A stretch of 64,000 bases of DNA from assembly GCA_036266845.1 (NCBI GenBank), contig DATAXI010000071.1:2646-66645 (forward strand), written 5' to 3'. Made by a program: the position numbers and the translations under genes. Source of the DNA: Chthoniobacteraceae bacterium (lineage in GTDB: Bacteria > Verrucomicrobiota > Verrucomicrobiia > Chthoniobacterales > Chthoniobacteraceae). The notes below the pieces were generated by a model. It saw nothing but the letters and a program-made list of their open reading frames with translations. It ran no database searches and was not told the DNA's origin. Positions 1 through 64,000 of this stretch are shown here, piece by piece. Positions within the stretch are counted from its first letter, which is position 1. Every line of letters begins with the position of its first letter.

Positions 1-129
1 TCCGCGTAGGATTAAAAGGATTTTTCCCGCGCAGCCGCGCCCCCGCGCGCAGTGAAGAAGGGAACGCTTTACCTTTCTCCGGACGCTTACACGCTCTCAC
101 TTTTTCCCGCGTGGGAAATGAAACAACGC

Positions 130-1267
130 CTATACGTCGTCCGCCGCGCCCTTCTTGTTGGTCAGCCCGCGGAGCTTGCCGTGGATGAATTCGTCAATGT
201 CCCCGTCCATCACCGCCTGCACATTGCTCGTTTCCACGCCGGTCCGGTGATCCTTTACCATCTGGTAAGGCTGAAAGACATAGGAGCGGATCTGGCTGCC
301 CCAGGCGACGTCTCCCTTCTCCCCGTACTGCCGCTCGATGTCCGCCCGCTTCTTGTCCTGCTCTATCTGGTAGAGTTTCGCCTTCAATAACTTCATCGCC
401 AGTTCCCGGTTGCGGCCCTGGCTTCGCTCCGCCTGGCAGGCCACCACGATTCCCGTCGGCTTGTGCACCAGGCGCACCGCCGTCTCCACCTTGTTCACAT
501 TCTGCCCGCCCTTGCCGCCGCTGCGGAAGGTATCCAGCTCGATGTCCGCCGGATTGACCTCGATGGGCGCGTCGTCCGCCATCTCCGGCGTCACATCCAT
601 GCTGGCGAATGAGGTGTGCCGCCGCTTGTTGGCGTCGAATGGTGAAATGCGCACGAGCCGGTGCACGCCGCGCTCCGTCTGGAGGTAGCCGTAGGCGTAC
701 TCGCCATTCACCTGCAACGTCACGGACTTGATGCCCGCCTCGTCCCCCACCTGGATATCCACAATCTGCGACGCAAACCCATGCCGCTCGATCCATCGCT
801 GGTACATCCGCAGCAGCATATCCGCCCAATCGCACGATTCCGTGCCGCCCGCGCCCGAGTGAATGATGATAAACGCATTCGCCTTGTCGTACTCGCCGGC
901 CAGCAGGCTGCGCAGTTCGATCTCCTCCAGTTTCCTGAGCACATCCGCGTGCTCCTTCAGCACCTCTTCCGCCGCCGTCGCCTGCGCATCGGGATTCGTC
1001 TCTCCCAGCGCCAGCTCCTTGAGCACGCCCAGGTCTTCCGCCTGCCGCTCCAGGGCCTGGAAAGGGGTCACCTTTCCGCGCAGCGTCGAGACTTCCTCGA
1101 CCGACGCCTGCGCCTTTTCCTTGTTGTTCCAGAAATCGGAAGCGCTCATCGCCGCCTCGAGTTCCTCCAGCCGGGTCTTCAGTTTCGGGAGGTCAAAGAA
1201 ACCTCCGCAGTTCGCTCAGCCGGGCCTCGAGTGCGGGTACATCAACGGAAGAAAGATCGTGCGACAT
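130..1267 (-). CDS. prfB: peptide chain release factor 2, made by programmed +1 frameshift (frame 0: 1267..1196, then 1194..130)
   Basis: The 339-aa ORF has RF2 hallmarks (SPF, GGQ: [19 protein letters not shown]). Upstream a 24-codon [27 protein letters not shown] ends in CTT TGA C. Skipping T1195 continues in frame as [21 protein letters not shown] into the main ORF. Confidence 0.93.
1192..1206 (-). promoter_or_regulatory. RF2 autoregulatory +1 frameshift site (SD-like GGAGG, spacer TTT, slippery CTT, in-frame TGA followed by C)
   Basis: The minus strand reads cGGAGGTTTCTTTGAC, the same architecture as the classic prfB recoding site (internal SD, CUU UGA C). Confidence 0.88.
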
Positions 1268-1391
1268 GGAGCGCGCAATATAAGCGCCGCCCAATGGACT
1301 TGCACTTACTCTTTAACCGGAATTTGCCTTTTCCCCATTCTGTGTGTCCTCTTGACTCTTTTTCGCATATTCGGCTATTTGACTTCGGTAT

Positions 1392-1760
1392 ATGCACACC
1401 GGAGAGAGCAACCAAGGGAAGGATGGCAGAGGCGCAAGTTGGGTCACATGGACATCAGGCGCAATGATCGCTATCGTAGCGAACGGCATGGGTTTCCTGG
1501 AGGGAAACTGGGGTAAACAACGGCCTCAGCTTCGGGAGCCGCGCACTGCGCTGGTGGAAAAGGGGGACCGCACGGATTGGAGTGATTACCCGCCCAAAGG
1601 ATCGGAGCCCGCTTTGACGAAAGGTTCCAAAACGACCGGCCAGGTAGAAAATCTCGAAGACGCTCAGGAAAATCTCCAGCACGCCATGAAGGAAATTGCG
1701 CATGAATTGAAAGAGCAGAACGAACGGCCTCCGACTCCGACCCCGATTTCATCTCCGTAA
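1392..1760 (+). CDS. hypothetical protein (weak call, start uncertain)
   Basis: ORF only, in a lower-GC spacer between prfB and ftsB. No recognisable motif. Confidence 0.25.
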   Translation: MHTGESNQGKDGRGASWVTWTSGAMIAIVANGMGFLEGNWGKQRPQLREPRTALVEKGDRTDWSDYPPKGSEPALTKGSKTTGQVENLEDAQENLQHAMKEIAHELKEQNERPPTPTPISSP

Positions 1761-1820
1761 AAGCACGCCTGAACCTATTGACGATCCGGGATCAACCAGG
1801 ACCGAAAACTTGAAACGTCA

Positions 1821-2180
1821 TCACTGCGTCAGATGCATGTGCGATCCATCCGGCGTGGGCGAGGGGTCGATGCGGTAAATCGTCTCCCCGTTTTTCATCA
1901 TGTCCAGCCGGTCGCGCGCGATCGTCTCGATGTACGTCGGATCGTTGGTCAGCAATTCTCTCTCTCGCACATGTTGCGCAAGCTGGTCCTGCTCCTGGCC
2001 GACCTGCTTCTTCAGGTCATCCACATGCTCGGTGCCCTCGCGCGAGTCCTTCAGCAGCGGCACGAACGCGCATGCGATGAGCGTGGCCACTGTAAAAGCG
2101 ACCAGCGTCACCACGAGACGATTGAGCGAATGCCAGACGGTAGTCTGGCGGCGGGCTCGAAAATCGCCGTATTCTTCCAT
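1821..2180 (-). CDS. ftsB: septum formation initiator family protein (FtsB/DivIC-like)
   Basis: Single N-terminal TM segment, a coiled-coil stretch and the C-terminal DPTYIETIARDRLDMMKNGE motif. Lies directly downstream of eno, as is common. Confidence 0.75.
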   Translation of the reverse strand: MEEYGDFRARRQTTVWHSLNRLVVTLVAFTVATLIACAFVPLLKDSREGTEHVDDLKKQVGQEQDQLAQHVRERELLTNDPTYIETIARDRLDMMKNGETIYRIDPSPTPDGSHMHLTQ

Positions 2181-2205
2181 GCGGGGATGCGGTTACGCGA
2201 TTGCG

Positions 2206-3501
<1,296 letters not shown>

Positions 3502-3710
3502 TTATTTGAGAGAAAAAGGCGGGTTAATTGCCTAGAGGCGCGCTGCCGCGCTGGCAAACAAAAACGTGGCGAAGGCCAAGAACCGTTCGCCTTTTCGCAA
3601 CGGAATCAAACCAACGTTCCGCCGGAAGCAAGCTCCTGCCAATTCTCGATTCAGCTTTTCGCAGAGATGGGGAGCCGCAATCGAGCCCCTGTCCCGATCC
3701 GGTCAAAAAC

Positions 3711-5558
3711 TCACCGGACCGCGGCTGCCGCAGCGTTGTTATAGGCCTCGATGGAATCGATCTCCACCTTCTCCGTCCCATGCTCGGTAGGCAGATCGAC
3801 AATTTCGCCCACCTTTTTGGCGATCAGCGCCTGGCTCATCGCGCTCTGGTACGAGAGGATGCCTTTCTCCGCCTGGCCGTCCCATGCGCCGAGAATCGTG
3901 TAAGTCTGCGGCGCGCCGGTCTCCAGGTTGTGGAATGTCACAATGGTGCCAATGGAAACCTGCGAGGTTTCCGCATTGGAAAAGTCGGTGCCGCGGGCGC
4001 GGGAAAGCGCGGTCTCCGTCTCCGCGAGGCGCCGCTGAAGGACGCGCTGCATTTCCTTGGCCGCCTTGAACTCGAAGTTCTCGCGCAGATCCCCATAGGA
4101 GCGGGCAACCGCGATTTCCTTGATGTTCTCGGGAATCTTCTTTGTCTTGAGTTCCTCGCACTCCTCCTTCTTCCGCTCGAGGCTTTCCCAGGAGACGATG
4201 AGCGCCTCCTGTTTCTCGCCGGTGTCGCCTTCCAGCATCGCCTGCATTTCCGGATAAACCCGGACGATGCGGCCCAGCAGCGAGCGCTTGTTCAACTCCT
4301 CGAAGACCGGCGTCAGGAGCAGCTTGCGCAGCGTCTCGCGCACCACGCCCACTTCGGCGCCCGTGAGCAGATCGGGGATCAATTCGCGATCCTCCAGCAG
4401 CAGGTCGTGCATCCGTCCGCCGGGGCGGACAGCGGTCAACTGATCCCGCTCCAGCCCCGTCAGGATGGCGCTGAAAACTTCCGCGCTGATGAGATCGTTG
4501 AAGGTGCTTGTGTTTCGCTCCTTGCAAAGCCAGTACAGCACGTCGGAGCTGAGCGAGTGATCGCGGATGGAGCGGTCGATTTCCTTCTTGAGTTCGCCAT
4601 GGCGCTCCTGGTCCTGCAATAGCCGCGCGATCTCCGACACCACGCGCCCCGGGCTGCGCAGCAGCATCCGGATCGCCTTTTGCACCCATTCCTCGCCAAA
4701 TGCTTCCGGGAATGCCGCCAGCACCCGCTTCTGCTTTGCCGCACCGATTTCCGGGAGAATTTCCACCAGGTTTCTCTCCTCGTCCCGCAGCATCTGCGGC
4801 AGCGTCATCGAGCCCGGGCTCGGCTCGATCTTCGTGCGCTCGCAAATCTCGTTGCGCGCCAGCAGCAGCTCGAACGCGACCGGCGGGTTTAGCTTGAGGC
4901 TCTTGCGCGCCGCATTCTCGGTGGCCGTCACCACGGGGCGCAACGGCGCCGAATCGTTAAAACTGTCGAGGTTCTTGATGATGGCATCCAGCGCCAGCAA
5001 TTGGTCCTTGAGCTGCCGCGCCGCGGAAAATTGCTCCAGCACCTCGTTTTCCCGGGAGATGGCCTGTTCGCGCAGGACGATGGGCTCCCCCTTCTTCGTC
5101 GCCAGGGAAAAATAGCCGTCCTTCTTCAGCGCTTTTTTCGCGTTGTCCCACCAGCGCTTCCACTCCGTCTCGTTGAAAACCTCCGGCATCAGCGACCCCG
5201 AAACCTGATCCTGCGTCGCCTTGCCTCCAAAACTGTTGAGGATGGTCCGCATCACGCCGACCGGATCCTCCTTGGCGCGCGCTTTCAGGCCCGCCAGATC
5301 GGAGGCTTTCTGCGCCAGGATGTGCTCCGGCGGGATCGGCTGAAGCGACTCGGCGGCGTATTGGAGCTGCATCGTGTGCCCCTTCTTCGACTGGAAATCG
5401 ACGGTGATCTGGCTGACCAGGAAATTGACCGAGTCCACGCGTCCAAATCCCCAGCTTTTGTGAAGACAATAACTTCCGGGCATCAATTGCTGCAACGCAT
5501 GCCCGGCGTGGGAGGTAATTTTGCCGGAATCAACGGCTTTTTGGATTTCTGCATCCAT
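3711..5558 (-). CDS. long GreA/GreB-family transcription elongation factor-like protein
   Basis: The C-terminal ~150 aa match the GreA coiled-coil plus globular domain (ARSYGDLRENFEFKAAKE ... VSIGTIVTF ... ILSYQSAMSQALIAKKVGE). A ~450-aa N-terminal extension carries a CarD/KOW-like start (KSWGFGRVDSV). Confidence 0.7.
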   Translation of the reverse strand: MDAEIQKAVDSGKITSHAGHALQQLMPGSYCLHKSWGFGRVDSVNFLVSQITVDFQSKKGHTMQLQYAAESLQPIPPEHILAQKASDLAGLKARAKEDPVGVMRTILNSFGGKATQDQVSGSLMPEVFNETEWKRWWDNAKKALKKDGYFSLATKKGEPIVLREQAISRENEVLEQFSAARQLKDQLLALDAIIKNLDSFNDSAPLRPVVTATENAARKSLKLNPPVAFELLLARNEICERTKIEPSPGSMTLPQMLRDEERNLVEILPEIGAAKQKRVLAAFPEAFGEEWVQKAIRMLLRSPGRVVSEIARLLQDQERHGELKKEIDRSIRDHSLSSDVLYWLCKERNTSTFNDLISAEVFSAILTGLERDQLTAVRPGGRMHDLLLEDRELIPDLLTGAEVGVVRETLRKLLLTPVFEELNKRSLLGRIVRVYPEMQAMLEGDTGEKQEALIVSWESLERKKEECEELKTKKIPENIKEIAVARSYGDLRENFEFKAAKEMQRVLQRRLAETETALSRARGTDFSNAETSQVSIGTIVTFHNLETGAPQTYTILGAWDGQAEKGILSYQSAMSQALIAKKVGEIVDLPTEHGTEKVEIDSIEAYNNAAAAAVR

Positions 5559-5691
5559 AGGAGCCCTTCAAGATAGGGGAGGCGCCGAAACTTGACCATG
5601 GAAAAAATTTTCCGGCGCCCCCGGCGCGCCCGCGTTCCGCTTTTCGGGGATTGCAGCCGCGGCGCCTTTCCTGTGATTTATCCGGCGCGCC

Positions 5692-6630
5692 ATGCACACC
5701 GGCCTTACTTTCTGGATCGGGTTCCACGTCGCGGTGCTCCTGCTGCTGGCGCTGGACCTCTTTGTCCTCCGCCGCGGCGCGCGGGAAGTCTCGATGCGGG
5801 AAGCGGCGGTCTGGAGCGTCGTCTGGGTCGCGCTCTCCCTTGGGTTTTGCGCCTTTATCCACTTTGCCAAGGGGCCGGCCAAGGCGGTGGAATTTCTCAC
5901 CGGCTATGTGATCGAGTACTCCCTCAGCGCGGACAATCTTTTCCTCTTCGTCGTTATCTTTGGCTACTTCAAGGTGCCCCGCCAGCATCAGCACCGGGTA
6001 TTGCTCTGGGGCATCCTTGGCGCGCTGGCCATGCGCGGCGCGATGATTGGTCTCGGCGTTCAGCTCGTCGAACGCTTTCACTGGATTCTTTATGCCTTCG
6101 GCATCTTTCTGCTCGTGACCGGCGTGCGCATGTTTGCCCGGGGCGGCGAGCCGGCGCCGGGCGAAACCGCGGTCATCCGCGCCTGCCGCAAAATCCCGCG
6201 CGTGACGCCGGATTTTCACGGCTCCCGGTTCATCGCGCGCACCAGTCTCGGCTGGATGCTCACTCCGCTGGCCGTGGCGCTGGTGGTGATCGATGTGATG
6301 GACCTCCTCTTCGCCGTCGATTCCATTCCGGCCATCTTCGCGGTCACCACCGATCCCTTCATCGTCTATACCTCCAACGTCTGCGCCATCCTCGGCCTGC
6401 GTTCCCTCTACTTCGTCCTGGCCGGCGCGGCGCATCGTTTCGAATATCTCCACTACGGGCTCGCCGCCGTCCTGGTATTCATTGGCGCAAAGATGCTGCT
6501 CGCAAACGTGCTGCCCATTTCCAGCGCTCTCTCGCTGCTGATCGTTGCCCTCCTCCTCGGCGCTTCAATCGCTTACTCGGCCGCCGTTTTCAAACCGCCA
6601 GCGGCAGATTCGGGGAAATCTCCGCCGTAA
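5692..6630 (+). CDS. TerC/Alx family integral membrane protein
   Basis: Multi-TM protein with the TerC signature EYSLSADNLFLFVVIF and a second DSIPAIFAVTTDPFIVYTSN repeat. Confidence 0.88.
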   Translation: MHTGLTFWIGFHVAVLLLLALDLFVLRRGAREVSMREAAVWSVVWVALSLGFCAFIHFAKGPAKAVEFLTGYVIEYSLSADNLFLFVVIFGYFKVPRQHQHRVLLWGILGALAMRGAMIGLGVQLVERFHWILYAFGIFLLVTGVRMFARGGEPAPGETAVIRACRKIPRVTPDFHGSRFIARTSLGWMLTPLAVALVVIDVMDLLFAVDSIPAIFAVTTDPFIVYTSNVCAILGLRSLYFVLAGAAHRFEYLHYGLAAVLVFIGAKMLLANVLPISSALSLLIVALLLGASIAYSAAVFKPPAADSGKSPP

Positions 6631-7591
6631 GAGGCGAGCTTTCTCCGCGCTCGAGCCGCCCGGCGGCGACAAACGCGATCATCGCCGCGTTATCCGTGCA
6701 GAGCGCCGGCGCGGCGAGGCGCAATTCCAGCCCAGCCGCGGCGCATGCTTCCCCCAGCCGCTGCCGCAGCCGGCCATTGCAACTCACCCCGCCGCTCACC
6801 GCCACGAGACCGCCCCGGCAATGGCGCGCCGCCGCGATGGTCTTTGCCACCAGCACATCGGCAACCGCTTCCTGGAAAGAGGCGCACAGATCGTTCACTG
6901 TCTGCGGATTGGTTAAATCCACCTTGGGCAGCAGGTAGCGAACGGCCGTCTTCAATCCACTGAATGAAAAGGCGAAATCGCCGGAATCGATCATGCTGCG
7001 CGGCAGCGCAAAACGTGCGGCATCGCCGGAACGCGCCCGGTGCTCGATCTCCGGTCCGCCGGGGTAGGGGAGCCCGAGCAGCTTCGCCACCTTGTCAAAA
7101 GCTTCGCCCGCGGCATCGTCCCGCGTCTGGCCCAGCAGCCCGTAATGGCCCGGCCCGCGCACATCCACCAGCAGCGTGTGGCCGCCGCTCACCACCAGCG
7201 CCACGCACGGCTCGACCGGGCCGCCAAAGAATGGCGAGAGCAGATGCCCCTCGAGGTGATTGATCGCGAAAAACGGTTTCCGCATTCCCACCGCCATCCC
7301 CTTGGCTGCGCAGAAGCCAATCATCAGCGATGTCGCGAGCCCCGGCCCCGCCGTTGCCGCCAGCGCATCGATTTCCTCGAGTCCAATTCCCGCGCCCTTT
7401 AGCGTGCGGTTAATGAGCGGACGCAGCGCCATCAGGTGATTGCGTGAGGCCACCTCCGGCACCACGCCTCCAAAACGGTTGTGCAGCTCGATCTGGGACG
7501 CCACCTCGCCCGCCAGCAGCTCTCCCGGCGCGCGCAGCACGGCCACCGCCGTCTCGTCGCAGGAAGTCTCGATTGCCAGGACCACCGCCAT
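6590..7591 (-). CDS. tsaD: tRNA N6-adenosine threonylcarbamoyltransferase TsaD
   Basis: LAIETSCDETAVAVL N-terminus, a HLEGHLL metal site and GGVSCN. The start overlaps the ctp stop (TAATG). Confidence 0.93.
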   Translation of the reverse strand: MAVVLAIETSCDETAVAVLRAPGELLAGEVASQIELHNRFGGVVPEVASRNHLMALRPLINRTLKGAGIGLEEIDALAATAGPGLATSLMIGFCAAKGMAVGMRKPFFAINHLEGHLLSPFFGGPVEPCVALVVSGGHTLLVDVRGPGHYGLLGQTRDDAAGEAFDKVAKLLGLPYPGGPEIEHRARSGDAARFALPRSMIDSGDFAFSFSGLKTAVRYLLPKVDLTNPQTVNDLCASFQEAVADVLVAKTIAAARHCRGGLVAVSGGVSCNGRLRQRLGEACAAAGLELRLAAPALCTDNAAMIAFVAAGRLERGESSPLTAEISPNLPLAV

Positions 7592-8961
7592 TATTGGACG
7601 GTCGCCGTATCCTGCTTGCGCCCTTTGAGGGAGGCTGTCTTCTGCCCGGTCCGCTCCGCGTAGATCATTACGCCCTTCAGCGCGTCCACCGCGCGGTCCA
7701 GTTGCGGATCGTGGAATCCGGCCAGGTCCTTCTGGTCGTCATCGCTCAGCATATCATCGCGGCGGGAGAGCAGCAGCAGCCGCTCCTCCTCCGGGGTCAG
7801 CGTCGCGTAAATATTCGGCGTCACGCCATGCTCATGGATCACCTGGTGGCTCGGAGTGTAATACTTCGCGGTCGTCAGCCGCATTGCGGAGCCGTCCGGC
7901 AGTTGCAGCACGCTCTGCACGGACCCTTTGCCAAAGCTCGTCTCGCCCACCAGGATCGCACGGCCCAGGTCCTTCAACGCGCCGGCCACGATCTCCGCCC
8001 CGCTCGCGCTGCTCCCGTTGATGAGAATCGCAATCGGGTACGGCGGACGCTCCTTGCCGGTATCGGAGGTCCAGTAATTGCGCTTTTGCGACGGCATCCG
8101 TCCCTCCGTGGAAACGACCATCGTATGCGGCGGCAGAAATTGCCCGCAGACATCCACCGCGCTGTTCAGGAGCCCGCCGGGATTGTACCGCAGATCGATC
8201 ACCAGCGCCTGCATTCCCTGCGCCTCCAGTTCATCCAGCTTCTTGCCCAGGTCAGCCGCCGTCGGCTCGTTAAATTGCGTGATTCGCACATAGCCCACCT
8301 TGAAATCGCCCGCGATTTCCGGCCCCAGGATGTGCGCATCCTTCACGCTGGGCACCTTGATGATTTCCCGCTCCATCGTGAAATCCTTGATCTCCTTGGT
8401 CGAGGGCCGGAGGATTGTCAGCGTCACCTTCTGGCCGGGGTCGCCGCGCAGTTTCCCGATCGCGTCGTTCAGGTCCATCTTGTCCGCGGAGATGCCGTCG
8501 ATCTTTAGAATCTGATCGCCCGGCAACAGCCCGGCCTTGAAGCCCGGGGCATCCTCCATCGGCGAGACAATCACCAGATTCCCATCCTTCGCGGAGACCA
8601 CCACGCCAAGCCCGCCAAACTGGCTTTTGGTATCATCCTGCATCCCCTTGAAGTCCGCCGGATCCATGAACTGGCTGTGCGGATCCAGCGTCGCCATCAT
8701 CCCCTTCATCGCCCCATACGTCAGGTCGTGGAAGGAAACCTTCTTCTCATCCACATAATCCTGCCGGATCAGCTCGAGCGCCCGGGTAAATACGGAAATA
8801 TTCGTGTATGCGGAATCATCCTCCGAAGCCGTTCCCGAGGTCTGCGGCTGATCGGCGGGGAGTGCCTGCCCAGGGGCGTCCTGCGCACGGGCAAGCCCGA
8901 AAAGAGAAATCCCCGCAAGGAGTCCGGCGCGCCCCAAGTGCCCTAAAAACCGCAATGTCAT
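7591..8961 (-). CDS. ctpA: S41 family C-terminal processing peptidase (PDZ domain)
   Basis: Signal peptide, PDZ segment (GDQILKIDG) and catalytic region (INGSSASGAEIVAGAL ... GETSFGKGSVQ). Confidence 0.88.
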   Translation of the reverse strand: MTLRFLGHLGRAGLLAGISLFGLARAQDAPGQALPADQPQTSGTASEDDSAYTNISVFTRALELIRQDYVDEKKVSFHDLTYGAMKGMMATLDPHSQFMDPADFKGMQDDTKSQFGGLGVVVSAKDGNLVIVSPMEDAPGFKAGLLPGDQILKIDGISADKMDLNDAIGKLRGDPGQKVTLTILRPSTKEIKDFTMEREIIKVPSVKDAHILGPEIAGDFKVGYVRITQFNEPTAADLGKKLDELEAQGMQALVIDLRYNPGGLLNSAVDVCGQFLPPHTMVVSTEGRMPSQKRNYWTSDTGKERPPYPIAILINGSSASGAEIVAGALKDLGRAILVGETSFGKGSVQSVLQLPDGSAMRLTTAKYYTPSHQVIHEHGVTPNIYATLTPEEERLLLLSRRDDMLSDDDQKDLAGFHDPQLDRAVDALKGVMIYAERTGQKTASLKGRKQDTATVQ

Positions 8962-9011
8962 GAGGCGGACAGTACCACTCCCTTTGGCTTTTGCATTGAT
9001 TTTTCTTGACC

Positions 9012-9044
9012 CTGCCTTCCCCGGATTTGGACCGGGAAAGGCAG
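9012..9044 (-). terminator. 13-bp-stem hairpin downstream of the 9071 gene (no U-tract)
   Basis: CTGCCTTCCCCGG / CCGGGAAAGGCAG inverted repeat with one mismatch. Lies between the stop of 9071..9820 and the start of ctp. Confidence 0.3.
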
Positions 9045-9070
9045 TTGGATCGCTGCCGTGGAACCTGTGA

Positions 9071-9820
9071 TTACAGGCCCATCGACTGGAGCAGCGGCCC
9101 GTTGATGGCGCCGGTTACCGGCAGGCCGTTATCCTGCTGGTAGGCGGCGATGGCGTTGCTGGTGACCGGTCCCACGATGCCGTCAATCGGCCCTTCGTAA
9201 TAACCGTCATGCTCAAGATCCTGCTGCACCTGCACGGCCAGCGAGTCCGAGTTATACCCGGGCCCGTAATAATAACCGGCCGCGAACGGGTACAGGTCGA
9301 GCATATACCATCCGTTGCCGTACCACCGGTAATGGTGTCCATGCCAATAGTACTCATGGCCATGGTTCCATCCCGCGTGGGACGCAAACGCATAGGTCCC
9401 ATGGTTATTTCCGCCGTTGCGCGTGCCCGAGTAACGGGAACTGCCGCCAAAGGCGATGTTGTTCCGGCCACGATGCGCATTGGCAACGAGACTGGCCCGG
9501 TTGATGTGATGGGATCGGTTGACGCGGCCGGCCCGCCCCGAGTTTGCGGCTGTGTAAGTGCGCGCGCGCACATTGCCGCGGCGCGCAATTCGCGTCGCAT
9601 GGAATGAACGGTGCACGCTCACGTGCCGCGAGGCGGTGCGGAAATGCCGGCTGCCACGATGCGAGGACGCAACGGCATGGTGCCGGCCACCGCTATGATG
9701 GGCAGCCGCGACCGCATGGTGGCCGCCGCCGCCCCCGCGTTTCCCCCCGTGTGCAAAGGCAGGCTGGCTGATCAGTATCGCTACAGCCAACGCCAGCCCG
9801 GTAATCAATTTCGTTTTCAT
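9071..9820 (-). CDS. secreted His/Arg/Gly-rich protein with C-terminal peptidoglycan-binding (PG_binding_1-like) domain
   Basis: Signal peptide MKTKLITGLALAVAILISQPAFA. C-terminus DGYYEGPIDGIVGPVTSNAIAAYQQDNGLPVTG. Shares the YAFASHxGWxxGHxYxWHGHHYxWYxNGW motif with the neighbouring gene. Confidence 0.8.
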   Translation of the reverse strand: MKTKLITGLALAVAILISQPAFAHGGKRGGGGGHHAVAAAHHSGGRHHAVASSHRGSRHFRTASRHVSVHRSFHATRIARRGNVRARTYTAANSGRAGRVNRSHHINRASLVANAHRGRNNIAFGGSSRYSGTRNGGNNHGTYAFASHAGWNHGHEYYWHGHHYRWYGNGWYMLDLYPFAAGYYYGPGYNSDSLAVQVQQDLEHDGYYEGPIDGIVGPVTSNAIAAYQQDNGLPVTGAINGPLLQSMGL

Positions 9821-9882
9821 AATACTTATCTTAAATTGATTCGCGACCCGGGCGGCATTAGGACTCCCCCAAAGGGGAAAGC

Positions 9883-10551
9883 CTAATTCAGGTCCAGCGC
9901 GTCCATCAGCCTGCCGTTAACGGTCCCCGTCACGTGCAAGTTGTTGTCGCGCTGATAGGAGGATATCGCTCCTCGCGTGTTGGGGCCCATAATCCCATCG
10001 ATAGCCCCGCGGTAATAACCCATCCGCGCCAGTGCCTGCTGCACCTGCGCCGTGGGCGAGCCCGCGTCCGCATTATCATCTGGCGGCGGCGGCGCAGCCT
10101 GGTAATTGTCCGGATACCCGTAAGAGGGATAACTGTAGTAGTAATACGGATCGTAGCCCGCGTAGGGGTCGATGATAAACCAGCCATTGTTGTACCAGCC
10201 ATAATGGTGGCCATGCCAAAAGTAGTTGTGTCCGGCGCTCCAGCCCGGATGGGAGGCAAAGGCATAAGTGTAGTGCGAATTGCCTCCGCCTGAAGTGTAT
10301 CCATGGCCATGCGAAGAGCCGCCGCTGTAATTATAACTGGGAGAGCCGCGGTAGGCGCCGCGTCCCGCATATCCCCCGTATGCCGCGGAGGCGCGCACAT
10401 TCGAGCCGCGCGCCGGCGCATTCCCGCCGCCGCGGGCCGAATACGAAGGCGAACCCTGCGAATTTTTTCCATTTTGGTTATCCGCAGAAACAGGGCCTCC
10501 GGCCAGCAGGGCGAGAGCCAGCGTCAATGCGGGGATCAGGGTCGTTCTCAT
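9883..10551 (-). CDS. secreted Gly/Ser/Tyr-rich protein with C-terminal peptidoglycan-binding domain (paralog of 9071..9820)
   Basis: Start placed at the ATG (10551) giving signal peptide MRTTLIPALTLALALLAGGPVSA; the track ORF extends to 10722. Same aromatic/His motif and a MGYYRGAIDGIMGPNTRGAISSYQRDNNLHVTG C-terminus. Confidence 0.78.
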   Translation of the reverse strand: MRTTLIPALTLALALLAGGPVSADNQNGKNSQGSPSYSARGGGNAPARGSNVRASAAYGGYAGRGAYRGSPSYNYSGGSSHGHGYTSGGGNSHYTYAFASHPGWSAGHNYFWHGHHYGWYNNGWFIIDPYAGYDPYYYYSYPSYGYPDNYQAAPPPPDDNADAGSPTAQVQQALARMGYYRGAIDGIMGPNTRGAISSYQRDNNLHVTGTVNGRLMDALDLN

Positions 10552-10785
10552 GGGCAGATTTATTAGCGTCATTCCATTCGACGGCAAATCCGGAAAACGA
10601 TTCAATTTCAATCGGGGTCGAGGGAAGGGGAGCGATTCGTAGAAATACGCCCTCCCCGATTGGCGATGATTGGTTGATTTTTTGCCGGGAGCGCGAGTTT
10701 TCGGCTCGCTTCCGGCAGGCATCTTGCCCGAATGGCCCTCAGAGCCTCGCGTGATCCCGAAGGAGAATCCTCGCGCGGGAAGAAA

Positions 10786-12054
10786 TTACGCCGCGTCCTT
10801 GTCCTGCTTCTTGCGGATGATCGGCGTCCGCTTGCCCTCGACCACCGCCCGGTTCAGCGTGACATCCGCAATATCCTCGCGGCTCGGGATCTCGTACATG
10901 ACCTCGAGCATGATCCGCTCCAGCATCGAGCGAAGGGCCCGCGCGCCGGTTTCTTTCTTCACCGCCTGCTGCGACAGCGCCCGCAAGGCGTCCTTGGTTA
11001 CCGTCAGGTTCACCCCTTCCATCGCCAGCAGTTTGGAATACTGTTTCACCATCGCGTTCTTCGTATCGGTCAGGATGAGTATCAACTCGTCCTCGGTCAG
11101 CGCGTCCAGCGCGGTCACCACCGGCAGGCGTCCGATGAATTCCGGGATCATCCCGAAGCTCAGCAAATCCTCGGGCTCGGCAAGCTTGATCGCCTCCCGG
11201 GTCAGCACATCCACCGCATCCGCATCGCCGGTATTGAAGCCCAGCGTCCGCTTGCCCACGCGGCGTTGGACGATCTTGTCCAGTCCCACGAACGCCCCGC
11301 CGCAGATGAAGAGAATCTTTTCCGTATTGATCTGGATATATTCCTGGTGCGGATGCTTGCGCCCGCCCTGCGGAGGCACGTTGCAAACGCTCCCCTCGAG
11401 AATCTTCAGCAGCGCCTGTTGCACGCCCTCGCCGCTCACGTCACGGGTGATCGAGACGTTGTCGGTCTTGCGCCCGATCTTGTCGATCTCGTCGATGTAA
11501 ACGATGCCGATCTCCGCCCGCTTCACGTCGTAATCCGCGTTCTGGAGCAGCCGCAGGATGATGTTTTCCACATCCTCGCCCACGTACCCCGCCTCCGTCA
11601 GCGTGGTGGCGTCCGCGATGCAAAACGGCACATCCAGGATGCGGGCCAGGGTGCGGGCAAGAAGCGTCTTGCCGGAGCCGGTCGGCCCGATGAGGAGGAT
11701 ATTGCTCTTTTCGATCTCCACGTCCGCATAGGGATCGATGGAGACCGCGCCCGCCGAGGTGGACTGGAGGATGCGCTTGAAATGATTGTGCACCGCCACG
11801 GAGAGGACCTTCTTCGCCCGGTCCTGGCCGATGACGTATTGATCGAGCTGGCGGCGGATATCTGCCGGTTTCGGCACTTGCAACGTCGCCGATTGCCGCC
11901 GGGCGTCCTCGTTTAACTCCTTGTCCAGGATGCCTTTGCAGACATTGATGCAACTGTCGCAAATATACACCCCGGGACCGGCGATCAATTTCCGCACCTC
12001 TGCGTGGCTTTTCCCGCAGAAGGAACACATGGTTAAATTCGAGGCTCGGGCCAT
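10786..12054 (-). CDS. clpX: ATP-dependent Clp protease ATP-binding subunit ClpX
   Basis: N-terminal zinc finger CSFCGKS...CDSC, Walker A GPTGSGKT, and the IDEIDKI and GARALRS motifs. Confidence 0.97.
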
Positions 12055-12170
12055 TGGCTTTTGGGGTGAGTTATATATCGCGCCCGTGCAGATTCCGCAA
12101 ATCGGACCTGAGGATTTAAAGCAAATCGGATGCCTTTTTCCTCAGATCAATGCCGAATACAGGCGAAAAC

Positions 12171-12866
12171 CTACGCTGCCGGGGCCGGATCCGCGGGCTT
12201 GATTTCGGCATCCGCCGCGGCGGTCGGCTCCGGCTTCAGCTCCTTGCGGGATTGCACGACCTGATCGACGAGGCCGTAGTCCCGCGCTTCAAACGAGGAC
12301 ATGTAGTAGTCGCGGTCGGAGTCATGCTTCACCGTCTCTTCGTCCTTGCCGGTGTGTTCCGCCAGGATTCTGATGAGGCGCTTCTTCAGCTTGAACATGT
12401 ACTCGACCGTCCGCTCGACGTCGCTGGCCGTGCCCTGGGCTCCGCCGGAGACCTGGTGGATCATGATGTCGGAGTTGGGCAGGGCGTACCGCTTGCCCTT
12501 GGTGCCCGCCGCCAGCAGCACCGCGCCCATGCTGGCTGCCATGCCCAGGCAATAGGTGGTCACATCGCAAGTCAGGAACTGCATCGTGTCATAGATCGCC
12601 AGGCCTGCCGTCACGCTGCCGCCGGGGGAGTTGATGTAAAGGTTCACATCCTTCTTGGGGTCTTCCATTTGGAGGAAGAGCAACTGGGCAATGACCAGAT
12701 TTGCCACATGATCGTCGATGGGCGTGCCGAGGAAGATAATGCGGTCCTTCAGCAGCCGGGAGTAGATGTCATACGCCGCCTCGCCCCGCCCGGTCTTCTC
12801 GACCACGGTGGGAATCGGCATGTAAGCGTTCGTGAAGCGGCGGGAATCGTTCGGTGTGATGAACAT
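12171..12866 (-). CDS. clpP: ATP-dependent Clp protease proteolytic subunit ClpP (with ~30-aa Pro/Ala-rich C-terminal tail)
   Basis: [24 protein letters not shown], catalytic GMAASMGA and MIHQ. Immediately upstream of clpX. Confidence 0.96.
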
Positions 12867-13028
12867 GGGATTGTGGTGGTTACCACAGACCGTAAACCGC
12901 CCCCGATTTCCTGCAAGCGAGAATAAAGGGAGAAATGGACCGCGAACAAGATCGGCGGGAAGGGCTTGCCGGATGGTTTATCCCAAAAACGGCCTTCTCC
13001 CGGTTTTTTAAAATCGCCGGCGCGCGAT

Positions 13029-14360
13029 TTACACCGCAGGCGCCGGCGTTCCCTCGGCGATCTTCACCTCGGCGGCATTCACCAGGAAGTCGATCACCTT
13101 ATTCGAGAGGATTTCCTCCGCCACGCGGTCAACCGCGCCGTTCTTCTCCAGTTCCTTGCCCGCTTTCTCCGGTGTCATGCCGTAGCGGGCGGCCATTGCG
13201 GCGATACGGGCGCGCAATTCCGCATTGGTGATTGTCACCTTTTCCGCTTCCGCGATGCGGTGCAGGATGAACGTTCCCTTCAGCTTGTTTTTCGCGCCGC
13301 GCGAGGCTGCTTCCACCAGCTCCTTCTCATGTCCTTTGATCGCCTCGTCCGTCATGCCGCGGGACTGCTCCTGCTGCACAATCTCCGCCAGGATGCGGCG
13401 CGTCTCGCCCGCCACCATCGCTTCCGGCAGCTCGCATTCCACATTGGCGATCAGTTGGGTCATCACCTGGTCGCGCTTCATGCGCTCGATGTCTTCCTTC
13501 TTCTGGCGGGAAAGCTCCGTGCGGGCCAGCTCGCGCAGCTCGGCCAGCGTCTTGCCTTCCACGATGCTCCCGGCAAACGCATCGTCCAGCGCCGGCAAAA
13601 TCTGGTTCTTCAGCCCCTTGATCGTGACCACGTAATGAAGCTGCTTGCCCGCCATCTCCGCCAGCACAAAGTCCGCCGGCACCGTCAGGTCAAATTCGCG
13701 CGTCTCGTTCAGGTTTGCCCCCGCCAGCGCCTCGCTAAAGCCGGGCAGGAAGGACTCCGGCGTCAGCCTCACCCAGCGGTTGTTGTCCGCCGTGAGCGGC
13801 TTGCCCGCTTTCGGAAATGTCTCGGATACGGGCTTGCCCTCATGCGTGCCGGTGTAATCGACAATCGCGTAATCCTCCATCTCCAGGCTGCGCCCGGTGA
13901 TGTCCTCGAATGTTGCCGCCTGCTTTCGCAGGTTCTCGATGGACGTGTCGATCTCCGCGTCCGTTACCTCCTCCGCCGGCACCACGACGGCGATGTTTCG
14001 GTACTCAGGCAATTCAAACTCCGGCGCGGTCACGACAGTCGCCGTAAAATGCAGCGATTGATCCGGCGAAAACTCCACGTCCTCGACATTCTGGATTTGC
14101 AGCACCTTCAGGTTCTTCTCGGAGATCGCCGCCCGCGTGCTCTCGCTCAGGAGCTTGCGCTCCAGTTCTTCGCGAATCTCCTTCTGGAATTTTTTCTCCA
14201 CCACGGACCGGGGGGCCTTGCCGGGCCGGTACCCGGGCAGCTTGGCCTGGGCGGTGTAATCCCGGGTAATGTTCTCTCTCGCCGCGTTCACGGCATCCGG
14301 CGGCAGGTCAACCTTCAGGGTCGCGAGGCAATTGGGCAGAGCTTCGACTTGGACATTCAT
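13029..14360 (-). CDS. tig: trigger factor
   Basis: Start placed at ATG 14360 (MNVQVEALPNCLATLKVDLP, a typical Tig N-terminus); the track ORF extends upstream. An FKBP-type middle domain, and the tig-clpP-clpX order is conserved. Confidence 0.9.
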   Translation of the reverse strand: MNVQVEALPNCLATLKVDLPPDAVNAARENITRDYTAQAKLPGYRPGKAPRSVVEKKFQKEIREELERKLLSESTRAAISEKNLKVLQIQNVEDVEFSPDQSLHFTATVVTAPEFELPEYRNIAVVVPAEEVTDAEIDTSIENLRKQAATFEDITGRSLEMEDYAIVDYTGTHEGKPVSETFPKAGKPLTADNNRWVRLTPESFLPGFSEALAGANLNETREFDLTVPADFVLAEMAGKQLHYVVTIKGLKNQILPALDDAFAGSIVEGKTLAELRELARTELSRQKKEDIERMKRDQVMTQLIANVECELPEAMVAGETRRILAEIVQQEQSRGMTDEAIKGHEKELVEAASRGAKNKLKGTFILHRIAEAEKVTITNAELRARIAAMAARYGMTPEKAGKELEKNGAVDRVAEEILSNKVIDFLVNAAEVKIAEGTPAPAV

Positions 14361-14499
14361 GGCGATAATCAGGATTTCTTTTAAAAAATACGGAAAAAAC
14401 GACCGCGCCGTTTCGCGCGGGGGGTAACTTCTAAACCTCCCCGAAAAATTCGCAATCCGCAATTTGCCGGGATTCTCAGGCCGAGAGGCGGAAATCGGC

Positions 14500-15777
14500 A
14501 TGCGGCGGGCGGGCCACATCCGTAAGTCTTGTGTGATTCGGCGCTTATTGATTGCGGCCCTCGTGTTCCACCTATCCCCGGCTCCGGGTAAATGCGCGCT
14601 GCCCCCGCCGGAATTGCCGCCTGCCGTGCCCACCAGCGAATTGGCGCCGGCCAGCCTGCTGCAAGGGAAGGGGTACACCATCGATCCCGTCACCCGGACG
14701 GATGGATTCATGGGCCTCTTCCAGTTGCATACCCGCTACGGCACTTACCAGTGCGTGGGGCGGGAGATGCTCTACCTGCGAATCTACGAGCTGAGGGCCC
14801 TGGAGAAAATGGATCAGGGGATGAAGACCAAAGCCTTTGGCGATGCGCTGGGCGCCGCAGCGGTGGAGCCGGTGACGGATGTGGTGAAGATCGCGCGCAA
14901 TCCGGTGCGAAGCGTGGCCCATATGCCGGTGGGCGTCGGCCATTTATTCATGGAGATAGGCGGCGGTTTCGCAGGCGCAGGCGGAGCCCTTTTCCACATC
15001 GGCAGGCATGACCCCTCGCCGCAGCCCCCGCCCAGCCGCGAGGGCATGGCCGGCTACAACGTCGCTCGCAACCAATGGGCCCGCCGGTTTGCGGTGGATC
15101 CCTACACCACCAATCGCCCGCTGGAATTGAAGCTGAACCATCTCGGGATGATCAGCTTTGGCACCGATAAGGTGGCCGGCGCAGCCGTCGGCTTCGGGAT
15201 TGGGTCATTCGGCACGCTTGCCGACTGGCTCTCTTACCTGCCCGATGTCGATGATCACCTTATGACCGCGCCGCCGCCGGAGGTAGCCGCCGTGGATACG
15301 CGCCGGATGGAAAAGCTCGGTATTCCAAAGACGGCGATGAAACCGCTGCTCGATAACCCATGGTTCACGCCCACGCTCCAAATCCGCTACGTGAACGACC
15401 TTGCCAAACTCCGAAACGTCACTGACCTGCCGGCAGCCGTCCGACTCGCGGGCAAAGCCCAGTCCGAAGAGCAAACCCGTTTCCTCTGCGGCGGGCTGGA
15501 GATGCTCGACCGTTATCAAAAAACCATCGGACCGTTGCGCGAATTCCAGGCTTTCCAGGGCGTCCCGGCCGCCATCGCCGGCGACGGCGCGCTGGTCGTC
15601 GCCGCCCCCATCGATCTGCTCTCCTGGACCCATATAGCCGAATCCTTCGCGGCTCACCGCGATCCGCACCGGCCCGCATGGCTCTACGTTGCCGGCCCGC
15701 TTACGCCGCGCGCGCAACAAGGCTTTGCGGAGCTGGGCTGGAAGGTCTGCGACCTGCCACCGTCCGGCCATCGCTGA
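14500..15777 (+). CDS. hypothetical secreted/periplasmic protein
   Basis: Long ORF with coding-like composition. N-terminus MRRAGHIRKSCVIRRLLIAALVF is signal-like. No motif I recognise. Confidence 0.5.
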   Translation: MRRAGHIRKSCVIRRLLIAALVFHLSPAPGKCALPPPELPPAVPTSELAPASLLQGKGYTIDPVTRTDGFMGLFQLHTRYGTYQCVGREMLYLRIYELRALEKMDQGMKTKAFGDALGAAAVEPVTDVVKIARNPVRSVAHMPVGVGHLFMEIGGGFAGAGGALFHIGRHDPSPQPPPSREGMAGYNVARNQWARRFAVDPYTTNRPLELKLNHLGMISFGTDKVAGAAVGFGIGSFGTLADWLSYLPDVDDHLMTAPPPEVAAVDTRRMEKLGIPKTAMKPLLDNPWFTPTLQIRYVNDLAKLRNVTDLPAAVRLAGKAQSEEQTRFLCGGLEMLDRYQKTIGPLREFQAFQGVPAAIAGDGALVVAAPIDLLSWTHIAESFAAHRDPHRPAWLYVAGPLTPRAQQGFAELGWKVCDLPPSGHR

Positions 15778-15817
15778 TTCAGGGAACCTGGATAATCCTG
15801 TACCTGCGCCGGGAAAT

Positions 15818-17089
15818 CTACACCACCCAGCGGCGAATCTCTTCCTCGTTCTTGAATGGCCCGACGACCGCCAGCCCCAGCCGGGCGCGGTTCAGGCAAT
15901 GGCACGCGACGGAGCGCACATCCTCCGGCGTCACCGCCATGAGCCGCCGCTCGATTTGCGACGGCTCAAAGACCTTGCGGTACCCGAGGATCGATTCGCC
16001 CATGAACATCATTTGGTTGGTGGTGCTCTCGAGGCCCAGTTGCGTCTGGCCGACCGTGTAATCCTGCGCTTTCCGCAGTTCCTGCTTCCCGGGCGCTTTT
16101 TTGCAGATGCTCTCGATCTCGCGAAAGATCATCTTCACCGCTTTCTGCAACTTCGCCGTGTCCAGGCCCGCGTAGATATTGATCACCCCGGCATCGGAAA
16201 GCGCCACCATTCCCGTCTGGACGGAGTAGCAGAAGCCATATTGCTCCCGCAGCCGCTGGAAGAGCCGGGAGCTCATGTTCTCACCCAGGATAACGGAGAG
16301 CAGCTTCAGCGCGAATCGCCGCTCGTCCGACCGCCCAAAGGCGTAAAAGCCCATCGCCAGATGCGTCTGCTCCGTCGGCTGGCTCACCAGGGATACCTTG
16401 GGCTTGCCGTGGGAAAAATTCCCCCGGCGGCACCGGGGCGCCCGTCCGCTGGGCAGCCGCTCCAGCCGCTTACCCATTTCCTTCATCAATTGCTCGTGGG
16501 TCACATTCCCCGCCGCCGTGATGACTGTGGTGCTGCCGTTGTAATTCTCCGCCAGGAAGCGTTTCAGCTTGGCGCGGTCCAGCTTTGCGATGCTCTCCAC
16601 CGTGCCGGTCAGCGGCTGGCCGAGCGGGTGCTTGGGCCACATCGTCTCTGAGAGCAACTCCTGGGCGTGCTGCGCCGGGTTGTCCCGGTACATCATGATC
16701 TCTTCCCGGATGACCTCCCGCTCCCGCTCGATCTCCTGTTCCTCCAGGGTCGAGTTCAAATACATGTCCGAGAGCACGTCGCACAGCATCCCGAAGTGTT
16801 TGCCCGCGGACTTCGCATAATAGCAGGTATGGTCCTCCGTCGTGAACGCGTTGAGGTAGCCGCCCAGCCCTTCCACCTCCTCCGTGATCTGCCGGGCTGT
16901 CCGCTTCCGGGTGCCCTTGAATATCAGATGTTCAATGAAATGAGAAATCCCGCTGACGGCTTCCTTCTCGAAACGCCCGCCCACGCCGGCCCACAGCCCT
17001 AGCGCAACGCTCTGCATATGAGGCATTTGAAATGATGCGAGGCGGATTCCGTTACTGAGTTTTGAAATTTGGTACTGCATTAACTGCAA
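15818..17089 (-). CDS. M16 family (pitrilysin/insulinase-like) zinc peptidase
   Basis: Inverted zinc motif HFIEHLIFKGT (HxxEH) near the N-terminus, and the two-domain length is typical. Confidence 0.88.
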   Translation of the reverse strand: MQLMQYQISKLSNGIRLASFQMPHMQSVALGLWAGVGGRFEKEAVSGISHFIEHLIFKGTRKRTARQITEEVEGLGGYLNAFTTEDHTCYYAKSAGKHFGMLCDVLSDMYLNSTLEEQEIEREREVIREEIMMYRDNPAQHAQELLSETMWPKHPLGQPLTGTVESIAKLDRAKLKRFLAENYNGSTTVITAAGNVTHEQLMKEMGKRLERLPSGRAPRCRRGNFSHGKPKVSLVSQPTEQTHLAMGFYAFGRSDERRFALKLLSVILGENMSSRLFQRLREQYGFCYSVQTGMVALSDAGVINIYAGLDTAKLQKAVKMIFREIESICKKAPGKQELRKAQDYTVGQTQLGLESTTNQMMFMGESILGYRKVFEPSQIERRLMAVTPEDVRSVACHCLNRARLGLAVVGPFKNEEEIRRWVV

Positions 17090-17091
17090 GA

Positions 17092-17775
17092 TTAAATTGC
17101 CGCTCTGGAGGCAAGCACATGCTCTGCCAACTCGAGATCGCGGGGGATGGTTATTTTAAAGTTCCATTCGTCATTGCGCAACAAGGCGATATTCACGCCC
17201 AGTTTCTGCACCGCCGAAACCTCGTCGGTCACCAATTCTCCGGCGCCAATGACCGCCGCATAGGCCTGCAGGATGATGGGGGTGGAAAATATTTGTGGCG
17301 TCTGCATGGCCCACAGCCCGCAGCGCTCCACGCTGGCGGTGACATGCCCTTTGTCGTCGGCCCGTTTCACGGTATCCGGGATTGGCGAGGCCACGCAGGC
17401 CGCCCCGGAGTTGCGGGCCATCTCGAGGCATTGGCGGATGACAGCCGGCGTGGTCAGGGGGCGCGCCCCGTCATGGATGGCCACATACGCCGCCCGCCCG
17501 TTGACCGCCTGCAAACCGCCCCAGACGGAAAAATGACGCTCAGCCCCGCCCTCCACCAGGCGCTTCACCTTGGTCCATCCTTCGGAAGCGATGAGCCCCT
17601 CGATGGGCGCCTTCTGCTCCGGGCGGATCACGAGGACGATCTCCCCGATCTCCGGCGTGCTTTCAAACGCCGCCACCGAGTGCGCCAGGACCGGTTTCCC
17701 CCCCAGCGAGGCGAAGAGCTTGTCAAAGCCCATCCGCCGGCTGCTGCCCGCCGCGACGATAACCGCGGAGACCAT
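17092..17775 (-). CDS. ispD: 2-C-methyl-D-erythritol 4-phosphate cytidylyltransferase
   Basis: VIVAAGSSRRMG ... DKLF N-terminus, VAIHDGARP, and length 227 aa. Confidence 0.9.
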   Translation of the reverse strand: MVSAVIVAAGSSRRMGFDKLFASLGGKPVLAHSVAAFESTPEIGEIVLVIRPEQKAPIEGLIASEGWTKVKRLVEGGAERHFSVWGGLQAVNGRAAYVAIHDGARPLTTPAVIRQCLEMARNSGAACVASPIPDTVKRADDKGHVTASVERCGLWAMQTPQIFSTPIILQAYAAVIGAGELVTDEVSAVQKLGVNIALLRNDEWNFKITIPRDLELAEHVLASRAAI

Positions 17776-18227
17776 CAGGGAAGTTGCCGCTGGACCTCCT
17801 GGCTCAGCGTCTTTCCATCTGCCCGCCCTGCCGCCTTGGTCTGGACGATCTTCATTACCGCGCCCATCTGCGCCTTTGAAGTCGCTCCCGATTCCGCAAT
17901 CGCCTCCGCCACCAGCTTCGTGATCTCCTCCGGGCCAAAGGGTTGCGGCAGGTACGCGTTCAGCATCCCAAGCTCCAGCTTTTCAGTCTCCGCGAGGTCG
18001 GGCCGGTTCCCTTTCTCAAACCCTTCAATGGAATCCTGCCGCTGCTTGGCCTGCTTGCGCACCACGGCTATCGCCTCGGCGTCGTCCAGTTGGCCCGTGG
18101 CCCCATATTTCTCGATTGCCGCGTTCTTGAGCGCGGATTTCAGCATGCGCAGCACGTTCAGCCGCTGGCTGTCCCGGGCCTTCATCGCTTCCTTCAGATC
18201 GTTGTCGATTCGCTCCTGAAAAGTCAT
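17775..18227 (-). CDS. GatB/YqeY domain-containing protein
   Basis: MTFQERIDNDLKEAMKARD..RLNVLRMLKSALKN is the canonical YqeY N-terminus. ATG 18227 is preferred over the TTG at 18248. Confidence 0.85.
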   Translation of the reverse strand: MTFQERIDNDLKEAMKARDSQRLNVLRMLKSALKNAAIEKYGATGQLDDAEAIAVVRKQAKQRQDSIEGFEKGNRPDLAETEKLELGMLNAYLPQPFGPEEITKLVAEAIAESGATSKAQMGAVMKIVQTKAAGRADGKTLSQEVQRQLP

Positions 18228-18323
18228 AGGGGGTGCTACCTTACGCAAAAATCCGAATTACAAAACCGGAATTTATCGGGCCGTTCTTGCGGGACCTTTG
18301 GAGTTTGGTGGAGATTGGACCCT

Positions 18324-20189
18324 GTGGCTTCCGAATCCGCGCCCCCCTCCCGAAGAACGAACTGGCTCAAACTGACCGCCGCGCTGGCCGTCGCCGCGGC
18401 CATGATTGCCGCCTACTCCAACCATTTCCACAATGGCTTCCACTTCGATGATGCGCACACCATCGTCAATAACGGCTTCATTCGCGATCTCCGCTTCATC
18501 CCGCGCTTCTTCACGGACGCGTCCACTTTCAGCGCGCTGCCCTCGAATCAATCCTACCGCCCCATTGTCTCGACAACGCTGGCTGTCGATTACTGGCTGG
18601 GCAATGGCGTGAGGCCCTTCTGGTTTCATGTCTCGAATTTCGCAACCTTCCTGGCCGGCGCCTTCCTGCTCGGCCTGCTGGTGCACCGGCTGCTCGATGG
18701 CCGCCATCCGTGGCTCGCCCTGCTCGCCGCCGCGGCCTATGGCCTGCTGCCGGGCAATGCGGATACGGTCAATTACATCATCGCCCGCTCGGATTTGCTC
18801 TCCACGCTCGGCGTGATCGCCGGGTTTGCCATCTACGCCCTGTGGCCCCGTTTGCGCCCATGGCAGCTTTACCTGATGCCCGTCGCGCTCGGCATGCTGG
18901 CCAAGCCGGTTGCGGCCATCTTTGCTCCGCTCTTCGCGCTGTACGTTCTCTGTTTCGGCATTCGGCGTCCCGTGTGGAGATATCTCGCGGAGATTCTCCC
19001 GGCATTCCTGGTGTGCGGCGCGATGACGCTCTTCATCCAAAAAATGACGCCGCATAGCTGGGTTGCCGGCTCGGCGGAAAGCGGGCCATACCTCGCCACA
19101 CAGCCCTACGTCGCGCTGCTTTACTTCCAGACCTTCTTCCAGCCGCGCGGCCTCTCGGCGGATTACGATCTCACCCCGCTCGCCCATGCCGGGGATCCCC
19201 GCCTCTGGGCCGGCGCCGCCTTCGGCATGGTCCTGCTTGCGGGGGGAATCGTTGCGGCTGCGTTTCGCCGCACGCGCGTCATTGGCTTTGGGCTGCTTTG
19301 GTTTTTCATCGCGCTGCTGCCCACCGCGCTCTTCCCGCTGGCGGAGGTGATCAATGACCACCGCGCATCGCTTGCCTACATGGGTCTCGTCATCGCGCTG
19401 GCCGGCGCGGTCGCGCTCCTGCCGGCATGGGGCATCCGTCTCGCCGCCGCCGCCGCCGTGTGCGCGCTCGCCATTGCCGGCACGGCCACCTGGCGGCGCA
19501 ATGAGGTCTGGAAGAATGACCTCACGCTCTGGCAGGACGCCGTCCTCAAAGGTCCCGGCAACGGACGCGCCCGCATGAACTACGGCGCCGCCCTCATGGG
19601 CCAGGGCAAATTGCAGCAGGCGCTGGCCCAGTTCCAGCAGGCAAAAATCGCCACCCCGTTTTACCCCGTCCTCTATGTGAACCTCGCCATTGACGAGGCC
19701 GCGCTCGGCCGGCAGGCCCAGGCGAGTCATGATTTTCAGACCGCTCTCCAGCTCGGCCCGGCGATTCCCGATAGCCATACCTACTACGCCCGCTGGCTGC
19801 TGGAGCAAGGCCGCCGCGATGAGGCCGCGGCCCAGGCTCGCGAAGCGCTGAAACTGAGTCCCGCCGACTTTGGCGCCCAGATCCTTCTCGCCCGCATCCA
19901 GGCAGCGCCCTCGTCCCTCAGCCCGGAGATGCTTCTATCCCAGAGCCTCGCCGAGTTCCGCGCCGGCCATTACCTCCAGTCCATCGGCGCCGCCCAGCGC
20001 GCCCTTCAAATGCGCCCCGGTTACGCTGAAGCGTACAACAACATTGGCGCTTCCTGGAACTCCCTGGGCCGCTACGATCTCGGCGCCGCCGCCTGCCAGC
20101 AAGCCCTCCGCCTCAATCCCCAATTCACCCTCGCGCGGAACAACCTGGCCTACGCCCTCCAGATGGCGGCGGCTGCGCGGAAGAAGTAG
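18324..20189 (+). CDS. multi-pass membrane protein with C-terminal TPR repeats (GT39/TMTC-like, DUF1736-type)
   Basis: N-terminal FHFDDAHTIVNN motif, about 10 TM segments, then TPR repeats (YNNIGASWNSLGRYDLGAAACQQALRLNP). The start is uncertain (GTG 18324 or TTG 18315); the track ORF start overlaps yqeY and is not credible. Confidence 0.72.
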   Translation: MASESAPPSRRTNWLKLTAALAVAAAMIAAYSNHFHNGFHFDDAHTIVNNGFIRDLRFIPRFFTDASTFSALPSNQSYRPIVSTTLAVDYWLGNGVRPFWFHVSNFATFLAGAFLLGLLVHRLLDGRHPWLALLAAAAYGLLPGNADTVNYIIARSDLLSTLGVIAGFAIYALWPRLRPWQLYLMPVALGMLAKPVAAIFAPLFALYVLCFGIRRPVWRYLAEILPAFLVCGAMTLFIQKMTPHSWVAGSAESGPYLATQPYVALLYFQTFFQPRGLSADYDLTPLAHAGDPRLWAGAAFGMVLLAGGIVAAAFRRTRVIGFGLLWFFIALLPTALFPLAEVINDHRASLAYMGLVIALAGAVALLPAWGIRLAAAAAVCALAIAGTATWRRNEVWKNDLTLWQDAVLKGPGNGRARMNYGAALMGQGKLQQALAQFQQAKIATPFYPVLYVNLAIDEAALGRQAQASHDFQTALQLGPAIPDSHTYYARWLLEQGRRDEAAAQAREALKLSPADFGAQILLARIQAAPSSLSPEMLLSQSLAEFRAGHYLQSIGAAQRALQMRPGYAEAYNNIGASWNSLGRYDLGAAACQQALRLNPQFTLARNNLAYALQMAAAARKK

Positions 20190-20309
20190 CGGCCCATCCG
20201 CCAGGGCGATCAGCACACCGAGTGGTTCCCCGGCGCCCAGACTTAGAGCATTGTCCCCGGCTCCGCGCCCGCTTCGGGTTGGCGATAGCGGCTGAGATAC
20301 GGCAAAGCC

Positions 20310-21164
20310 TCAATCCCTGAACACCACGGTCTTTTTCCCATGGATCAGGACCCGGTCGTGAATGTGGTAGCGCACCCCGCGCGCCAGCGCCAGCCGCTCG
20401 CAATCGCGCCCCAGCCGCAGCATATCCTCGGGCGAGTGGAAATGTTCCACCCGCACCACCTCCTGGTCGATGATCGGCCCTTCATCCAGCACCTTCGTTA
20501 CGTAATGGCAGGTGGCCCCGATCAGCTTTACCCCGCGGTCATACGCCCGGCGGTAAGGATTCGCCCCCACGAATGAGGGGAGAAACGAGTGGTGGATATT
20601 GATGATGCGTCCCGGCCACGCATCGCACACCTCCGGCGGGATGATCTGCATGTAGCGGGCCAGCACCACCAGGTCTATCGCGTGCTCCTCCAGCAGCGCC
20701 GCCGTCCGCCCCAGGCCCGCCGCCTTGTTCTCCGCATCCACCGGCACATGCTCAAACCGCAGCCCCTCCCGCTCCACCATCTCGCGAAAATCCTCGTGGT
20801 TGGAGATCACCACCGGAATCTCCATCGGCATCTCGCCCGCCTTCCACCGCCATAGCAGGTCTGCCAGGCAATGCCCCAGCTTGCTTACCAGGATGGCCAC
20901 CCGCATCCGCGCCTGGTCCTCGCGCAGCGTCCACTCCGCCTCCAGCTCCTTAGCCAGCGGGGAGAATGCTTTCCGCAGCCCCGCGGTATCCAGCGCCAGA
21001 GTCCCCGTATCAATTGCCATCCTCGCAAAAAACCACCCGGAGATCGGGTCCGTAAACTGGTGCACCTCCAGCAAATTGCCTCCGTGGAATGCCACGAACG
21101 CCGTGAGCCGCGCCAGCAGCCCCACGCGATCCGGACAGGCCAGTTTCAAAAGCGTTACACCCAT
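20310..21164 (-). CDS. purU: formyltetrahydrofolate deformylase
   Basis: N-terminal ACT domain (LLKLACPDRVGLLARLTAF) plus formyltransferase core (IINIHHSFLPSFVGANPY). Confidence 0.9.
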   Translation of the reverse strand: MGVTLLKLACPDRVGLLARLTAFVAFHGGNLLEVHQFTDPISGWFFARMAIDTGTLALDTAGLRKAFSPLAKELEAEWTLREDQARMRVAILVSKLGHCLADLLWRWKAGEMPMEIPVVISNHEDFREMVEREGLRFEHVPVDAENKAAGLGRTAALLEEHAIDLVVLARYMQIIPPEVCDAWPGRIINIHHSFLPSFVGANPYRRAYDRGVKLIGATCHYVTKVLDEGPIIDQEVVRVEHFHSPEDMLRLGRDCERLALARGVRYHIHDRVLIHGKKTVVFRD

Positions 21165-21222
21165 GGCATTCAGTAAACGCCCGTCTCTATCCTGCCGCCG
21201 CGCCGCCCGCAAGCGTGGGGAT

Positions 21223-22797
21223 TTATTGGATTTCCGCCGGGCTGTCTCGCTTCGTCACCGTCACGTCCCGGATGGAGTATTTGTCGTATTGATCGCCGTC
21301 GGAATCGAGGCAGAACTCGTAGGCCCACATCCCCACAAATTCATCGTCATCGATCTTCCAACTCATCGTGTGCCATTGCCCATCGCCCGGCACCGTGTAC
21401 CAGCCGCTGTTCTTGAATCCGCTGGTCGATTCATAACGCAGCTTGAAGCCCGCATTCCGCGCCGGATCATCCCGCCGCACCGTCACGCGAATCTCGATCG
21501 GCTCCGGCGTGTAGGTCAGGAAAGCCGGATCCACGTAAAACGCCGTGCGGGAGAGCGCGCGCAGGCCGTGCCCGCCATCCGGCGCGCCCTGGATCAGCGA
21601 GACGGACTTCGCCTCCGAGTAATCCCCGCCAAACCCCAGCGGAACCTTCACCGCTCCATCCGCGCCCATGCCCAGGATTAACACTGACGAGCTGGTTACA
21701 TCGCGCGCCGCGGTTTGCTCATTTTTGCCGGTAATCGGGTCCACAAAATCGAGCGCCCGGCCTGATTGCACGCGGAATGGCGCATCCCGGCGCGCCCATT
21801 CGATCCACACGATTCGCCCGCCGGCGCCCCGGAAGCAAAAGCTGCATGGATCGTGCGGGTTGCGTCCCAGGTATTCCGGGCGTTCGCCCAGGTATTGGAT
21901 CATCTGCGCCATCGCGGTATAGGCCGGGCGGGCCCTGCCTTTCGCATCCAGCAATCCCATTGGCCCGCTGTCTCCGTCCATGCCCTCGAACCACTCGATG
22001 CACTCGACCCCCTGCGCAATGCCCAGCGTGTACGCTTTCACCAGCGCCTGCGCCTGGGTATCCTCCCCTTTGCGCGCATCGCAGCCGATTTCCGTAAAGA
22101 TGATGGGCACATTCTCCCGTGCCGGGTCCTGGGCCGCCAGCATCTTGCGCACCGCCGGCACAATGTTGAGGAACCCGGGCTCGTAGCCGGCGCAATCGGC
22201 CACGGCATCCAGCGCCTCATAGGGATGCAGCACCACAAAGTCGAAGTGATCCTTTGCCCCCGCCTGGATGGCGCGCTCCAGATAATTCACATCCACGGAT
22301 TTCGCCGCGAGGCCCACCTTGCAGCCGGGATCGATGCCATGCGCCGCGTCATACGCGCTGACGACGATCTTTGCGTAATCCGCCGGTGTCTGGTCGCGCC
22401 CGGTGAAGTTCGGCGGCTCGTTCCACACCTCCCAATATTGGATGCGTCCGCCGGCCTTTTTCACCCAATCGGCCACATAAGCGGACCAGGCCGGGATATC
22501 CTGGACCGGCAAGCGGCCTGGCGCGTCCACCGCATCCCCGGGCGGCGTGCCAAGCAGCAATCCGCCAAATTGAATGTGATAACCCGCCAGATAATCCATT
22601 TGTCCCGGTGCGGCTGTCCGCATCATTCGGATCCCGATCGCCGCCATTTGCGGGATCCACGGCGCGAGATTGCGCCCTGTGCGTGAATCGCCGCCGATCC
22701 CGAACACCGCCGGAAACTGCCCCCGCGCGGAAAACTGGAACAGGAGCAAACAGAGCAAGCAGAGAAGGCCGGCGCCCGGCCATCCGGTTTTTCTCAT
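21223..22797 (-). CDS. secreted glycoside hydrolase, clan GH-A TIM-barrel type (family not assignable by eye) with C-terminal beta-sandwich
   Basis: Signal peptide. IQYWEVWNEPPNF (acid/base NEP motif) and PIIFTEIG (nucleophile TE motif). Confidence 0.6.
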   Translation of the reverse strand: MRKTGWPGAGLLCLLCLLLFQFSARGQFPAVFGIGGDSRTGRNLAPWIPQMAAIGIRMMRTAAPGQMDYLAGYHIQFGGLLLGTPPGDAVDAPGRLPVQDIPAWSAYVADWVKKAGGRIQYWEVWNEPPNFTGRDQTPADYAKIVVSAYDAAHGIDPGCKVGLAAKSVDVNYLERAIQAGAKDHFDFVVLHPYEALDAVADCAGYEPGFLNIVPAVRKMLAAQDPARENVPIIFTEIGCDARKGEDTQAQALVKAYTLGIAQGVECIEWFEGMDGDSGPMGLLDAKGRARPAYTAMAQMIQYLGERPEYLGRNPHDPCSFCFRGAGGRIVWIEWARRDAPFRVQSGRALDFVDPITGKNEQTAARDVTSSSVLILGMGADGAVKVPLGFGGDYSEAKSVSLIQGAPDGGHGLRALSRTAFYVDPAFLTYTPEPIEIRVTVRRDDPARNAGFKLRYESTSGFKNSGWYTVPGDGQWHTMSWKIDDDEFVGMWAYEFCLDSDGDQYDKYSIRDVTVTKRDSPAEIQ

Positions 22798-22965
22798 TTC
22801 GTTTTCAGGTGCGCGACCGGTCATGTTCGATCATTCGTCATGGGCGGATGTTCACCCATTCTTTCACAATTCGCCATTGATTCAGTGGTTCCAGAATTGG
22901 GAAGGTTTTTTTAATGGCGGCGCTTGCTTCGCCCGGCTCATAATTCATTTTTTCATCATTATTCC

Positions 22966-23517
22966 ATGGCTCTTACCTCTTCCATGCTTCCGCTCGGCAC
23001 CGCCGCGCCGGACTTTCGCCTTCCCGATGTCACCACTGGCCGCCTCACCACCCTGGCCGATTTTTCCGACAAGGAGGCGCTGCTCGTCATGTTCATCTGC
23101 AAGCATTGCCCCTACGTTGTCCATGTGCTGCCGGAGCTTACCCATCTGGGTCTCGATTATGCCGGCTGCACTCTCGGCATCGTCGCGATTTCCTCCAACG
23201 ATCCCATTGCCTACCCCGACGATGCTCCCGAGCGCCTGAAGCGCATGGCCGCCGAGGCCGACTTCCAGTTCCCCCTCCTCTTCGATGAATCGCAGGATGT
23301 CGCCCGCGCTTACGATGCCATCTGCACCCCGGATTTCTTCCTCTTCGACGCCGAGCGCAAGCTCGTCTATCGCGGCCAGCTCGACGACTCCCGTCCCAAC
23401 CGTGGCGCCGCCGATGGCAAAGACCTTCGCGCAGCCATCGAAGCCGTCCTGAGCGGCGATCCCGTTCCCCCGCTTCAAAAGCCCAGCACCGGCTGCGGCA
23501 TCAAGTGGCGCAAGTAG
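22966..23517 (+). CDS. thioredoxin-fold thiol-disulfide oxidoreductase (AhpC/TSA-like)
   Basis: LPLGTAAPDFRLPD ... LLVMFICKHCPYV (CxxC). ATG 22966 preferred. Confidence 0.8.
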   Translation: MALTSSMLPLGTAAPDFRLPDVTTGRLTTLADFSDKEALLVMFICKHCPYVVHVLPELTHLGLDYAGCTLGIVAISSNDPIAYPDDAPERLKRMAAEADFQFPLLFDESQDVARAYDAICTPDFFLFDAERKLVYRGQLDDSRPNRGAADGKDLRAAIEAVLSGDPVPPLQKPSTGCGIKWRK

Positions 23518-23681
23518 TGATGCCCTGGGGTATGGCATCGCAAGGAACATTGTGACCGCTCCGCGGTCTGGCAAGTGACGTTCCGGGGGCGGCGCGGGCG
23601 GATCGCGCTCCCCGGGAACATCGATTCAAGATCGTCGGGCAACGCCGCGGCCGAGGCGGCGGCTTCACTTCCGCGCGTCCA

Positions 23682-24662
23682 TCACTGCCCCGGCGTGGCT
23701 GCGGGCGCGGCCGCGGGCATGGAGAGCTTTGAGACATCGATGAGCGGCATCACGCCGCTGCTTGCGCCGTTGGTGAACATCGGCAGGCGCCCGTCCCAGC
23801 GCTGCAATTGCTCATACTGGATGAGCGCCGGCGTGATGCTCTTTGAGAGCAAATCATTCGCGGCGGCCTGCGCCTTGGCCTTGGTCAGCGTCGCCTGTGC
23901 ATCGCCTTCCGCCTGTGCTTTCACGGCATTGGCCTGGCCGGTGGCCTGCGCGACATCCTGCTGAGCTTTCACCTCCGCCTGCGCCAGCAGATACTTCTGC
24001 TGCTCGGAGGCCTGCTGCGCCTGGATTTTTTGCGCAAGCGCCTGCTGGAGCGCCTCTGGCAGATGCACCTCGCGGATGCCGAAGGAAACCAGATTGAGGT
24101 GGCGCCGCTCGAATTCCTTCGTCAGCACATCGGTGATTTGCTGGACGATATCGCCGCGCTTGGTGGAAGTGATCTCCTCCCAGCCGTACTGCGCGCACAC
24201 CACCGGCACCTGGGAGCGCGTGTATTGGCGCACCACGCTATCCTCCACGGTTTCGATGGGCGCGCCGCCCCAGTCGGTATAGAGCGCCGCCGCCTGATCC
24301 TGCTCCACCTGGTATTGGATCACGACATCGAGGTTGATCTGCTGGCCCTCGTCGCTCTGGATCTTGATGGAATCATCGCCCGGACGGGAGCCCTCTCCCT
24401 CCGCCTGCACCATGGAGTAGGTCTGGATGGTTACCGGGTATTCCTGGATCGCTTCCGAGAACGGATTGATAAAGGCCCAGCCGGGATTCAGCGCGCCGGT
24501 GGTCACCCGGTGATTGGCCTTGTCGAAAACAATGCCCACGTAGCCGGGCCGGATGCTGCGCCAGGCGGAGAAGGTGATGACGAGCAGTGCGAGCAGGACC
24601 ACGGCGGCAATGACCAGGGTGAAGAGTTTGCCAGTCGGGGCGGAATAGGAATTATCGGGCAT
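23682..24662 (-). CDS. SPFH/band 7 (prohibitin/HflC-like) membrane protein
   Basis: N-terminal TM, then SIRPGYVGIVFDK..., an SPFH core and an Ala/Gln-rich coiled-coil tail. Confidence 0.85.
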   Translation of the reverse strand: MPDNSYSAPTGKLFTLVIAAVVLLALLVITFSAWRSIRPGYVGIVFDKANHRVTTGALNPGWAFINPFSEAIQEYPVTIQTYSMVQAEGEGSRPGDDSIKIQSDEGQQINLDVVIQYQVEQDQAAALYTDWGGAPIETVEDSVVRQYTRSQVPVVCAQYGWEEITSTKRGDIVQQITDVLTKEFERRHLNLVSFGIREVHLPEALQQALAQKIQAQQASEQQKYLLAQAEVKAQQDVAQATGQANAVKAQAEGDAQATLTKAKAQAAANDLLSKSITPALIQYEQLQRWDGRLPMFTNGASSGVMPLIDVSKLSMPAAAPAATPGQ

Positions 24663-24701
24663 AGGGTGGGTTGGGTCTGTTGGGTTGGGTTGGATTCGGT
24701 T

Positions 24702-24902
24702 TCAAATATCGATGGTGGATGGAGGCTTCTTTTTGCCGTTGGCCTTGCGCCGGGGAAAATGCTCGCGCAACCACCGGATGACGCAGGGAGTCAGGATGCG
24801 GCCGATCCACAGGGCGACCACGACAAGCAGGATCGCCACGGCGCCTTCCAGCAAGGTGGGGCTCATGAAGCGAGCATATTCCCGGGCCTGATTATAAACC
24901 AA
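24702..24902 (-). CDS. small single-TM membrane protein (hypothetical), upstream of the SPFH gene
   Basis: ORF with one hydrophobic helix (LLEGAVAILLVVVALWIGRIL) and a basic tail. Sits 39 nt upstream of the SPFH gene on the same strand. Confidence 0.35.
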   Translation of the reverse strand: MVYNQAREYARFMSPTLLEGAVAILLVVVALWIGRILTPCVIRWLREHFPRRKANGKKKPPSTIDI

Positions 24903-25043
24903 GAGGATTGATTATAGGGGAGCTTTCCCCTTCCCGCCGATGGGCATCGCAAATGGGGATGCAGGAAAGGGTTTGAACTCTGGCGCCGTTGCGCTAACGT
25001 TTCCTCCCAAGGTGCAATTTCATCATTCCAGCCGACTTATGCC

Positions 25044-25096
25044 GCTCCGCGGGCCGATCGCCTCCATGGCTGGATGCGATGGGCGCGGAGCTTTTT
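25044..25096 (+). promoter_or_regulatory. intrinsic-terminator-like hairpin + T5 tract in the leuA leader (possible attenuator)
   Basis: GCTCCGCGGGCCGATCGC...GCGATGGGCGCGGAGC long stem followed by TTTTT, about 80 nt upstream of the leuA ATG. No plus-strand gene upstream for it to terminate. Confidence 0.5.
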
Positions 25097-25177
25097 CGGC
25101 ATAGCTCGGCGGCTGTCCCCTGGGGAGGCGGCTGCTGCCGCTTAAACCATTGATCCCATCCCCTTGAGTTTCACCTT

Positions 25178-26848
25178 ATGACTTCCCATTTCAGCAGCAG
25201 CAAGTATCGCCCATTCCCGCCGGTCCATTTGCCGGAGCGCGAGTGGCCCAACCGCATCCTGACCACGGCCCCCATCTGGTGCAGCGTGGACCTCCGCGAT
25301 GGCAACCAGGCGCTGCCCGTGCCGATGAACGTCGCGCGCAAGATCGAGCTCTTCGACACACTGGTCGCGTGCGGTTTCAAGGAAATCGAGGTCGGTTTCC
25401 CGTCCGCCTCCAATACGGAGTTCGAGTTCAATCGCAGGCTCATCGAGGAGGGCCGCATCCCGGATGACGTGACCGTGCAGGTGCTTGTCCAGGCGCGCGA
25501 GGATTTGATCGAGCGCACCGTGGAGTCCCTCATCGGCGCAAGGCGGGCCATCATCCATCTCTACAATTCCACTTCGCCCGCGCAGCGGCGGTACGTCTTC
25601 GGCATGGAAAAGCCGGAGATCGTCCAGGTCGCGCGGCGGGGCGCGCAATGGATCAAGGATCGCCTGCCGCGCCTGGCGGGCACGGACGTCGTCTTCCAGT
25701 ATTCGCCGGAGAGTTTCTCCGCTACCGAGATCGAATTCTCCCTGGAGATCTGCGAGGCCGTCATGGAGGTGTGGCAGCCCACCGCCGCGCGCCGCATGAT
25801 TCTCAACCTGCCGGATACCGTCGAAGTCGCGATGCCGAATGTGTACGCCGACCAGATCGAGTGGTTCTGCCGCAACCTGAAGCATCGCGACCGCGCGATC
25901 GTCTCCGTGCACACGCACAATGACCGCGGCACCGGAGTCGCCGCCACGGAGCTGGCCCTGCTGGCCGGCGCGGAGCGCGTGGAGGGCACCCTCTTTGGAA
26001 ACGGCGAGCGCACCGGCAATCTGGACATCGTCACCGTGGCGCTGAACTTGTACATGCACGGCATCGATCCCGGCCTCAATTTCTCCAACCTGAACGCCGT
26101 CCGCCAGGCCTATGAGAAATGCACCGGCATGACGGTGCCCGAGCGCCAGCCGTATGCCGGCGAGCTGGTCTTCACCGCCTTCTCCGGCTCCCACCAGGAT
26201 GCCATCAAGAAAGGATTGGCCGCCATGGCCGAGCGCCAGCGCAACGGCGAAAACCCGGCGTGGGACGTGCCCTACCTGACCATCGATCCCGCCGATCTCG
26301 GGCGCCATTACCGCGAGGTCATCCGCGTGAACAGCCAATCCGGCAAGGGCGGCATGGCCTACCTGCTGGAGAGCGAGTTCGGCATCGTCCTGCCCAAGGA
26401 GATGCAGCGCGAATTTGGCCCGCTGGCCAATGACGAGGTGGACCGGCTGGGCCGCGAAGTGACCGCCGGCGAGCTGCGCGAAATCTTCTGGCGCGAGTAC
26501 ATCGAGCAGGACGGCGGCCCCGTCACCCTCGAGCAGTTTGAAACCGAGAATCGCAACGGCGTTGTCCATTGCAAAGCCCTGCTCCGCGATGCCGGCCAGC
26601 CGCGCACCATCGAGGGCGAGGGGAACGGCCCCATCGCCGCCTTCGTCAAGGCGCTCGGCCTCCCCGGCCTGCAGGTTGCCAATTACCAGGAGCACGCGCT
26701 CTCCTTCGGCGCGGAGGCCACGGCCATCGCCTATATCCAGATCAAGCTGGGCGATCACCGCACCATCTGGGGCGCCGCCGTCGATACCAACATCGAGCTC
26801 GCCCCCATCAAGGCCCTCCTCAGCGCCGTAAACCGCAGCCGGAAGTAG
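25178..26848 (+). CDS. leuA: 2-isopropylmalate synthase (long, LeuA type 2 form)
   Basis: WCSVDLRDGNQAL, HTHNDRGTGVA, and a C-terminal LeuA dimerisation/regulatory domain. 556 aa. Confidence 0.95.
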   Translation: MTSHFSSSKYRPFPPVHLPEREWPNRILTTAPIWCSVDLRDGNQALPVPMNVARKIELFDTLVACGFKEIEVGFPSASNTEFEFNRRLIEEGRIPDDVTVQVLVQAREDLIERTVESLIGARRAIIHLYNSTSPAQRRYVFGMEKPEIVQVARRGAQWIKDRLPRLAGTDVVFQYSPESFSATEIEFSLEICEAVMEVWQPTAARRMILNLPDTVEVAMPNVYADQIEWFCRNLKHRDRAIVSVHTHNDRGTGVAATELALLAGAERVEGTLFGNGERTGNLDIVTVALNLYMHGIDPGLNFSNLNAVRQAYEKCTGMTVPERQPYAGELVFTAFSGSHQDAIKKGLAAMAERQRNGENPAWDVPYLTIDPADLGRHYREVIRVNSQSGKGGMAYLLESEFGIVLPKEMQREFGPLANDEVDRLGREVTAGELREIFWREYIEQDGGPVTLEQFETENRNGVVHCKALLRDAGQPRTIEGEGNGPIAAFVKALGLPGLQVANYQEHALSFGAEATAIAYIQIKLGDHRTIWGAAVDTNIELAPIKALLSAVNRSRK

Positions 26849-27043
26849 CGGCATGACTTGAGCTGCGGCAAATGCCCGCTTGATCAACCCAGCGCCCGAT
26901 TTTTAGCGCCGGGCGGTCGAAATAGATGCCTCGGGCCGACAGACGAGCGGTGGGGTCTTCCTGCGAAACGGCGGGAGCCTCGCTTCAACACGTCGAAATA
27001 TACGGTGGTTTGCATCGGATAAATTCGGTATTGTATCCAACAA

Positions 27044-27232
27044 ATGAGTGGCATCACGTTCATGGTCGATTCACACGGCAGGAAGACCGCCGCCGTTATC
27101 GACTTGCGCCGGCATCGCAAGCTGTTGGAGGACTTCTTCGACAATCTCGTAGCCGAATCTCGCGCAAGCGAGCCCAGGGAAAGCCTCGCATCGGTAAAAC
27201 GCCGCCTCAAGCTCGCCGGGAAACGTGGCTGA
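27044..27232 (+). CDS. type II antitoxin (small, upstream partner of the RelE/ParE-like gene)
   Basis: 62 aa with an 8-nt overlap onto the toxin ORF. The pattern ...GRKTAAVIDLRRHRKLLEDFFD...SLASVKRRLK is typical of antitoxins paired with RelE/ParE toxins. Confidence 0.65.
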   Translation: MSGITFMVDSHGRKTAAVIDLRRHRKLLEDFFDNLVAESRASEPRESLASVKRRLKLAGKRG

Positions 27233-27492
27233 TTATTCGGTTACCTTCGCCCGCTCCGCGCGCAAAGAGCTTGAGAATCTGCCTTCGTCAATAGCCCAAC
27301 GAATCATCGAACGTATCGAGCCTTTGGTTTCGATTCCACGTCCCTCGGGCTCGATCAAATTGAAGGGCAACAAGGAATCTGTGGAGGCTGCGCATTGGCG
27401 ACTACCGGGTCATCTATAGCATCGACGACTCCGCTCGCGTAATCGACATCTCCGCCGTCCGCCACAGGCGGGAGGCCTATTTCGACATTTAG
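27225..27492 (+). pseudogene. RelE/ParE family toxin, disrupted by a 1-nt frameshift near 27381
   Basis: Frame 1 reads MADYSVTFARSARKELENLP...IKLKGNKES. Skipping G27381 restores WRLRIGDYRVIYSIDDSARVIDISAVRHRREAYFDI*, the canonical RelE/ParE C-terminus ending at TAG 27490-27492. Confidence 0.8.
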
Positions 27493-27567
27493 AATTGTCA
27501 GTCAGTCCGCAATCCCGTCATTGAGATTCCCCAATTCCCCGCCTATCTTCGCCTGCCCGCATACCAT

Positions 27568-27606
27568 GGAAGGGTGGCAGAGCGGTCTAATGCGCCGGTC
27601 TTGAAA
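27568..27606 (+). pseudogene. tRNA-Ser 5'-half fragment (acceptor 5' strand through anticodon loop), 38/39 identical to 28412..28450
   Basis: GGAAGGGTGGCAGAGcGGTCTAATGCGCCGGTCTTGAAA. The downstream sequence cannot close the anticodon stem and lacks the CCCTTCC 3' acceptor strand. Confidence 0.85.
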
Positions 27607-27883
27607 TTCGAAAGGGTGTCTTTGGACCGAATTGGACAGGGTTGGTCACACCTCGTCCGCCCGCTCTGGCGCTTGGTTTGCGGGCGATTCCATCGTGGTC
27701 AACACTGGTCGCGACTGGCGCCGAGCGGTCGATGTGGACATTGCATCTGGTTGCCAAACGCGCCGGGGGGTCCTGCGTCATGTTGCCCAATGACATTGCG
27801 CCGTCCTGATTGTTCGCGGCGGGTCATTCTTTGTATGGGTTTTGCGGGTAGCCAAACGATACGTTCTCTGCGACATTTACTGC

Positions 27884-28102
27884 ATGAAACGAGAGTTTAG
27901 TGTCGTGATTGAGCGCGATGCCGAAGGCTACTTCGTAGCGAGCGTTCCTGAGTTGCATGGATGTCACACGCAGGCGCGCTCCCTCGATAAGCTACTTTCT
28001 CGCATCCGCGAGGCCATCGAGTTGTGCCTGGAGGTGGAGGGTTTCGCTGAGGCAAATGCTTCCGAGTTTGTCGGCATACAGAGGGTTGCCGTGGAGGTAT
28101 GA
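27884..28102 (+). CDS. hicB: HicB-family antitoxin (short form, UPF0150 fold only)
   Basis: FSVVIERDAEGYFVASVPELHGCHTQARSLDKLLSRIREAIELCLE. ATGA overlap with hicA. Confidence 0.85.
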   Translation: MKREFSVVIERDAEGYFVASVPELHGCHTQARSLDKLLSRIREAIELCLEVEGFAEANASEFVGIQRVAVEV

Positions 28103-28320
28103 GCCGCCTGCGGCTCCGAGGCCGCGAGCTTATCCGGGCACTCCAGAGGGCTGGCTTTACGGTGATGCGCGTCAAGGTTAGTCATCATTTCATGCGTCAC
28201 CCGGACGGGCGCACGACAGTAGTACCCGTGCATGCGGGCGAAACGATTGGGCCGGGCTTGCTCAACCAAATTCTCAGCGATATCGAACTCACAAGAGAAG
28301 AATTACAGAACCTGCTTTGA
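28099..28320 (+). CDS. hicA: HicA-family mRNA interferase toxin
   Basis: RELIRALQRAGF..., VSHHFMRHPDGRTTVVPVHAGETIGPGLLNQIL. GGAGG Shine-Dalgarno 2 nt upstream of the ATG. Confidence 0.88.
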   Translation: MSRLRLRGRELIRALQRAGFTVMRVKVSHHFMRHPDGRTTVVPVHAGETIGPGLLNQILSDIELTREELQNLL

Positions 28321-28337
28321 ACCGCGGTTCAACCCAT

Positions 28338-28362
28338 GCGGCTGGCGCAGCCGCCGGCTTTT
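28338..28362 (+). terminator. rho-independent terminator after hicA
   Basis: GCGGCTG-GCG-CAGCCGC stem-loop followed by CGGCTTTTGG. Confidence 0.5.
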
Positions 28363-28411
28363 GGATTTCAACTTTTTAAAAATGATTTAAGCTCTCAGAA
28401 ATCACCGCTCA

Positions 28412-28496
28412 GGAAGGGTGGCAGAGTGGTCTAATGCGCCGGTCTTGAAAACCGGAGTGCCGCAAGGCACCGTGGGTTCGAATCCCACCCCTTCCG
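28412..28496 (+). tRNA. tRNA-Ser (anticodon UGA), CCA not encoded
   Basis: Folds by eye: acceptor GGAAGGG/CCCTTCC, anticodon arm CCGGT-CTTGAAA-ACCGG, long variable arm GTGCC-GCAA-GGCAC, T arm GTGGG-TTCGAAT-CCCAC, discriminator G. Close to E. coli tRNA-Ser(UGA). Confidence 0.95.
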
Positions 28497-28703
28497 CCGT
28501 TTCCTAAGGCTCTCCGGTTTAGCATCTTATGGCTTCAAAGGGTGGAAAAGGTCATTGAGTATCAGTGAAGGTGTTAGTAAGACCGGATGCGTCGGGGGAT
28601 TTCTCGGAAATTCCTCATCATTCGCTGAGAAACCGCCATGGCGATCTGAAGGTTTCAAATCGTGTCCCCACAATGAAAGATACGAATGCATAATCGATAC
28701 ACA

Positions 28704-28903
28704 ATGTTCCGGCGCGGAGCAGTGTTCTATTGTGAAGCCGAACCGTCGGGCGGCAGAAAAGCCTGCTGACACGCGACGAAACGGAAGCGCAGAGAATCCT
28801 GCACGCCAAGAATGATGCGATGAACCAACCGCGCGCAGGAAAGTTTCGCCTGAGCGGGCATTTCGCGAAGGCCTACCGTCGGTCTTGCTCAAAGTGTCTC
28901 TGA
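28704..28903 (+). pseudogene. possible tyrosine-integrase N-terminal remnant (frameshifted, truncated)
   Basis: MFRRGAVFYCEAEPSGGRK then, one frame over, SLLTRDETEAQRILHAKNDAMNQP. This matches my recollection of the FRRGxxxY...GKQxSLxTxDxxEAxxLLxAKNEAxxQP N-terminus of a PVC/Acidobacteria integrase family. No catalytic domain follows. Confidence 0.35.
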
Positions 28904-28954
28904 CGTTTGATTGCCCGGTTGCGAAGCCATACCGAGTTTGATACCCTGATTTTC

Positions 28955-30439
28955 ATGTCAAGCGCCGCAATATCAGCAGCCCGCAAGCGGCAAGGGGATC
29001 TCGGACAGTTCTTCACCCCCGCGCCAGTGGCAAGCTTTATGGCTTCGATGTTCGGGCCGCTTCCCAAAGTAGTGCGCTTACTGGATGCCGGGGCGGGTGC
29101 GGGAGCTCTTACCGCAGCTTTTGTTTCGCGTCTGTGCGGAAGAAAGGATGGCGTCCGCGCCGTCGAAGCGACGCTCTACGAGATTGATCCATTCATTCAG
29201 GATGCACTTTTAGAGACGATGCAAGATTGCCGGCGTCGTTGTGCTGACGCAAATATTCTCTTTACCTTCACCATCCACGCGGCCGACTTCATTCAGGAAA
29301 TGTCGGCTGTCCTTGCCGGAGATTTATTCGGCTCTGCGCCACCCATCTTTGATGCCGCCATCGCAAACCCGCCCTACCGAAAAATCAGCACTACCTCTGC
29401 CGAAAGGCGCAAGCTGCGATATGTTGGTGTCGAAACAAGCAATCTATACGCGGCATTTATTGCTCTCATCCAGCGTGCGCTTGTCCCTGGCGGTCAACTT
29501 GTGGGCATCACACCAAGGAGTTTTTGCAATGGTCCGTATTTTCGTTCCTACCGTGAAGACTTCCTCAATAATTTGGAACTTCACAGGCTTCATGTTTTTG
29601 AATCACGCGAAGCCGCCTTTCGTGATGATAGCGTGTTGCAGGAAAATGTGATCTTCCATGCCGTAAGAGGCCAAAATCAACCACCTAAGATTGTGATTTC
29701 CAGCAGCAGCGGAGAGAGCGGATCCATTATTGAAGCGAAGGCAATCCCCTTCGCGGAAGTCGTTCATCAAAATGACGCCGAGAAGTTCATTCATATTCCT
29801 TCGACTTTAAGTCATGCAATAGCCAAAAGAGCGATGGATAACCTGCACTCAAGCCTAGCCGCCTTGGGGCTAAGTGTATCCACCGGGCGTGTAGTCGATT
29901 TTCGTGTGAAGGACGCCCTCCGCTGGAAACCGGAAGAAGGTACTGTGCCTCTAGTTTACCCGTGCCATTTCAACGGCGGCACCGTCCACTGGCCGAAACC
30001 CGAAGCGCGTAAACCCAATGCTATTCTAAACAACGATGAAACCCGTCCTTGGCTCGTCCGGTCTGGCGTATATCTGCTCACTAAGCGATTCACATCCAAA
30101 GAGGAGCGCCGCCGCTTGGTCGCTTGCATATGGGATCCCAAAACCGTCGAAGCAGAGTGGCTTGGTTTTGAAAATCATCTTAACTATTTTCATGTTAACG
30201 GACATGGAATTGATCGAAATCTAGCAGCCGGTCTATTCGTCTTTCTGAATTCCACGGTGGTTGACCAGTATTTCCGTCGCTTCAGCGGCCACACTCAAGT
30301 CAACGCCACGGACCTTCGGAAGCTCAGCTATCCAGACCGCGACACGTTGCAGGCAATGGGCGCCCAAATAAAGAGATTTGATCAATCGCAGGATGAAATT
30401 GACGAACTCGTAGAGAAATACCTTGATGCCCGCAAATAA
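28955..30439 (+). CDS. type II N6-adenine DNA methyltransferase, gamma class (PstI/BsuBI-like partner)
   Basis: Motif order X-I-IV: GQFFTP, LLDAGAGAGAL, IANPPYRK. About 495 aa, and overlaps the endonuclease gene by 14 nt. Confidence 0.85.
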   Translation: MSSAAISAARKRQGDLGQFFTPAPVASFMASMFGPLPKVVRLLDAGAGAGALTAAFVSRLCGRKDGVRAVEATLYEIDPFIQDALLETMQDCRRRCADANILFTFTIHAADFIQEMSAVLAGDLFGSAPPIFDAAIANPPYRKISTTSAERRKLRYVGVETSNLYAAFIALIQRALVPGGQLVGITPRSFCNGPYFRSYREDFLNNLELHRLHVFESREAAFRDDSVLQENVIFHAVRGQNQPPKIVISSSSGESGSIIEAKAIPFAEVVHQNDAEKFIHIPSTLSHAIAKRAMDNLHSSLAALGLSVSTGRVVDFRVKDALRWKPEEGTVPLVYPCHFNGGTVHWPKPEARKPNAILNNDETRPWLVRSGVYLLTKRFTSKEERRRLVACIWDPKTVEAEWLGFENHLNYFHVNGHGIDRNLAAGLFVFLNSTVVDQYFRRFSGHTQVNATDLRKLSYPDRDTLQAMGAQIKRFDQSQDEIDELVEKYLDARK

Positions 30440-31415
30440 GCCGAACCGCACGGGTGAATTCAGAAAACGGAAGCTTACTGAAGCCAGTGAATGCCTTGCC
30501 GCGTTACAGTTTGGCCCAAGGCAAAGAAACGAAACCGCCGCCTACACATTGCTTGCAGTACTAGACCTTCGTCCAGATGCCCCTTGGACCGAAGCTCAAG
30601 CACCGCTACGCGGCATCACGCCAATCATTGATTTCATCGCACAGACTTACGGTGTTCGCTACGCACCCAATACCCGCGAAACAATTCGTGATGATGCCGT
30701 CAAATTTTTTGTCGAGGCGGGATTACTGCTTCGGAATCCGGACAATCCGAACCGCCCGACGAACAGTGGCAAGACAGTATATCAAATAGAGCCTTCGGCA
30801 CTCGCTTTGCTCCGCAAAATCGGAACCCCTCATTGGTCGCCTGCCTTGAAGAAATACCTCATCAGTCGTGAAGGTCTGAAGCACGAAATTGCCCGCAAGC
30901 GAGACTTGGCCCGCGTGCCCGTAATGCTCCCCGATGGTTCACAAGTGGCTCTTTCACCCGGAGGCCAAAATCCGCTGATTAAGTCAATTATCGAGCAATT
31001 CTGCCCTGCATTCGCCTCCGGTGGAGTTGTCATCTATATTGGGGACACGGAAAACAAGTTTGTTCATCTCGCAACTAACAGCCTCACCTCGCTGGGAGTA
31101 ATATTGGACTCCGCGGCGAAAATACCCGATGTCATCGTTCATTACCCCGCAAAGAATTGGCTATTGCTGATTGAAGCCGTCACCAGTGCAGGGCCGGTGG
31201 ATGGAAAGCGTCGAAAGGAACTGAAAGAATTATTTGCGGGCTGCAAAGCGGGTCTGGTTTTTGTCACTGCGTTTGAGACCCGCCGTACCATGCAATCATT
31301 CTTGTCGCACATCGCATGGGAATCCGAGGTCTGGATCGCTGAAGACCCCGGCCACCTGATTCACTTCAACGGCGAGCGGTTTCTCGGGCCATATCCTGAC
31401 GTGCTGCCCAAGTGA
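30426..31415 (+). CDS. type II restriction endonuclease, BsuBI/PstI family-like
   Basis: About 329 aa and translationally coupled to the MTase. The N-terminal HTH-like region and C-terminal PDVIVHY...LLLIEAVTS...GPVDGKRRKEL (PD-(D/E)xK-like) fit my memory of this family. Not verified by search. Confidence 0.55.
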   Translation: MPANKPNRTGEFRKRKLTEASECLAALQFGPRQRNETAAYTLLAVLDLRPDAPWTEAQAPLRGITPIIDFIAQTYGVRYAPNTRETIRDDAVKFFVEAGLLLRNPDNPNRPTNSGKTVYQIEPSALALLRKIGTPHWSPALKKYLISREGLKHEIARKRDLARVPVMLPDGSQVALSPGGQNPLIKSIIEQFCPAFASGGVVIYIGDTENKFVHLATNSLTSLGVILDSAAKIPDVIVHYPAKNWLLLIEAVTSAGPVDGKRRKELKELFAGCKAGLVFVTAFETRRTMQSFLSHIAWESEVWIAEDPGHLIHFNGERFLGPYPDVLPK

Positions 31416-31627
31416 AGCATTTGCTCGGATAATGAGATGGAAATAACCAAAGTTCAAGGAATTGGACTAGCCTCTGGATCGCGAATGTTATCGTTTCGCA
31501 GGCATTCCCCATGATGGATGAAAATCAGACGCCGGTCGCGCGGATTCATCACGGCTTGCCATTTTATGGTTACGCGGCGTCTCGCGCGGTTCAGGTGGCG
31601 ATTGTCGCGGCGTTCGTGCCAGAGACA

Positions 31628-31737
31628 GAGAAGCGTTTCCTGGACTAGATCGAGCGCAACCGGAGCCATCGTCCGGGGTTACGCGTGGTCAAGAGTTGAG
31701 AAGCGTTCCCTCGGAAGAGATCGAGCGTAACTGGACC
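31628..31737 (+). repeat. imperfect ~40-bp direct repeat pair (31628-31667 and 31698-31737)
   Basis: GAGAAGCGTTTCCTGGACTAGATCGAGCGCAACCGGAGCC versus GAGAAGCGTTCCCTCGGAAGAGATCGAGCGTAACTGGACC. About 80% identity with one indel. Confidence 0.6.
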
Positions 31738-31755
31738 TCCTGTTCGTTTGATTTT

Positions 31756-33978
31756 ATGAAGATCCGTACAGCCGTAATCCTCATGGCCATGGCCGTCAGC
31801 GCCTCGGCCACGGAGTATCATGTGGCAGTATTGGGCGACGATGGAAACCCCGGCACGCCCGAAGCGCCGTTGCGTACCATCCAGCATGCCGCGGATATTG
31901 CGCAACCGGGCGATGTCATCACCGTACACTCCGGCATCTATCGGGAGCGCATTGATCCGCCGCGTGGCGGCCTCTCGGATTCGCGTCGGATTATTTATCA
32001 GGCTGCGCCCGGCGAGAAAGTCACCATCACCGGATCGGAAATCATTAAGGGGTGGAAGAGAGTAAGCGGGGATACCTGGAAGGTCGCAATCCCCAGTAAA
32101 TACTTTGGCAGTTTCAATCCTTATGGTGACTCTATCCACGGCGATTGGTTTGGTTCCAACGGCTTTGAGCACCACACCGGTGCAGTGTATCTCAATGGCG
32201 ATTGGATGATCGAGGCGCCCAACCTCGATGCCGTGCTCGCACCCGTGCGAGCCACGCCGCGTTGGTACGGGCAGGCGGATGGCGCAGGCAATGAGGAATT
32301 TGTGCTCAACCTCGAGTGGATGAAGGCTGGGGCAGTCCCTATCTTACCGGAACGAATCTCAGCGAGAAATGGATCGAGGAACGTGGCGTGCGCGGAAGGC
32401 GGATCATGCGTCGGCTTTATTCGTGACGGGGACTGGTTGCGGTATAATAAGGTCGATTTCGGCTCTGGGACGGACGGAATTGACCTTCGTGTCGCCTCGG
32501 TGTCGCAGGTGACGAACATTGAACTCCGGCTCGACAACGCGGAGGGCGAATTGCTCGGCACGGCGCATTGCGTCCCGACGGGAGGATGGCAGCGATGGGC
32601 GACCATCCACGCGGATATTAAGCACCTTTCGGGAAAGCATTCGCTCTGTGTGGTCTTCAAGGCGCCGCCCGTCGCCGGCGATGGAACTACCATCTGGGCG
32701 CAGTTCAAGGGGGTCGATCCAAACCACGCCGACGCGGAAATCAACGTTCGCAACACTGTGTTTACGCCGCGGAAAACGGGCATCAACTATATTACCGTGC
32801 GTGGATTTACCCTGTGCGACGCCGCGACCAACTGGGCGCCGCCAACTGCCGGGCAGATCGGATTGATTACCGCTTATTGGTGCAAAGGCTGGATCATTGA
32901 AGACAATGATATTCACTGCTCCACCTGCTGCGGAGTATCCCTGGGCAAATACGGCGACCAATTTGACAATACCTCCGCCGATACCGCCAACGGCTATATA
33001 CTGACGCTCACGCGCGCGCTGAAGAATGGTTGGAATAAGGGAACCGTGGGCAGTCACATCGTGCGGAATAATCATATCTCATTTTGCGGGCAAACGGGAA
33101 TCGTCGGCAGCCTTGGCTGTTCTTACAGCACGGTCAGTGGCAATGAAATTCACGACATCCACAATCAACAGTCCTTTGGCGGCGCTGAAATGGCGGGCAT
33201 CAAGTTCCATGGCGCCATCGATGTCACTATCAGTCATAATCATATCTACCGCTGTGGCAAAGTTGCCGGTATCTGGCTGGACTGGATGGGACAGGGGGCC
33301 CAGATCGTGGGTAATCTGATGCATGATAATTCGCAGGATATCTTCCTTGAAATGCAGCATGGCCCGATCCTCGTCGCGAACAACATCCTGCTTTCCCCCG
33401 CGGTTACTCTCAATTCCCAAGGCGTCGCATTCGTGCATAATCTGATGATGGGACGGTTTGGCAGTGCCCGCGGCGATACGCGTGTGACCCCCTTTCAGGC
33501 AGTCCATTCCACGGAGGTCGCGGGAATGTATCCCGCCGCCAAGGGCGATAGCGGCGACGATCGCTTTTACAACAACCTCGTCGTCGCCCCGTGCAATCTC
33601 AACGTGCTGGACAATGCGGCGCTGCCCTGCCTCGCCGGCGGGAATGTCTATTTGAACGGCGCGCAGCCGCCGGCGTTTGATTCCAATCCGCTGACTGCCT
33701 CCGGGTTCGATCCAGACATAGCGCTGATCCGTAAGCCGGACGGTTGGTATCTGGGAATCACCCTCGATCCTGCGTGGTCTGCCGGCCCGGGACGCAAGCT
33801 CGTCACGACAGACCTCTTGGGCAAGGCGCTAGTGCCGGGGGAGGCATTTGAGAACGCTGACGGTTCCGCGCTCCGCATCGCCGCTGATTATCTTGGGGTG
33901 TCGCGCAATGCAGAAAATCCTTTCCCCGGCCCGTTCGAGGCGGCGTCCGGCATCCGGGAATCGATTAAAGTCTGGTAA
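31756..33978 (+). CDS. secreted right-handed parallel beta-helix protein with an inserted CBM6/35-like carbohydrate-binding module
   Basis: Signal peptide MKIRTAVILMAMAVSASA. DUF1565-like start YHVAVLGDDGNPGTPEAPLRTIQHAADIAQPGDVITV. CBM-like GDWLRYNKVDFG...IELRLD...GGWQRW. Repeated NN/HD beta-helix turns. Confidence 0.65.
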   Translation: MKIRTAVILMAMAVSASATEYHVAVLGDDGNPGTPEAPLRTIQHAADIAQPGDVITVHSGIYRERIDPPRGGLSDSRRIIYQAAPGEKVTITGSEIIKGWKRVSGDTWKVAIPSKYFGSFNPYGDSIHGDWFGSNGFEHHTGAVYLNGDWMIEAPNLDAVLAPVRATPRWYGQADGAGNEEFVLNLEWMKAGAVPILPERISARNGSRNVACAEGGSCVGFIRDGDWLRYNKVDFGSGTDGIDLRVASVSQVTNIELRLDNAEGELLGTAHCVPTGGWQRWATIHADIKHLSGKHSLCVVFKAPPVAGDGTTIWAQFKGVDPNHADAEINVRNTVFTPRKTGINYITVRGFTLCDAATNWAPPTAGQIGLITAYWCKGWIIEDNDIHCSTCCGVSLGKYGDQFDNTSADTANGYILTLTRALKNGWNKGTVGSHIVRNNHISFCGQTGIVGSLGCSYSTVSGNEIHDIHNQQSFGGAEMAGIKFHGAIDVTISHNHIYRCGKVAGIWLDWMGQGAQIVGNLMHDNSQDIFLEMQHGPILVANNILLSPAVTLNSQGVAFVHNLMMGRFGSARGDTRVTPFQAVHSTEVAGMYPAAKGDSGDDRFYNNLVVAPCNLNVLDNAALPCLAGGNVYLNGAQPPAFDSNPLTASGFDPDIALIRKPDGWYLGITLDPAWSAGPGRKLVTTDLLGKALVPGEAFENADGSALRIAADYLGVSRNAENPFPGPFEAASGIRESIKVW

Positions 33979-34253
33979 AAGCGTCGTCGTCGTTCGCGTC
34001 TAAAAGTGGCGGTTAAGTGGCGATTGTAAGAGTAATTCTGATCGAGACAGAGATGTCCGGCCATCCACCCTTAACCCTTGCGCGCTCCTTACTCCAGCGT
34101 CGGGAAATCCAAGCTATACCTTTGGCAACTGGAAGTCAACCGGGTACAGGACGCAAGGTCACTGTACCTAGAACTGTCCCTTCCTCGTGGCGGGTGGGTA
34201 GGCGGCGGCGGGACCAAAGTAGGCTGGCTTACTTCAGCGGATGCGGCGGACGG

Positions 34254-35009
34254 TCAGGCGTTGGTGCCGCCGTCCACAGTGAGGTTTGCGCCGGTGATGT
34301 AGGAGGCATCCGGGCCGGCGACGAAGGCTACCAGCGCGGCGACTTCGCTCACGTGCCCGTAGCGGCCCAGGGCGGTATTGGCGATTTGCGGCGTGGCCCA
34401 ATCGCCGCTGGCGGGATTGAGGTCCGTATCGATGGGGCCGGGCTGGACGTTATTGACCGTGATGCCCCTGCTGCCCACTTCTCTGGACAATCCCTGCGCA
34501 AACATTTTGACCGCGCCCTTCGTGGCCGCATAAGCCGCGAGCCCCGGGGTCATGATCCTTTCGCCCACGCATGAGCCGATGGTGATGATGCGGCCGCCGT
34601 CGCGCATGTGCTTCAGCGCCGCCTTTGTGGCGATAAACATGCCGCGGATGTTCAGGTCGATGATCCGGTCGAGTTCTTCCATCGTGGCTTCCTCGAAAGT
34701 TTTCGGAATCGCCGTGCCGGCATTGTTTACCAGCACATCCAGGCCGCCGAAGGTGGCGGCTGTTTTTTCCACAGCCGCGATCACTGCTCCGGCGTTGGTG
34801 GCATCCGCCTGAATCGCGATTGCCTTGCCGCCGGCGTTTTCAATTTCCTTCACCACGGACGCGCCCGCGTTCGCGTCTTTGGTGTAAGTGATCGCCACGC
34901 TTGCGCCGTCTGCCGCCAGGCGCTTTGCGATTGCGGCTCCGATTCCTCGCGAGCCGCCGGTGACGACCGCGACTTTGCCTGCCAGCTTCTGTCCATCGTT
35001 GTTGCTCAT
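34254..35009 (-). CDS. SDR family oxidoreductase (FabG-like)
   Basis: VAVVTGGSRGIGAAIA (TGxxxGxG), NNAG, YAATKGAV (YxxxK). ATG 35009 preferred. Confidence 0.9.
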   Translation of the reverse strand: MSNNDGQKLAGKVAVVTGGSRGIGAAIAKRLAADGASVAITYTKDANAGASVVKEIENAGGKAIAIQADATNAGAVIAAVEKTAATFGGLDVLVNNAGTAIPKTFEEATMEELDRIIDLNIRGMFIATKAALKHMRDGGRIITIGSCVGERIMTPGLAAYAATKGAVKMFAQGLSREVGSRGITVNNVQPGPIDTDLNPASGDWATPQIANTALGRYGHVSEVAALVAFVAGPDASYITGANLTVDGGTNA

Positions 35010-35118
35010 ATTCGTCTTTCTGTTTTCCGCATGGGTAAATGCGCGGGAGATTCTGCCGGAAAGCCGGCTTGATTCCAACCCCGAACGGAAAGAATCACGG
35101 CGCGCCCGGCCCCGCCCA

Positions 35119-35487
35119 TCATCGCGGGCGGAAGCCGAGAATCATCCGCTCGATAATCTCGCCGACCCATTGATCGAGCGGGATGCCCTTGATCTTCCCG
35201 TTTGTGGAAATGGAAATGAGGCCCAGAAGCGCAGCGGAAATCGGGAGCGCCATGCGCGCGGGATCACCGGGCACCACCTCGCCCTTGGCCTGGGCCTCGG
35301 CGAACGCCGCCGGGGTGTGGGAGAACGCTCTTTCGGTGGCTTCGATCAATTCCCGTGGCGCGCCGGGCCGGTACTTCGCCTCGAACATGAGGGCAAGCAG
35401 GGCGGGGTGCTTGAGGGCAAAGTTCACGTAGGCGCGCGCCAGCCTGGTGAGCCGGGTCTTGAAGTCCTCATCGCGCGGGCGGGCGGT
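35119..35487 (-). pseudogene. TetR/AcrR-family regulator, C-terminal ligand-binding half only (HTH missing)
   Basis: ...DEDFKTRLTRLARAYVNFALKHPALLALMFE...GDPARMALPISAALLGLISI is a TetR C-domain. Only ~18 codons precede it before the in-frame TGA that terminates the sulfotransferase gene. Confidence 0.65.
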
Positions 35488-36354
35488 TCACGCCAGCCAA
35501 TCACCGCAATCCCATCCCAGCATCGATTTCACCTGCTCCACATCCCACCGGAAGATGTCGCGCAGGTATTTTCGGTCCGCCCCATCCATTTCTCCCAGCG
35601 CGCACCCCTGGTTGAGGATCAAGTTCCCGGTGACCGGCGTCTCCTCGACCTCCAGAAATTGGAATACCTTTCTCAGGCTCGGCGCCGGCTCGGCGAAGAG
35701 ATCCTCGCTTTTCAAGAAAAGCACTTGTCCGGGACGGAAGAAGCGGAATATCCGGCGTATTTGCTCACTATAAAAACCGCGGTCGAGGTATGAAAAAACG
35801 CGATGCTGGGCGGGCAGCACCTCCATGCTCCGGTCCCGCTCCTCCCGGATCGCCATGGAAAAGGTCCAGGGATCCCTTCCCCGCTGGTTTTCCATTCGCC
35901 AGTTCGACCACGCCCGCTCCGCCGGGTCGCGCAGCAGCACAATCAGCTTCATGCCCGGATGGTATTGCCAGATGCGCGGGACCGCCTCCGCCCAATAGAC
36001 GTAAGCTGGCGTTGCCTCTCCGTAGATCACATTATCCCGGGGCTCGGGAAAGAATCCGTGGTAGGCGTCATAATCGGGCTCCGCGTGCCGGAAGCGATCG
36101 TTGGAATCGAAAAAATGAATCTCTTTCGATTTTGCCATCCGTATTTGCGGGTGCTGCCGCAGGTAACCATCCAATGTGGACGTGCCTGCCTTCTGGACGC
36201 CTGCGATCAGGAAATTTACTCTGGAAATGAGAGGCTTCCGGCCCGATCTCGCATTCCTGCGGGCCACCTGCGCCTTGCCCCGCATGGGCGCCCAGGCGAG
36301 CATGGAAGCCACCACCGCCGCGAGCCCTTCCGGAGGTGCCAGGCGGCTTCTCAC
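35488..36354 (-). CDS. sulfotransferase family protein
   Basis: 5'-PSB loop FLIAGVQKAGTSTL and 3'-PB motif LLRDPAERAWSNW. The start is uncertain. Confidence 0.8.
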   Translation of the reverse strand: MRSRLAPPEGLAAVVASMLAWAPMRGKAQVARRNARSGRKPLISRVNFLIAGVQKAGTSTLDGYLRQHPQIRMAKSKEIHFFDSNDRFRHAEPDYDAYHGFFPEPRDNVIYGEATPAYVYWAEAVPRIWQYHPGMKLIVLLRDPAERAWSNWRMENQRGRDPWTFSMAIREERDRSMEVLPAQHRVFSYLDRGFYSEQIRRIFRFFRPGQVLFLKSEDLFAEPAPSLRKVFQFLEVEETPVTGNLILNQGCALGEMDGADRKYLRDIFRWDVEQVKSMLGWDCGDWLA

Positions 36355-36849
36355 CGGAAGACTCCCCTCCGCACCGAGCCCGCGTCCAAGCCCCGTTTTC
36401 TGTGCGAATGTCGTTTCAGTTCTGTAAGACGCGGCCTCACAGGGCGTGGAAGATATGTAGGGCCAAATATTACGTCAATCCGATGAATTACTGATTTTTG
36501 GTGCGATTTTTAACAATTTACGGTGAATTGCGGAAAATATTAGTACGTATAAGTACGATCTTCCGTTTTCCACCTCCGCTCCATTTCACCTTGCGTCTCC
36601 CGGAGCAGAATTTGCCATAAGTGACCCGCCCTCATTTACTTCGCATTCCATGACCACTCCGGAGACGATCTTTTTTTCCAGCCGGTAACCGTACCGAAAG
36701 CCTTCTTCGCGGGGCACCCCAAAAAAAGACGAAAAAAAAGAAATTTTTTTAAAAATGCTTCGACTGCGCGCCCGGTATCCCTGAAAGCCACTGGGACCGC
36801 GAGAGACGGTTTCCCCTTGATGCGCGTGCGAGTTCCGTAATCTTTAGGA

Positions 36850-38715
36850 ATGGCCGCCGGTGGAAGCGCCGCGGCTCGCCCGACCCTCACTTTGAAAATC
36901 TGGCAAAAGATCGTCCTCGGCTTTGGACTGGCACTGACCATGCTGGCCATGGTGGCGGTCATCACCTACCGCTCCACGCGCGGGCTGGACGATAGCGCGC
37001 AATGGGTATCCCAGCGGCACGATTTTCTGGACCGGCTCAGCTCCTTCGAGCTCCACATCACGCAGTTGGACAGCGCGGCGCGTGGATACCTGCTGGCGGC
37101 GGATGAGCAATACCTGCCGGCTTACGAGCACGCCCGGGAGCAACTGGTCGAGGATATCAAAGGGATCAACGCCTCCGTCGGCAGCGATGACCCGGAGGCA
37201 ATCCGCGATTACGGCGAGCTGAAATATGTGCAACAGCTCGAGCCCCTGCTTTCCAGAAAGACGGCCATCCTCAAGGCGGCAATCGCCACCCGGCAGGAGC
37301 ATGGCCTGGAGAGCGCCGCGCTCATGCTGAGCGATGGCCAGGACGCCGCGATCAACAAATCGCTTACCGAAGCCGTGGGGCGGCTGCGCATCGCGGAGGA
37401 AGCGCGGCTCCAGACGCGGTCGAATCTTTCGGCCGCCATCGGGCGTTCCTCCATCGCCGTGGTGGTTATGGCCACCATTCTCAGCGGGGTCATCCTGGCA
37501 TTGGCTTCGGTGCTCATCCTGCGGGACATCGCGGTGCGGCGCCGGGCGGAGGAGGCGATGGCGGAGGAGCACAATCTCCTGCGCAGCGTCATGGACGCGA
37601 TGCCGGAGCAGGTCTTCGTGACGGACCGGGAGGGGCATTTCATGATCGACAATATCTCCCACCGCACCTTTCTGGGCGTGAAGACCGCGCGGGAGATCGA
37701 GGGCAGGGAGGTGCGCTATTTCTTTCCGGCATCCATCGCGGACCAGATGGAAAAGGACAATCGTGTCATCATGGAAACGGGCCGGCCCGTTCTCAATCAC
37801 GAGGATCTGCTGGTGCGGAACGATGGGCAGGTGGCCTGGATCGCGACCACGCGCGTCCCGTTGCGCGACGTGGAGGGCCACTGCATCGGCCTGGTGGGTG
37901 TCAGCCGCGACGTCTCCGAGCGCAAGGAGGCGGAGGAGCGCCTGCGCCTGGCCGCGGAGCAATTGCGCCGCAGCAACCTCGAGCTTCAGGAGTTTGCCTC
38001 CATTGCCTCGCACGATCTCCAGGAGCCGTTGCGGAAGATCCAGGCTTTCGGCGACCGTCTCAAGAGCAAGTGCGCCGCCGGCCTTGGGGAAAACGGGCGC
38101 GATTATCTGGAGCGGATGCAGGACGCCGCGCGGCGGATGCAAATCCTGCTGCATGACCTGCTGACCCTCTCGCGCGTCACCAGCAAGGCGCTGCCTTTCG
38201 AGCCGGTTGACCTGCGAAAAATCGCCGAGGACGTGGTCTCCGACCTCGAGGTGCGGATCGAGCAGACCCAGGCGAATGTCGAAATCGGGCGGCTGCCCGT
38301 CATCGATGCCGACCCGGTCCAGATGCGTCAACTCATCCAGAATTTGCTCTCCAACGCGCTCAAGTTTCAACGTCCCGAGGTGACGCCGGAGGTCATCGTT
38401 TCGGCGAAGGTGCTGGACAATGCCGATTCTCTGCCGGGAGCGATGCCCGGAGAGGAGCTGTGCCAGATCGTGATCAAGGACAATGGGATCGGTTTTGACG
38501 AGCGTTACCTGGACCGGATTTTTCAGGTTTTCCAAAGATTGCACTCCCGCAGTGAGTATGAAGGGACCGGGATTGGCCTGGCCGTTTGCCGAAAAATCGC
38601 GGACCGGCACGGGGGCGCCATTTACGCCAAAAGCGCGGAAGGAGAAGGGGCTACATTTATCGTGACATTGCCAGTAAAACAACGCATGAGTGACAACAAT
38701 GAAGAAGCACGGTGA
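36850..38715 (+). CDS. sensor histidine kinase (CHASE3 - TM - PAS - HisKA - HATPase_c)
   Basis: CHASE3-like periplasmic N-terminus flanked by 2 TMs, a PAS segment, H-box FASIASHDLQEPLRKI, and N/G boxes (LSNALKF, GTGIGLAVCRKI). Confidence 0.9.
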   Translation: MAAGGSAAARPTLTLKIWQKIVLGFGLALTMLAMVAVITYRSTRGLDDSAQWVSQRHDFLDRLSSFELHITQLDSAARGYLLAADEQYLPAYEHAREQLVEDIKGINASVGSDDPEAIRDYGELKYVQQLEPLLSRKTAILKAAIATRQEHGLESAALMLSDGQDAAINKSLTEAVGRLRIAEEARLQTRSNLSAAIGRSSIAVVVMATILSGVILALASVLILRDIAVRRRAEEAMAEEHNLLRSVMDAMPEQVFVTDREGHFMIDNISHRTFLGVKTAREIEGREVRYFFPASIADQMEKDNRVIMETGRPVLNHEDLLVRNDGQVAWIATTRVPLRDVEGHCIGLVGVSRDVSERKEAEERLRLAAEQLRRSNLELQEFASIASHDLQEPLRKIQAFGDRLKSKCAAGLGENGRDYLERMQDAARRMQILLHDLLTLSRVTSKALPFEPVDLRKIAEDVVSDLEVRIEQTQANVEIGRLPVIDADPVQMRQLIQNLLSNALKFQRPEVTPEVIVSAKVLDNADSLPGAMPGEELCQIVIKDNGIGFDERYLDRIFQVFQRLHSRSEYEGTGIGLAVCRKIADRHGGAIYAKSAEGEGATFIVTLPVKQRMSDNNEEAR

Positions 38716-39172
38716 ACCCATAACCATCCTGATGGCCGACGACGATGCGGATGATCGCCGGCTGACCCGCGATGCGTTGGAAGAGAGCCGTCTGGCTAAT
38801 GATTTGCGCTTTGTGGAAAACGGAGAAGAGCTGCTGGATTACCTGCGCAACAAGGGCAAGTTTTCCGATCCGGAAGCGGCGCCGCGGCCCGGTCTGATCC
38901 TGCTGGACCTGAACATGCCGCGCAAGGATGGGCGTACCGCCCTCAAGGAGATGAAGGCCGATCCGGACCTGAGACAAATCCCCGTGACCGTACTGACTAC
39001 GTCCAAGGCGGACGAAGATATTTTCCGCTCCTATGACCTGGGAGTAAACTCCTACATCGTCAAGCCGGTGACCTTCGAGGCACTGGTCGATATTCTCCAG
39101 ACGCTCGAGAAGTACTGGTTCGAGATCGTCGAGCTTCCCCCGGACGCCGTCCACGGACGGGCGAAGGAGTAA
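38690..39172 (+). CDS. single-domain response regulator (Rcp1/CheY-like receiver)
   Basis: ILMADDDADD, LILLDLNMPRKDG, SYIVKP. Overlaps the kinase gene by 26 nt. Confidence 0.9.
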   Translation: MTTMKKHGEPITILMADDDADDRRLTRDALEESRLANDLRFVENGEELLDYLRNKGKFSDPEAAPRPGLILLDLNMPRKDGRTALKEMKADPDLRQIPVTVLTTSKADEDIFRSYDLGVNSYIVKPVTFEALVDILQTLEKYWFEIVELPPDAVHGRAKE

Positions 39173-39300
39173 TTTTCTCGCCCGCGAGGGCCGGTCCGGT
39201 ATCTGGCTGCGACGCCCGCTCATTGGAGAGCGCGTAAATGCAGGAAGACGCGCGGCGAGTCAGCGCGATTTACTTCGCGCGGTTCCAACTCCGTTGCAGC

Positions 39301-40914
39301 TTATTCATCGCGAGCCGCGCGATGGTGATGGCGTGCAGGGGTGGGAGAGGCGGTCGGCGTGGGCGATGAGGCCGATTCTCCCTCCACCCAGTGGTCGGTG
39401 CGGAATGGAGCGGCAGGGAGGCCATCCTTATTCTCAAGGTCGCAATTGGGGAGATCGGCCCAGGCATAGCGGACTGCGACCGGGCTGGGGACCTCCTTGC
39501 TTTGAACAACGACCTTGTCGCCCTGGATCGCCGCGTCGGCCCAGACGAATTTGCGGTCCTCGCCCGCAATCTGGAAGCCCTCCAGCGGCGGCTTCTTGCG
39601 ATCCACCAGGCCGCCCGGGGCGTGGCTGAAGGCCAGCACCGCCTTGCCGCCCTCGATTTGCATCCCGGAAAATACCGGGCCTGAGATGTCCAGGCCGGTT
39701 TTTCCGTAAACCTGGCTCTCGGCGAGCAGCGCCAGGCGGTGGGCAATCGTCTTTTTGTCCTTTGGGTGCATGTCATTGGGGTCCGCCAGGTCCACGGTTA
39801 CGGCCATCGCCGCCTTGGGGAGATTGGTCACCTGCGCCTCGCGTAGATTGGCCCACTCGCTTTCCTCGGGTTGATCGTGCCGGGTTGGGAAGCCGGATAT
39901 CTGGGCGTAGAGGAATGGGAAATCCCCCTCATTCCACGCCTTGCGCCAGGAGGTGATCAACGCCGGAAAGAGCTTCCGGTAAAGATCGGGCTCATAGGTG
40001 TTCGATTCCCCCTGGTACCAGAGAACACCGCGAATCGGAAAGCGCAGCAGAGGCGAGATCATCCCATTATACAACGCGCCCGGCTGGCGCGCGCCGGAGG
40101 GATTGAGCGGCGGCATGGGCGCCCATGGCGCGGGCGAGCCGGCAGCTTTGGCGGCTTCAGCCGCCACCTTCCACCCGGCCAGCTTTGTCTGATACTCGGC
40201 CAGCGCCTTCGGGTATGCCGCGGACGCCTTCTCGTAGCGCTCGAGCGTACCCCGGAGCGCCGGGTCCTTCTCGAGGGTTTCGCGGGGAATCCACGACTCG
40301 ATGGGCGAGGGGCCCCAGGCGCTCTGGATGAGGCCGATCGGGACATGCATCCCCCGGTTTAATTCCCTGGCAAAGAAAAAGCCGATTGCGGAGTAATTGC
40401 GCGCCGTCATCGGATCGCACACCACCCAGGAGCCGTCGCATTCCGTCTCCGGCTTGTCCGCCGGGTTATGCCAGACCGTGAAGACTCGCACCATGGGCAG
40501 GTCGCCATCGGCGGATTCCTCCAGGCCGCCGCGCGCGGTAATGACCTTTTGGTCCATGTTCGTCTCGCCGGAGCAGACCCATACCTCTCCCACAGCCACA
40601 TTGTGGACCGTGACGCTGTTCTTGCCAAAGACCGTCAATTCGTAGGGGCCGCCGGATTTGATTCCCGCCAGCTTGACTCCCCAGTTTCCCTCCTTGTCCG
40701 CCACGGCCTGCGCGGCGTAAGGGCCCATTTGCACCGTGATATTCTCCCCGGGGTCCGCCTTGCCCCAGATGTTCACCTTATCCCGCTGCTGCAAGACCAT
40801 GTTGTCGCTGAGGATGGGCGGCAGGACGATATTGGCACGGCAGGGGGCGGAGCCGGAGGCAACGGCCAGCAGCAGGCCAAGGCCGAGGGAGAGGCTGGGA
40901 AGGCGGCGATTCAT
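39301..40914 (-). CDS. sialate O-acetylesterase-like (SASA/SGNH) carbohydrate esterase, block I variant GETNM
   Basis: Signal peptide. VWVCSGETNMD sits where the family has GQSNM. WYQGESN and DMHPKDKKTIAHRLA blocks are present. ATG 40914 preferred. Confidence 0.7.
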   Translation of the reverse strand: MNRRLPSLSLGLGLLLAVASGSAPCRANIVLPPILSDNMVLQQRDKVNIWGKADPGENITVQMGPYAAQAVADKEGNWGVKLAGIKSGGPYELTVFGKNSVTVHNVAVGEVWVCSGETNMDQKVITARGGLEESADGDLPMVRVFTVWHNPADKPETECDGSWVVCDPMTARNYSAIGFFFARELNRGMHVPIGLIQSAWGPSPIESWIPRETLEKDPALRGTLERYEKASAAYPKALAEYQTKLAGWKVAAEAAKAAGSPAPWAPMPPLNPSGARQPGALYNGMISPLLRFPIRGVLWYQGESNTYEPDLYRKLFPALITSWRKAWNEGDFPFLYAQISGFPTRHDQPEESEWANLREAQVTNLPKAAMAVTVDLADPNDMHPKDKKTIAHRLALLAESQVYGKTGLDISGPVFSGMQIEGGKAVLAFSHAPGGLVDRKKPPLEGFQIAGEDRKFVWADAAIQGDKVVVQSKEVPSPVAVRYAWADLPNCDLENKDGLPAAPFRTDHWVEGESASSPTPTASPTPARHHHRAARDE

Positions 40915-41080
40915 GGAAAGGGGAAAAGAAGCATGGAACACCGCTCGCGCGGAAGGTCAAGGCCTGCCGGGCGGAAAGACCACCGGCATTTCAGGGAAAG
41001 CCCCGATGGCCAAAACCGAATTCCGCGTTATTCTGGCCGCCGCGTGACCGGCCAGGGATGCAGGGTGGCTGGTCACCCGG

Positions 41081-41121
41081 ATCGGCTGCTTTCCTACGAG
41101 GGAGGCAGCCGATTTTTGTTT
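41081..41121 (+). terminator. strong rho-independent terminator with no upstream plus-strand gene (leader of the 41365 operon or 3' end of an sRNA)
   Basis: ATCGGCTGC-(15 nt loop)-GCAGCCGAT followed by TTTTTGTTT. Preceded by a second 11-bp hairpin at 41044-41076 (GTGACCGGCCA/TGGCTGGTCAC). Confidence 0.6.
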
Positions 41122-41364
41122 GGGCGGAGGGGGCGTGTCACAAAAATGTAACAATGAACCGCTTGGGGCGCTGGAGTGGCCGGTGGTAAGTAATCCGGCC
41201 CTTCATTTTTCGAGGGAATGCCCCCGGTACACCGGGCGCGCTTCGCGGCGGCGGTGGGTCTTGCATTGAAATCTGCGCCGGGAACGGCGTGAGTCAATGA
41301 CCCCTCCATCGTTTCGGGCGGCCCAGGCCGGGAATATTTTTTCCTTGGAAATCGATAGATAGAA

Positions 41365-43101
41365 ATGAGCCCGCCGCCCTGCCGCCACAATGCAGTTCTG
41401 CCGCCCGGAGCGCCCCTGCGCCGCGCGCTTTGCCGTGCCGCCATGGCGGCATTGCTCGCCGTGGGCGGGATGCGTGGGGAGGCCGCGCAGAGCGCCCAGC
41501 CGGCAACCAGCGGAACGGGCGCCGGCGCGCAGCAAACGGCGAAGGGGAAAGCGGGCGCGCAGCCACAGGCCCAGGCGCCGGAGCCGGAGTTTTACATCCG
41601 GGAGTACCGGGTGCGCGGCACTCATCACCTTAGCCCCATCGACGTACAGCGGGCGGTCTATCCTTTCCTCGGGCCCGGCCGGACCGCGGCGGATGTCAAT
41701 TCCGCGCGCGAGGCGTTGCAAAAAGCTTACGAGACGAAGAATTACACCGCCGTCAATGTCACCGTGCCGCCGCAGACCGGGGCGGGCGGCGTCGTCTTCC
41801 TGCAGGTGGATGAGAACCCGGTCGGCCGCCTGCGGGTGCATGGCTCGCGCTATTACGATATTAACGATATCAAGCGGGCAGTGCCGTCGCTGGCGGAGGG
41901 GAACATCGTCAATTTCTCCCAGGTTCAGAAAGAGATGGTGGGCATCAACCAGTTGCCCGACCGGCGCGTCACCCCCTCCATCCAGGCCGGTGCGGCGCCG
42001 GGCACCATGGATGTGGACCTGAACGTCAAGGATACCCTGCCGCTGCACGGCAGCGTGGAGTTGAACAACCGCTACAGCGCGGATACCCCGCCGCTCCGGC
42101 TCAACGCCTCCGTGAGCTATGACAACCTCTGGCAGGCCGGCAATTCCATCGGCGGCAGCGTCCAGGTCTCGCCGCAGAACGTCAGCAAGGTGAACGTCTA
42201 TACCGGCTTTTACACGTTGCGGTTTCCAAACGTGGATTGGCTCTCCTTTACCCTCCAGGGGACCAAGCAGAACAGCAATGTCTCCACGCTCGGCTCCATC
42301 GATGTCACCGGACGCGGCGATATCATCGGGCTCAATACCAACTTTAAACTGCCCACCATGGGCGATTACTTCCAGAACTTCACGTTCGGCATCGCGTACA
42401 AGGAGTTCGATCAAAACGTGGAAATCGGCGTGCCGGGCACCACCACCACGGCCACCGAGACGCCCACCACGTACCTGCCGCTGACTCTCGATTACTCCGG
42501 CACCCGGGTCGATCCCTCCTCGCTCACCGATCTCGATCTCCAGGTGGTGCTCAATCTCCGCGGCATCGGCAGCAACGCCACCCAATTCACCAACAATCGC
42601 TACGGCGCGGATCGCAATTTCATCTACTTCCGCGGGGATACGTCGCGCACGCAGGATATCTGGGGCGGCGCGCAGCTTTACGCGAAGGTGGGCGGCCAGG
42701 TTTCCGATTCCCCGCTCATCAACAGCGAGCAGTTCAGCGTGGGCGGCCTCGGCACCGTCCGCGGCTATCTGGAGTCCGAGGTGCTGGGCGATGACGCCGT
42801 TATCTTCAACTTCGAGGCGCGCACGCCATCGCTGCTTTCCTGGATCAAAGGGATCGATCCCAACAAGCCGAGCGATGAGTGGCGGTTCTACTTTTTTACC
42901 GATGCCGGCGCGGCCTCCATCCAGGATCCGCTGCCGGATCAGACGGAGCGCTACTCCCTGGCCAGCTATGGCGGCGGCACGCGGCTGACGCTGCTCAATC
43001 ACTTCAACGGCTCGCTGGACCTCGCGATTCCCCTCTTTACCCAAGTTAATACCAAAGCGCACAACCCGTTCCTGACCTTCCGCGTCTGGACCGACTTCTG
43101 A
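41365..43101 (+). CDS. ShlB/FhaC/HecB-type (TpsB, Omp85 superfamily) POTRA-domain outer-membrane transporter
   Basis: FYIREYRVRGTHHLSPIDVQRAVYPFLG... (POTRA), LRVHGSRYY, GSVELNNRYSADT, LGGLGTVRGY, C-terminal ...LTFRVWTDF. Alternative start at 41443. Confidence 0.82.
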   Translation: MSPPPCRHNAVLPPGAPLRRALCRAAMAALLAVGGMRGEAAQSAQPATSGTGAGAQQTAKGKAGAQPQAQAPEPEFYIREYRVRGTHHLSPIDVQRAVYPFLGPGRTAADVNSAREALQKAYETKNYTAVNVTVPPQTGAGGVVFLQVDENPVGRLRVHGSRYYDINDIKRAVPSLAEGNIVNFSQVQKEMVGINQLPDRRVTPSIQAGAAPGTMDVDLNVKDTLPLHGSVELNNRYSADTPPLRLNASVSYDNLWQAGNSIGGSVQVSPQNVSKVNVYTGFYTLRFPNVDWLSFTLQGTKQNSNVSTLGSIDVTGRGDIIGLNTNFKLPTMGDYFQNFTFGIAYKEFDQNVEIGVPGTTTTATETPTTYLPLTLDYSGTRVDPSSLTDLDLQVVLNLRGIGSNATQFTNNRYGADRNFIYFRGDTSRTQDIWGGAQLYAKVGGQVSDSPLINSEQFSVGGLGTVRGYLESEVLGDDAVIFNFEARTPSLLSWIKGIDPNKPSDEWRFYFFTDAGAASIQDPLPDQTERYSLASYGGGTRLTLLNHFNGSLDLAIPLFTQVNTKAHNPFLTFRVWTDF

Positions 43102-43119
43102 CCCACTCATCTCTCCGCC

Positions 43120-45003
43120 ATGCAACTCCTCAATCCGCTCCGCATCCTCCAGCGCCGGCTGCTGCTCTGCGCGCTGGCCGTCCTCACGCTCTCCGCCACC
43201 GCCAATGCCTGGTGGGACGGCGATTGGAGCATCCGCAAGAAAATCACCATCGACACCGGCAGCACCGGCGTGTCGATCGACAGCCCCATCGGCGCCAGCG
43301 CCGTCCTGCTGCGGCTCAGCGATGGGGATTTCAACTTCCAGGCGGCCAAGGAGGATGGCAGCGATATCCGCTTTGTCGCCGCGGACGACAAGACGCAACT
43401 GACTTACCACATCGAGCATTTCGACTCGCTCATGAGCGAGGGCTTCGTTTGGGTGAAAGTGCCGGACCTCAAGCCCGGCGCGCAGACCACCATCTGGATG
43501 TATTACGGCAATAGCGGCCAGAAGGCGACCAACGTCCAGGACCCAAAGGGCACGTACGATTCCGGCACCGTGCTGGTTTATCACTTCGGGGAGAAAAACG
43601 CGCCGTTCATCGACGCCTCCGGCAATAACAACACGTCCAAGGCCGCCGCGCCCACGGCGGACGCGATCATCGGCAGCGGCCTGCGCCTGACGGGCAGGAG
43701 TCCGGTGACCATTCCCGCATCGGCTTCGCTCCGGGTTTTCCCCGGCGGCTCATGGAGCTGGCAGGCATGGATCAAGCCCGGCACGCTGGCGGCCAACTCG
43801 GTCATCTTCAGCCGGTACGACGGCACGGGCGGCCTGGTCATTGGCCTGGACAACGGCGTTCCCTTTGCCGAAATCTCCGGCCAGCAGGGCTTAAAGCGTA
43901 CCGTCGCCGGCGCGGCCATCCCGGTAAACACCTGGCATCACCTTGCCGTGGTCGCCGCCCCGGGCAAGGTGACGCTTTTTCTGGATGGCGATCCCTACGG
44001 CGCTCCGCTTGCCGCCGATCTTCCGGGTCTCAATACCGACATGACCATCGGGGCCGATACCGCGGCGGGCTCCAAGCGGCCCGGTTTCCTGGGAGACATG
44101 GACGAGCTTCAGATCGCCAAGGTCGCCCGCCCGGACGGTTTCGTGAAATTTGCCTCCGTCAGCCAGGGCGGCAGCGATGCTTCCAACAAGCTGGTGGCCG
44201 TGGGACCGGATGAGCAGACCAGCACCTGGCTCAGCGGCAACAGCACCTTCGGCATCCTCATACGCTCCCTCACGCCGGACGGCTGGGCGGTCATCTGCCT
44301 CCTCACCGTCATGGCCATCGTGAGCTGGACCGTCATGTTCACCAAGGGCTCTTTTTTGAATAAGAACGCCAGGGGCAGCACTCATTTCATGAAGGCGTGG
44401 CGTCATGTCGCCAGCGATCTCACGGTGCTCGACGGCGGCGATATGGAATCCGCGAAGAGTCTCGGCGGCCATGTGGACAAGAAGACGCAGAAGGCGCTGC
44501 GCCAGGCGTGCATCTACCATATTTACCACGCCGGCGTCGAAGAGCTGCGGCACCGCATGTCCGATTCCACGGACGAGCGCGTCCTTTCCCCGCAATCCAT
44601 CCAGGCAATCCGCGCCACGCTGGACGGCGTCATGGTGCGGGAGAGCCAGCGGCTGAACAAGGCGATGGTCTTCCTCACGATCGCCATCTCCGGCGGGCCG
44701 TTCCTCGGGCTGCTCGGCACGGTCGTCGGCGTCATGATCACCTTTGCCGCCATTGCCGCCGCGGGCGATGTGAACGTGAACGCCATTGCCCCCGGCATCG
44801 CCGCCGCGCTGCTGGCCACCGTCGCCGGCCTGGCGGTCGCGATTCCCGCGCTCTTCGGGTACAACTACCTCATCTCCCGCATCAAGGAAGCCACGAGCGA
44901 CATGCACGTTTTCACGGATGAATTCGTCACCAAGCTGGCCGAGTTCTACCGGCCCCGCGGCGAAAGCAAAATCGACGGCGCCGACGCGGCTTCCGTCCAC
45001 TAA
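43120..45003 (+). CDS. fusion protein: signal peptide + DUF2341-like + LamG/concanavalin-like periplasmic modules + MotA/TolQ/ExbB proton-channel domain
   Basis: WWDGDWSIRKKITID...DGSDIRFV...WVKVP...IWMYYGN (DUF2341-like). LamG-like NTWHHLAVV...LFLDG. Then 3 TMs with GGPFLGLLGTVVGVMITF and AAALLATVAGLAVAIPALFGYNYL. Confidence 0.82.
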   Translation: MQLLNPLRILQRRLLLCALAVLTLSATANAWWDGDWSIRKKITIDTGSTGVSIDSPIGASAVLLRLSDGDFNFQAAKEDGSDIRFVAADDKTQLTYHIEHFDSLMSEGFVWVKVPDLKPGAQTTIWMYYGNSGQKATNVQDPKGTYDSGTVLVYHFGEKNAPFIDASGNNNTSKAAAPTADAIIGSGLRLTGRSPVTIPASASLRVFPGGSWSWQAWIKPGTLAANSVIFSRYDGTGGLVIGLDNGVPFAEISGQQGLKRTVAGAAIPVNTWHHLAVVAAPGKVTLFLDGDPYGAPLAADLPGLNTDMTIGADTAAGSKRPGFLGDMDELQIAKVARPDGFVKFASVSQGGSDASNKLVAVGPDEQTSTWLSGNSTFGILIRSLTPDGWAVICLLTVMAIVSWTVMFTKGSFLNKNARGSTHFMKAWRHVASDLTVLDGGDMESAKSLGGHVDKKTQKALRQACIYHIYHAGVEELRHRMSDSTDERVLSPQSIQAIRATLDGVMVRESQRLNKAMVFLTIAISGGPFLGLLGTVVGVMITFAAIAAAGDVNVNAIAPGIAAALLATVAGLAVAIPALFGYNYLISRIKEATSDMHVFTDEFVTKLAEFYRPRGESKIDGADAASVH

Positions 45004-45052
45004 CGCGGCCTGATCCAGTACATCTCCCGGCCCCCACTCAAGCCCACCCGCC

Positions 45053-45457
45053 ATGCAAATCCAGGAAGACAAACCTTACGACGACATCAACATCACGCCG
45101 ATGCTCGATCTGGCGTATGTGCTCCTCGTCATCTTCATCCTCATGTGCACGGCCTCCGTGCAGGGCATGAAGGTGAACCTGCCGCATGCCAGCAACACGC
45201 CGCAACCGCCGCTGGCCAAGCCCAAGACCCAGGCCATCACCGTCAATAACGAGGGGAAATATTTCCTCAATACCTCGCCCGCCACGCTGCCGGAGATTCA
45301 GCAAAAGCTGACCGCGCTCAAGGCGGCAAATCCCGACCTGCCGGTCGTCATCCGCGGCGATAGCCAGACGCAATACCAGGCCATCATGGATGTGCTGACC
45401 GTGGTCGGCAACCTGGGCATCACCCAGGTGGGCCTCGCAACGAAACCGGCCAAGTAA
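45053..45457 (+). CDS. exbD: biopolymer transport protein ExbD/TolR
   Basis: DINITPMLDLAYVLLVIFIL followed by a periplasmic domain with PVVIRGDSQTQYQAIMDVL. Confidence 0.9.
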   Translation: MQIQEDKPYDDINITPMLDLAYVLLVIFILMCTASVQGMKVNLPHASNTPQPPLAKPKTQAITVNNEGKYFLNTSPATLPEIQQKLTALKAANPDLPVVIRGDSQTQYQAIMDVLTVVGNLGITQVGLATKPAK

Positions 45458-45478
45458 ACCGCAGCTTTCCCTGACTCG

Positions 45479-46198
45479 ATGCCCGCATTCGACGATGAAG
45501 AGGACGACAGCACTTTTGTCCAGCGCCACCGGGGGCTGGTCATTATTGCCGTATTGCTCGTCCTCGGAGTGGGCATTTACTTTGCCGTCAAGGCCCTCTC
45601 TCACGGGGTGCAATCGCGGAGCAGCGATATCATGACCATCAGCCTGCCGCCATTGCCGCCGCCACCGCCTCCGCCGCCGCGCAATACGCCCACCCCGCCT
45701 CCGCAGCAGCAGCCGACCCCCGAGCAGCAGGAGCAGAAGATGGAGCAGCAGCAGCCCGTACAGGAGGAGAAAAAGGAAGAGGCTCCCAAGGATAAGCCGC
45801 CGGATGCGCCCGCGCCGCTCGGCACCAGCATTACAGGCCCAGGCGGCGGCCAGGATCTTGGCCTCAGCTCCGGCCTGGGCGGCGGCGGCGGCTGGGGCCG
45901 CGGCGGACCCGGCGGCACCAAGTATGGCTGGTACGCCACCGAGGTGCAAAAGTCCATTGCCGAGGCGCTCCGCAAAAATCCTCAAACCCGCAAAGCTTCC
46001 ATGAACGTTGTCGTCCGCATCTGGCCGGACTCCACGGGCCGCATTACCAAGGTCCGCGTATCCAGCCAGGGCATTGACGACAAAACGCGCCAGGCCCTCC
46101 AGGATGAGGTGCTCAATGGACTTCAATTAACCGACCCACCACCGGCCGACATGCCGCTACCCATCGTCATGCGCCTTTCCGCAACCCGCCCACAATGA
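45479..46198 (+). CDS. TonB-family energy transducer
   Basis: N-terminal TM, a Pro-rich spacer (PPLPPPPPPPPRNTPTPPP), and a C-terminal TonB_C-like domain (YGWYATEVQKSIAEAL...VVVRIWPDSTGRITKVRV). Confidence 0.8.
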   Translation: MPAFDDEEDDSTFVQRHRGLVIIAVLLVLGVGIYFAVKALSHGVQSRSSDIMTISLPPLPPPPPPPPRNTPTPPPQQQPTPEQQEQKMEQQQPVQEEKKEEAPKDKPPDAPAPLGTSITGPGGGQDLGLSSGLGGGGGWGRGGPGGTKYGWYATEVQKSIAEALRKNPQTRKASMNVVVRIWPDSTGRITKVRVSSQGIDDKTRQALQDEVLNGLQLTDPPPADMPLPIVMRLSATRPQ

Positions 46199-48120
46199 TC
46201 CTTCGCATTGCTCTCCTGATTTCCCTGCTTGGCTCCGCGCTCACCGTGCGCGCGGCCAATGCCCCTGCCGCCTCGCCATCGCCGATGCCCGCGGCAGCGC
46301 CATCGCCCGCCGTCAGCGGCACCGGAAAACTGCCCGGCAACGATCCCGCGCTCTTTGCAAACAGCCTCCCGCTGCACACCGGTCCCGCAGTCTCCGGCGC
46401 CTCGCCGGATTCACCCTCCACCAGCTTTGCGGTCGATCTGCTGCGGCGCCTGGTCAAGAAGGGCATCCTCAATCAGGACGATGCCGATCAATTGACCAAA
46501 GAGGCGCAGGCCGATGTCCAATCCGCCCACGCCCAGGAGCAGGCGGATGCCAGCCAGGCCTCCCAGGCTGTCGTCGCCCAGGTAACCCAGAAAGTCCAGG
46601 AGATGACCCCGCCGCCCCCCAGCGACGACGAGGTGCGCGTGCCGTACATCCCCGACAATGTGAAGGAGGAGATGGCCAGCGAGGTTAAAAATGAGGTCAT
46701 GCAACAGGCCCGCACGGAAAATTGGGCCAGCCCGCGCGCCATTCCGGATTGGGTCAATCACTTCCGCTTCAGCGCCGACGTGCGGACCCGTTACGAGGGC
46801 GATTTCTTCCCGAACACCAACGACGCCACCGGCGCTTTCCCGAACTTTAACGCCATCAACACCGGCGCTCCGTTCGATGTGGCAGGCACGGAGTTCTCTC
46901 CGCAGTATGACGTGAATCAGGACCGCGAGCGGTTCCGCTTCCGCGCCCGGCTGGGGGCGGATGTCGATCTGGACCAGGGCTTCAGCATGGGCATTCGGCT
47001 CGCCAGCGGCCAGGATGACTCGCCGGTTACGGAAAACCAGACGCTCGGCGTTGCCAATGACGGCCAGGGCGGCAATTTCAGCAAATATTCCGTCTGGCTC
47101 GACCGCGCATTCCTGAAGTGGGAGTACGAGGTGGATAATGACCGCGACAAGGATTTCTCCGTTGTCGTGGGCCGGCAGGATAATCCTTTCTTCGGCACCA
47201 CGCTCGTCTGGGCGCGCGACCTCGGGTTTGACGGCCTGACCGTGGAGGGCCGCTATAATGTCGGCAAAGGTTTTACCCCCTTCCTGACCGGCGGCGCGTA
47301 TCCGGTCTTCAATACGGACTTCAACTTTGCCTCCAATCAGCCCTCCAAGTATGAGAGCGAGGACAAGTACCTTTTTGCCGTCCAGGCGGGCGCCAACTGG
47401 ACCATCAATAAGGACTTGAACGCGAAGGTCGCCGGCGCGCTTTATTACTTCGAGAATCTGGAAGGGCATCTTTCCGACCCGTTTGTGCCGCTCTCCGCAT
47501 CGGACCAGGGTAATACGGACGACAGCCGGCCGGCCTTTGCGCAGAACGGCAATACCTATTTCCCCATCCGCGACATTATCCCGACGGCGCAGAATGATTA
47601 CGGGACCATCGACCAATACCAGTATTACGGCCTCGCGTCGCCGTTCCATGAACTCGATTTCACGGGCCAGTTGAACTATGACCGCTTCGCCCCGATCCGT
47701 GTCTCGCTGATCGGCGAGTTTGTCGATAACCTTGCATTCAACGGCTCCAAGATCGGCGCCATTGCGGTCAATAACCGCGGGCCGGACACCGCCTCCGGGG
47801 CGCTCGGCAATTTCGAGGGCGGCAGCAACGGCTGGATCATCACCCTGACCGCCGGCGATGCCGCTCTGGAGAAACTGTGGGACTGGAGTGTCAATGTCGG
47901 CTACCGGTACCTTCAGACGGATTGCACCGTGGACGGCTTCAACGATTCCGACTTCGGCGCCCCCCTCTATGGCACCAACCTCAAGGGCTACACCATCGGC
48001 GGAAATCTTGCGCTGGGGGAGCGCGTCTGGCTGGGGCTGACCTTGATGAGCGCCGATAGCATCGTGGGGCCGCCCTTCAAGAGCGACGTCGTCCAGTTTG
48101 ACATCAACGGAAAATTCTAA
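46195..48120 (+). CDS. putative outer-membrane beta-barrel (putative-porin family-like) with ~190-aa N-terminal periplasmic extension
   Basis: Signal peptide ...LTVRAANA, alternating-polarity strands, Gly/aromatic-rich, C-terminal ...VQFDINGKF. ATGA overlap with the tonB-like gene. Confidence 0.65.
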   Translation: MILRIALLISLLGSALTVRAANAPAASPSPMPAAAPSPAVSGTGKLPGNDPALFANSLPLHTGPAVSGASPDSPSTSFAVDLLRRLVKKGILNQDDADQLTKEAQADVQSAHAQEQADASQASQAVVAQVTQKVQEMTPPPPSDDEVRVPYIPDNVKEEMASEVKNEVMQQARTENWASPRAIPDWVNHFRFSADVRTRYEGDFFPNTNDATGAFPNFNAINTGAPFDVAGTEFSPQYDVNQDRERFRFRARLGADVDLDQGFSMGIRLASGQDDSPVTENQTLGVANDGQGGNFSKYSVWLDRAFLKWEYEVDNDRDKDFSVVVGRQDNPFFGTTLVWARDLGFDGLTVEGRYNVGKGFTPFLTGGAYPVFNTDFNFASNQPSKYESEDKYLFAVQAGANWTINKDLNAKVAGALYYFENLEGHLSDPFVPLSASDQGNTDDSRPAFAQNGNTYFPIRDIIPTAQNDYGTIDQYQYYGLASPFHELDFTGQLNYDRFAPIRVSLIGEFVDNLAFNGSKIGAIAVNNRGPDTASGALGNFEGGSNGWIITLTAGDAALEKLWDWSVNVGYRYLQTDCTVDGFNDSDFGAPLYGTNLKGYTIGGNLALGERVWLGLTLMSADSIVGPPFKSDVVQFDINGKF

Positions 48121-48125
48121 ACGCC

Positions 48126-48779
48126 ATGAAACGACATCCTTATCTCCTCATCGCAGGCTTCGCGCTGGTCACGATTCTCTCCGCGCGCGGCGACGATGCC
48201 AACAGCCCGGAAAACCGTTTGCGCGAGATGCTCAAGAATACCATCGTGCAATTGCGCACCGCCGAGCAGCAAAACGATACGCTCCAGTCCCAGGTGACCG
48301 ATTTGCAGAGCCAGATCAGCGATCTCACCAAAAAACTGGCCGACCTGACCAAGAAGGACGCCGATACCCAGGTCACGGATTCCAAGACGATCGGGGAATT
48401 GAGGTCCCGCGTCTCCGATCAGGAGACGAGCATCGCCACGCTTCAGCAAGACCTCGGGCAGTGGAAGGATGCGGAGAAAAAAGCGGTCGCCATGGCCAAT
48501 GACACCGAGGGCAAGCGCGCGAAGCTGGCGGACCTCTCGATCCATCTCCAGCGAACCGTCGATGACCAGAAGCGGAAAAATACCCAGATGTACCAGTTGG
48601 GGATGGAAGTGCTGAACCGGTACGAGAAATTTGGCCTGGGCGATGCGCTCACCGCCAAGGAGCCGTTCATCGGCGTCACCCGCACCAAGTTCGAGACGCT
48701 GGTGCAGGATTACGAAGACAAATTGACAGACCAGTTGATTACCGACCAAAAGACCGCTGATACTAAACCGAAACCGTAA
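48126..48779 (+). CDS. secreted coiled-coil protein (hypothetical)
   Basis: Signal peptide MKRHPYLLIAGFALVTILSARG, then heptad-like Q/L/D/T-rich sequence. 5-nt gap after the barrel gene. Confidence 0.7.
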   Translation: MKRHPYLLIAGFALVTILSARGDDANSPENRLREMLKNTIVQLRTAEQQNDTLQSQVTDLQSQISDLTKKLADLTKKDADTQVTDSKTIGELRSRVSDQETSIATLQQDLGQWKDAEKKAVAMANDTEGKRAKLADLSIHLQRTVDDQKRKNTQMYQLGMEVLNRYEKFGLGDALTAKEPFIGVTRTKFETLVQDYEDKLTDQLITDQKTADTKPKP

Positions 48780-48783
48780 ACCG

Positions 48784-49683
48784 ATGCCCCGTTCTCTTTT
48801 TCTCTCCGCCCTTCTCTCCCTCTCCCTGTGCGCCGTCCCGTTGATGCATGCGGCCGACGATTCGCAGGTGATCGCCCGTGTGGGCGATTCCCAGGTGACC
48901 GCCGATGATATCCGCAGCGCCATCCAGAACCTGGATGCCAATACCCAGGCAGCCGCGGCAAAAGACCCTGCCGCGCTCAGCCAGGTGGTGCGCGCCATCC
49001 TCACCCAGCGCCTCATTCTCAAGGAGGCGCTTGCCAGGAAGTGGGATCAGGATCCCGCGGTGACCGCCGCGCTGGCCCGTGTCCGCGATGGCGTGATCGC
49101 GCAGAGTTTTCTCGATTCCGTCTCCAAGCCTCCCGCCAGCTACCCCTCCGATGCCGAAGTGCAGGCCGCCTACGATGCGAACAAATCGCAACTCGTGGTC
49201 CCGCGGCAGTATCAGCTCGCCCAGATTTTCATCAAGTGCCCGAAGAATGCCGACGCCGCCACCGCCGCAAAGGCGCAGGTAAAGCTGGATGGCATCCGCA
49301 AGGCGCTGGCCAGGCACAACGCCGATTTTTCCTCGGTCGCCCGCGCGGAAAGCGATGAGCCGGAGAGCGCCGCAAAGGGCGGGGAACTGGGCTGGCTGGC
49401 CGAGAACCGCATCCAGCCGGAGATCCGCGCGCAGCTCGGCAACCTGACCAAGGGAACCGTGACGCAGCCGATCCGCCTGGACGATGGCTGGCACATCCTG
49501 AAGGTGCTCGATATCAAGGAGCCCTACACGCCGGAGTTGTCCGAGATCAAGACCCAGCTTATCGCCAGAATGCGCACTGAAAAGGAGCGCCAGAACAGCC
49601 AGCAGTACATCGCCAAGCTGGTCGAGCAAAACCCGATCCAGCTCAATGAGCTTGGCCTCTCCAAGGTATTGAAGCCCGAGTAA
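48784..49683 (+). CDS. SurA/PpiD-like parvulin-type peptidyl-prolyl cis-trans isomerase
   Basis: Signal peptide, an N-terminal chaperone-like region, and a parvulin core (FSSVARAESDEPESAAKGGELGWL...DGWHILKV). Confidence 0.85.
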   Translation: MPRSLFLSALLSLSLCAVPLMHAADDSQVIARVGDSQVTADDIRSAIQNLDANTQAAAAKDPAALSQVVRAILTQRLILKEALARKWDQDPAVTAALARVRDGVIAQSFLDSVSKPPASYPSDAEVQAAYDANKSQLVVPRQYQLAQIFIKCPKNADAATAAKAQVKLDGIRKALARHNADFSSVARAESDEPESAAKGGELGWLAENRIQPEIRAQLGNLTKGTVTQPIRLDDGWHILKVLDIKEPYTPELSEIKTQLIARMRTEKERQNSQQYIAKLVEQNPIQLNELGLSKVLKPE

Positions 49684-49687
49684 CGGC

Positions 49688-49711
49688 GGGGCGGGGAAAA
49701 TATCCCGCCCC
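49688..49711. terminator. GC hairpin between convergent genes (possible bidirectional terminator)
   Basis: GGGGCGGG-GAAAATAT-CCCGCCCC. No clear U-tract on either strand. Confidence 0.35.
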
Positions 49712-49923
49712 TACTTCCGCAGCAGCCACATCACCAGCGTCAGGATGATGCTGATGAGGATGCACGTCGTAATCGGGAAATAAAACGACATCCCGGGACG
49801 CTGCACGGAAATATCCCCGGGCAATTTGCCGAGCCCGCCCAGCCCGCCGGTCTTCCACAGGATGAGCCCGGCCACGGCCACGACGATGCCCACCACAAAA
49901 AGCAGTTTGCCCAGGGCGTTCAT
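49711..49923 (-). CDS. DUF2905 family small membrane protein
   Basis: LPGDISVQRPGMSFYFPITTCILISIILTLV is the family signature. Confidence 0.8.
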   Translation of the reverse strand: MNALGKLLFVVGIVVAVAGLILWKTGGLGGLGKLPGDISVQRPGMSFYFPITTCILISIILTLVMWLLRK

Positions 49924-49926
49924 CGG

Positions 49927-50886
49927 CTATGACGCTCCGATCAGGATTCCGGCGATGAACACCAGCACGCCTCCCACCACCACCTGGAAGGCCGCGGAGA
50001 GCAGCGGCGTATCCATGTACCGGTGCCGCACCCAGGCGATCACCAGCAGTTCCACGACCACCACCATCACCGCCAGCACAAACGCGAAATGAAAACTGCG
50101 GGCGATGAATGGCAGGCTGTGGCCCAGGCCGCCGATGGCGGTCATCAGCCCGCAAATGCCGCCGCGCGCCCAGGGATGGCCGCGGCCGCTCAGCGCGCCA
50201 TCATCGGATAGCGCCTCCGCAAAGCCCATGCTGATGCCCGCGCCCACGGAGGCAGCCAGGCCCACCAGGAGCGTCTGTTTGGTATCGTGCGTCGCAAATG
50301 CCGCCGCAAAGAGGGGCGCCAGCGTGGAAACCGAGCCATCCATCAATCCCGCCAGTCCCGGCTGGACGATTTGCAGGACAAAGAGCCGCCGTTTTGCCTC
50401 TTCCTCCTCCTTCCGCTCGTTTGGGGAAATGCCCTTGTCCTCCAGCGATTCCGCAAGGTGCGTGTGCTCGCGCTCGATTTCCGCCAGGTCGCCCAGCAAC
50501 TTCCGCGTGCCGACATCGGTGGTGCGTTGCATCGCGGCTTCGTAAAAGCGCGTCGTTTCCATCTCCATCACCGCGGCCGCGTTGCGCACTTTGTGAAGGC
50601 TCAGCGTCGCTCCCAGCCAGAATGGCTTGTGCTGGGTAAAGCCCTTCACGTCCGATCTGCGGATCAGCGGCAGGTGATCGCCAAAGCGGCTCTTGTATTG
50701 GTCCAGCAGCCTCCGGCGATGCTCGGATTCCTCATCGCGCATCTGCTCGAAGATGCGGGCCGTGGCCGGAAAATTCTTTTTGAGCCCCTCCGCGAACTCG
50801 CCGTAAATCCGTCCATCCTCTTCCTCCAGGCTCACCGCAAGCGCGAGGATTTCCCGTTCTCCCAGGTCTTTGAATGAGAGCGGCAT
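49927..50886 (-). CDS. ferritin-like (erythrin) domain fused to VIT1/CCC1 iron transporter (MbfA-like iron exporter)
   Basis: N-terminal EEEDGRIY...MRDEESEHRRRL di-iron motifs plus a C-terminal 5-TM VIT1 domain. Confidence 0.8.
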   Translation of the reverse strand: MPLSFKDLGEREILALAVSLEEEDGRIYGEFAEGLKKNFPATARIFEQMRDEESEHRRRLLDQYKSRFGDHLPLIRRSDVKGFTQHKPFWLGATLSLHKVRNAAAVMEMETTRFYEAAMQRTTDVGTRKLLGDLAEIEREHTHLAESLEDKGISPNERKEEEEAKRRLFVLQIVQPGLAGLMDGSVSTLAPLFAAAFATHDTKQTLLVGLAASVGAGISMGFAEALSDDGALSGRGHPWARGGICGLMTAIGGLGHSLPFIARSFHFAFVLAVMVVVVELLVIAWVRHRYMDTPLLSAAFQVVVGGVLVFIAGILIGAS

Positions 50887-50895
50887 ACGGGGTAT

Positions 50896-51870
50896 TTAGC
50901 CCGCGGCCGCCGCGCATTCCTGAAATGGGGCCTGCGGCTGCAAGTCCAGTTCTTCCATCAGCGCGCGGTCCTGGTCCGCACCGGGGTTTTTTGCCGTCAG
51001 CAGCTTGTCGCCGTAGAAGATCGAGTTTGCCCCCGCAAAGAAGCAGAGCGCCTGGGCCTCGCGCGTGAGCCGGGTGCGGCCCGCGGAGAGCCGCACCTTG
51101 GCGCGCGGCAGGGCGATGCGCGTGGTGGCGATGAGGCGCACGAGCTGGAAGATATCCACCGCCGGCTGATCCTCCAGCGGCGTGCCGGGCATCGCCATCA
51201 GGCAATTAATCGGCACGCTTTCCGGCGCCGGGTCAAAATGGGTAAGCACCTCGAGCATCTTCAGCCGGTCGGTCTCCGTCTCGCCCAGCCCGATGATGCC
51301 GCCGCAGCAGACGGACATGCCGCTCTCCTGCACTGCGGAGATGGTATCCAGCCGGTCCTGAAACGTATGGGTGGTGACGATCTCCGGGTAAAACTCGGGC
51401 GAGGTATCGATGTTGTGATTGTATGCCGTCACGCCCGCCTCCTTGAGCAGCCGCGCCTCATTGAGCGAGAGCTGCCCGAGCGTGACGCAAACTTCCATCC
51501 CCAGCCGGCTGACCTGCCGCACCGTCTCCAGCACCTGCTCGAAGCGCGCATCCCCCGCGCGCACCCCTTTCCATGCCGCTCCCATGCAGAAGCGCGTGGA
51601 GCCGTTCTCCCGCGCGCGCCGCGCCACGGCCAGCACCTCCTCCGCCGGCATCAGCCGTTCCGCCTTCACGCCGGTATCGTAACGGGCGCTCTGCGCGCAG
51701 TAGCCGCAATCTTCCGAGCAGCCGCCCGTCTTGATGGAGAGCAGCGTGCAAAGCTGCACCTCATTCCCGGCCCAATGCTCCAGGTATGCCGCCCGGGACC
51801 GGCTGATGAGGTCAAAGAAGGGAGTATCGTAAATGCGCTGGAGTTCGGACAGTTTCATGGGACAGCGCAT
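50896..51870 (-). CDS. bioB: biotin synthase
   Basis: Radical-SAM CSEDCGYCAQS, plus the YNHNIDTS and GGIIGLGET motifs. Alternative start at 51858. Confidence 0.95.
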   Translation of the reverse strand: MRCPMKLSELQRIYDTPFFDLISRSRAAYLEHWAGNEVQLCTLLSIKTGGCSEDCGYCAQSARYDTGVKAERLMPAEEVLAVARRARENGSTRFCMGAAWKGVRAGDARFEQVLETVRQVSRLGMEVCVTLGQLSLNEARLLKEAGVTAYNHNIDTSPEFYPEIVTTHTFQDRLDTISAVQESGMSVCCGGIIGLGETETDRLKMLEVLTHFDPAPESVPINCLMAMPGTPLEDQPAVDIFQLVRLIATTRIALPRAKVRLSAGRTRLTREAQALCFFAGANSIFYGDKLLTAKNPGADQDRALMEELDLQPQAPFQECAAAAG

Positions 51871-51914
51871 CCCAAGTTAGAGAGGATTTTTGAAATTCGG
51901 AACCCCGAATTTTT

Positions 51915-52688
51915 TTAATACACCCACCGGCCGCCGGGAGAGGAGAGCATCACCTGGTAATCGTTCGAGTAATCGGTGCGGCCAATCGCCCCGTACATGC
52001 GGGTGCCCGTGGCGGTGCGCCAGTAGGCGCTCATCTCCTCGCCGGTGTGGCAGCCCCAGCTCTTGACGAACGCGCCATGGGCAAAATCGCCGCGGCGAAT
52101 CTGGCCCAGCTCGCTGTCATGCAGCCAGCACTTCGATGCGCTGTCGATCTCGTTGCTGTAATCGAACAGCCAGCACGCCTTGTTCGAATGGCCAAAGTAC
52201 TCCAGGTCGGCGATCTTCACCTTGCCGCGGTCCTGGCCAAAGTTGAGGTAATCGACCAGGTCGGAGGTTTTATCGAACCATACCAGGTTGAGCCGCTCCG
52301 CATCCCGCACCGATTGGATCAAGGCCAGAATATCGCGCCCCTCCTGCTGCCCGCGCCGTATGTACGCCGGGCGATAGACCAGCCAGGTGATGCGGACGCC
52401 CCAGCCGTACTGCTGGCGGATCTGGTCAAACCGATTGCGCGAGGCATGGACAAAATTGGCCCACCAATGGTCGTGCGGCTGCGCCTTGAACTTCTCCCAC
52501 TCATACAGCGAGACGCCGCCGGTGATGATGACAAATTCCTTGTCCGGCATCGGGTTTGCCACCGGCCCGGGAGGCGGCGTCGCCGCCGCGGCCAGGTCAT
52601 GGGCATCAGTCTGCGCCGTCACCTGTCCGCGGACGGAGCCGAGGGCGAGTATGGCGAAAATGGCAAGGAATAGGCCGCAATGCTTCAT
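51915..52688 (-). CDS. hypothetical secreted protein
   Basis: Signal peptide MKHCGLFLAIFAILALGSVRG and a Trp/His/Cys-containing globular region. No motif recognised. Confidence 0.6.
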   Translation of the reverse strand: MKHCGLFLAIFAILALGSVRGQVTAQTDAHDLAAAATPPPGPVANPMPDKEFVIITGGVSLYEWEKFKAQPHDHWWANFVHASRNRFDQIRQQYGWGVRITWLVYRPAYIRRGQQEGRDILALIQSVRDAERLNLVWFDKTSDLVDYLNFGQDRGKVKIADLEYFGHSNKACWLFDYSNEIDSASKCWLHDSELGQIRRGDFAHGAFVKSWGCHTGEEMSAYWRTATGTRMYGAIGRTDYSNDYQVMLSSPGGRWVY

Positions 52689-52734
52689 ACGGGCGGATAC
52701 GATGCTCGAATTTTGGCGGGAGACAAATGGATTC

Positions 52735-52884
52735 TCACTTTCGCCTGCGTCCGCCCACCAGCCGCACCAGCAGGACGATGGCCGCCCCCACCAGTAACAG
52801 GTGGATTGCCACCACGGACACGTTTAGCACCAGGACGCAGAACATCCACGCCAGGAGGAGCAGCACAAAAATGGTCAGGAGCAT
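52735..52884 (-). CDS. 49-aa two-TM membrane protein (lmo0937-like), below the ORF-track length cutoff
   Basis: My own translation: MLLTIFVLLLLAWMFCVLVLNVSVVAIHLLLVGAAIVLLVRLVGGRRRK*. Resembles the small lmo0937-type family as I remember it. Confidence 0.45.
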   Translation of the reverse strand: MLLTIFVLLLLAWMFCVLVLNVSVVAIHLLLVGAAIVLLVRLVGGRRRK

Positions 52885-53071
52885 GGGCGGTCGTCAGTCC
52901 GGAAATCGGATTTCGCCCTACATTTATCCGTATGCGGGGGAAGATTTTTTGAAAATGCCCGGGGATTCCCATAACTCCTGGGTTCGTTTCTGAAATACGC
53001 GAACGAAGCCTTTCCGGGCTTTTTAGGAAGTCTGAGCCGGCGGTGGCAGCCCAGGTAAAATGAGAAGGCCC

Positions 53072-54271
<1,200 letters not shown>

Positions 54272-54430
54272 CCGGAAAGGATAAACGCGATCCGCACCGG
54301 CGCGCAAACGGCATTTGCGCCCGCCGTTTTTTTACCCCCGCGCCGGCGGGCGGTGTAAGTACAAGTTCAGGAGCGGGTTGAAAGGAAAAGCTTGGCCTGC
54401 GCCCATCTTCAATGAGAGCGTTGCGGGCCG

Positions 54431-55729
54431 ATGGAGACAAAAATCGAATCCCTCGGCTCAGCCCGAATCCGCTCCCCCCTCCACCACGTCTGCACGTCCA
54501 CCGTCCGCTTCCGCACAGATGCCGACCGCGTGCTGATGGAAGACCAGTTCTCGGATGCCGAAGGCGTTCGCGATCCCGCAAGCGACCGAGTCAGTTTCGA
54601 GGTCGCGGGGCCTCGGGACCAGATTTTCTTTGATCCCGCGCGCACCACCGCGGGCATCGTCACCTGCGGCGGCCTCTGCCCCGGCCTCAACGACATCATC
54701 CGCGGCCTCGTGATGGAGCTGCACTACCGTTACGGCGTCACCCGGACCTACGGGTTCCGGTATGGCTTCGAGGGGTTGATCCCGCGCTACGGGCACAACC
54801 CGTGGCCGCTCAAGCCGGAGGCCATGGATAGCATCCATTCTTTTGGCGGCACCATCCTCGGCACCTCGCGCGGACCGCAGAACATTGGGGAAATCGTCGA
54901 TTTCCTCGAGGAGCTGGATGTGAATCTCCTCTTCGTGGTGGGGGGCGATGGCAGCCTGCGCGGCGCCAACGAGATCAGCCAGGAGCTGCGTCGCCGCGGA
55001 CAGCAAAAGAGCGTCATCGGCATCCCCAAGACCATCGACAACGACATCATGTACCTCGACAAGAGCTTCGGCTTCGAAACCGCGTTTGCCGAGGCCGTAA
55101 AGGCGGTGACCTGCGCGCACGTCGAGGCGCTCGGCTCGCGCAATGGCGTCGGGCTCGTCAAATTGATGGGACGCGATTCCGGATTCATCACCAGTTTTGC
55201 CGCGCTGGCCGGCAATGTTGTGAACTTTGCGCTCATCCCGGAGGTGCGGTTCGAGCTGGGCGGTCCGCGCGGGCTGCTCGAGGCGCTCTATTACCGCATC
55301 TCGCGGCGCAAACACGCCGTCATCGTGGTGGCGGAAGGGGCGGGCCAGCACCTCATGGAAGCCGCGGGCGCCAAGGATGCCTCCGGCAACCGGAAGCTGG
55401 GGGATATCGGCATGTTCCTGAAAGAGAGCATCGGCACGTTCTTCAAGGAGCGCCGGACGGAGTGCAACATCAAGTACATCGATCCCAGCTACATCATCCG
55501 CAGCGTGCCGGCATCGCCGCAGGATAATGTGTATTGCTCCCGCCTCGCGCAGAACGCCGTGCATGCCGCGATGGCCGGCAAGACCGGCATGCTGGTGGGC
55601 CGCTGGCACGGCACCTTCATCCACCTGCCGCTGGATGTGGTGACCAAGGGCCGTCGCAAAGTGGATCCCGCCGGCGAGTTGTGGCACTCCGTGCTGGAGA
55701 CCACAGGCCAGCCGGCCGAGCTGTTCTGA
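54431..55729 (+). CDS. pfk: 6-phosphofructokinase (long, ATP- or PPi-dependent group)
   Basis: GIVTCGGLCPGLNDIIRG, VVGGDGSLRGA, IPKTIDNDI, MGRDSGF. Confidence 0.9.
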   Translation: METKIESLGSARIRSPLHHVCTSTVRFRTDADRVLMEDQFSDAEGVRDPASDRVSFEVAGPRDQIFFDPARTTAGIVTCGGLCPGLNDIIRGLVMELHYRYGVTRTYGFRYGFEGLIPRYGHNPWPLKPEAMDSIHSFGGTILGTSRGPQNIGEIVDFLEELDVNLLFVVGGDGSLRGANEISQELRRRGQQKSVIGIPKTIDNDIMYLDKSFGFETAFAEAVKAVTCAHVEALGSRNGVGLVKLMGRDSGFITSFAALAGNVVNFALIPEVRFELGGPRGLLEALYYRISRRKHAVIVVAEGAGQHLMEAAGAKDASGNRKLGDIGMFLKESIGTFFKERRTECNIKYIDPSYIIRSVPASPQDNVYCSRLAQNAVHAAMAGKTGMLVGRWHGTFIHLPLDVVTKGRRKVDPAGELWHSVLETTGQPAELF

Positions 55730-55744
55730 CCCCGGGGTAATCGC

Positions 55745-55774
55745 AAAAAAATCCCGCACCGTTGCCGGTGCGGG
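55745..55774 (-). terminator. rho-independent terminator of the 55801..57051 gene (hairpin also usable by pfk)
   Basis: CCCGCACCG-TTGC-CGGTGCGGG perfect 9-bp stem. On the minus strand it is followed by ATTTTTTTGCG. Confidence 0.75.
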
Positions 55775-55800
55775 ACCCCTGTTGGTTTGCAGGTTAAAAT

Positions 55801-57051
55801 TTACTTGAGCGAGATCGTTCCCACGAGGCCGCGCTGCTCCTCGACGATGCCCGCCGAGAAATAAAGGTGTTTCACATCCTCCGTCAGGTCCGCCGGATCG
55901 GCAACCAATGCGGAGGCCTTCGGCGCCTGCTTCGCGCCGAAATGGAGCGCCCAGAGATCATCAAATGCAAGCGGATCGCCATAGGCGCCGTGCAACTGGC
56001 CGAGATTTTTGGTCAGATCAAAAAAGCCCGGCACCACGGCGATTGCGTTGATCGTGCCATCGCCATGGTTGCCCACCAGCACCGCGACCGGCGCATCCAG
56101 GTCCAGCTCTTTTGGCGAATGCGCGACCGCAAGGCCCCATGGCGAATTGAGCGCGCCGCCCGGGCTCACCAGGCGTGTCACGAACGCGCCGTCCGGCGTG
56201 TAAAGATCGATGTAACCGTTGCCAGGGCCGGGAATATCGTTCATGGGCGCGCCGGCGGTGTGCAGCGCGTAAGCCACCATCAGGTAACGGAAGGTCTTGC
56301 CTTTCACCTTGAAGTCGAGGCGATGAATATTAAAGGGCGACCACGCCGCGCCTCCAACGGTGCCGGTAACCGCCGGCGGAGTCTCCGCAAAAGGCGCGCT
56401 GCCGGAGAGCGTCAGCAGGTTAAATTGGTCATCGAAGACATCCACGCGCCCTTGCGCAAAGTTTGCCGCATAGAGCCGGTGCTGGAGCGTGCCCTCCGTT
56501 CCGCTGGCAGCCGCGCCGGTGCCGCTCCAGCTTAACGCAATTCCGGTATAGCCCGCGCCCGCAATCTCCGTGCCGATGATCGCGTCCCGGCTTCCCACCG
56601 CAGTGTTCGAGCCCGCGATGGCGCCATCCTCAGTGCAATAGAGGTAGCGGGAGGAAACCGTCACCGAGCCGGAGATAATCGGGAAATCGTTGGCCGTGCC
56701 GGTGAGGATCGCGAAGAGGTTTTCGTCAATCCCTGTCGGCGTCCCCGGATCCGAGCCGGAAACGGAAGGGATCACTTTCGCGTCCGAACCGGTGGCGTCG
56801 AGCTGGCCTTCCCCGCCGTAAGTCGTCTCCGCGCCCGCGCCATTTTCGGCTACGTGCGCCCCGCCATCCGTGCCCGAGGCGATGCCCCAGGGGTTGACGC
56901 ACAATTGGTCGGTGTAATTGGCGACGCCGAGGATATCGGAGTCGTTATTTTGGGAGACGAACTTCGGTTGCTCTTTCGCATGGGCGCTGAGCGCGACGCC
57001 CGCAATTACGGTGAGGGAAGCCAGAAGGCGGAGTGGGAGTAACGGTTTCAT
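55801..57051 (-). CDS. secreted beta-propeller protein (TIGR03118-like)
   Basis: Signal peptide. The N-terminal ...DQLCVNPWGIA... and later SPWGLAV motifs resemble the TIGR03118 family as I recall it. Confidence 0.55.
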   Translation of the reverse strand: MKPLLPLRLLASLTVIAGVALSAHAKEQPKFVSQNNDSDILGVANYTDQLCVNPWGIASGTDGGAHVAENGAGAETTYGGEGQLDATGSDAKVIPSVSGSDPGTPTGIDENLFAILTGTANDFPIISGSVTVSSRYLYCTEDGAIAGSNTAVGSRDAIIGTEIAGAGYTGIALSWSGTGAAASGTEGTLQHRLYAANFAQGRVDVFDDQFNLLTLSGSAPFAETPPAVTGTVGGAAWSPFNIHRLDFKVKGKTFRYLMVAYALHTAGAPMNDIPGPGNGYIDLYTPDGAFVTRLVSPGGALNSPWGLAVAHSPKELDLDAPVAVLVGNHGDGTINAIAVVPGFFDLTKNLGQLHGAYGDPLAFDDLWALHFGAKQAPKASALVADPADLTEDVKHLYFSAGIVEEQRGLVGTISLK

Positions 57052-57237
57052 CGGGGTAATCAGACGTGGTTGACCGGCATTCTATTCGGACGAAGCGTCC
57101 GCTATCAAGACAGTGGACACCCTGAGCGAGGTGGTGGGAATTTCCTAGGACCGATGTCGGATCAGGCCTGTAGTCTGTGGCCGTACAGTTTTGATTCCGG
57201 AATCATGCGACACCGCGATGAAGGTGCTGACCTCGGC

Positions 57238-57642
57238 TTACCGGGTGAGCTTGAAAATATATGGCCAGAGCACCAGGCAGCCGATGACCGCCGCGGCGAT
57301 GGCGGTGATGAGGACCGCGCCGGCGGCGACATCCTTGGCATCGCGGACCAGCGGATGAAAATCGGGCGATGCTGCATCGGCGAGAAACTCAAAGGCGGTA
57401 TTCAGCGCTTCCGCGGTCCAGACAATGGAAATCGCGAGGATGATCCAGCACCAATCCGCGCGCGATAAGTGGAGCACCCAGCCGGCCCCGATGACGATCA
57501 CGGTGGCCGCGGAGTGAATCCATGCATTGTGCTGGCAGTGTATCATGCGGCACACGCCGCGGATCGCGTGGCGAAAACTGCGGATGCGCCCGGTGAATTG
57601 AAAGGGCCTGCCGCCGGGGGGCGGATTGGAACCGGGGTCCAT
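57238..57642 (-). CDS. dgkA: diacylglycerol kinase (DgkA family)
   Basis: RSFRHAIRG..., 3 TMs, WTAEALNTAFEFLAD, KDVAAGAVL. Start at 57642 or 57672; the longer track ORF overlaps the divergent gene. Confidence 0.85.
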   Translation of the reverse strand: MDPGSNPPPGGRPFQFTGRIRSFRHAIRGVCRMIHCQHNAWIHSAATVIVIGAGWVLHLSRADWCWIILAISIVWTAEALNTAFEFLADAASPDFHPLVRDAKDVAAGAVLITAIAAAVIGCLVLWPYIFKLTR

Positions 57643-57731
57643 GATGGGCCGAGACTGGCCCGCGGGTTCCATCAGCACAAGCTCCGAGGCTTGCCGCCGG
57701 ATGCGCCGCCGTTTAACCAGAAGCGCATCCC

Positions 57732-59411
57732 GTGAATTTTTTCGCCTTCCCAAAACGGACGCTTGCCGCGCTGCTGGTGCTCCTGGCTGTCGCGGCATAC
57801 CTTCCCGCGATTGGCGCGGGATATGTCTGGGACGACGACACCCTGCTCACCGCAAATCCGCAAATGCGCGGCGCCGCCGGGCTCGTGGAAATCTGGGAAG
57901 GGGTGCGCTCGCGCGATTACACACCGGTGACGCTCACGGTCTTCTGGCTGGAGTGGCGGCTCTGGGGCGATACGCCGGTGGGCTATCACGTGGTGAATAT
58001 TCTGCTGCACGCCCTCTCGGCCCTGCTGCTCTGGCGCATCCTGGAAAGATTGCGCGTGCCGGGAGCATGGCTCGGGGCGCTGCTCTTTGCGATTCACCCG
58101 GTGAACGCCGCGTCCGTGGCGTGGGTTGCGGAACTCAAGAACACCCTTTCCGGCGCACTTTTTTTTGGATCGGCGCTCACTTTCCTGGAGGCGAGGGAAG
58201 GCCGGAGAACCTATGGGTTATCCCTCGCGCTATTTCTGCTGGCGGCGCTCAGCAAAGGGGCGGTGGTGACGCTGCCGGCGGCGTTGCTTTTGTGCGTGCT
58301 CTGGCTGGATGGAAAATTGACGCGGCGCGATGGCATCCGCCTCGCGGGTTATTGCGCCATCGCGCTGCTGGCGGCGCTGGTCACGATTCGCTTCCAGGCG
58401 CGGGCGCCGCATTACGGGCTCATTCCCGATACCCTTGCGTACCGGATTGCGCGCGCGGGAGCGGCGGTGTGGTTTTACCTGGGCGCGCTCATCTGGCCCG
58501 TTGGGCTAAGCCCCATCCGCGCGCAATGGCTGCCGGATTTGCGCTCGCCGGGCGCCTGGCTGCCGGCCGCGGGCGCGGCGGCGCTCGGGATTCTCTTCTA
58601 CCTGAAGCGCGCGGGATGGGGGCGGCCCCTGCTTTTCGGCTATGCCTATTTCCTGGCGATGCTGCTGCCGGTGCTCGGCTTTGTCTGGATGACGCTGATG
58701 CAGGAGACGCCGGTGGCGGATTGGTGGCAATACCTCGCCGCGCCCGGCATCTTTGCCGTGGCGGGAGCGGGCATCGCGCTGGCGGCGCGCCGGTGGCGCA
58801 TGGTCACTCCCGTGGTATGCGTGGCGATGGCGTTGCTGATGGTCCAGACCTGGCGTCGGGCGTCGATTTATCACTCGATGGCGAGTTATTGCCTCGCCGT
58901 GACGGCGGAGGACCCGCACGCATGGACGTTGCAGAACAATCTCGGCATCCTTCTGAAACGCGCCGGGCGTTTTGCCGAAGCCGAGCAATGCTTTCGGCGC
59001 GCGTTGCGGGATAACCCGGGCTACGCCGAGGCGCACATCAATATGGGCAACGCGTACGGCGCCTCCGGCGATATCCCCTCCGCGCTGGCGGAATACCGCA
59101 CCGCGGCAGAGATGCGGCCTGGCGATCCCCAGGTGGCTGCGGCGCTCGCCAGCCTGGGCGGCGCGCTGATCGGCGCGGGAAACTATGCGTCTGCGGAGGC
59201 CTGTTTTCGCCAGGCGTGCGTGCAGGAGCCGGAGAGCATCGCGTTGCGGATCGGCCTCTGCCAGGCGCTGCTGCCGCAGGGGAAGAAAGAGGAGGCGCTG
59301 CGTGTCTGCGGCGAGGTGGACCGGATCGCGAAGGCGAGCGGCAACGCCATCGCGCTGGCGGCGGCGGAAAAATTGCGCGGGGATTGCAATTCCGCCGCGG
59401 GCAACCGTTAA
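57732..59411 (+). CDS. multi-pass membrane protein with C-terminal TPR repeats (TMTC/GT39-like), paralog class of 18324..20189
   Basis: YVWDDDTLLTANP motif, about 10 TMs, then TPR repeats (YAEAHINMGNAYGASGDIPSALAEYRTAAEMRP). Confidence 0.75.
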   Translation: MNFFAFPKRTLAALLVLLAVAAYLPAIGAGYVWDDDTLLTANPQMRGAAGLVEIWEGVRSRDYTPVTLTVFWLEWRLWGDTPVGYHVVNILLHALSALLLWRILERLRVPGAWLGALLFAIHPVNAASVAWVAELKNTLSGALFFGSALTFLEAREGRRTYGLSLALFLLAALSKGAVVTLPAALLLCVLWLDGKLTRRDGIRLAGYCAIALLAALVTIRFQARAPHYGLIPDTLAYRIARAGAAVWFYLGALIWPVGLSPIRAQWLPDLRSPGAWLPAAGAAALGILFYLKRAGWGRPLLFGYAYFLAMLLPVLGFVWMTLMQETPVADWWQYLAAPGIFAVAGAGIALAARRWRMVTPVVCVAMALLMVQTWRRASIYHSMASYCLAVTAEDPHAWTLQNNLGILLKRAGRFAEAEQCFRRALRDNPGYAEAHINMGNAYGASGDIPSALAEYRTAAEMRPGDPQVAAALASLGGALIGAGNYASAEACFRQACVQEPESIALRIGLCQALLPQGKKEEALRVCGEVDRIAKASGNAIALAAAEKLRGDCNSAAGNR

Positions 59412-59426
59412 TCCTCGGTTCCTTCG

Positions 59427-60410
59427 ATGTACCTCGCCTATTATCTCGATAACTTCAGTCCCTTCATCTGGGAGATCACGCCCGGTTTCGGCCCGCGGTG
59501 GTACGGCTTTGCCTATGTGATGGCGTTCGTCGCCGGCTACTTCCTTTACCGGTGGCTGGCCCAGCGGGGCTATACGCAGATGCCGCCGGAGCTGGTGGGC
59601 GATTTCATCACCTGGGGCGGCCTGTTCGGCGTCTTCCTCGGCGGACGGCTCGGGAGCATGATCTTCTATAGCTGGCATGAGTGGATTCACGATCCGCTGC
59701 TCTTCTTCAAGGTGTGGGATGGCGGCATGGCCAGCCATGGCGGCATCATTGGATTGACGATTTTTACCTGGTACTTTGCCCGGCGCCATCATCTCTCATG
59801 GACCAGCATCGGCGATAACTTGTGCGTGGTTGCGCCCATTGGCCTTTTCTTTGGACGGCTGGCAAACTTCATCAATGGCGAGCTCTACGGGCGCGCCGCC
59901 CAGGGGGTCTCGTGGGCGATGCAATTTCCCAAGGAGCTTCAGGATAACCAGGTGCTCGCCGATCGCGCCGCCACGGCGCTGGTGCAGGACCCCGGCGTCC
60001 TCGCCTATGCGGCCAAGCATTACTCGCCCGTCGATGCCATCATCGCCGCCGCGCGGACCGATGGGCATGTGCGCGAGGTGCTGCGGGCCATCCTCACGCC
60101 GCGTTACCCGTCGCAATTGATCGAGGCGGCGCTGGAGGGCGTGGTGCTTTTCTCCGCGCTGTGGGTGCTGCGCACGATGGTCAAGGCGCCGCGCGGGGTG
60201 ATTACCGGGGCGTTCTTCATTCTGTACGCGCTGCTCCGCATCGCGGGAGAGCAATTCCGCGAGCCCGGCAGCGATTCCCCCTTCAAGTTCATCTTCGGCT
60301 TCCTGACCTACGGCCAGTTGCTCTCCATCTTCCTCATCTTTGCCGGCATCGCCTTTCTGGTGTGGGGATTCCGCACCCGCCAATACGAGCGGGCTTTTGG
60401 CGGGCAATAG
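59427..60410 (+). CDS. lgt: prolipoprotein diacylglyceryl transferase
   Basis: RWYGFAYVMAFVAGY, GGMASHGGIIG, GRLANFINGELYGR. Confidence 0.92.
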   Translation: MYLAYYLDNFSPFIWEITPGFGPRWYGFAYVMAFVAGYFLYRWLAQRGYTQMPPELVGDFITWGGLFGVFLGGRLGSMIFYSWHEWIHDPLLFFKVWDGGMASHGGIIGLTIFTWYFARRHHLSWTSIGDNLCVVAPIGLFFGRLANFINGELYGRAAQGVSWAMQFPKELQDNQVLADRAATALVQDPGVLAYAAKHYSPVDAIIAAARTDGHVREVLRAILTPRYPSQLIEAALEGVVLFSALWVLRTMVKAPRGVITGAFFILYALLRIAGEQFREPGSDSPFKFIFGFLTYGQLLSIFLIFAGIAFLVWGFRTRQYERAFGGQ

Positions 60411-60412
60411 CG

Positions 60413-60892
60413 TTACTCCCGCGGGCTGCGCGGGACCAGCGAGGGGAGCGCGAGGCCGGTGCCGATTGCCGCGAGGGTAAAGATGAGCATCATGATGTTA
60501 TCCCACGTCGCGATGGTTTGCATGAATGCCGCGGAATCGCCCGCGCCAGGCCCCTGGCCCGTGCGGAGAAAGGCGAAAACGCTGATGAACACCTTGGCCG
60601 CAAGACTGCCGGGGACCATCGGGATGGCTCCCACCACCGCAAGCACCGAGCCGCGCGGCGATGGAAAATCCTCCCACACCTTGTCCGCAATCGCCAGCAC
60701 CAGCGCCGCGATGAAAGAGGCAACCGCCAGCGAAGTCCCCATCTCCTGCCCCGCCGTGCGGACTGCCAGAGCCAATGCCCCTGCGCCGAAGCAAAGCGGG
60801 AGCATGCGCGGGTGGCAATTGAAGAGCACCGCGAAACCCGCCGCCGCGATGCCGCCGAAAAACGCCTGATGCAAAATCTGGAGGATACTCAT
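60413..60892 (-). CDS. threonine/serine exporter family protein, small subunit (DUF3815-type)
   Basis: Start at ATG 60892 (ATGA overlap with the upstream gene). 4-5 TMs. MSILQILHQAFFGGIAAAGFAVLFN. Confidence 0.75.
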   Translation of the reverse strand: MSILQILHQAFFGGIAAAGFAVLFNCHPRMLPLCFGAGALALAVRTAGQEMGTSLAVASFIAALVLAIADKVWEDFPSPRGSVLAVVGAIPMVPGSLAAKVFISVFAFLRTGQGPGAGDSAAFMQTIATWDNIMMLIFTLAAIGTGLALPSLVPRSPRE

Positions 60893-61671
60893 GGCCGGGG
60901 AAGGACGAGCGCCTGGGCCAGCACCAGCCCCAGCGCCATAAAGGTGAGCAGATAAAGCACGCGCAGCGCGCGGGCCGTGGCGAGGCTGGGTTTTCCCTCC
61001 AGAATATCCACCTGCGCGTTCAGCACCGCGACGCCGGGCACCAGCAGGAGCGTGGCGGCCACCGTGGCTATCGGGATGTGGATGCTGTGGACGAGCCTGC
61101 ACCCGAGGCCCGCAAGCGCCGCGGAGAGGAAACTGACCGCTCCCGCGACCACGAAGATATTGTGCCGCCGGTGCAGCATCTCATGCCGCGCCCATTGGCC
61201 GCCGGTGCTCGCGGCGACGATCGGCAGAAAAGCCAGCCAGTCACTCCCCAGCAGCCGGCCAAAGGCGCCGCAGGCCAGCCCGGTGCTGAGACAGACCAGC
61301 CAGACCGGGTAGGCAGGCGTCGTGCGCGGCACCTGGTCCAGCGCGGCCTGGGCCGCCGCGCAATCGAGCCGGCCCGCCGCGAGGTCCCGGATGATCTGGC
61401 GAACCGCCTGGATGCGCCGGAGATTGACTCCATGCTCGGTGGCCTTGCTCATTTGCATGATGGACTCCGGCCCGCGGCGGATCGTCACCAGAATGGCGGC
61501 GTGCTGGCAAAAGACCTCCGCCGAGTCGCACCCGAGCGCCTGGGTGATATCCGTAACCGCTTCATGCACGTTCCGGCCATTGGCCCCGGTCTGGAGCATC
61601 TGGCACCCCGCGCAGAGGCAGAGCCGTGCTACATCGTCCAGGGGCGGCGGGTTCGGGATGGATGCTGTCAT
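60889..61671 (-). CDS. threonine/serine exporter family protein, large subunit (ThrE/DUF1212-type)
   Basis: Soluble N-terminal region followed by 5 TMs, paired with the DUF3815-type gene as usual. Confidence 0.75.
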   Translation of the reverse strand: MTASIPNPPPLDDVARLCLCAGCQMLQTGANGRNVHEAVTDITQALGCDSAEVFCQHAAILVTIRRGPESIMQMSKATEHGVNLRRIQAVRQIIRDLAAGRLDCAAAQAALDQVPRTTPAYPVWLVCLSTGLACGAFGRLLGSDWLAFLPIVAASTGGQWARHEMLHRRHNIFVVAGAVSFLSAALAGLGCRLVHSIHIPIATVAATLLLVPGVAVLNAQVDILEGKPSLATARALRVLYLLTFMALGLVLAQALVLPRP

Positions 61672-61814
61672 CAGGTTTATTCTGGGAGCAAGTCTGGCAC
61701 CCGGGAAGCGGTTTCGCCGATCTTCCCTTGGCTACCTCCAGCTATTTTTTGCCGCGCCAAAAAGGCTGCTTGACGAAAACGCCACTCACCGGTTGCGTAC
61801 CGGGGAGTCCCCAC

Positions 61815-63173
61815 GTGCGAATCCCCCGGCCCAACGTCAAGCGCCTCGCCATCGCAGCAGCCGCAATGCTGCTGGCGCTGCCGGGCTGCCGCCAGTCCCC
61901 CGATCCCAGCCAGGGGCGCGTGGTGGTGGAGTATTGGGAAAAGTGGACCGGGTTCGAGGCCGATGCGATGCGGGCCGTGGTGGACGATTTCAATGCAAGC
62001 CAGAATCGCATATACGTCGATTATACCAGCACCAGCCAGATCGACCGCAAGCTCATGCTGGCCACCGCCGGCGGCGTGCCGCCGGACCTCGCGGGCATCT
62101 ACTCCAGCCGGCTCCCCGTCTATGCGGAAAACAATGCGCTGATGCCCCTGGACAAGATGGCGGCGGACGCCGGCATCACCCGGGACCGGTACATCGATAT
62201 CTTCTGGCAAATGAGCATGCACCGGGGGCATCTCTGGTGCCTCCCGTCCACGCCCTCCTGCACCGCCCTTATCTGGAATAAGAAGATGTTTCGCGATGCC
62301 GGGCTGGACCCGGAGAAACCGCCCAGGACCATTGCGGAGCTGGAGCAGGATAACCAGAAGCTCATCAAGCGCCGCCCGGACGGCAGCCTGCAATCCATCG
62401 GCTACATCCCCGAGGTGCCGGGCTATTGGGACCCGCTTTGGGGCTATTTCTTCGGCGGCTCCCTCTGGAACGGACGCGACGCGATCACCGCGACCGATCC
62501 CGGCAACGTGGCCGCCCTGCAATGGATCGCCTCCTACCCGAAACGGTTCGGCGTTCACGATCTGCTGACGTTCTGCGACGGGTTCGGCAGTCTGGCGTCC
62601 CCGCAGAATCCATTTTTCAACGGGCGCGTCGCGATGATCATGGACGGCGTGTGGGATTACAATTTCATCAAGAATTATGCGCCGGCCAATTTCGAGTGGG
62701 GCGTCGCGCCCTTCCCCTCGGCGGATCCCGTGACGCTCAAGGATGTCACGATCGTGGAAATGGACGGCCTGGTCATTCCCGCGGGCGCAAAGCATCCGAA
62801 AGAGGCGTTCGATTTCATCCAGTACGTCAATACCCAGAAGCCGATGGAAAAGCTCTGCCTGCTCCAGCGGAAATTCAGCCCGCTGCGCGAGTGCAGCGCG
62901 CAGTTTTACCGCGACCATCCAAATCCCTGCATCGCCACATTCGTGAAACTGGCAAAGAGCCCCAATGCCCGCCCCGTGCCGCCGCTGGCCATGTGGATGC
63001 AATACCAGAATGACATGATGAACGCCGTGAACCGCGTCTGGACAGGCAAGGCACAGCCGGAACAAGCTCTGGAACGCGTCCAGGAGCGGGACAGCCAGGC
63101 CTTCGCGCGCACCCAGGCGCGGTGGCATCGCCTCGCGCCGCTGCTGACCGCGGAATGGAGCAAACAACCATGA
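61815..63173 (+). CDS. ABC transporter extracellular solute-binding lipoprotein (carbohydrate type)
   Basis: Lipobox LLALPGC, then VVVEYWEKWTGFEADAM... typical of family 1 SBPs. Start at GTG 61815 or ATG 61866. Confidence 0.8.
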   Translation: MRIPRPNVKRLAIAAAAMLLALPGCRQSPDPSQGRVVVEYWEKWTGFEADAMRAVVDDFNASQNRIYVDYTSTSQIDRKLMLATAGGVPPDLAGIYSSRLPVYAENNALMPLDKMAADAGITRDRYIDIFWQMSMHRGHLWCLPSTPSCTALIWNKKMFRDAGLDPEKPPRTIAELEQDNQKLIKRRPDGSLQSIGYIPEVPGYWDPLWGYFFGGSLWNGRDAITATDPGNVAALQWIASYPKRFGVHDLLTFCDGFGSLASPQNPFFNGRVAMIMDGVWDYNFIKNYAPANFEWGVAPFPSADPVTLKDVTIVEMDGLVIPAGAKHPKEAFDFIQYVNTQKPMEKLCLLQRKFSPLRECSAQFYRDHPNPCIATFVKLAKSPNARPVPPLAMWMQYQNDMMNAVNRVWTGKAQPEQALERVQERDSQAFARTQARWHRLAPLLTAEWSKQP

Positions 63174-64000
63174 CCAAGGCCGAGCAACGCAACCTGCGGA
63201 ACGGACTCTTCTTCATCAGCCCATGGCTGATCGGTTTCCTCGCGCTCTGCGTCTATCCGCTTGCCAGCTCGCTTTGGTTCTCGCTGTGCGATTACTCGGC
63301 TCTCTCCCCGGCGGTCTTTACCGGCGCGGCGAATTACAGGAGCCTGCTGACCGACGGAGTCTTCTGGAAAGCGCTCTATAACACATTCTACTTCGCCGCG
63401 TTCTCGATTCCGCTGAGCCTGCTCATTTCCCTGACGCTGGCGATCCTGCTCAACTTCGACATCCCGGGCCGCGGCATCTTGCGCACGGTTTTCTTCCTCC
63501 CATCGCTGGTGCCCATGGTCTGCCTGGCGGTGCTCTGGCAATGGATGCTCAATGGCGAGCTGGGGCTCGTCAATAACACGCTGAAGCCGATCTTCGGCGT
63601 GCTGAATTATTTGTTCGGCAGCCATTTGCAGCCGCCGGACTGGCTGCTCGATGCGCGATACGCGAAGTGGGGCATCATCTTCGCCAGCCTCTGGGGCGTC
63701 GGCAACGCGGTGGTCATTTACCTGGCCGGTTTGCAGGATGTGCCGCGCTTCCTGTACGAGTCCGCGGATATCGATGGCGCCGGTTTCTGGCGCAAGACAT
63801 GGCACATTACGCTGCCGATTATTTCGCCGACGATTTACTTCAATGTCATCATGGCGGTCATCGGCTCCTTCCAGGTGTTCGCGGTGCCATATGTGATGAC
63901 CAACGGCACCGATGGGCCGGACCGCTCGCTGCTTTTCCTGGCCACTTATCTCTTCGAGAACGCGTTCGATTATTTCAACATGGGGTATGCGTGCGCGATC
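63170..64000 (+). CDS. carbohydrate ABC transporter permease (MalF/UgpA-like), 3' end beyond the window
   Basis: My own translation from ATG 63170 (ATGA overlap with the SBP stop): MTKAEQRNLRNGLFFISPWLIGFLAL... with EAA-loop-like YESADIDGAGFWRKTWHITLP. Open to the window end. Confidence 0.85.
   Translation, partial: MTKAEQRNLRNGLFFISPWLIGFLALCVYPLASSLWFSLCDYSALSPAVFTGAANYRSLLTDGVFWKALYNTFYFAAFSIPLSLLISLTLAILLNFDIPGRGILRTVFFLPSLVPMVCLAVLWQWMLNGELGLVNNTLKPIFGVLNYLFGSHLQPPDWLLDARYAKWGIIFASLWGVGNAVVIYLAGLQDVPRFLYESADIDGAGFWRKTWHITLPIISPTIYFNVIMAVIGSFQVFAVPYVMTNGTDGPDRSLLFLATYLFENAFDYFNMGYACAI

Follow-up and report, generated by a model that had tools for sequence, protein, structure and literature searches.

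Gene content and layout of the locus

The window, meaning the whole 64-kb stretch of DNA analysed here, contains a cluster of seven genes on one strand, with a conserved non-coding block upstream and a G+C-rich hairpin downstream (Table 1). In order, the intergenic gaps are 18, 49, 21, −4, 5 and 4 nt, the negative value representing an ATGA overlap at the junction of the TonB-like and Porin_5 genes. The coordinates, strand and tight spacing given in a preliminary description of this DNA were all reproduced, and its domain calls for the seven proteins were upheld, with the coiled-coil protein matching no Pfam family. Its account of the surroundings also matches the annotation: the upstream neighbour of the operon is a divergent SASA esterase, and the genes downstream (DUF2905, rubrerythrin-VIT1, biotin synthase) are convergent. 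Further neighbours in the window are a CHASE3-PAS kinase and a receiver-only regulator. Regarding the gene starts, NCBI places that of TpsB at M27 (41443), which gives a protein of 552 aa and is likely the true start, and JGI puts the PPIase start 20 codons further downstream. The hairpin between the operon end and the convergent − strand genes (−22.3 kcal/mol, z = −2.9) is terminator-like but without a U tract; scans for sigma-70 promoters and terminators returned nothing over shuffled expectation.

Table 1. Features of the seven-gene cluster and its flanks, in window coordinates
Feature	Position	Strand	Basis
Conserved non-coding block, candidate promoter/operator	41135-41250	+	Upstream of tpsB; Pho-box-like repeat
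tpsB (TpsB/Omp85, PdtB subfamily)	41365-43101	+	ShlB + POTRA_2 (Pfam)
exbB fusion (stator A)	43120-45003	+	DUF2341 + Laminin_G_3 + MotA_ExbB (Pfam)
exbD (ExbD/TolR stator B)	45053-45457	+	ExbD (Pfam), E = 3e-26
TonB/TolA-like transducer	45479-46198	+	TonB_2, sub-threshold in window protein, family-level support
Porin_5 outer-membrane protein	46195-48120	+	Porin_5 (Pfam), E = 8e-188
Secreted coiled-coil protein, PA0697 position	48126-48779	+	Signal peptide + coiled coil
Periplasmic parvulin-type PPIase, PA0699 position	48784-49683	+	Rotamase families (Pfam)
G+C-rich hairpin	49688-49711	.	Folding energy

Conservation across phyla and linkage to a giant exoprotein

The same gene order is found in 60 of the 80 species-representative Verrucomicrobial loci, nearly all of the others being interrupted by contig ends, and it recurs in Pseudomonas chlororaphis, in Achromobacter and on a Methylosinus plasmid with the same Pfam domains, the DUF2341-LamG-ExbB fusion included. 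In blastp, all seven window proteins find positional counterparts in the proteobacterial loci and six of them match all three (E = 1e-17 to 0); the TonB-like protein matches Methylosinus only, its family being joined through phmmer and TonB_2. Judged from the recurrence of its order, the seven-gene arrangement is far beyond chance. The suggestion of a conserved cross-phylum module was thus borne out by the gene-neighbourhood check, which found the order in Verrucomicrobiota and in Alpha-, Beta- and Gammaproteobacteria. The gene order after pdtB in Pseudomonas aeruginosa, which the preliminary description had put forward as a parallel, proved accurate: pdtB, exbB2, exbD2, tonB4, PA0696 (‘putative porin’), PA0697, PA0698 and the PPIase gene PA0699 (PMC2729926, PMC7035377). 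Publications describe this order as well as joint transcription from PphdA (PMC2729926, PMC7035377, PMC4971064), the genes being transcribed as one unit (PMC4971064). With P. aeruginosa compared by its published gene order, and sequences compared via P. chlororaphis, Achromobacter and Methylosinus, the seven genes are assigned as the Verrucomicrobial counterpart of the P. aeruginosa pdtB-exbB2-exbD2-tonB4-PA0696-PA0699 operon.

Of the 71 Verrucomicrobial species loci that could be assessed, 61 have a gene for a giant TPS-domain TpsA exoprotein immediately downstream, the TPS domain of the linked cargo being confirmed with Pfam. Giant TpsAs are also encoded within the same locus in Methylosinus, Achromobacter, Aquabacterium and P. 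aeruginosa; the P. chlororaphis locus has none in the 5 kb upstream or the 10 kb downstream of it. This linkage leaves the earlier proposal that the machine is distinct from two-partner systems unsupported, so that of the earlier interpretation the domain calls, the P. aeruginosa parallel and the cross-phylum module stand, and the separateness from two-partner secretion does not. The TpsB is indeed an ‘orphan’ in the present lineage, but orphanhood is not a trait of the module. Two HMMs (TPS N-terminal and body), made from 55 cargo proteins, gave no match at E ≤ 10 in a six-frame translation of the whole 64-kb window, whose largest ORF is at most 760 aa, compared with 3,000–4,300 aa for the giant, FHA-like TpsAs. 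Neither a plug domain nor a TonB_dep_Rec or other TonB-dependent receptor match was found among the window's large ORFs. The absence of both a TpsA-type exoprotein and a plug-domain receptor in or beside the cluster, as noted previously, therefore holds for the TpsA across the entire window and for the receptor among its large ORFs.

The window groups with three other loci (L007, L008 and L014) in a TpsA-less Chthoniobacteraceae clade, in which dN/dS is 0.08–0.30 for all seven genes, that of TpsB included. All seven are under purifying selection without a linked cargo. The VRGY (L6) and FxDxG motifs of the window TpsB are intact and conserved, and the relative rate of TpsB (1.14) matches that of TpsA-linked clades (1.19), as expected if the cargo persists elsewhere. 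Most likely, the TpsA gene of this lineage sits at another place in the genome. Forms without TpsA turn up repeatedly, in three or more multi-species clades and in several single lineages, and adjoin differing downstream genes; in one locus (L022), the cluster is decaying after TpsA loss.

Predicted properties of the component proteins

Compared over the full length, the TpsB shares 37–43% identity with its counterparts from the Pseudomonas, Achromobacter and Methylosinus clusters. Comparison within the family revealed no conserved helix, plug-helix region or TonB box at its N-terminus. Because the N-terminal linker is short and unconserved, TpsB is an unlikely partner of the TonB-like protein.

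The ExbB fusion (39–53% identity to its proteobacterial counterparts) comprises a signal peptide, the periplasmic DUF2341 and LamG modules (residues ∼31–375; a lectin-like domain of ∼350 aa) and a three-TM TolQ/ExbB channel domain. With its AF2 model (pLDDT 82), Foldseek matches the N-terminal part to ConA-like carbohydrate-binding modules and gives TolQ for the C-terminal part (TM-score 0.70–0.77). As modelled, the stator A subunit is TolQ-like and bears a periplasmic lectin-like domain. The ExbD (48–64% identity to proteobacterial counterparts) has a higher NCBIfam score for TolR than for ExbD, both under cut-off, and the motor proteins score nearer TolQ/TolR than ExbB/ExbD, with every NCBIfam equivalog score far below cut-off. 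The TonB-like protein consists of an N-terminal TM anchor (19–37), a Pro-rich spacer and a C-terminal TonB_2 domain, which is sub-threshold in the window protein (20.9 vs 22 bits) and matched in 36 of 40 family members (best E = 5e-9).

The Porin_5 protein is predicted to have a signal peptide, a disordered region, a conserved periplasmic helical stalk (78–174) and a 16-strand barrel (190–641); the mean pLDDT of the AF2 model is 69, the barrel being mostly above 85. Foldseek gives OmpM1 as the best match, followed by MOMP, OprB, AlgE and DcaP, the top entry 8byt (E = 8e-14) having a TM-score of 0.74 on the target at ∼12% identity. The model supports assignment as a plug-less 16-strand porin with helical stalk, similar to OmpM1 and DcaP; an SLH domain is absent by Pfam. 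A TonB-dependent receptor was considered and rejected, the modelled barrel being 16-stranded, plug-less and of the porin type. Two N-terminal elements are conserved (residues 75–92 and 145–157), and the conserved extended motif DEVRVPYIP is at most a candidate TonB-box analogue.

The coiled-coil protein has a signal peptide, a coiled coil and a conserved C-terminal motif. Its 41 family members match no Pfam family, and a PDB profile search returned generic coiled coils only; the clusters of Pseudomonas, Achromobacter and Methylosinus each encode a homologue in the corresponding place (E = 1e-17 to 1e-25). An identity as CpoB, to which JGI's name ‘TolA-binding protein’ points, was dropped, TolA_bind_tri being found in 0 of 41 homologues. 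The PPIase (27–48% identity to proteobacterial counterparts) is optional in the module, with 14 of 61 TpsA-linked loci containing it, compared with 6 of 10 TpsA-less ones. In Bordetella, the parvulin Par27 chaperones FHA.

Upstream element and regulation

The non-coding block opens with a Pho-box-like direct repeat of 11-bp period (GTCAC-AAAAA-TGTAAC, 41137–41152), a call that uses the proteobacterial consensus and is to be read with a possibly differing PhoB specificity in Verrucomicrobiota. The window and four other loci (L007, L008, L009, L014) have an almost invariant block although coding dS is ∼1. Of 58 loci, 13 carry an exact AATGTAAC ahead of tpsB (∼0.4 expected), and the 16-nt repeat pattern has its single exact match in the 64 kb at this site. 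An RNA structure is less probable here than a DNA site since, as judged by eye, the ‘loop’ sequences are conserved and the potential stems are not; an Rfam search of the block gave no match, and the RNA candidate was abandoned. The response regulator encoded directly upstream of another of the loci (L010) has PhoB as its best-scoring match, at a score under the cut-off. Going by these sequence features, a PhoB-type regulator probably governs the operon. The P. aeruginosa genes PA0692-PA0699 belong to the PhoB/sigma-VreI regulon and are induced by phosphate starvation, along with secreted phosphatases (PMC7035377, PMC9769906). Mutants of tpsA, tpsB, PA0695 and PA0696 had no phenotype in the sole reported assay, zebrafish virulence (PMC2729926), and our literature search retrieved no paper giving tonB4 or PA0696-PA0697 a function.

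Functional interpretation

We somewhat favour an interpretation of the locus as the proton-motive force (pmf)-driven accessory apparatus of PdtA/PdtB-type (type Vb) secretion of a giant FHA-like exoprotein, with the cargo gene unlinked in this lineage. A proton-driven inner-membrane stator would be built from ExbD/TolR and the TolQ-like subunit that carries the periplasmic lectin-like domain. The TonB/TolA-like protein would span the periplasm and engage the stalked Porin_5, through the conserved elements at its periplasmic N-terminus, rather than TpsB, because the latter is without a conserved N-terminal element. The coiled-coil protein and the parvulin may provide a periplasmic scaffold and a chaperone for the unfolded exoprotein en route to TpsB. 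Given that two-partner secretion is generally considered energy-independent and that the well-studied giant TpsAs, FHA among them, are not known to require a motor, a role of the motor in export is conjecture. Arguing against the accessory apparatus are the window without TpsA, the optional PPIase and the P. aeruginosa mutants without zebrafish phenotype.

The TpsA-less forms could, alternatively, reflect a self-contained pmf-energised outer-membrane machine, in which TpsB, motor, Porin_5, coiled-coil protein and PPIase perform a cargo-independent task (envelope tethering, surface assembly) and TpsA is an optional client. Their recurrence beside varied downstream genes, their purifying selection and the P. 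chlororaphis locus devoid of a nearby TpsA would all fit, as would a Porin_5 whose best structural match, OmpM1, is an outer-membrane attachment porin and a motor scoring nearer TolQ/TolR/TolA. We nonetheless regard this machine as unlikely: TpsA is present in 86% of assessable loci, TpsB retains its cargo-handling motifs and has a relative rate of evolution matching that in TpsA-linked loci, the L022 cluster decays once TpsA is lost, and the cluster carries neither a TolB, Pal or CpoB signature nor an SLH domain on Porin_5.

Ton systems normally energise import, which counts for a TpsA-assisted uptake similar to HxuABC: TpsA, secreted or on the surface, would capture an extracellular substrate, perhaps phosphate-containing, for import by Porin_5, with the motor and the TonB-like protein gating this channel and the periplasmic lectin domain as receiver. 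HxuA/B/C is a precedent for uptake by combined TPS and TBDT (PMC5422565), and a link to phosphate is suggested by the starvation-induced P. aeruginosa operon with its co-induced secreted phosphatases (PMC7035377, PMC9769906), by the conserved upstream repeat and the sub-cut-off PhoB-like regulator adjoining L010, and by a Methylomagnum Porin_5 that adjoins phoU and a TPS pair. Uptake is, however, improbable in our assessment, somewhat more so than the self-contained machine, as the modelled plug-less 16-strand barrel is of a passively conducting class, the cluster has no conserved inner-membrane transporter or periplasmic binding protein, and the TpsA-less clade would miss the capture component. 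That a TPS transporter and a Ton complex are two ordinary, unrelated systems and neighbours by chance could be argued from the separate occurrence of the component families, such as the standard ExbB-ExbD-TonB_C set found in L004 at a distance of 8 kb. Yet the genes overlap or lie at most 49 nt apart, those of P. aeruginosa form a single transcription unit (PMC4971064), and the order is identical in the 60 Verrucomicrobial loci and in three proteobacterial classes; because of this conserved synteny, chance proximity is effectively refuted.

Beyond the accessory apparatus for a cargo encoded elsewhere, it is a tentative possibility, on balance doubtful, that the module of TpsB, lectin-TolQ-like stator, TonB-like protein, stalked Porin_5 and coiled-coil protein represents an unrecognised pmf-energised type Vb machine for secretion or display of giant exoproteins from Proteobacteria to Verrucomicrobiota; its TpsA-less clades would then show use of unlinked cargo or a second, cargo-independent envelope function. 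The importance lies in the fact that two-partner secretion is taught as minimal and energy-independent; here, TpsB is strictly co-inherited with a stator, a transducer, a stalked porin and periplasmic helpers in 60 or more species of Verrucomicrobiota and in Alpha-, Beta- and Gammaproteobacteria. Among the latter is P. aeruginosa, where these genes form part of the phosphate-starvation virulence regulon and still carry the label ‘function unknown’. Conservation and predicted structures yield hypotheses for exbB2-tonB4-PA0696, namely that the porin is stalked, has no plug and bears two conserved elements on the periplasmic side, and that each stator has five lectin-like domains. The clades without a linked cargo, being under purifying selection, provide a natural experiment on the need for a linked TpsA. 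The window itself is mostly one instance of a module already catalogued, not understood.

Comparison with known systems

With Tol-Pal, the cluster shares stator subunits that score and superpose best on TolQ/TolR and an order (motor, transducer, outer-membrane component, coiled-coil protein) recalling tolQRA-tolB-pal-cpoB; it differs in having no TolB, Pal or CpoB signature and in scores under all equivalog cut-offs. The MotA_ExbB/ExbD stator, the Pro-rich TonB_2 protein and a TPS pair as in hxuCBA are reminiscent of TonB-ExbB-ExbD/TBDT systems and HxuABC. Where these have a 22-strand plugged receptor, the window has a predicted plug-less 16-strand stalked porin, and its ExbB adds the periplasmic lectin-like domain, with NCBIfam equivalog cut-offs unmet. 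The stalked porins OmpM1 (Veillonella) and DcaP (Acinetobacter) exhibit the N-terminal helical or coiled-coil stalk and 16-strand barrel predicted for Porin_5, which differs in its low identity (∼12%), in lacking OmpM's SLH domain and in its placement within a motor/TPS operon.

Classical two-partner secretion (FhaC/FHA, ShlB/ShlA) is represented by the POTRA_2 domains and ShlB barrel of TpsB with the VRGY and FxDxG motifs, by the giant TPS-domain cargo encoded in the window's relatives and by the periplasmic parvulin, which echoes Par27. In contrast to these systems, the window adds five conserved genes, including those for a proton-driven stator and a second barrel, and has a TpsB without conserved N-terminal plug-helix region and an unlinked cargo gene. 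The P. aeruginosa PUMA3 operon (with pdtA, PA0690) belongs to another phylum and differs by its adjacent TpsA, its YbjN gene (PA0698; among the examined loci, found in proteobacterial ones only), the transposase-like phdA, and the VreA/VreI/VreR and LysR genes. Like the window, it combines TpsB, a long ExbB, ExbD, TonB, a putative porin, a small signal-peptide protein and a PpiC PPIase, with a Pho-box-like element upstream, and the orthologous P. chlororaphis locus, at 27–48% identity to the window proteins, carries DUF2341 and LamG on ExbB and a Porin_5.

Results

The seven plus-strand ORFs of the operon lie exactly where the preliminary description had placed them, spaced in gene order by 18, 49, 21, -4 (ATGA overlap), 5 and 4 nt, and its domain calls hold in Pfam, the sixth protein being without a specific family. 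The operon proteins are deposited as NCBI HEX4084279-HEX4084284 from a Chthoniobacteraceae MAG (Verrucomicrobiota), with the TpsB start set at M27. The flanks are likewise as described, with a SASA esterase gene diverging upstream and convergent genes (DUF2905, rubrerythrin-VIT1, biotin synthase) downstream. TPS-domain sequence, the mark of the giant TpsA exoproteins, was not detected in any of the six frames of the 64-kb window, and no TonB-dependent receptor was found among its large ORFs (GreA, trigger factor, LeuA, TPR proteins, methylase); the preliminary observation is confirmed.

Features of the window, in order of position
Feature	Position	Strand	Assignment or property
615-aa ORF	3711-5558	-	GreA/GreB domains confined to last 160 residues
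Low-G+C segment	28000-32000		G+C down to 0.53, ~0.62 elsewhere
Methylase ORF	28907-30439		Eco57I-type N6-methylase
Hairpin, divergent intergenic region	41079-41115	+	strong, terminator-like; 17 pairs, T run; ~250 nt upstream of tpsB
Non-coding block	41135-41250	+	~115 nt, upstream of tpsB
TpsB	41365-43101	+	Pfam ShlB + POTRA_2
ExbB fusion	43120-45003	+	Pfam DUF2341 + Laminin_G_3 + MotA_ExbB
ExbD	45053-45457	+	Pfam ExbD
TonB-like protein	45479-46198	+	Pfam TonB_2, 20.9 bits, just below 22-bit cut-off
Porin_5 protein	46195-48120	+	Pfam Porin_5, E = 8e-188
Coiled-coil protein	48126-48779	+	Pfam: only generic coiled-coil noise
Parvulin PPIase	48784-49683	+	Pfam Rotamase
Hairpin after last operon gene	49688-49711		G+C-rich, -22 kcal/mol, z = -2.9, no U tract
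Rubrerythrin-VIT1 gene	49927-50886	-	rubrerythrin and VIT1 iron-transporter domains in one gene, convergent with operon

Outside the operon, the drop in G+C together with the methylase ORF marks the segment at 28000-32000 as probably a horizontally acquired restriction-modification island. For the 615-aa ORF, either the start is called too far upstream or the GreA-like product is extended at its N-terminus by a long segment. The hairpin upstream of tpsB is common to the related locus L008 and absent in other close relatives, and no annotated plus-strand gene ends there. The rubrerythrin-VIT1 neighbour is also present in another relative, L009.

A Porin_5 alignment, run as query against a set with a single genome for each GTDB species, gave at least 512 relatives. 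In the best 80 of these, all ORFs were labelled using profiles built on the window's own proteins and on the N-termini of known TpsAs. Nearly all of these 80 loci are from Verrucomicrobiota, among them Haloferula, Luteolibacter and the cultured Chthoniobacter flavus Ellin428, whose locus (L016) is TpsA-linked. Canonically, TpsB comes first and is followed by the ExbB fusion, ExbD (sometimes two), TonB-like protein, Porin_5, coiled-coil protein, optionally the PPIase, and then a giant TpsA. Co-occurrence of the genes is conserved, with all six core genes complete in 60 of the 80 (the exceptions are nearly all truncated contigs) and in proteobacterial loci besides. TpsA follows immediately downstream in 61 loci, open to the end of the fetched DNA (>2,700-3,100 aa); it is missing within 2.7-10 kb in 10, and contig ends cut the other 9. 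A two-partner secretion locus is thus the normal setting of the module, and the proposal of a machine distinct from such systems fails. The parvulin is optional, being found in 14 of the 61 TpsA-linked and 6 of the 10 TpsA-less loci.

The Porin_5 tree groups the window with L007, L008 and L014, which L009 joins by gene content. All four relatives are TpsA-less and keep the PPIase, and their downstream neighbours differ; the TpsA-less state is no accident of the window's contig. Further TpsA-less clades are formed by L036 with L044 and by L049 with L054, next to single lineages. In Pseudomonas chlororaphis (L094, CP027656, 1-15027), the 5 kb before the operon and the 10 kb after it contain no TpsA, hence cargo-unlinked forms are not confined to Verrucomicrobiota; a PAAR-motif protein is carried upstream instead. 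One TpsA-less cluster (L022, 5053-13400) is broken throughout into short ORFs and is thus apparently decaying. Several genes of L009 (13197-18800), the flanking rubrerythrin-VIT1 among them, are also split, which looks more like assembly frameshifts.

The ExbB fusion comprises a signal peptide, a periplasmic part of ~345 aa, TM1, a cytoplasmic loop, TM2 and TM3. In its AF2 model (pLDDT 82), Foldseek relates the periplasmic part to ConA/LamG-type carbohydrate-binding modules (AbnA domain 4, TM-score 0.74; clostridial neurotoxin Hc-N; trans-sialidase lectin domain) and the membrane part to TolQ (TM-score 0.70-0.77, 24-26% identity). By sequence, too, TolQ/TolR score above ExbB/ExbD for the motor proteins, all under equivalog cut-offs. 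In a 2025 survey, stator appendages of the DUF2341 kind are entered without an assigned function (PMC12505986). The TonB-like protein has an N-terminal anchor followed by a Pro-rich spacer, and TonB_2 matches the C-domain (residues 149-239 here) in 36 of 40 family members. No Pfam model matches the coiled-coil family, which has a conserved C-terminal motif (N152, L163, Y166, P180); the JGI label 'TolA-binding protein' is unsupported.

The Porin_5 model (mean pLDDT 69, barrel mostly above 85) is disordered at the N-terminus, continues with two long helices (78-136, 154-174) and closes with a plug-less barrel of 16 strands. Its best PDB match is OmpM1, a stalked outer-membrane attachment porin (E = 8e-14), followed by MOMP, OprB, AlgE and the coiled-coil porin DcaP. 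Porin_5 can also occur without the motor, adjoining cax and phoU on a Methylomagnum plasmid (L012, 13716-17567; a separate TpsB-TpsA pair is ~8 kb off) and standing alone in L032 (9728).

The block upstream of tpsB is nearly invariant in five genomes with coding dS of ~1 and has no match in Rfam. It opens with GTCAC-AAAAA-TGTAAC, two half-sites at 11-bp spacing, and the window contains this 16-nt pattern a single time. Read against the E. coli consensus, a proteobacterial one that may not apply in Verrucomicrobiota, the repeat is Pho-box-like. Its layout is that of a Pho box, in which each of two 7-bp direct repeats precedes a 4-bp stretch rich in A/T (PMC4971064). In 13 of 58 loci (~0.4 expected), distant TpsA-linked lineages included, tpsB is closely preceded by exact AATGTAAC, and most of the 13 also have the upstream half-site (T/C)GTCAC. 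In the TpsA-less and PPIase-less L010, the gene immediately before tpsB, in the same orientation, encodes an OmpR-family response regulator (7537-8232, +) whose best NCBIfam match is PhoB (236 bits, under the 296 cut-off).

Discussion

The description that fits the locus best is that of a two-partner secretion apparatus of the PdtAB type (after the P. aeruginosa TpsA and TpsB), equipped with a motor. As to the motor, we favour, with modest confidence, a role accessory to export or display of the giant exoprotein. Two N-terminal periplasmic elements of Porin_5, residues 75-92 (STSFAVDLLRRLVKKGIL) and 145-157 (DEVRVPYIPDNVK, in a low-confidence extended segment of the model), match the barrel in conservation over 91 sequences, proteobacterial ones among them, whereas in TpsB POTRA1 is preceded only by a short low-complexity linker without conservation. 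This sequence contrast leads us to infer Porin_5, and not TpsB, as the target of the TonB/TolA-like protein, with the extended motif as a possible counterpart of a TonB box or TolA box. The motor could alternatively gate Porin_5 for uptake, or it could tether the envelope. The accessory role in secretion, our favoured reading, goes with the TpsA linkage of most loci.

For the TpsA-less clade, relocation of the cargo gene elsewhere in the genome is the simplest explanation, although the operon may have a cargo-independent role there. In the window's clade, dN/dS is 0.08-0.30 for all seven genes and 0.18-0.27 for TpsB, whose VRGY and FxDxG motifs are intact; its median rate relative to Porin_5 is the same as in TpsA-linked clades (1.14 versus 1.19).

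Of the preliminary interpretation, the parallel with P. aeruginosa and the cross-phylum nature of the module stand, while separateness from two-partner secretion does not. The gene order given there for the region after pdtB is correct: the PUMA3/sigma-VreI regulon holds pdtA, phdA, pdtB, exbB2, exbD2, tonB4, PA0696 ('putative outer membrane porin'), PA0697 (signal peptide), PA0698 (YbjN) and PA0699 (PpiC PPIase), the function from exbB2 onward being described as unknown (PMC2729926, PMC7035377). These genes are expressed from PphdA as a single transcription unit, which PhoB and sigma-VreI control jointly (PMC4971064). Together with the Pho-box-like repeat and the PhoB-like regulator of L010, this makes phosphate-responsive control of the operon plausible but unproven.

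Equivalence at the sequence level was established via P. chlororaphis, Achromobacter and Methylosinus loci. P. chlororaphis has the order DUF772, ShlB, DUF2341/LamG/ExbB (603 aa), ExbD, TonB_2, Porin_5, a 214-aa protein, YbjN, PPIase and LysR; Achromobacter has the same order with a 4,266-aa TPS + DUF3739 protein ahead; and on the Methylosinus plasmid a VreA-like STN protein, a sigma factor and FecR precede this gene set, after which comes a filamentous haemagglutinin of >3,000 aa. Identities between the window's proteins and their positional counterparts are 37-43% (TpsB), 39-53% (ExbB fusion), 48-64% (ExbD), 35-44% (Porin_5), 28-30% (coiled-coil protein, E = 1e-17 to 1e-25) and 27-48% (PPIase). 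The alphaproteobacterial cluster on Methylosinus sp. C49 plasmid pMSC49a (L001, 3400-25716), which also carries VreA/VreI/VreR-like genes, is closer to the Verrucomicrobial cluster (44-64% identity) than are those of Pseudomonas or Achromobacter, and this suggests horizontal transfer between phyla. Within this conserved operon type, catalogued earlier in P. aeruginosa, the window locus is a new member whose cargo is unlinked.
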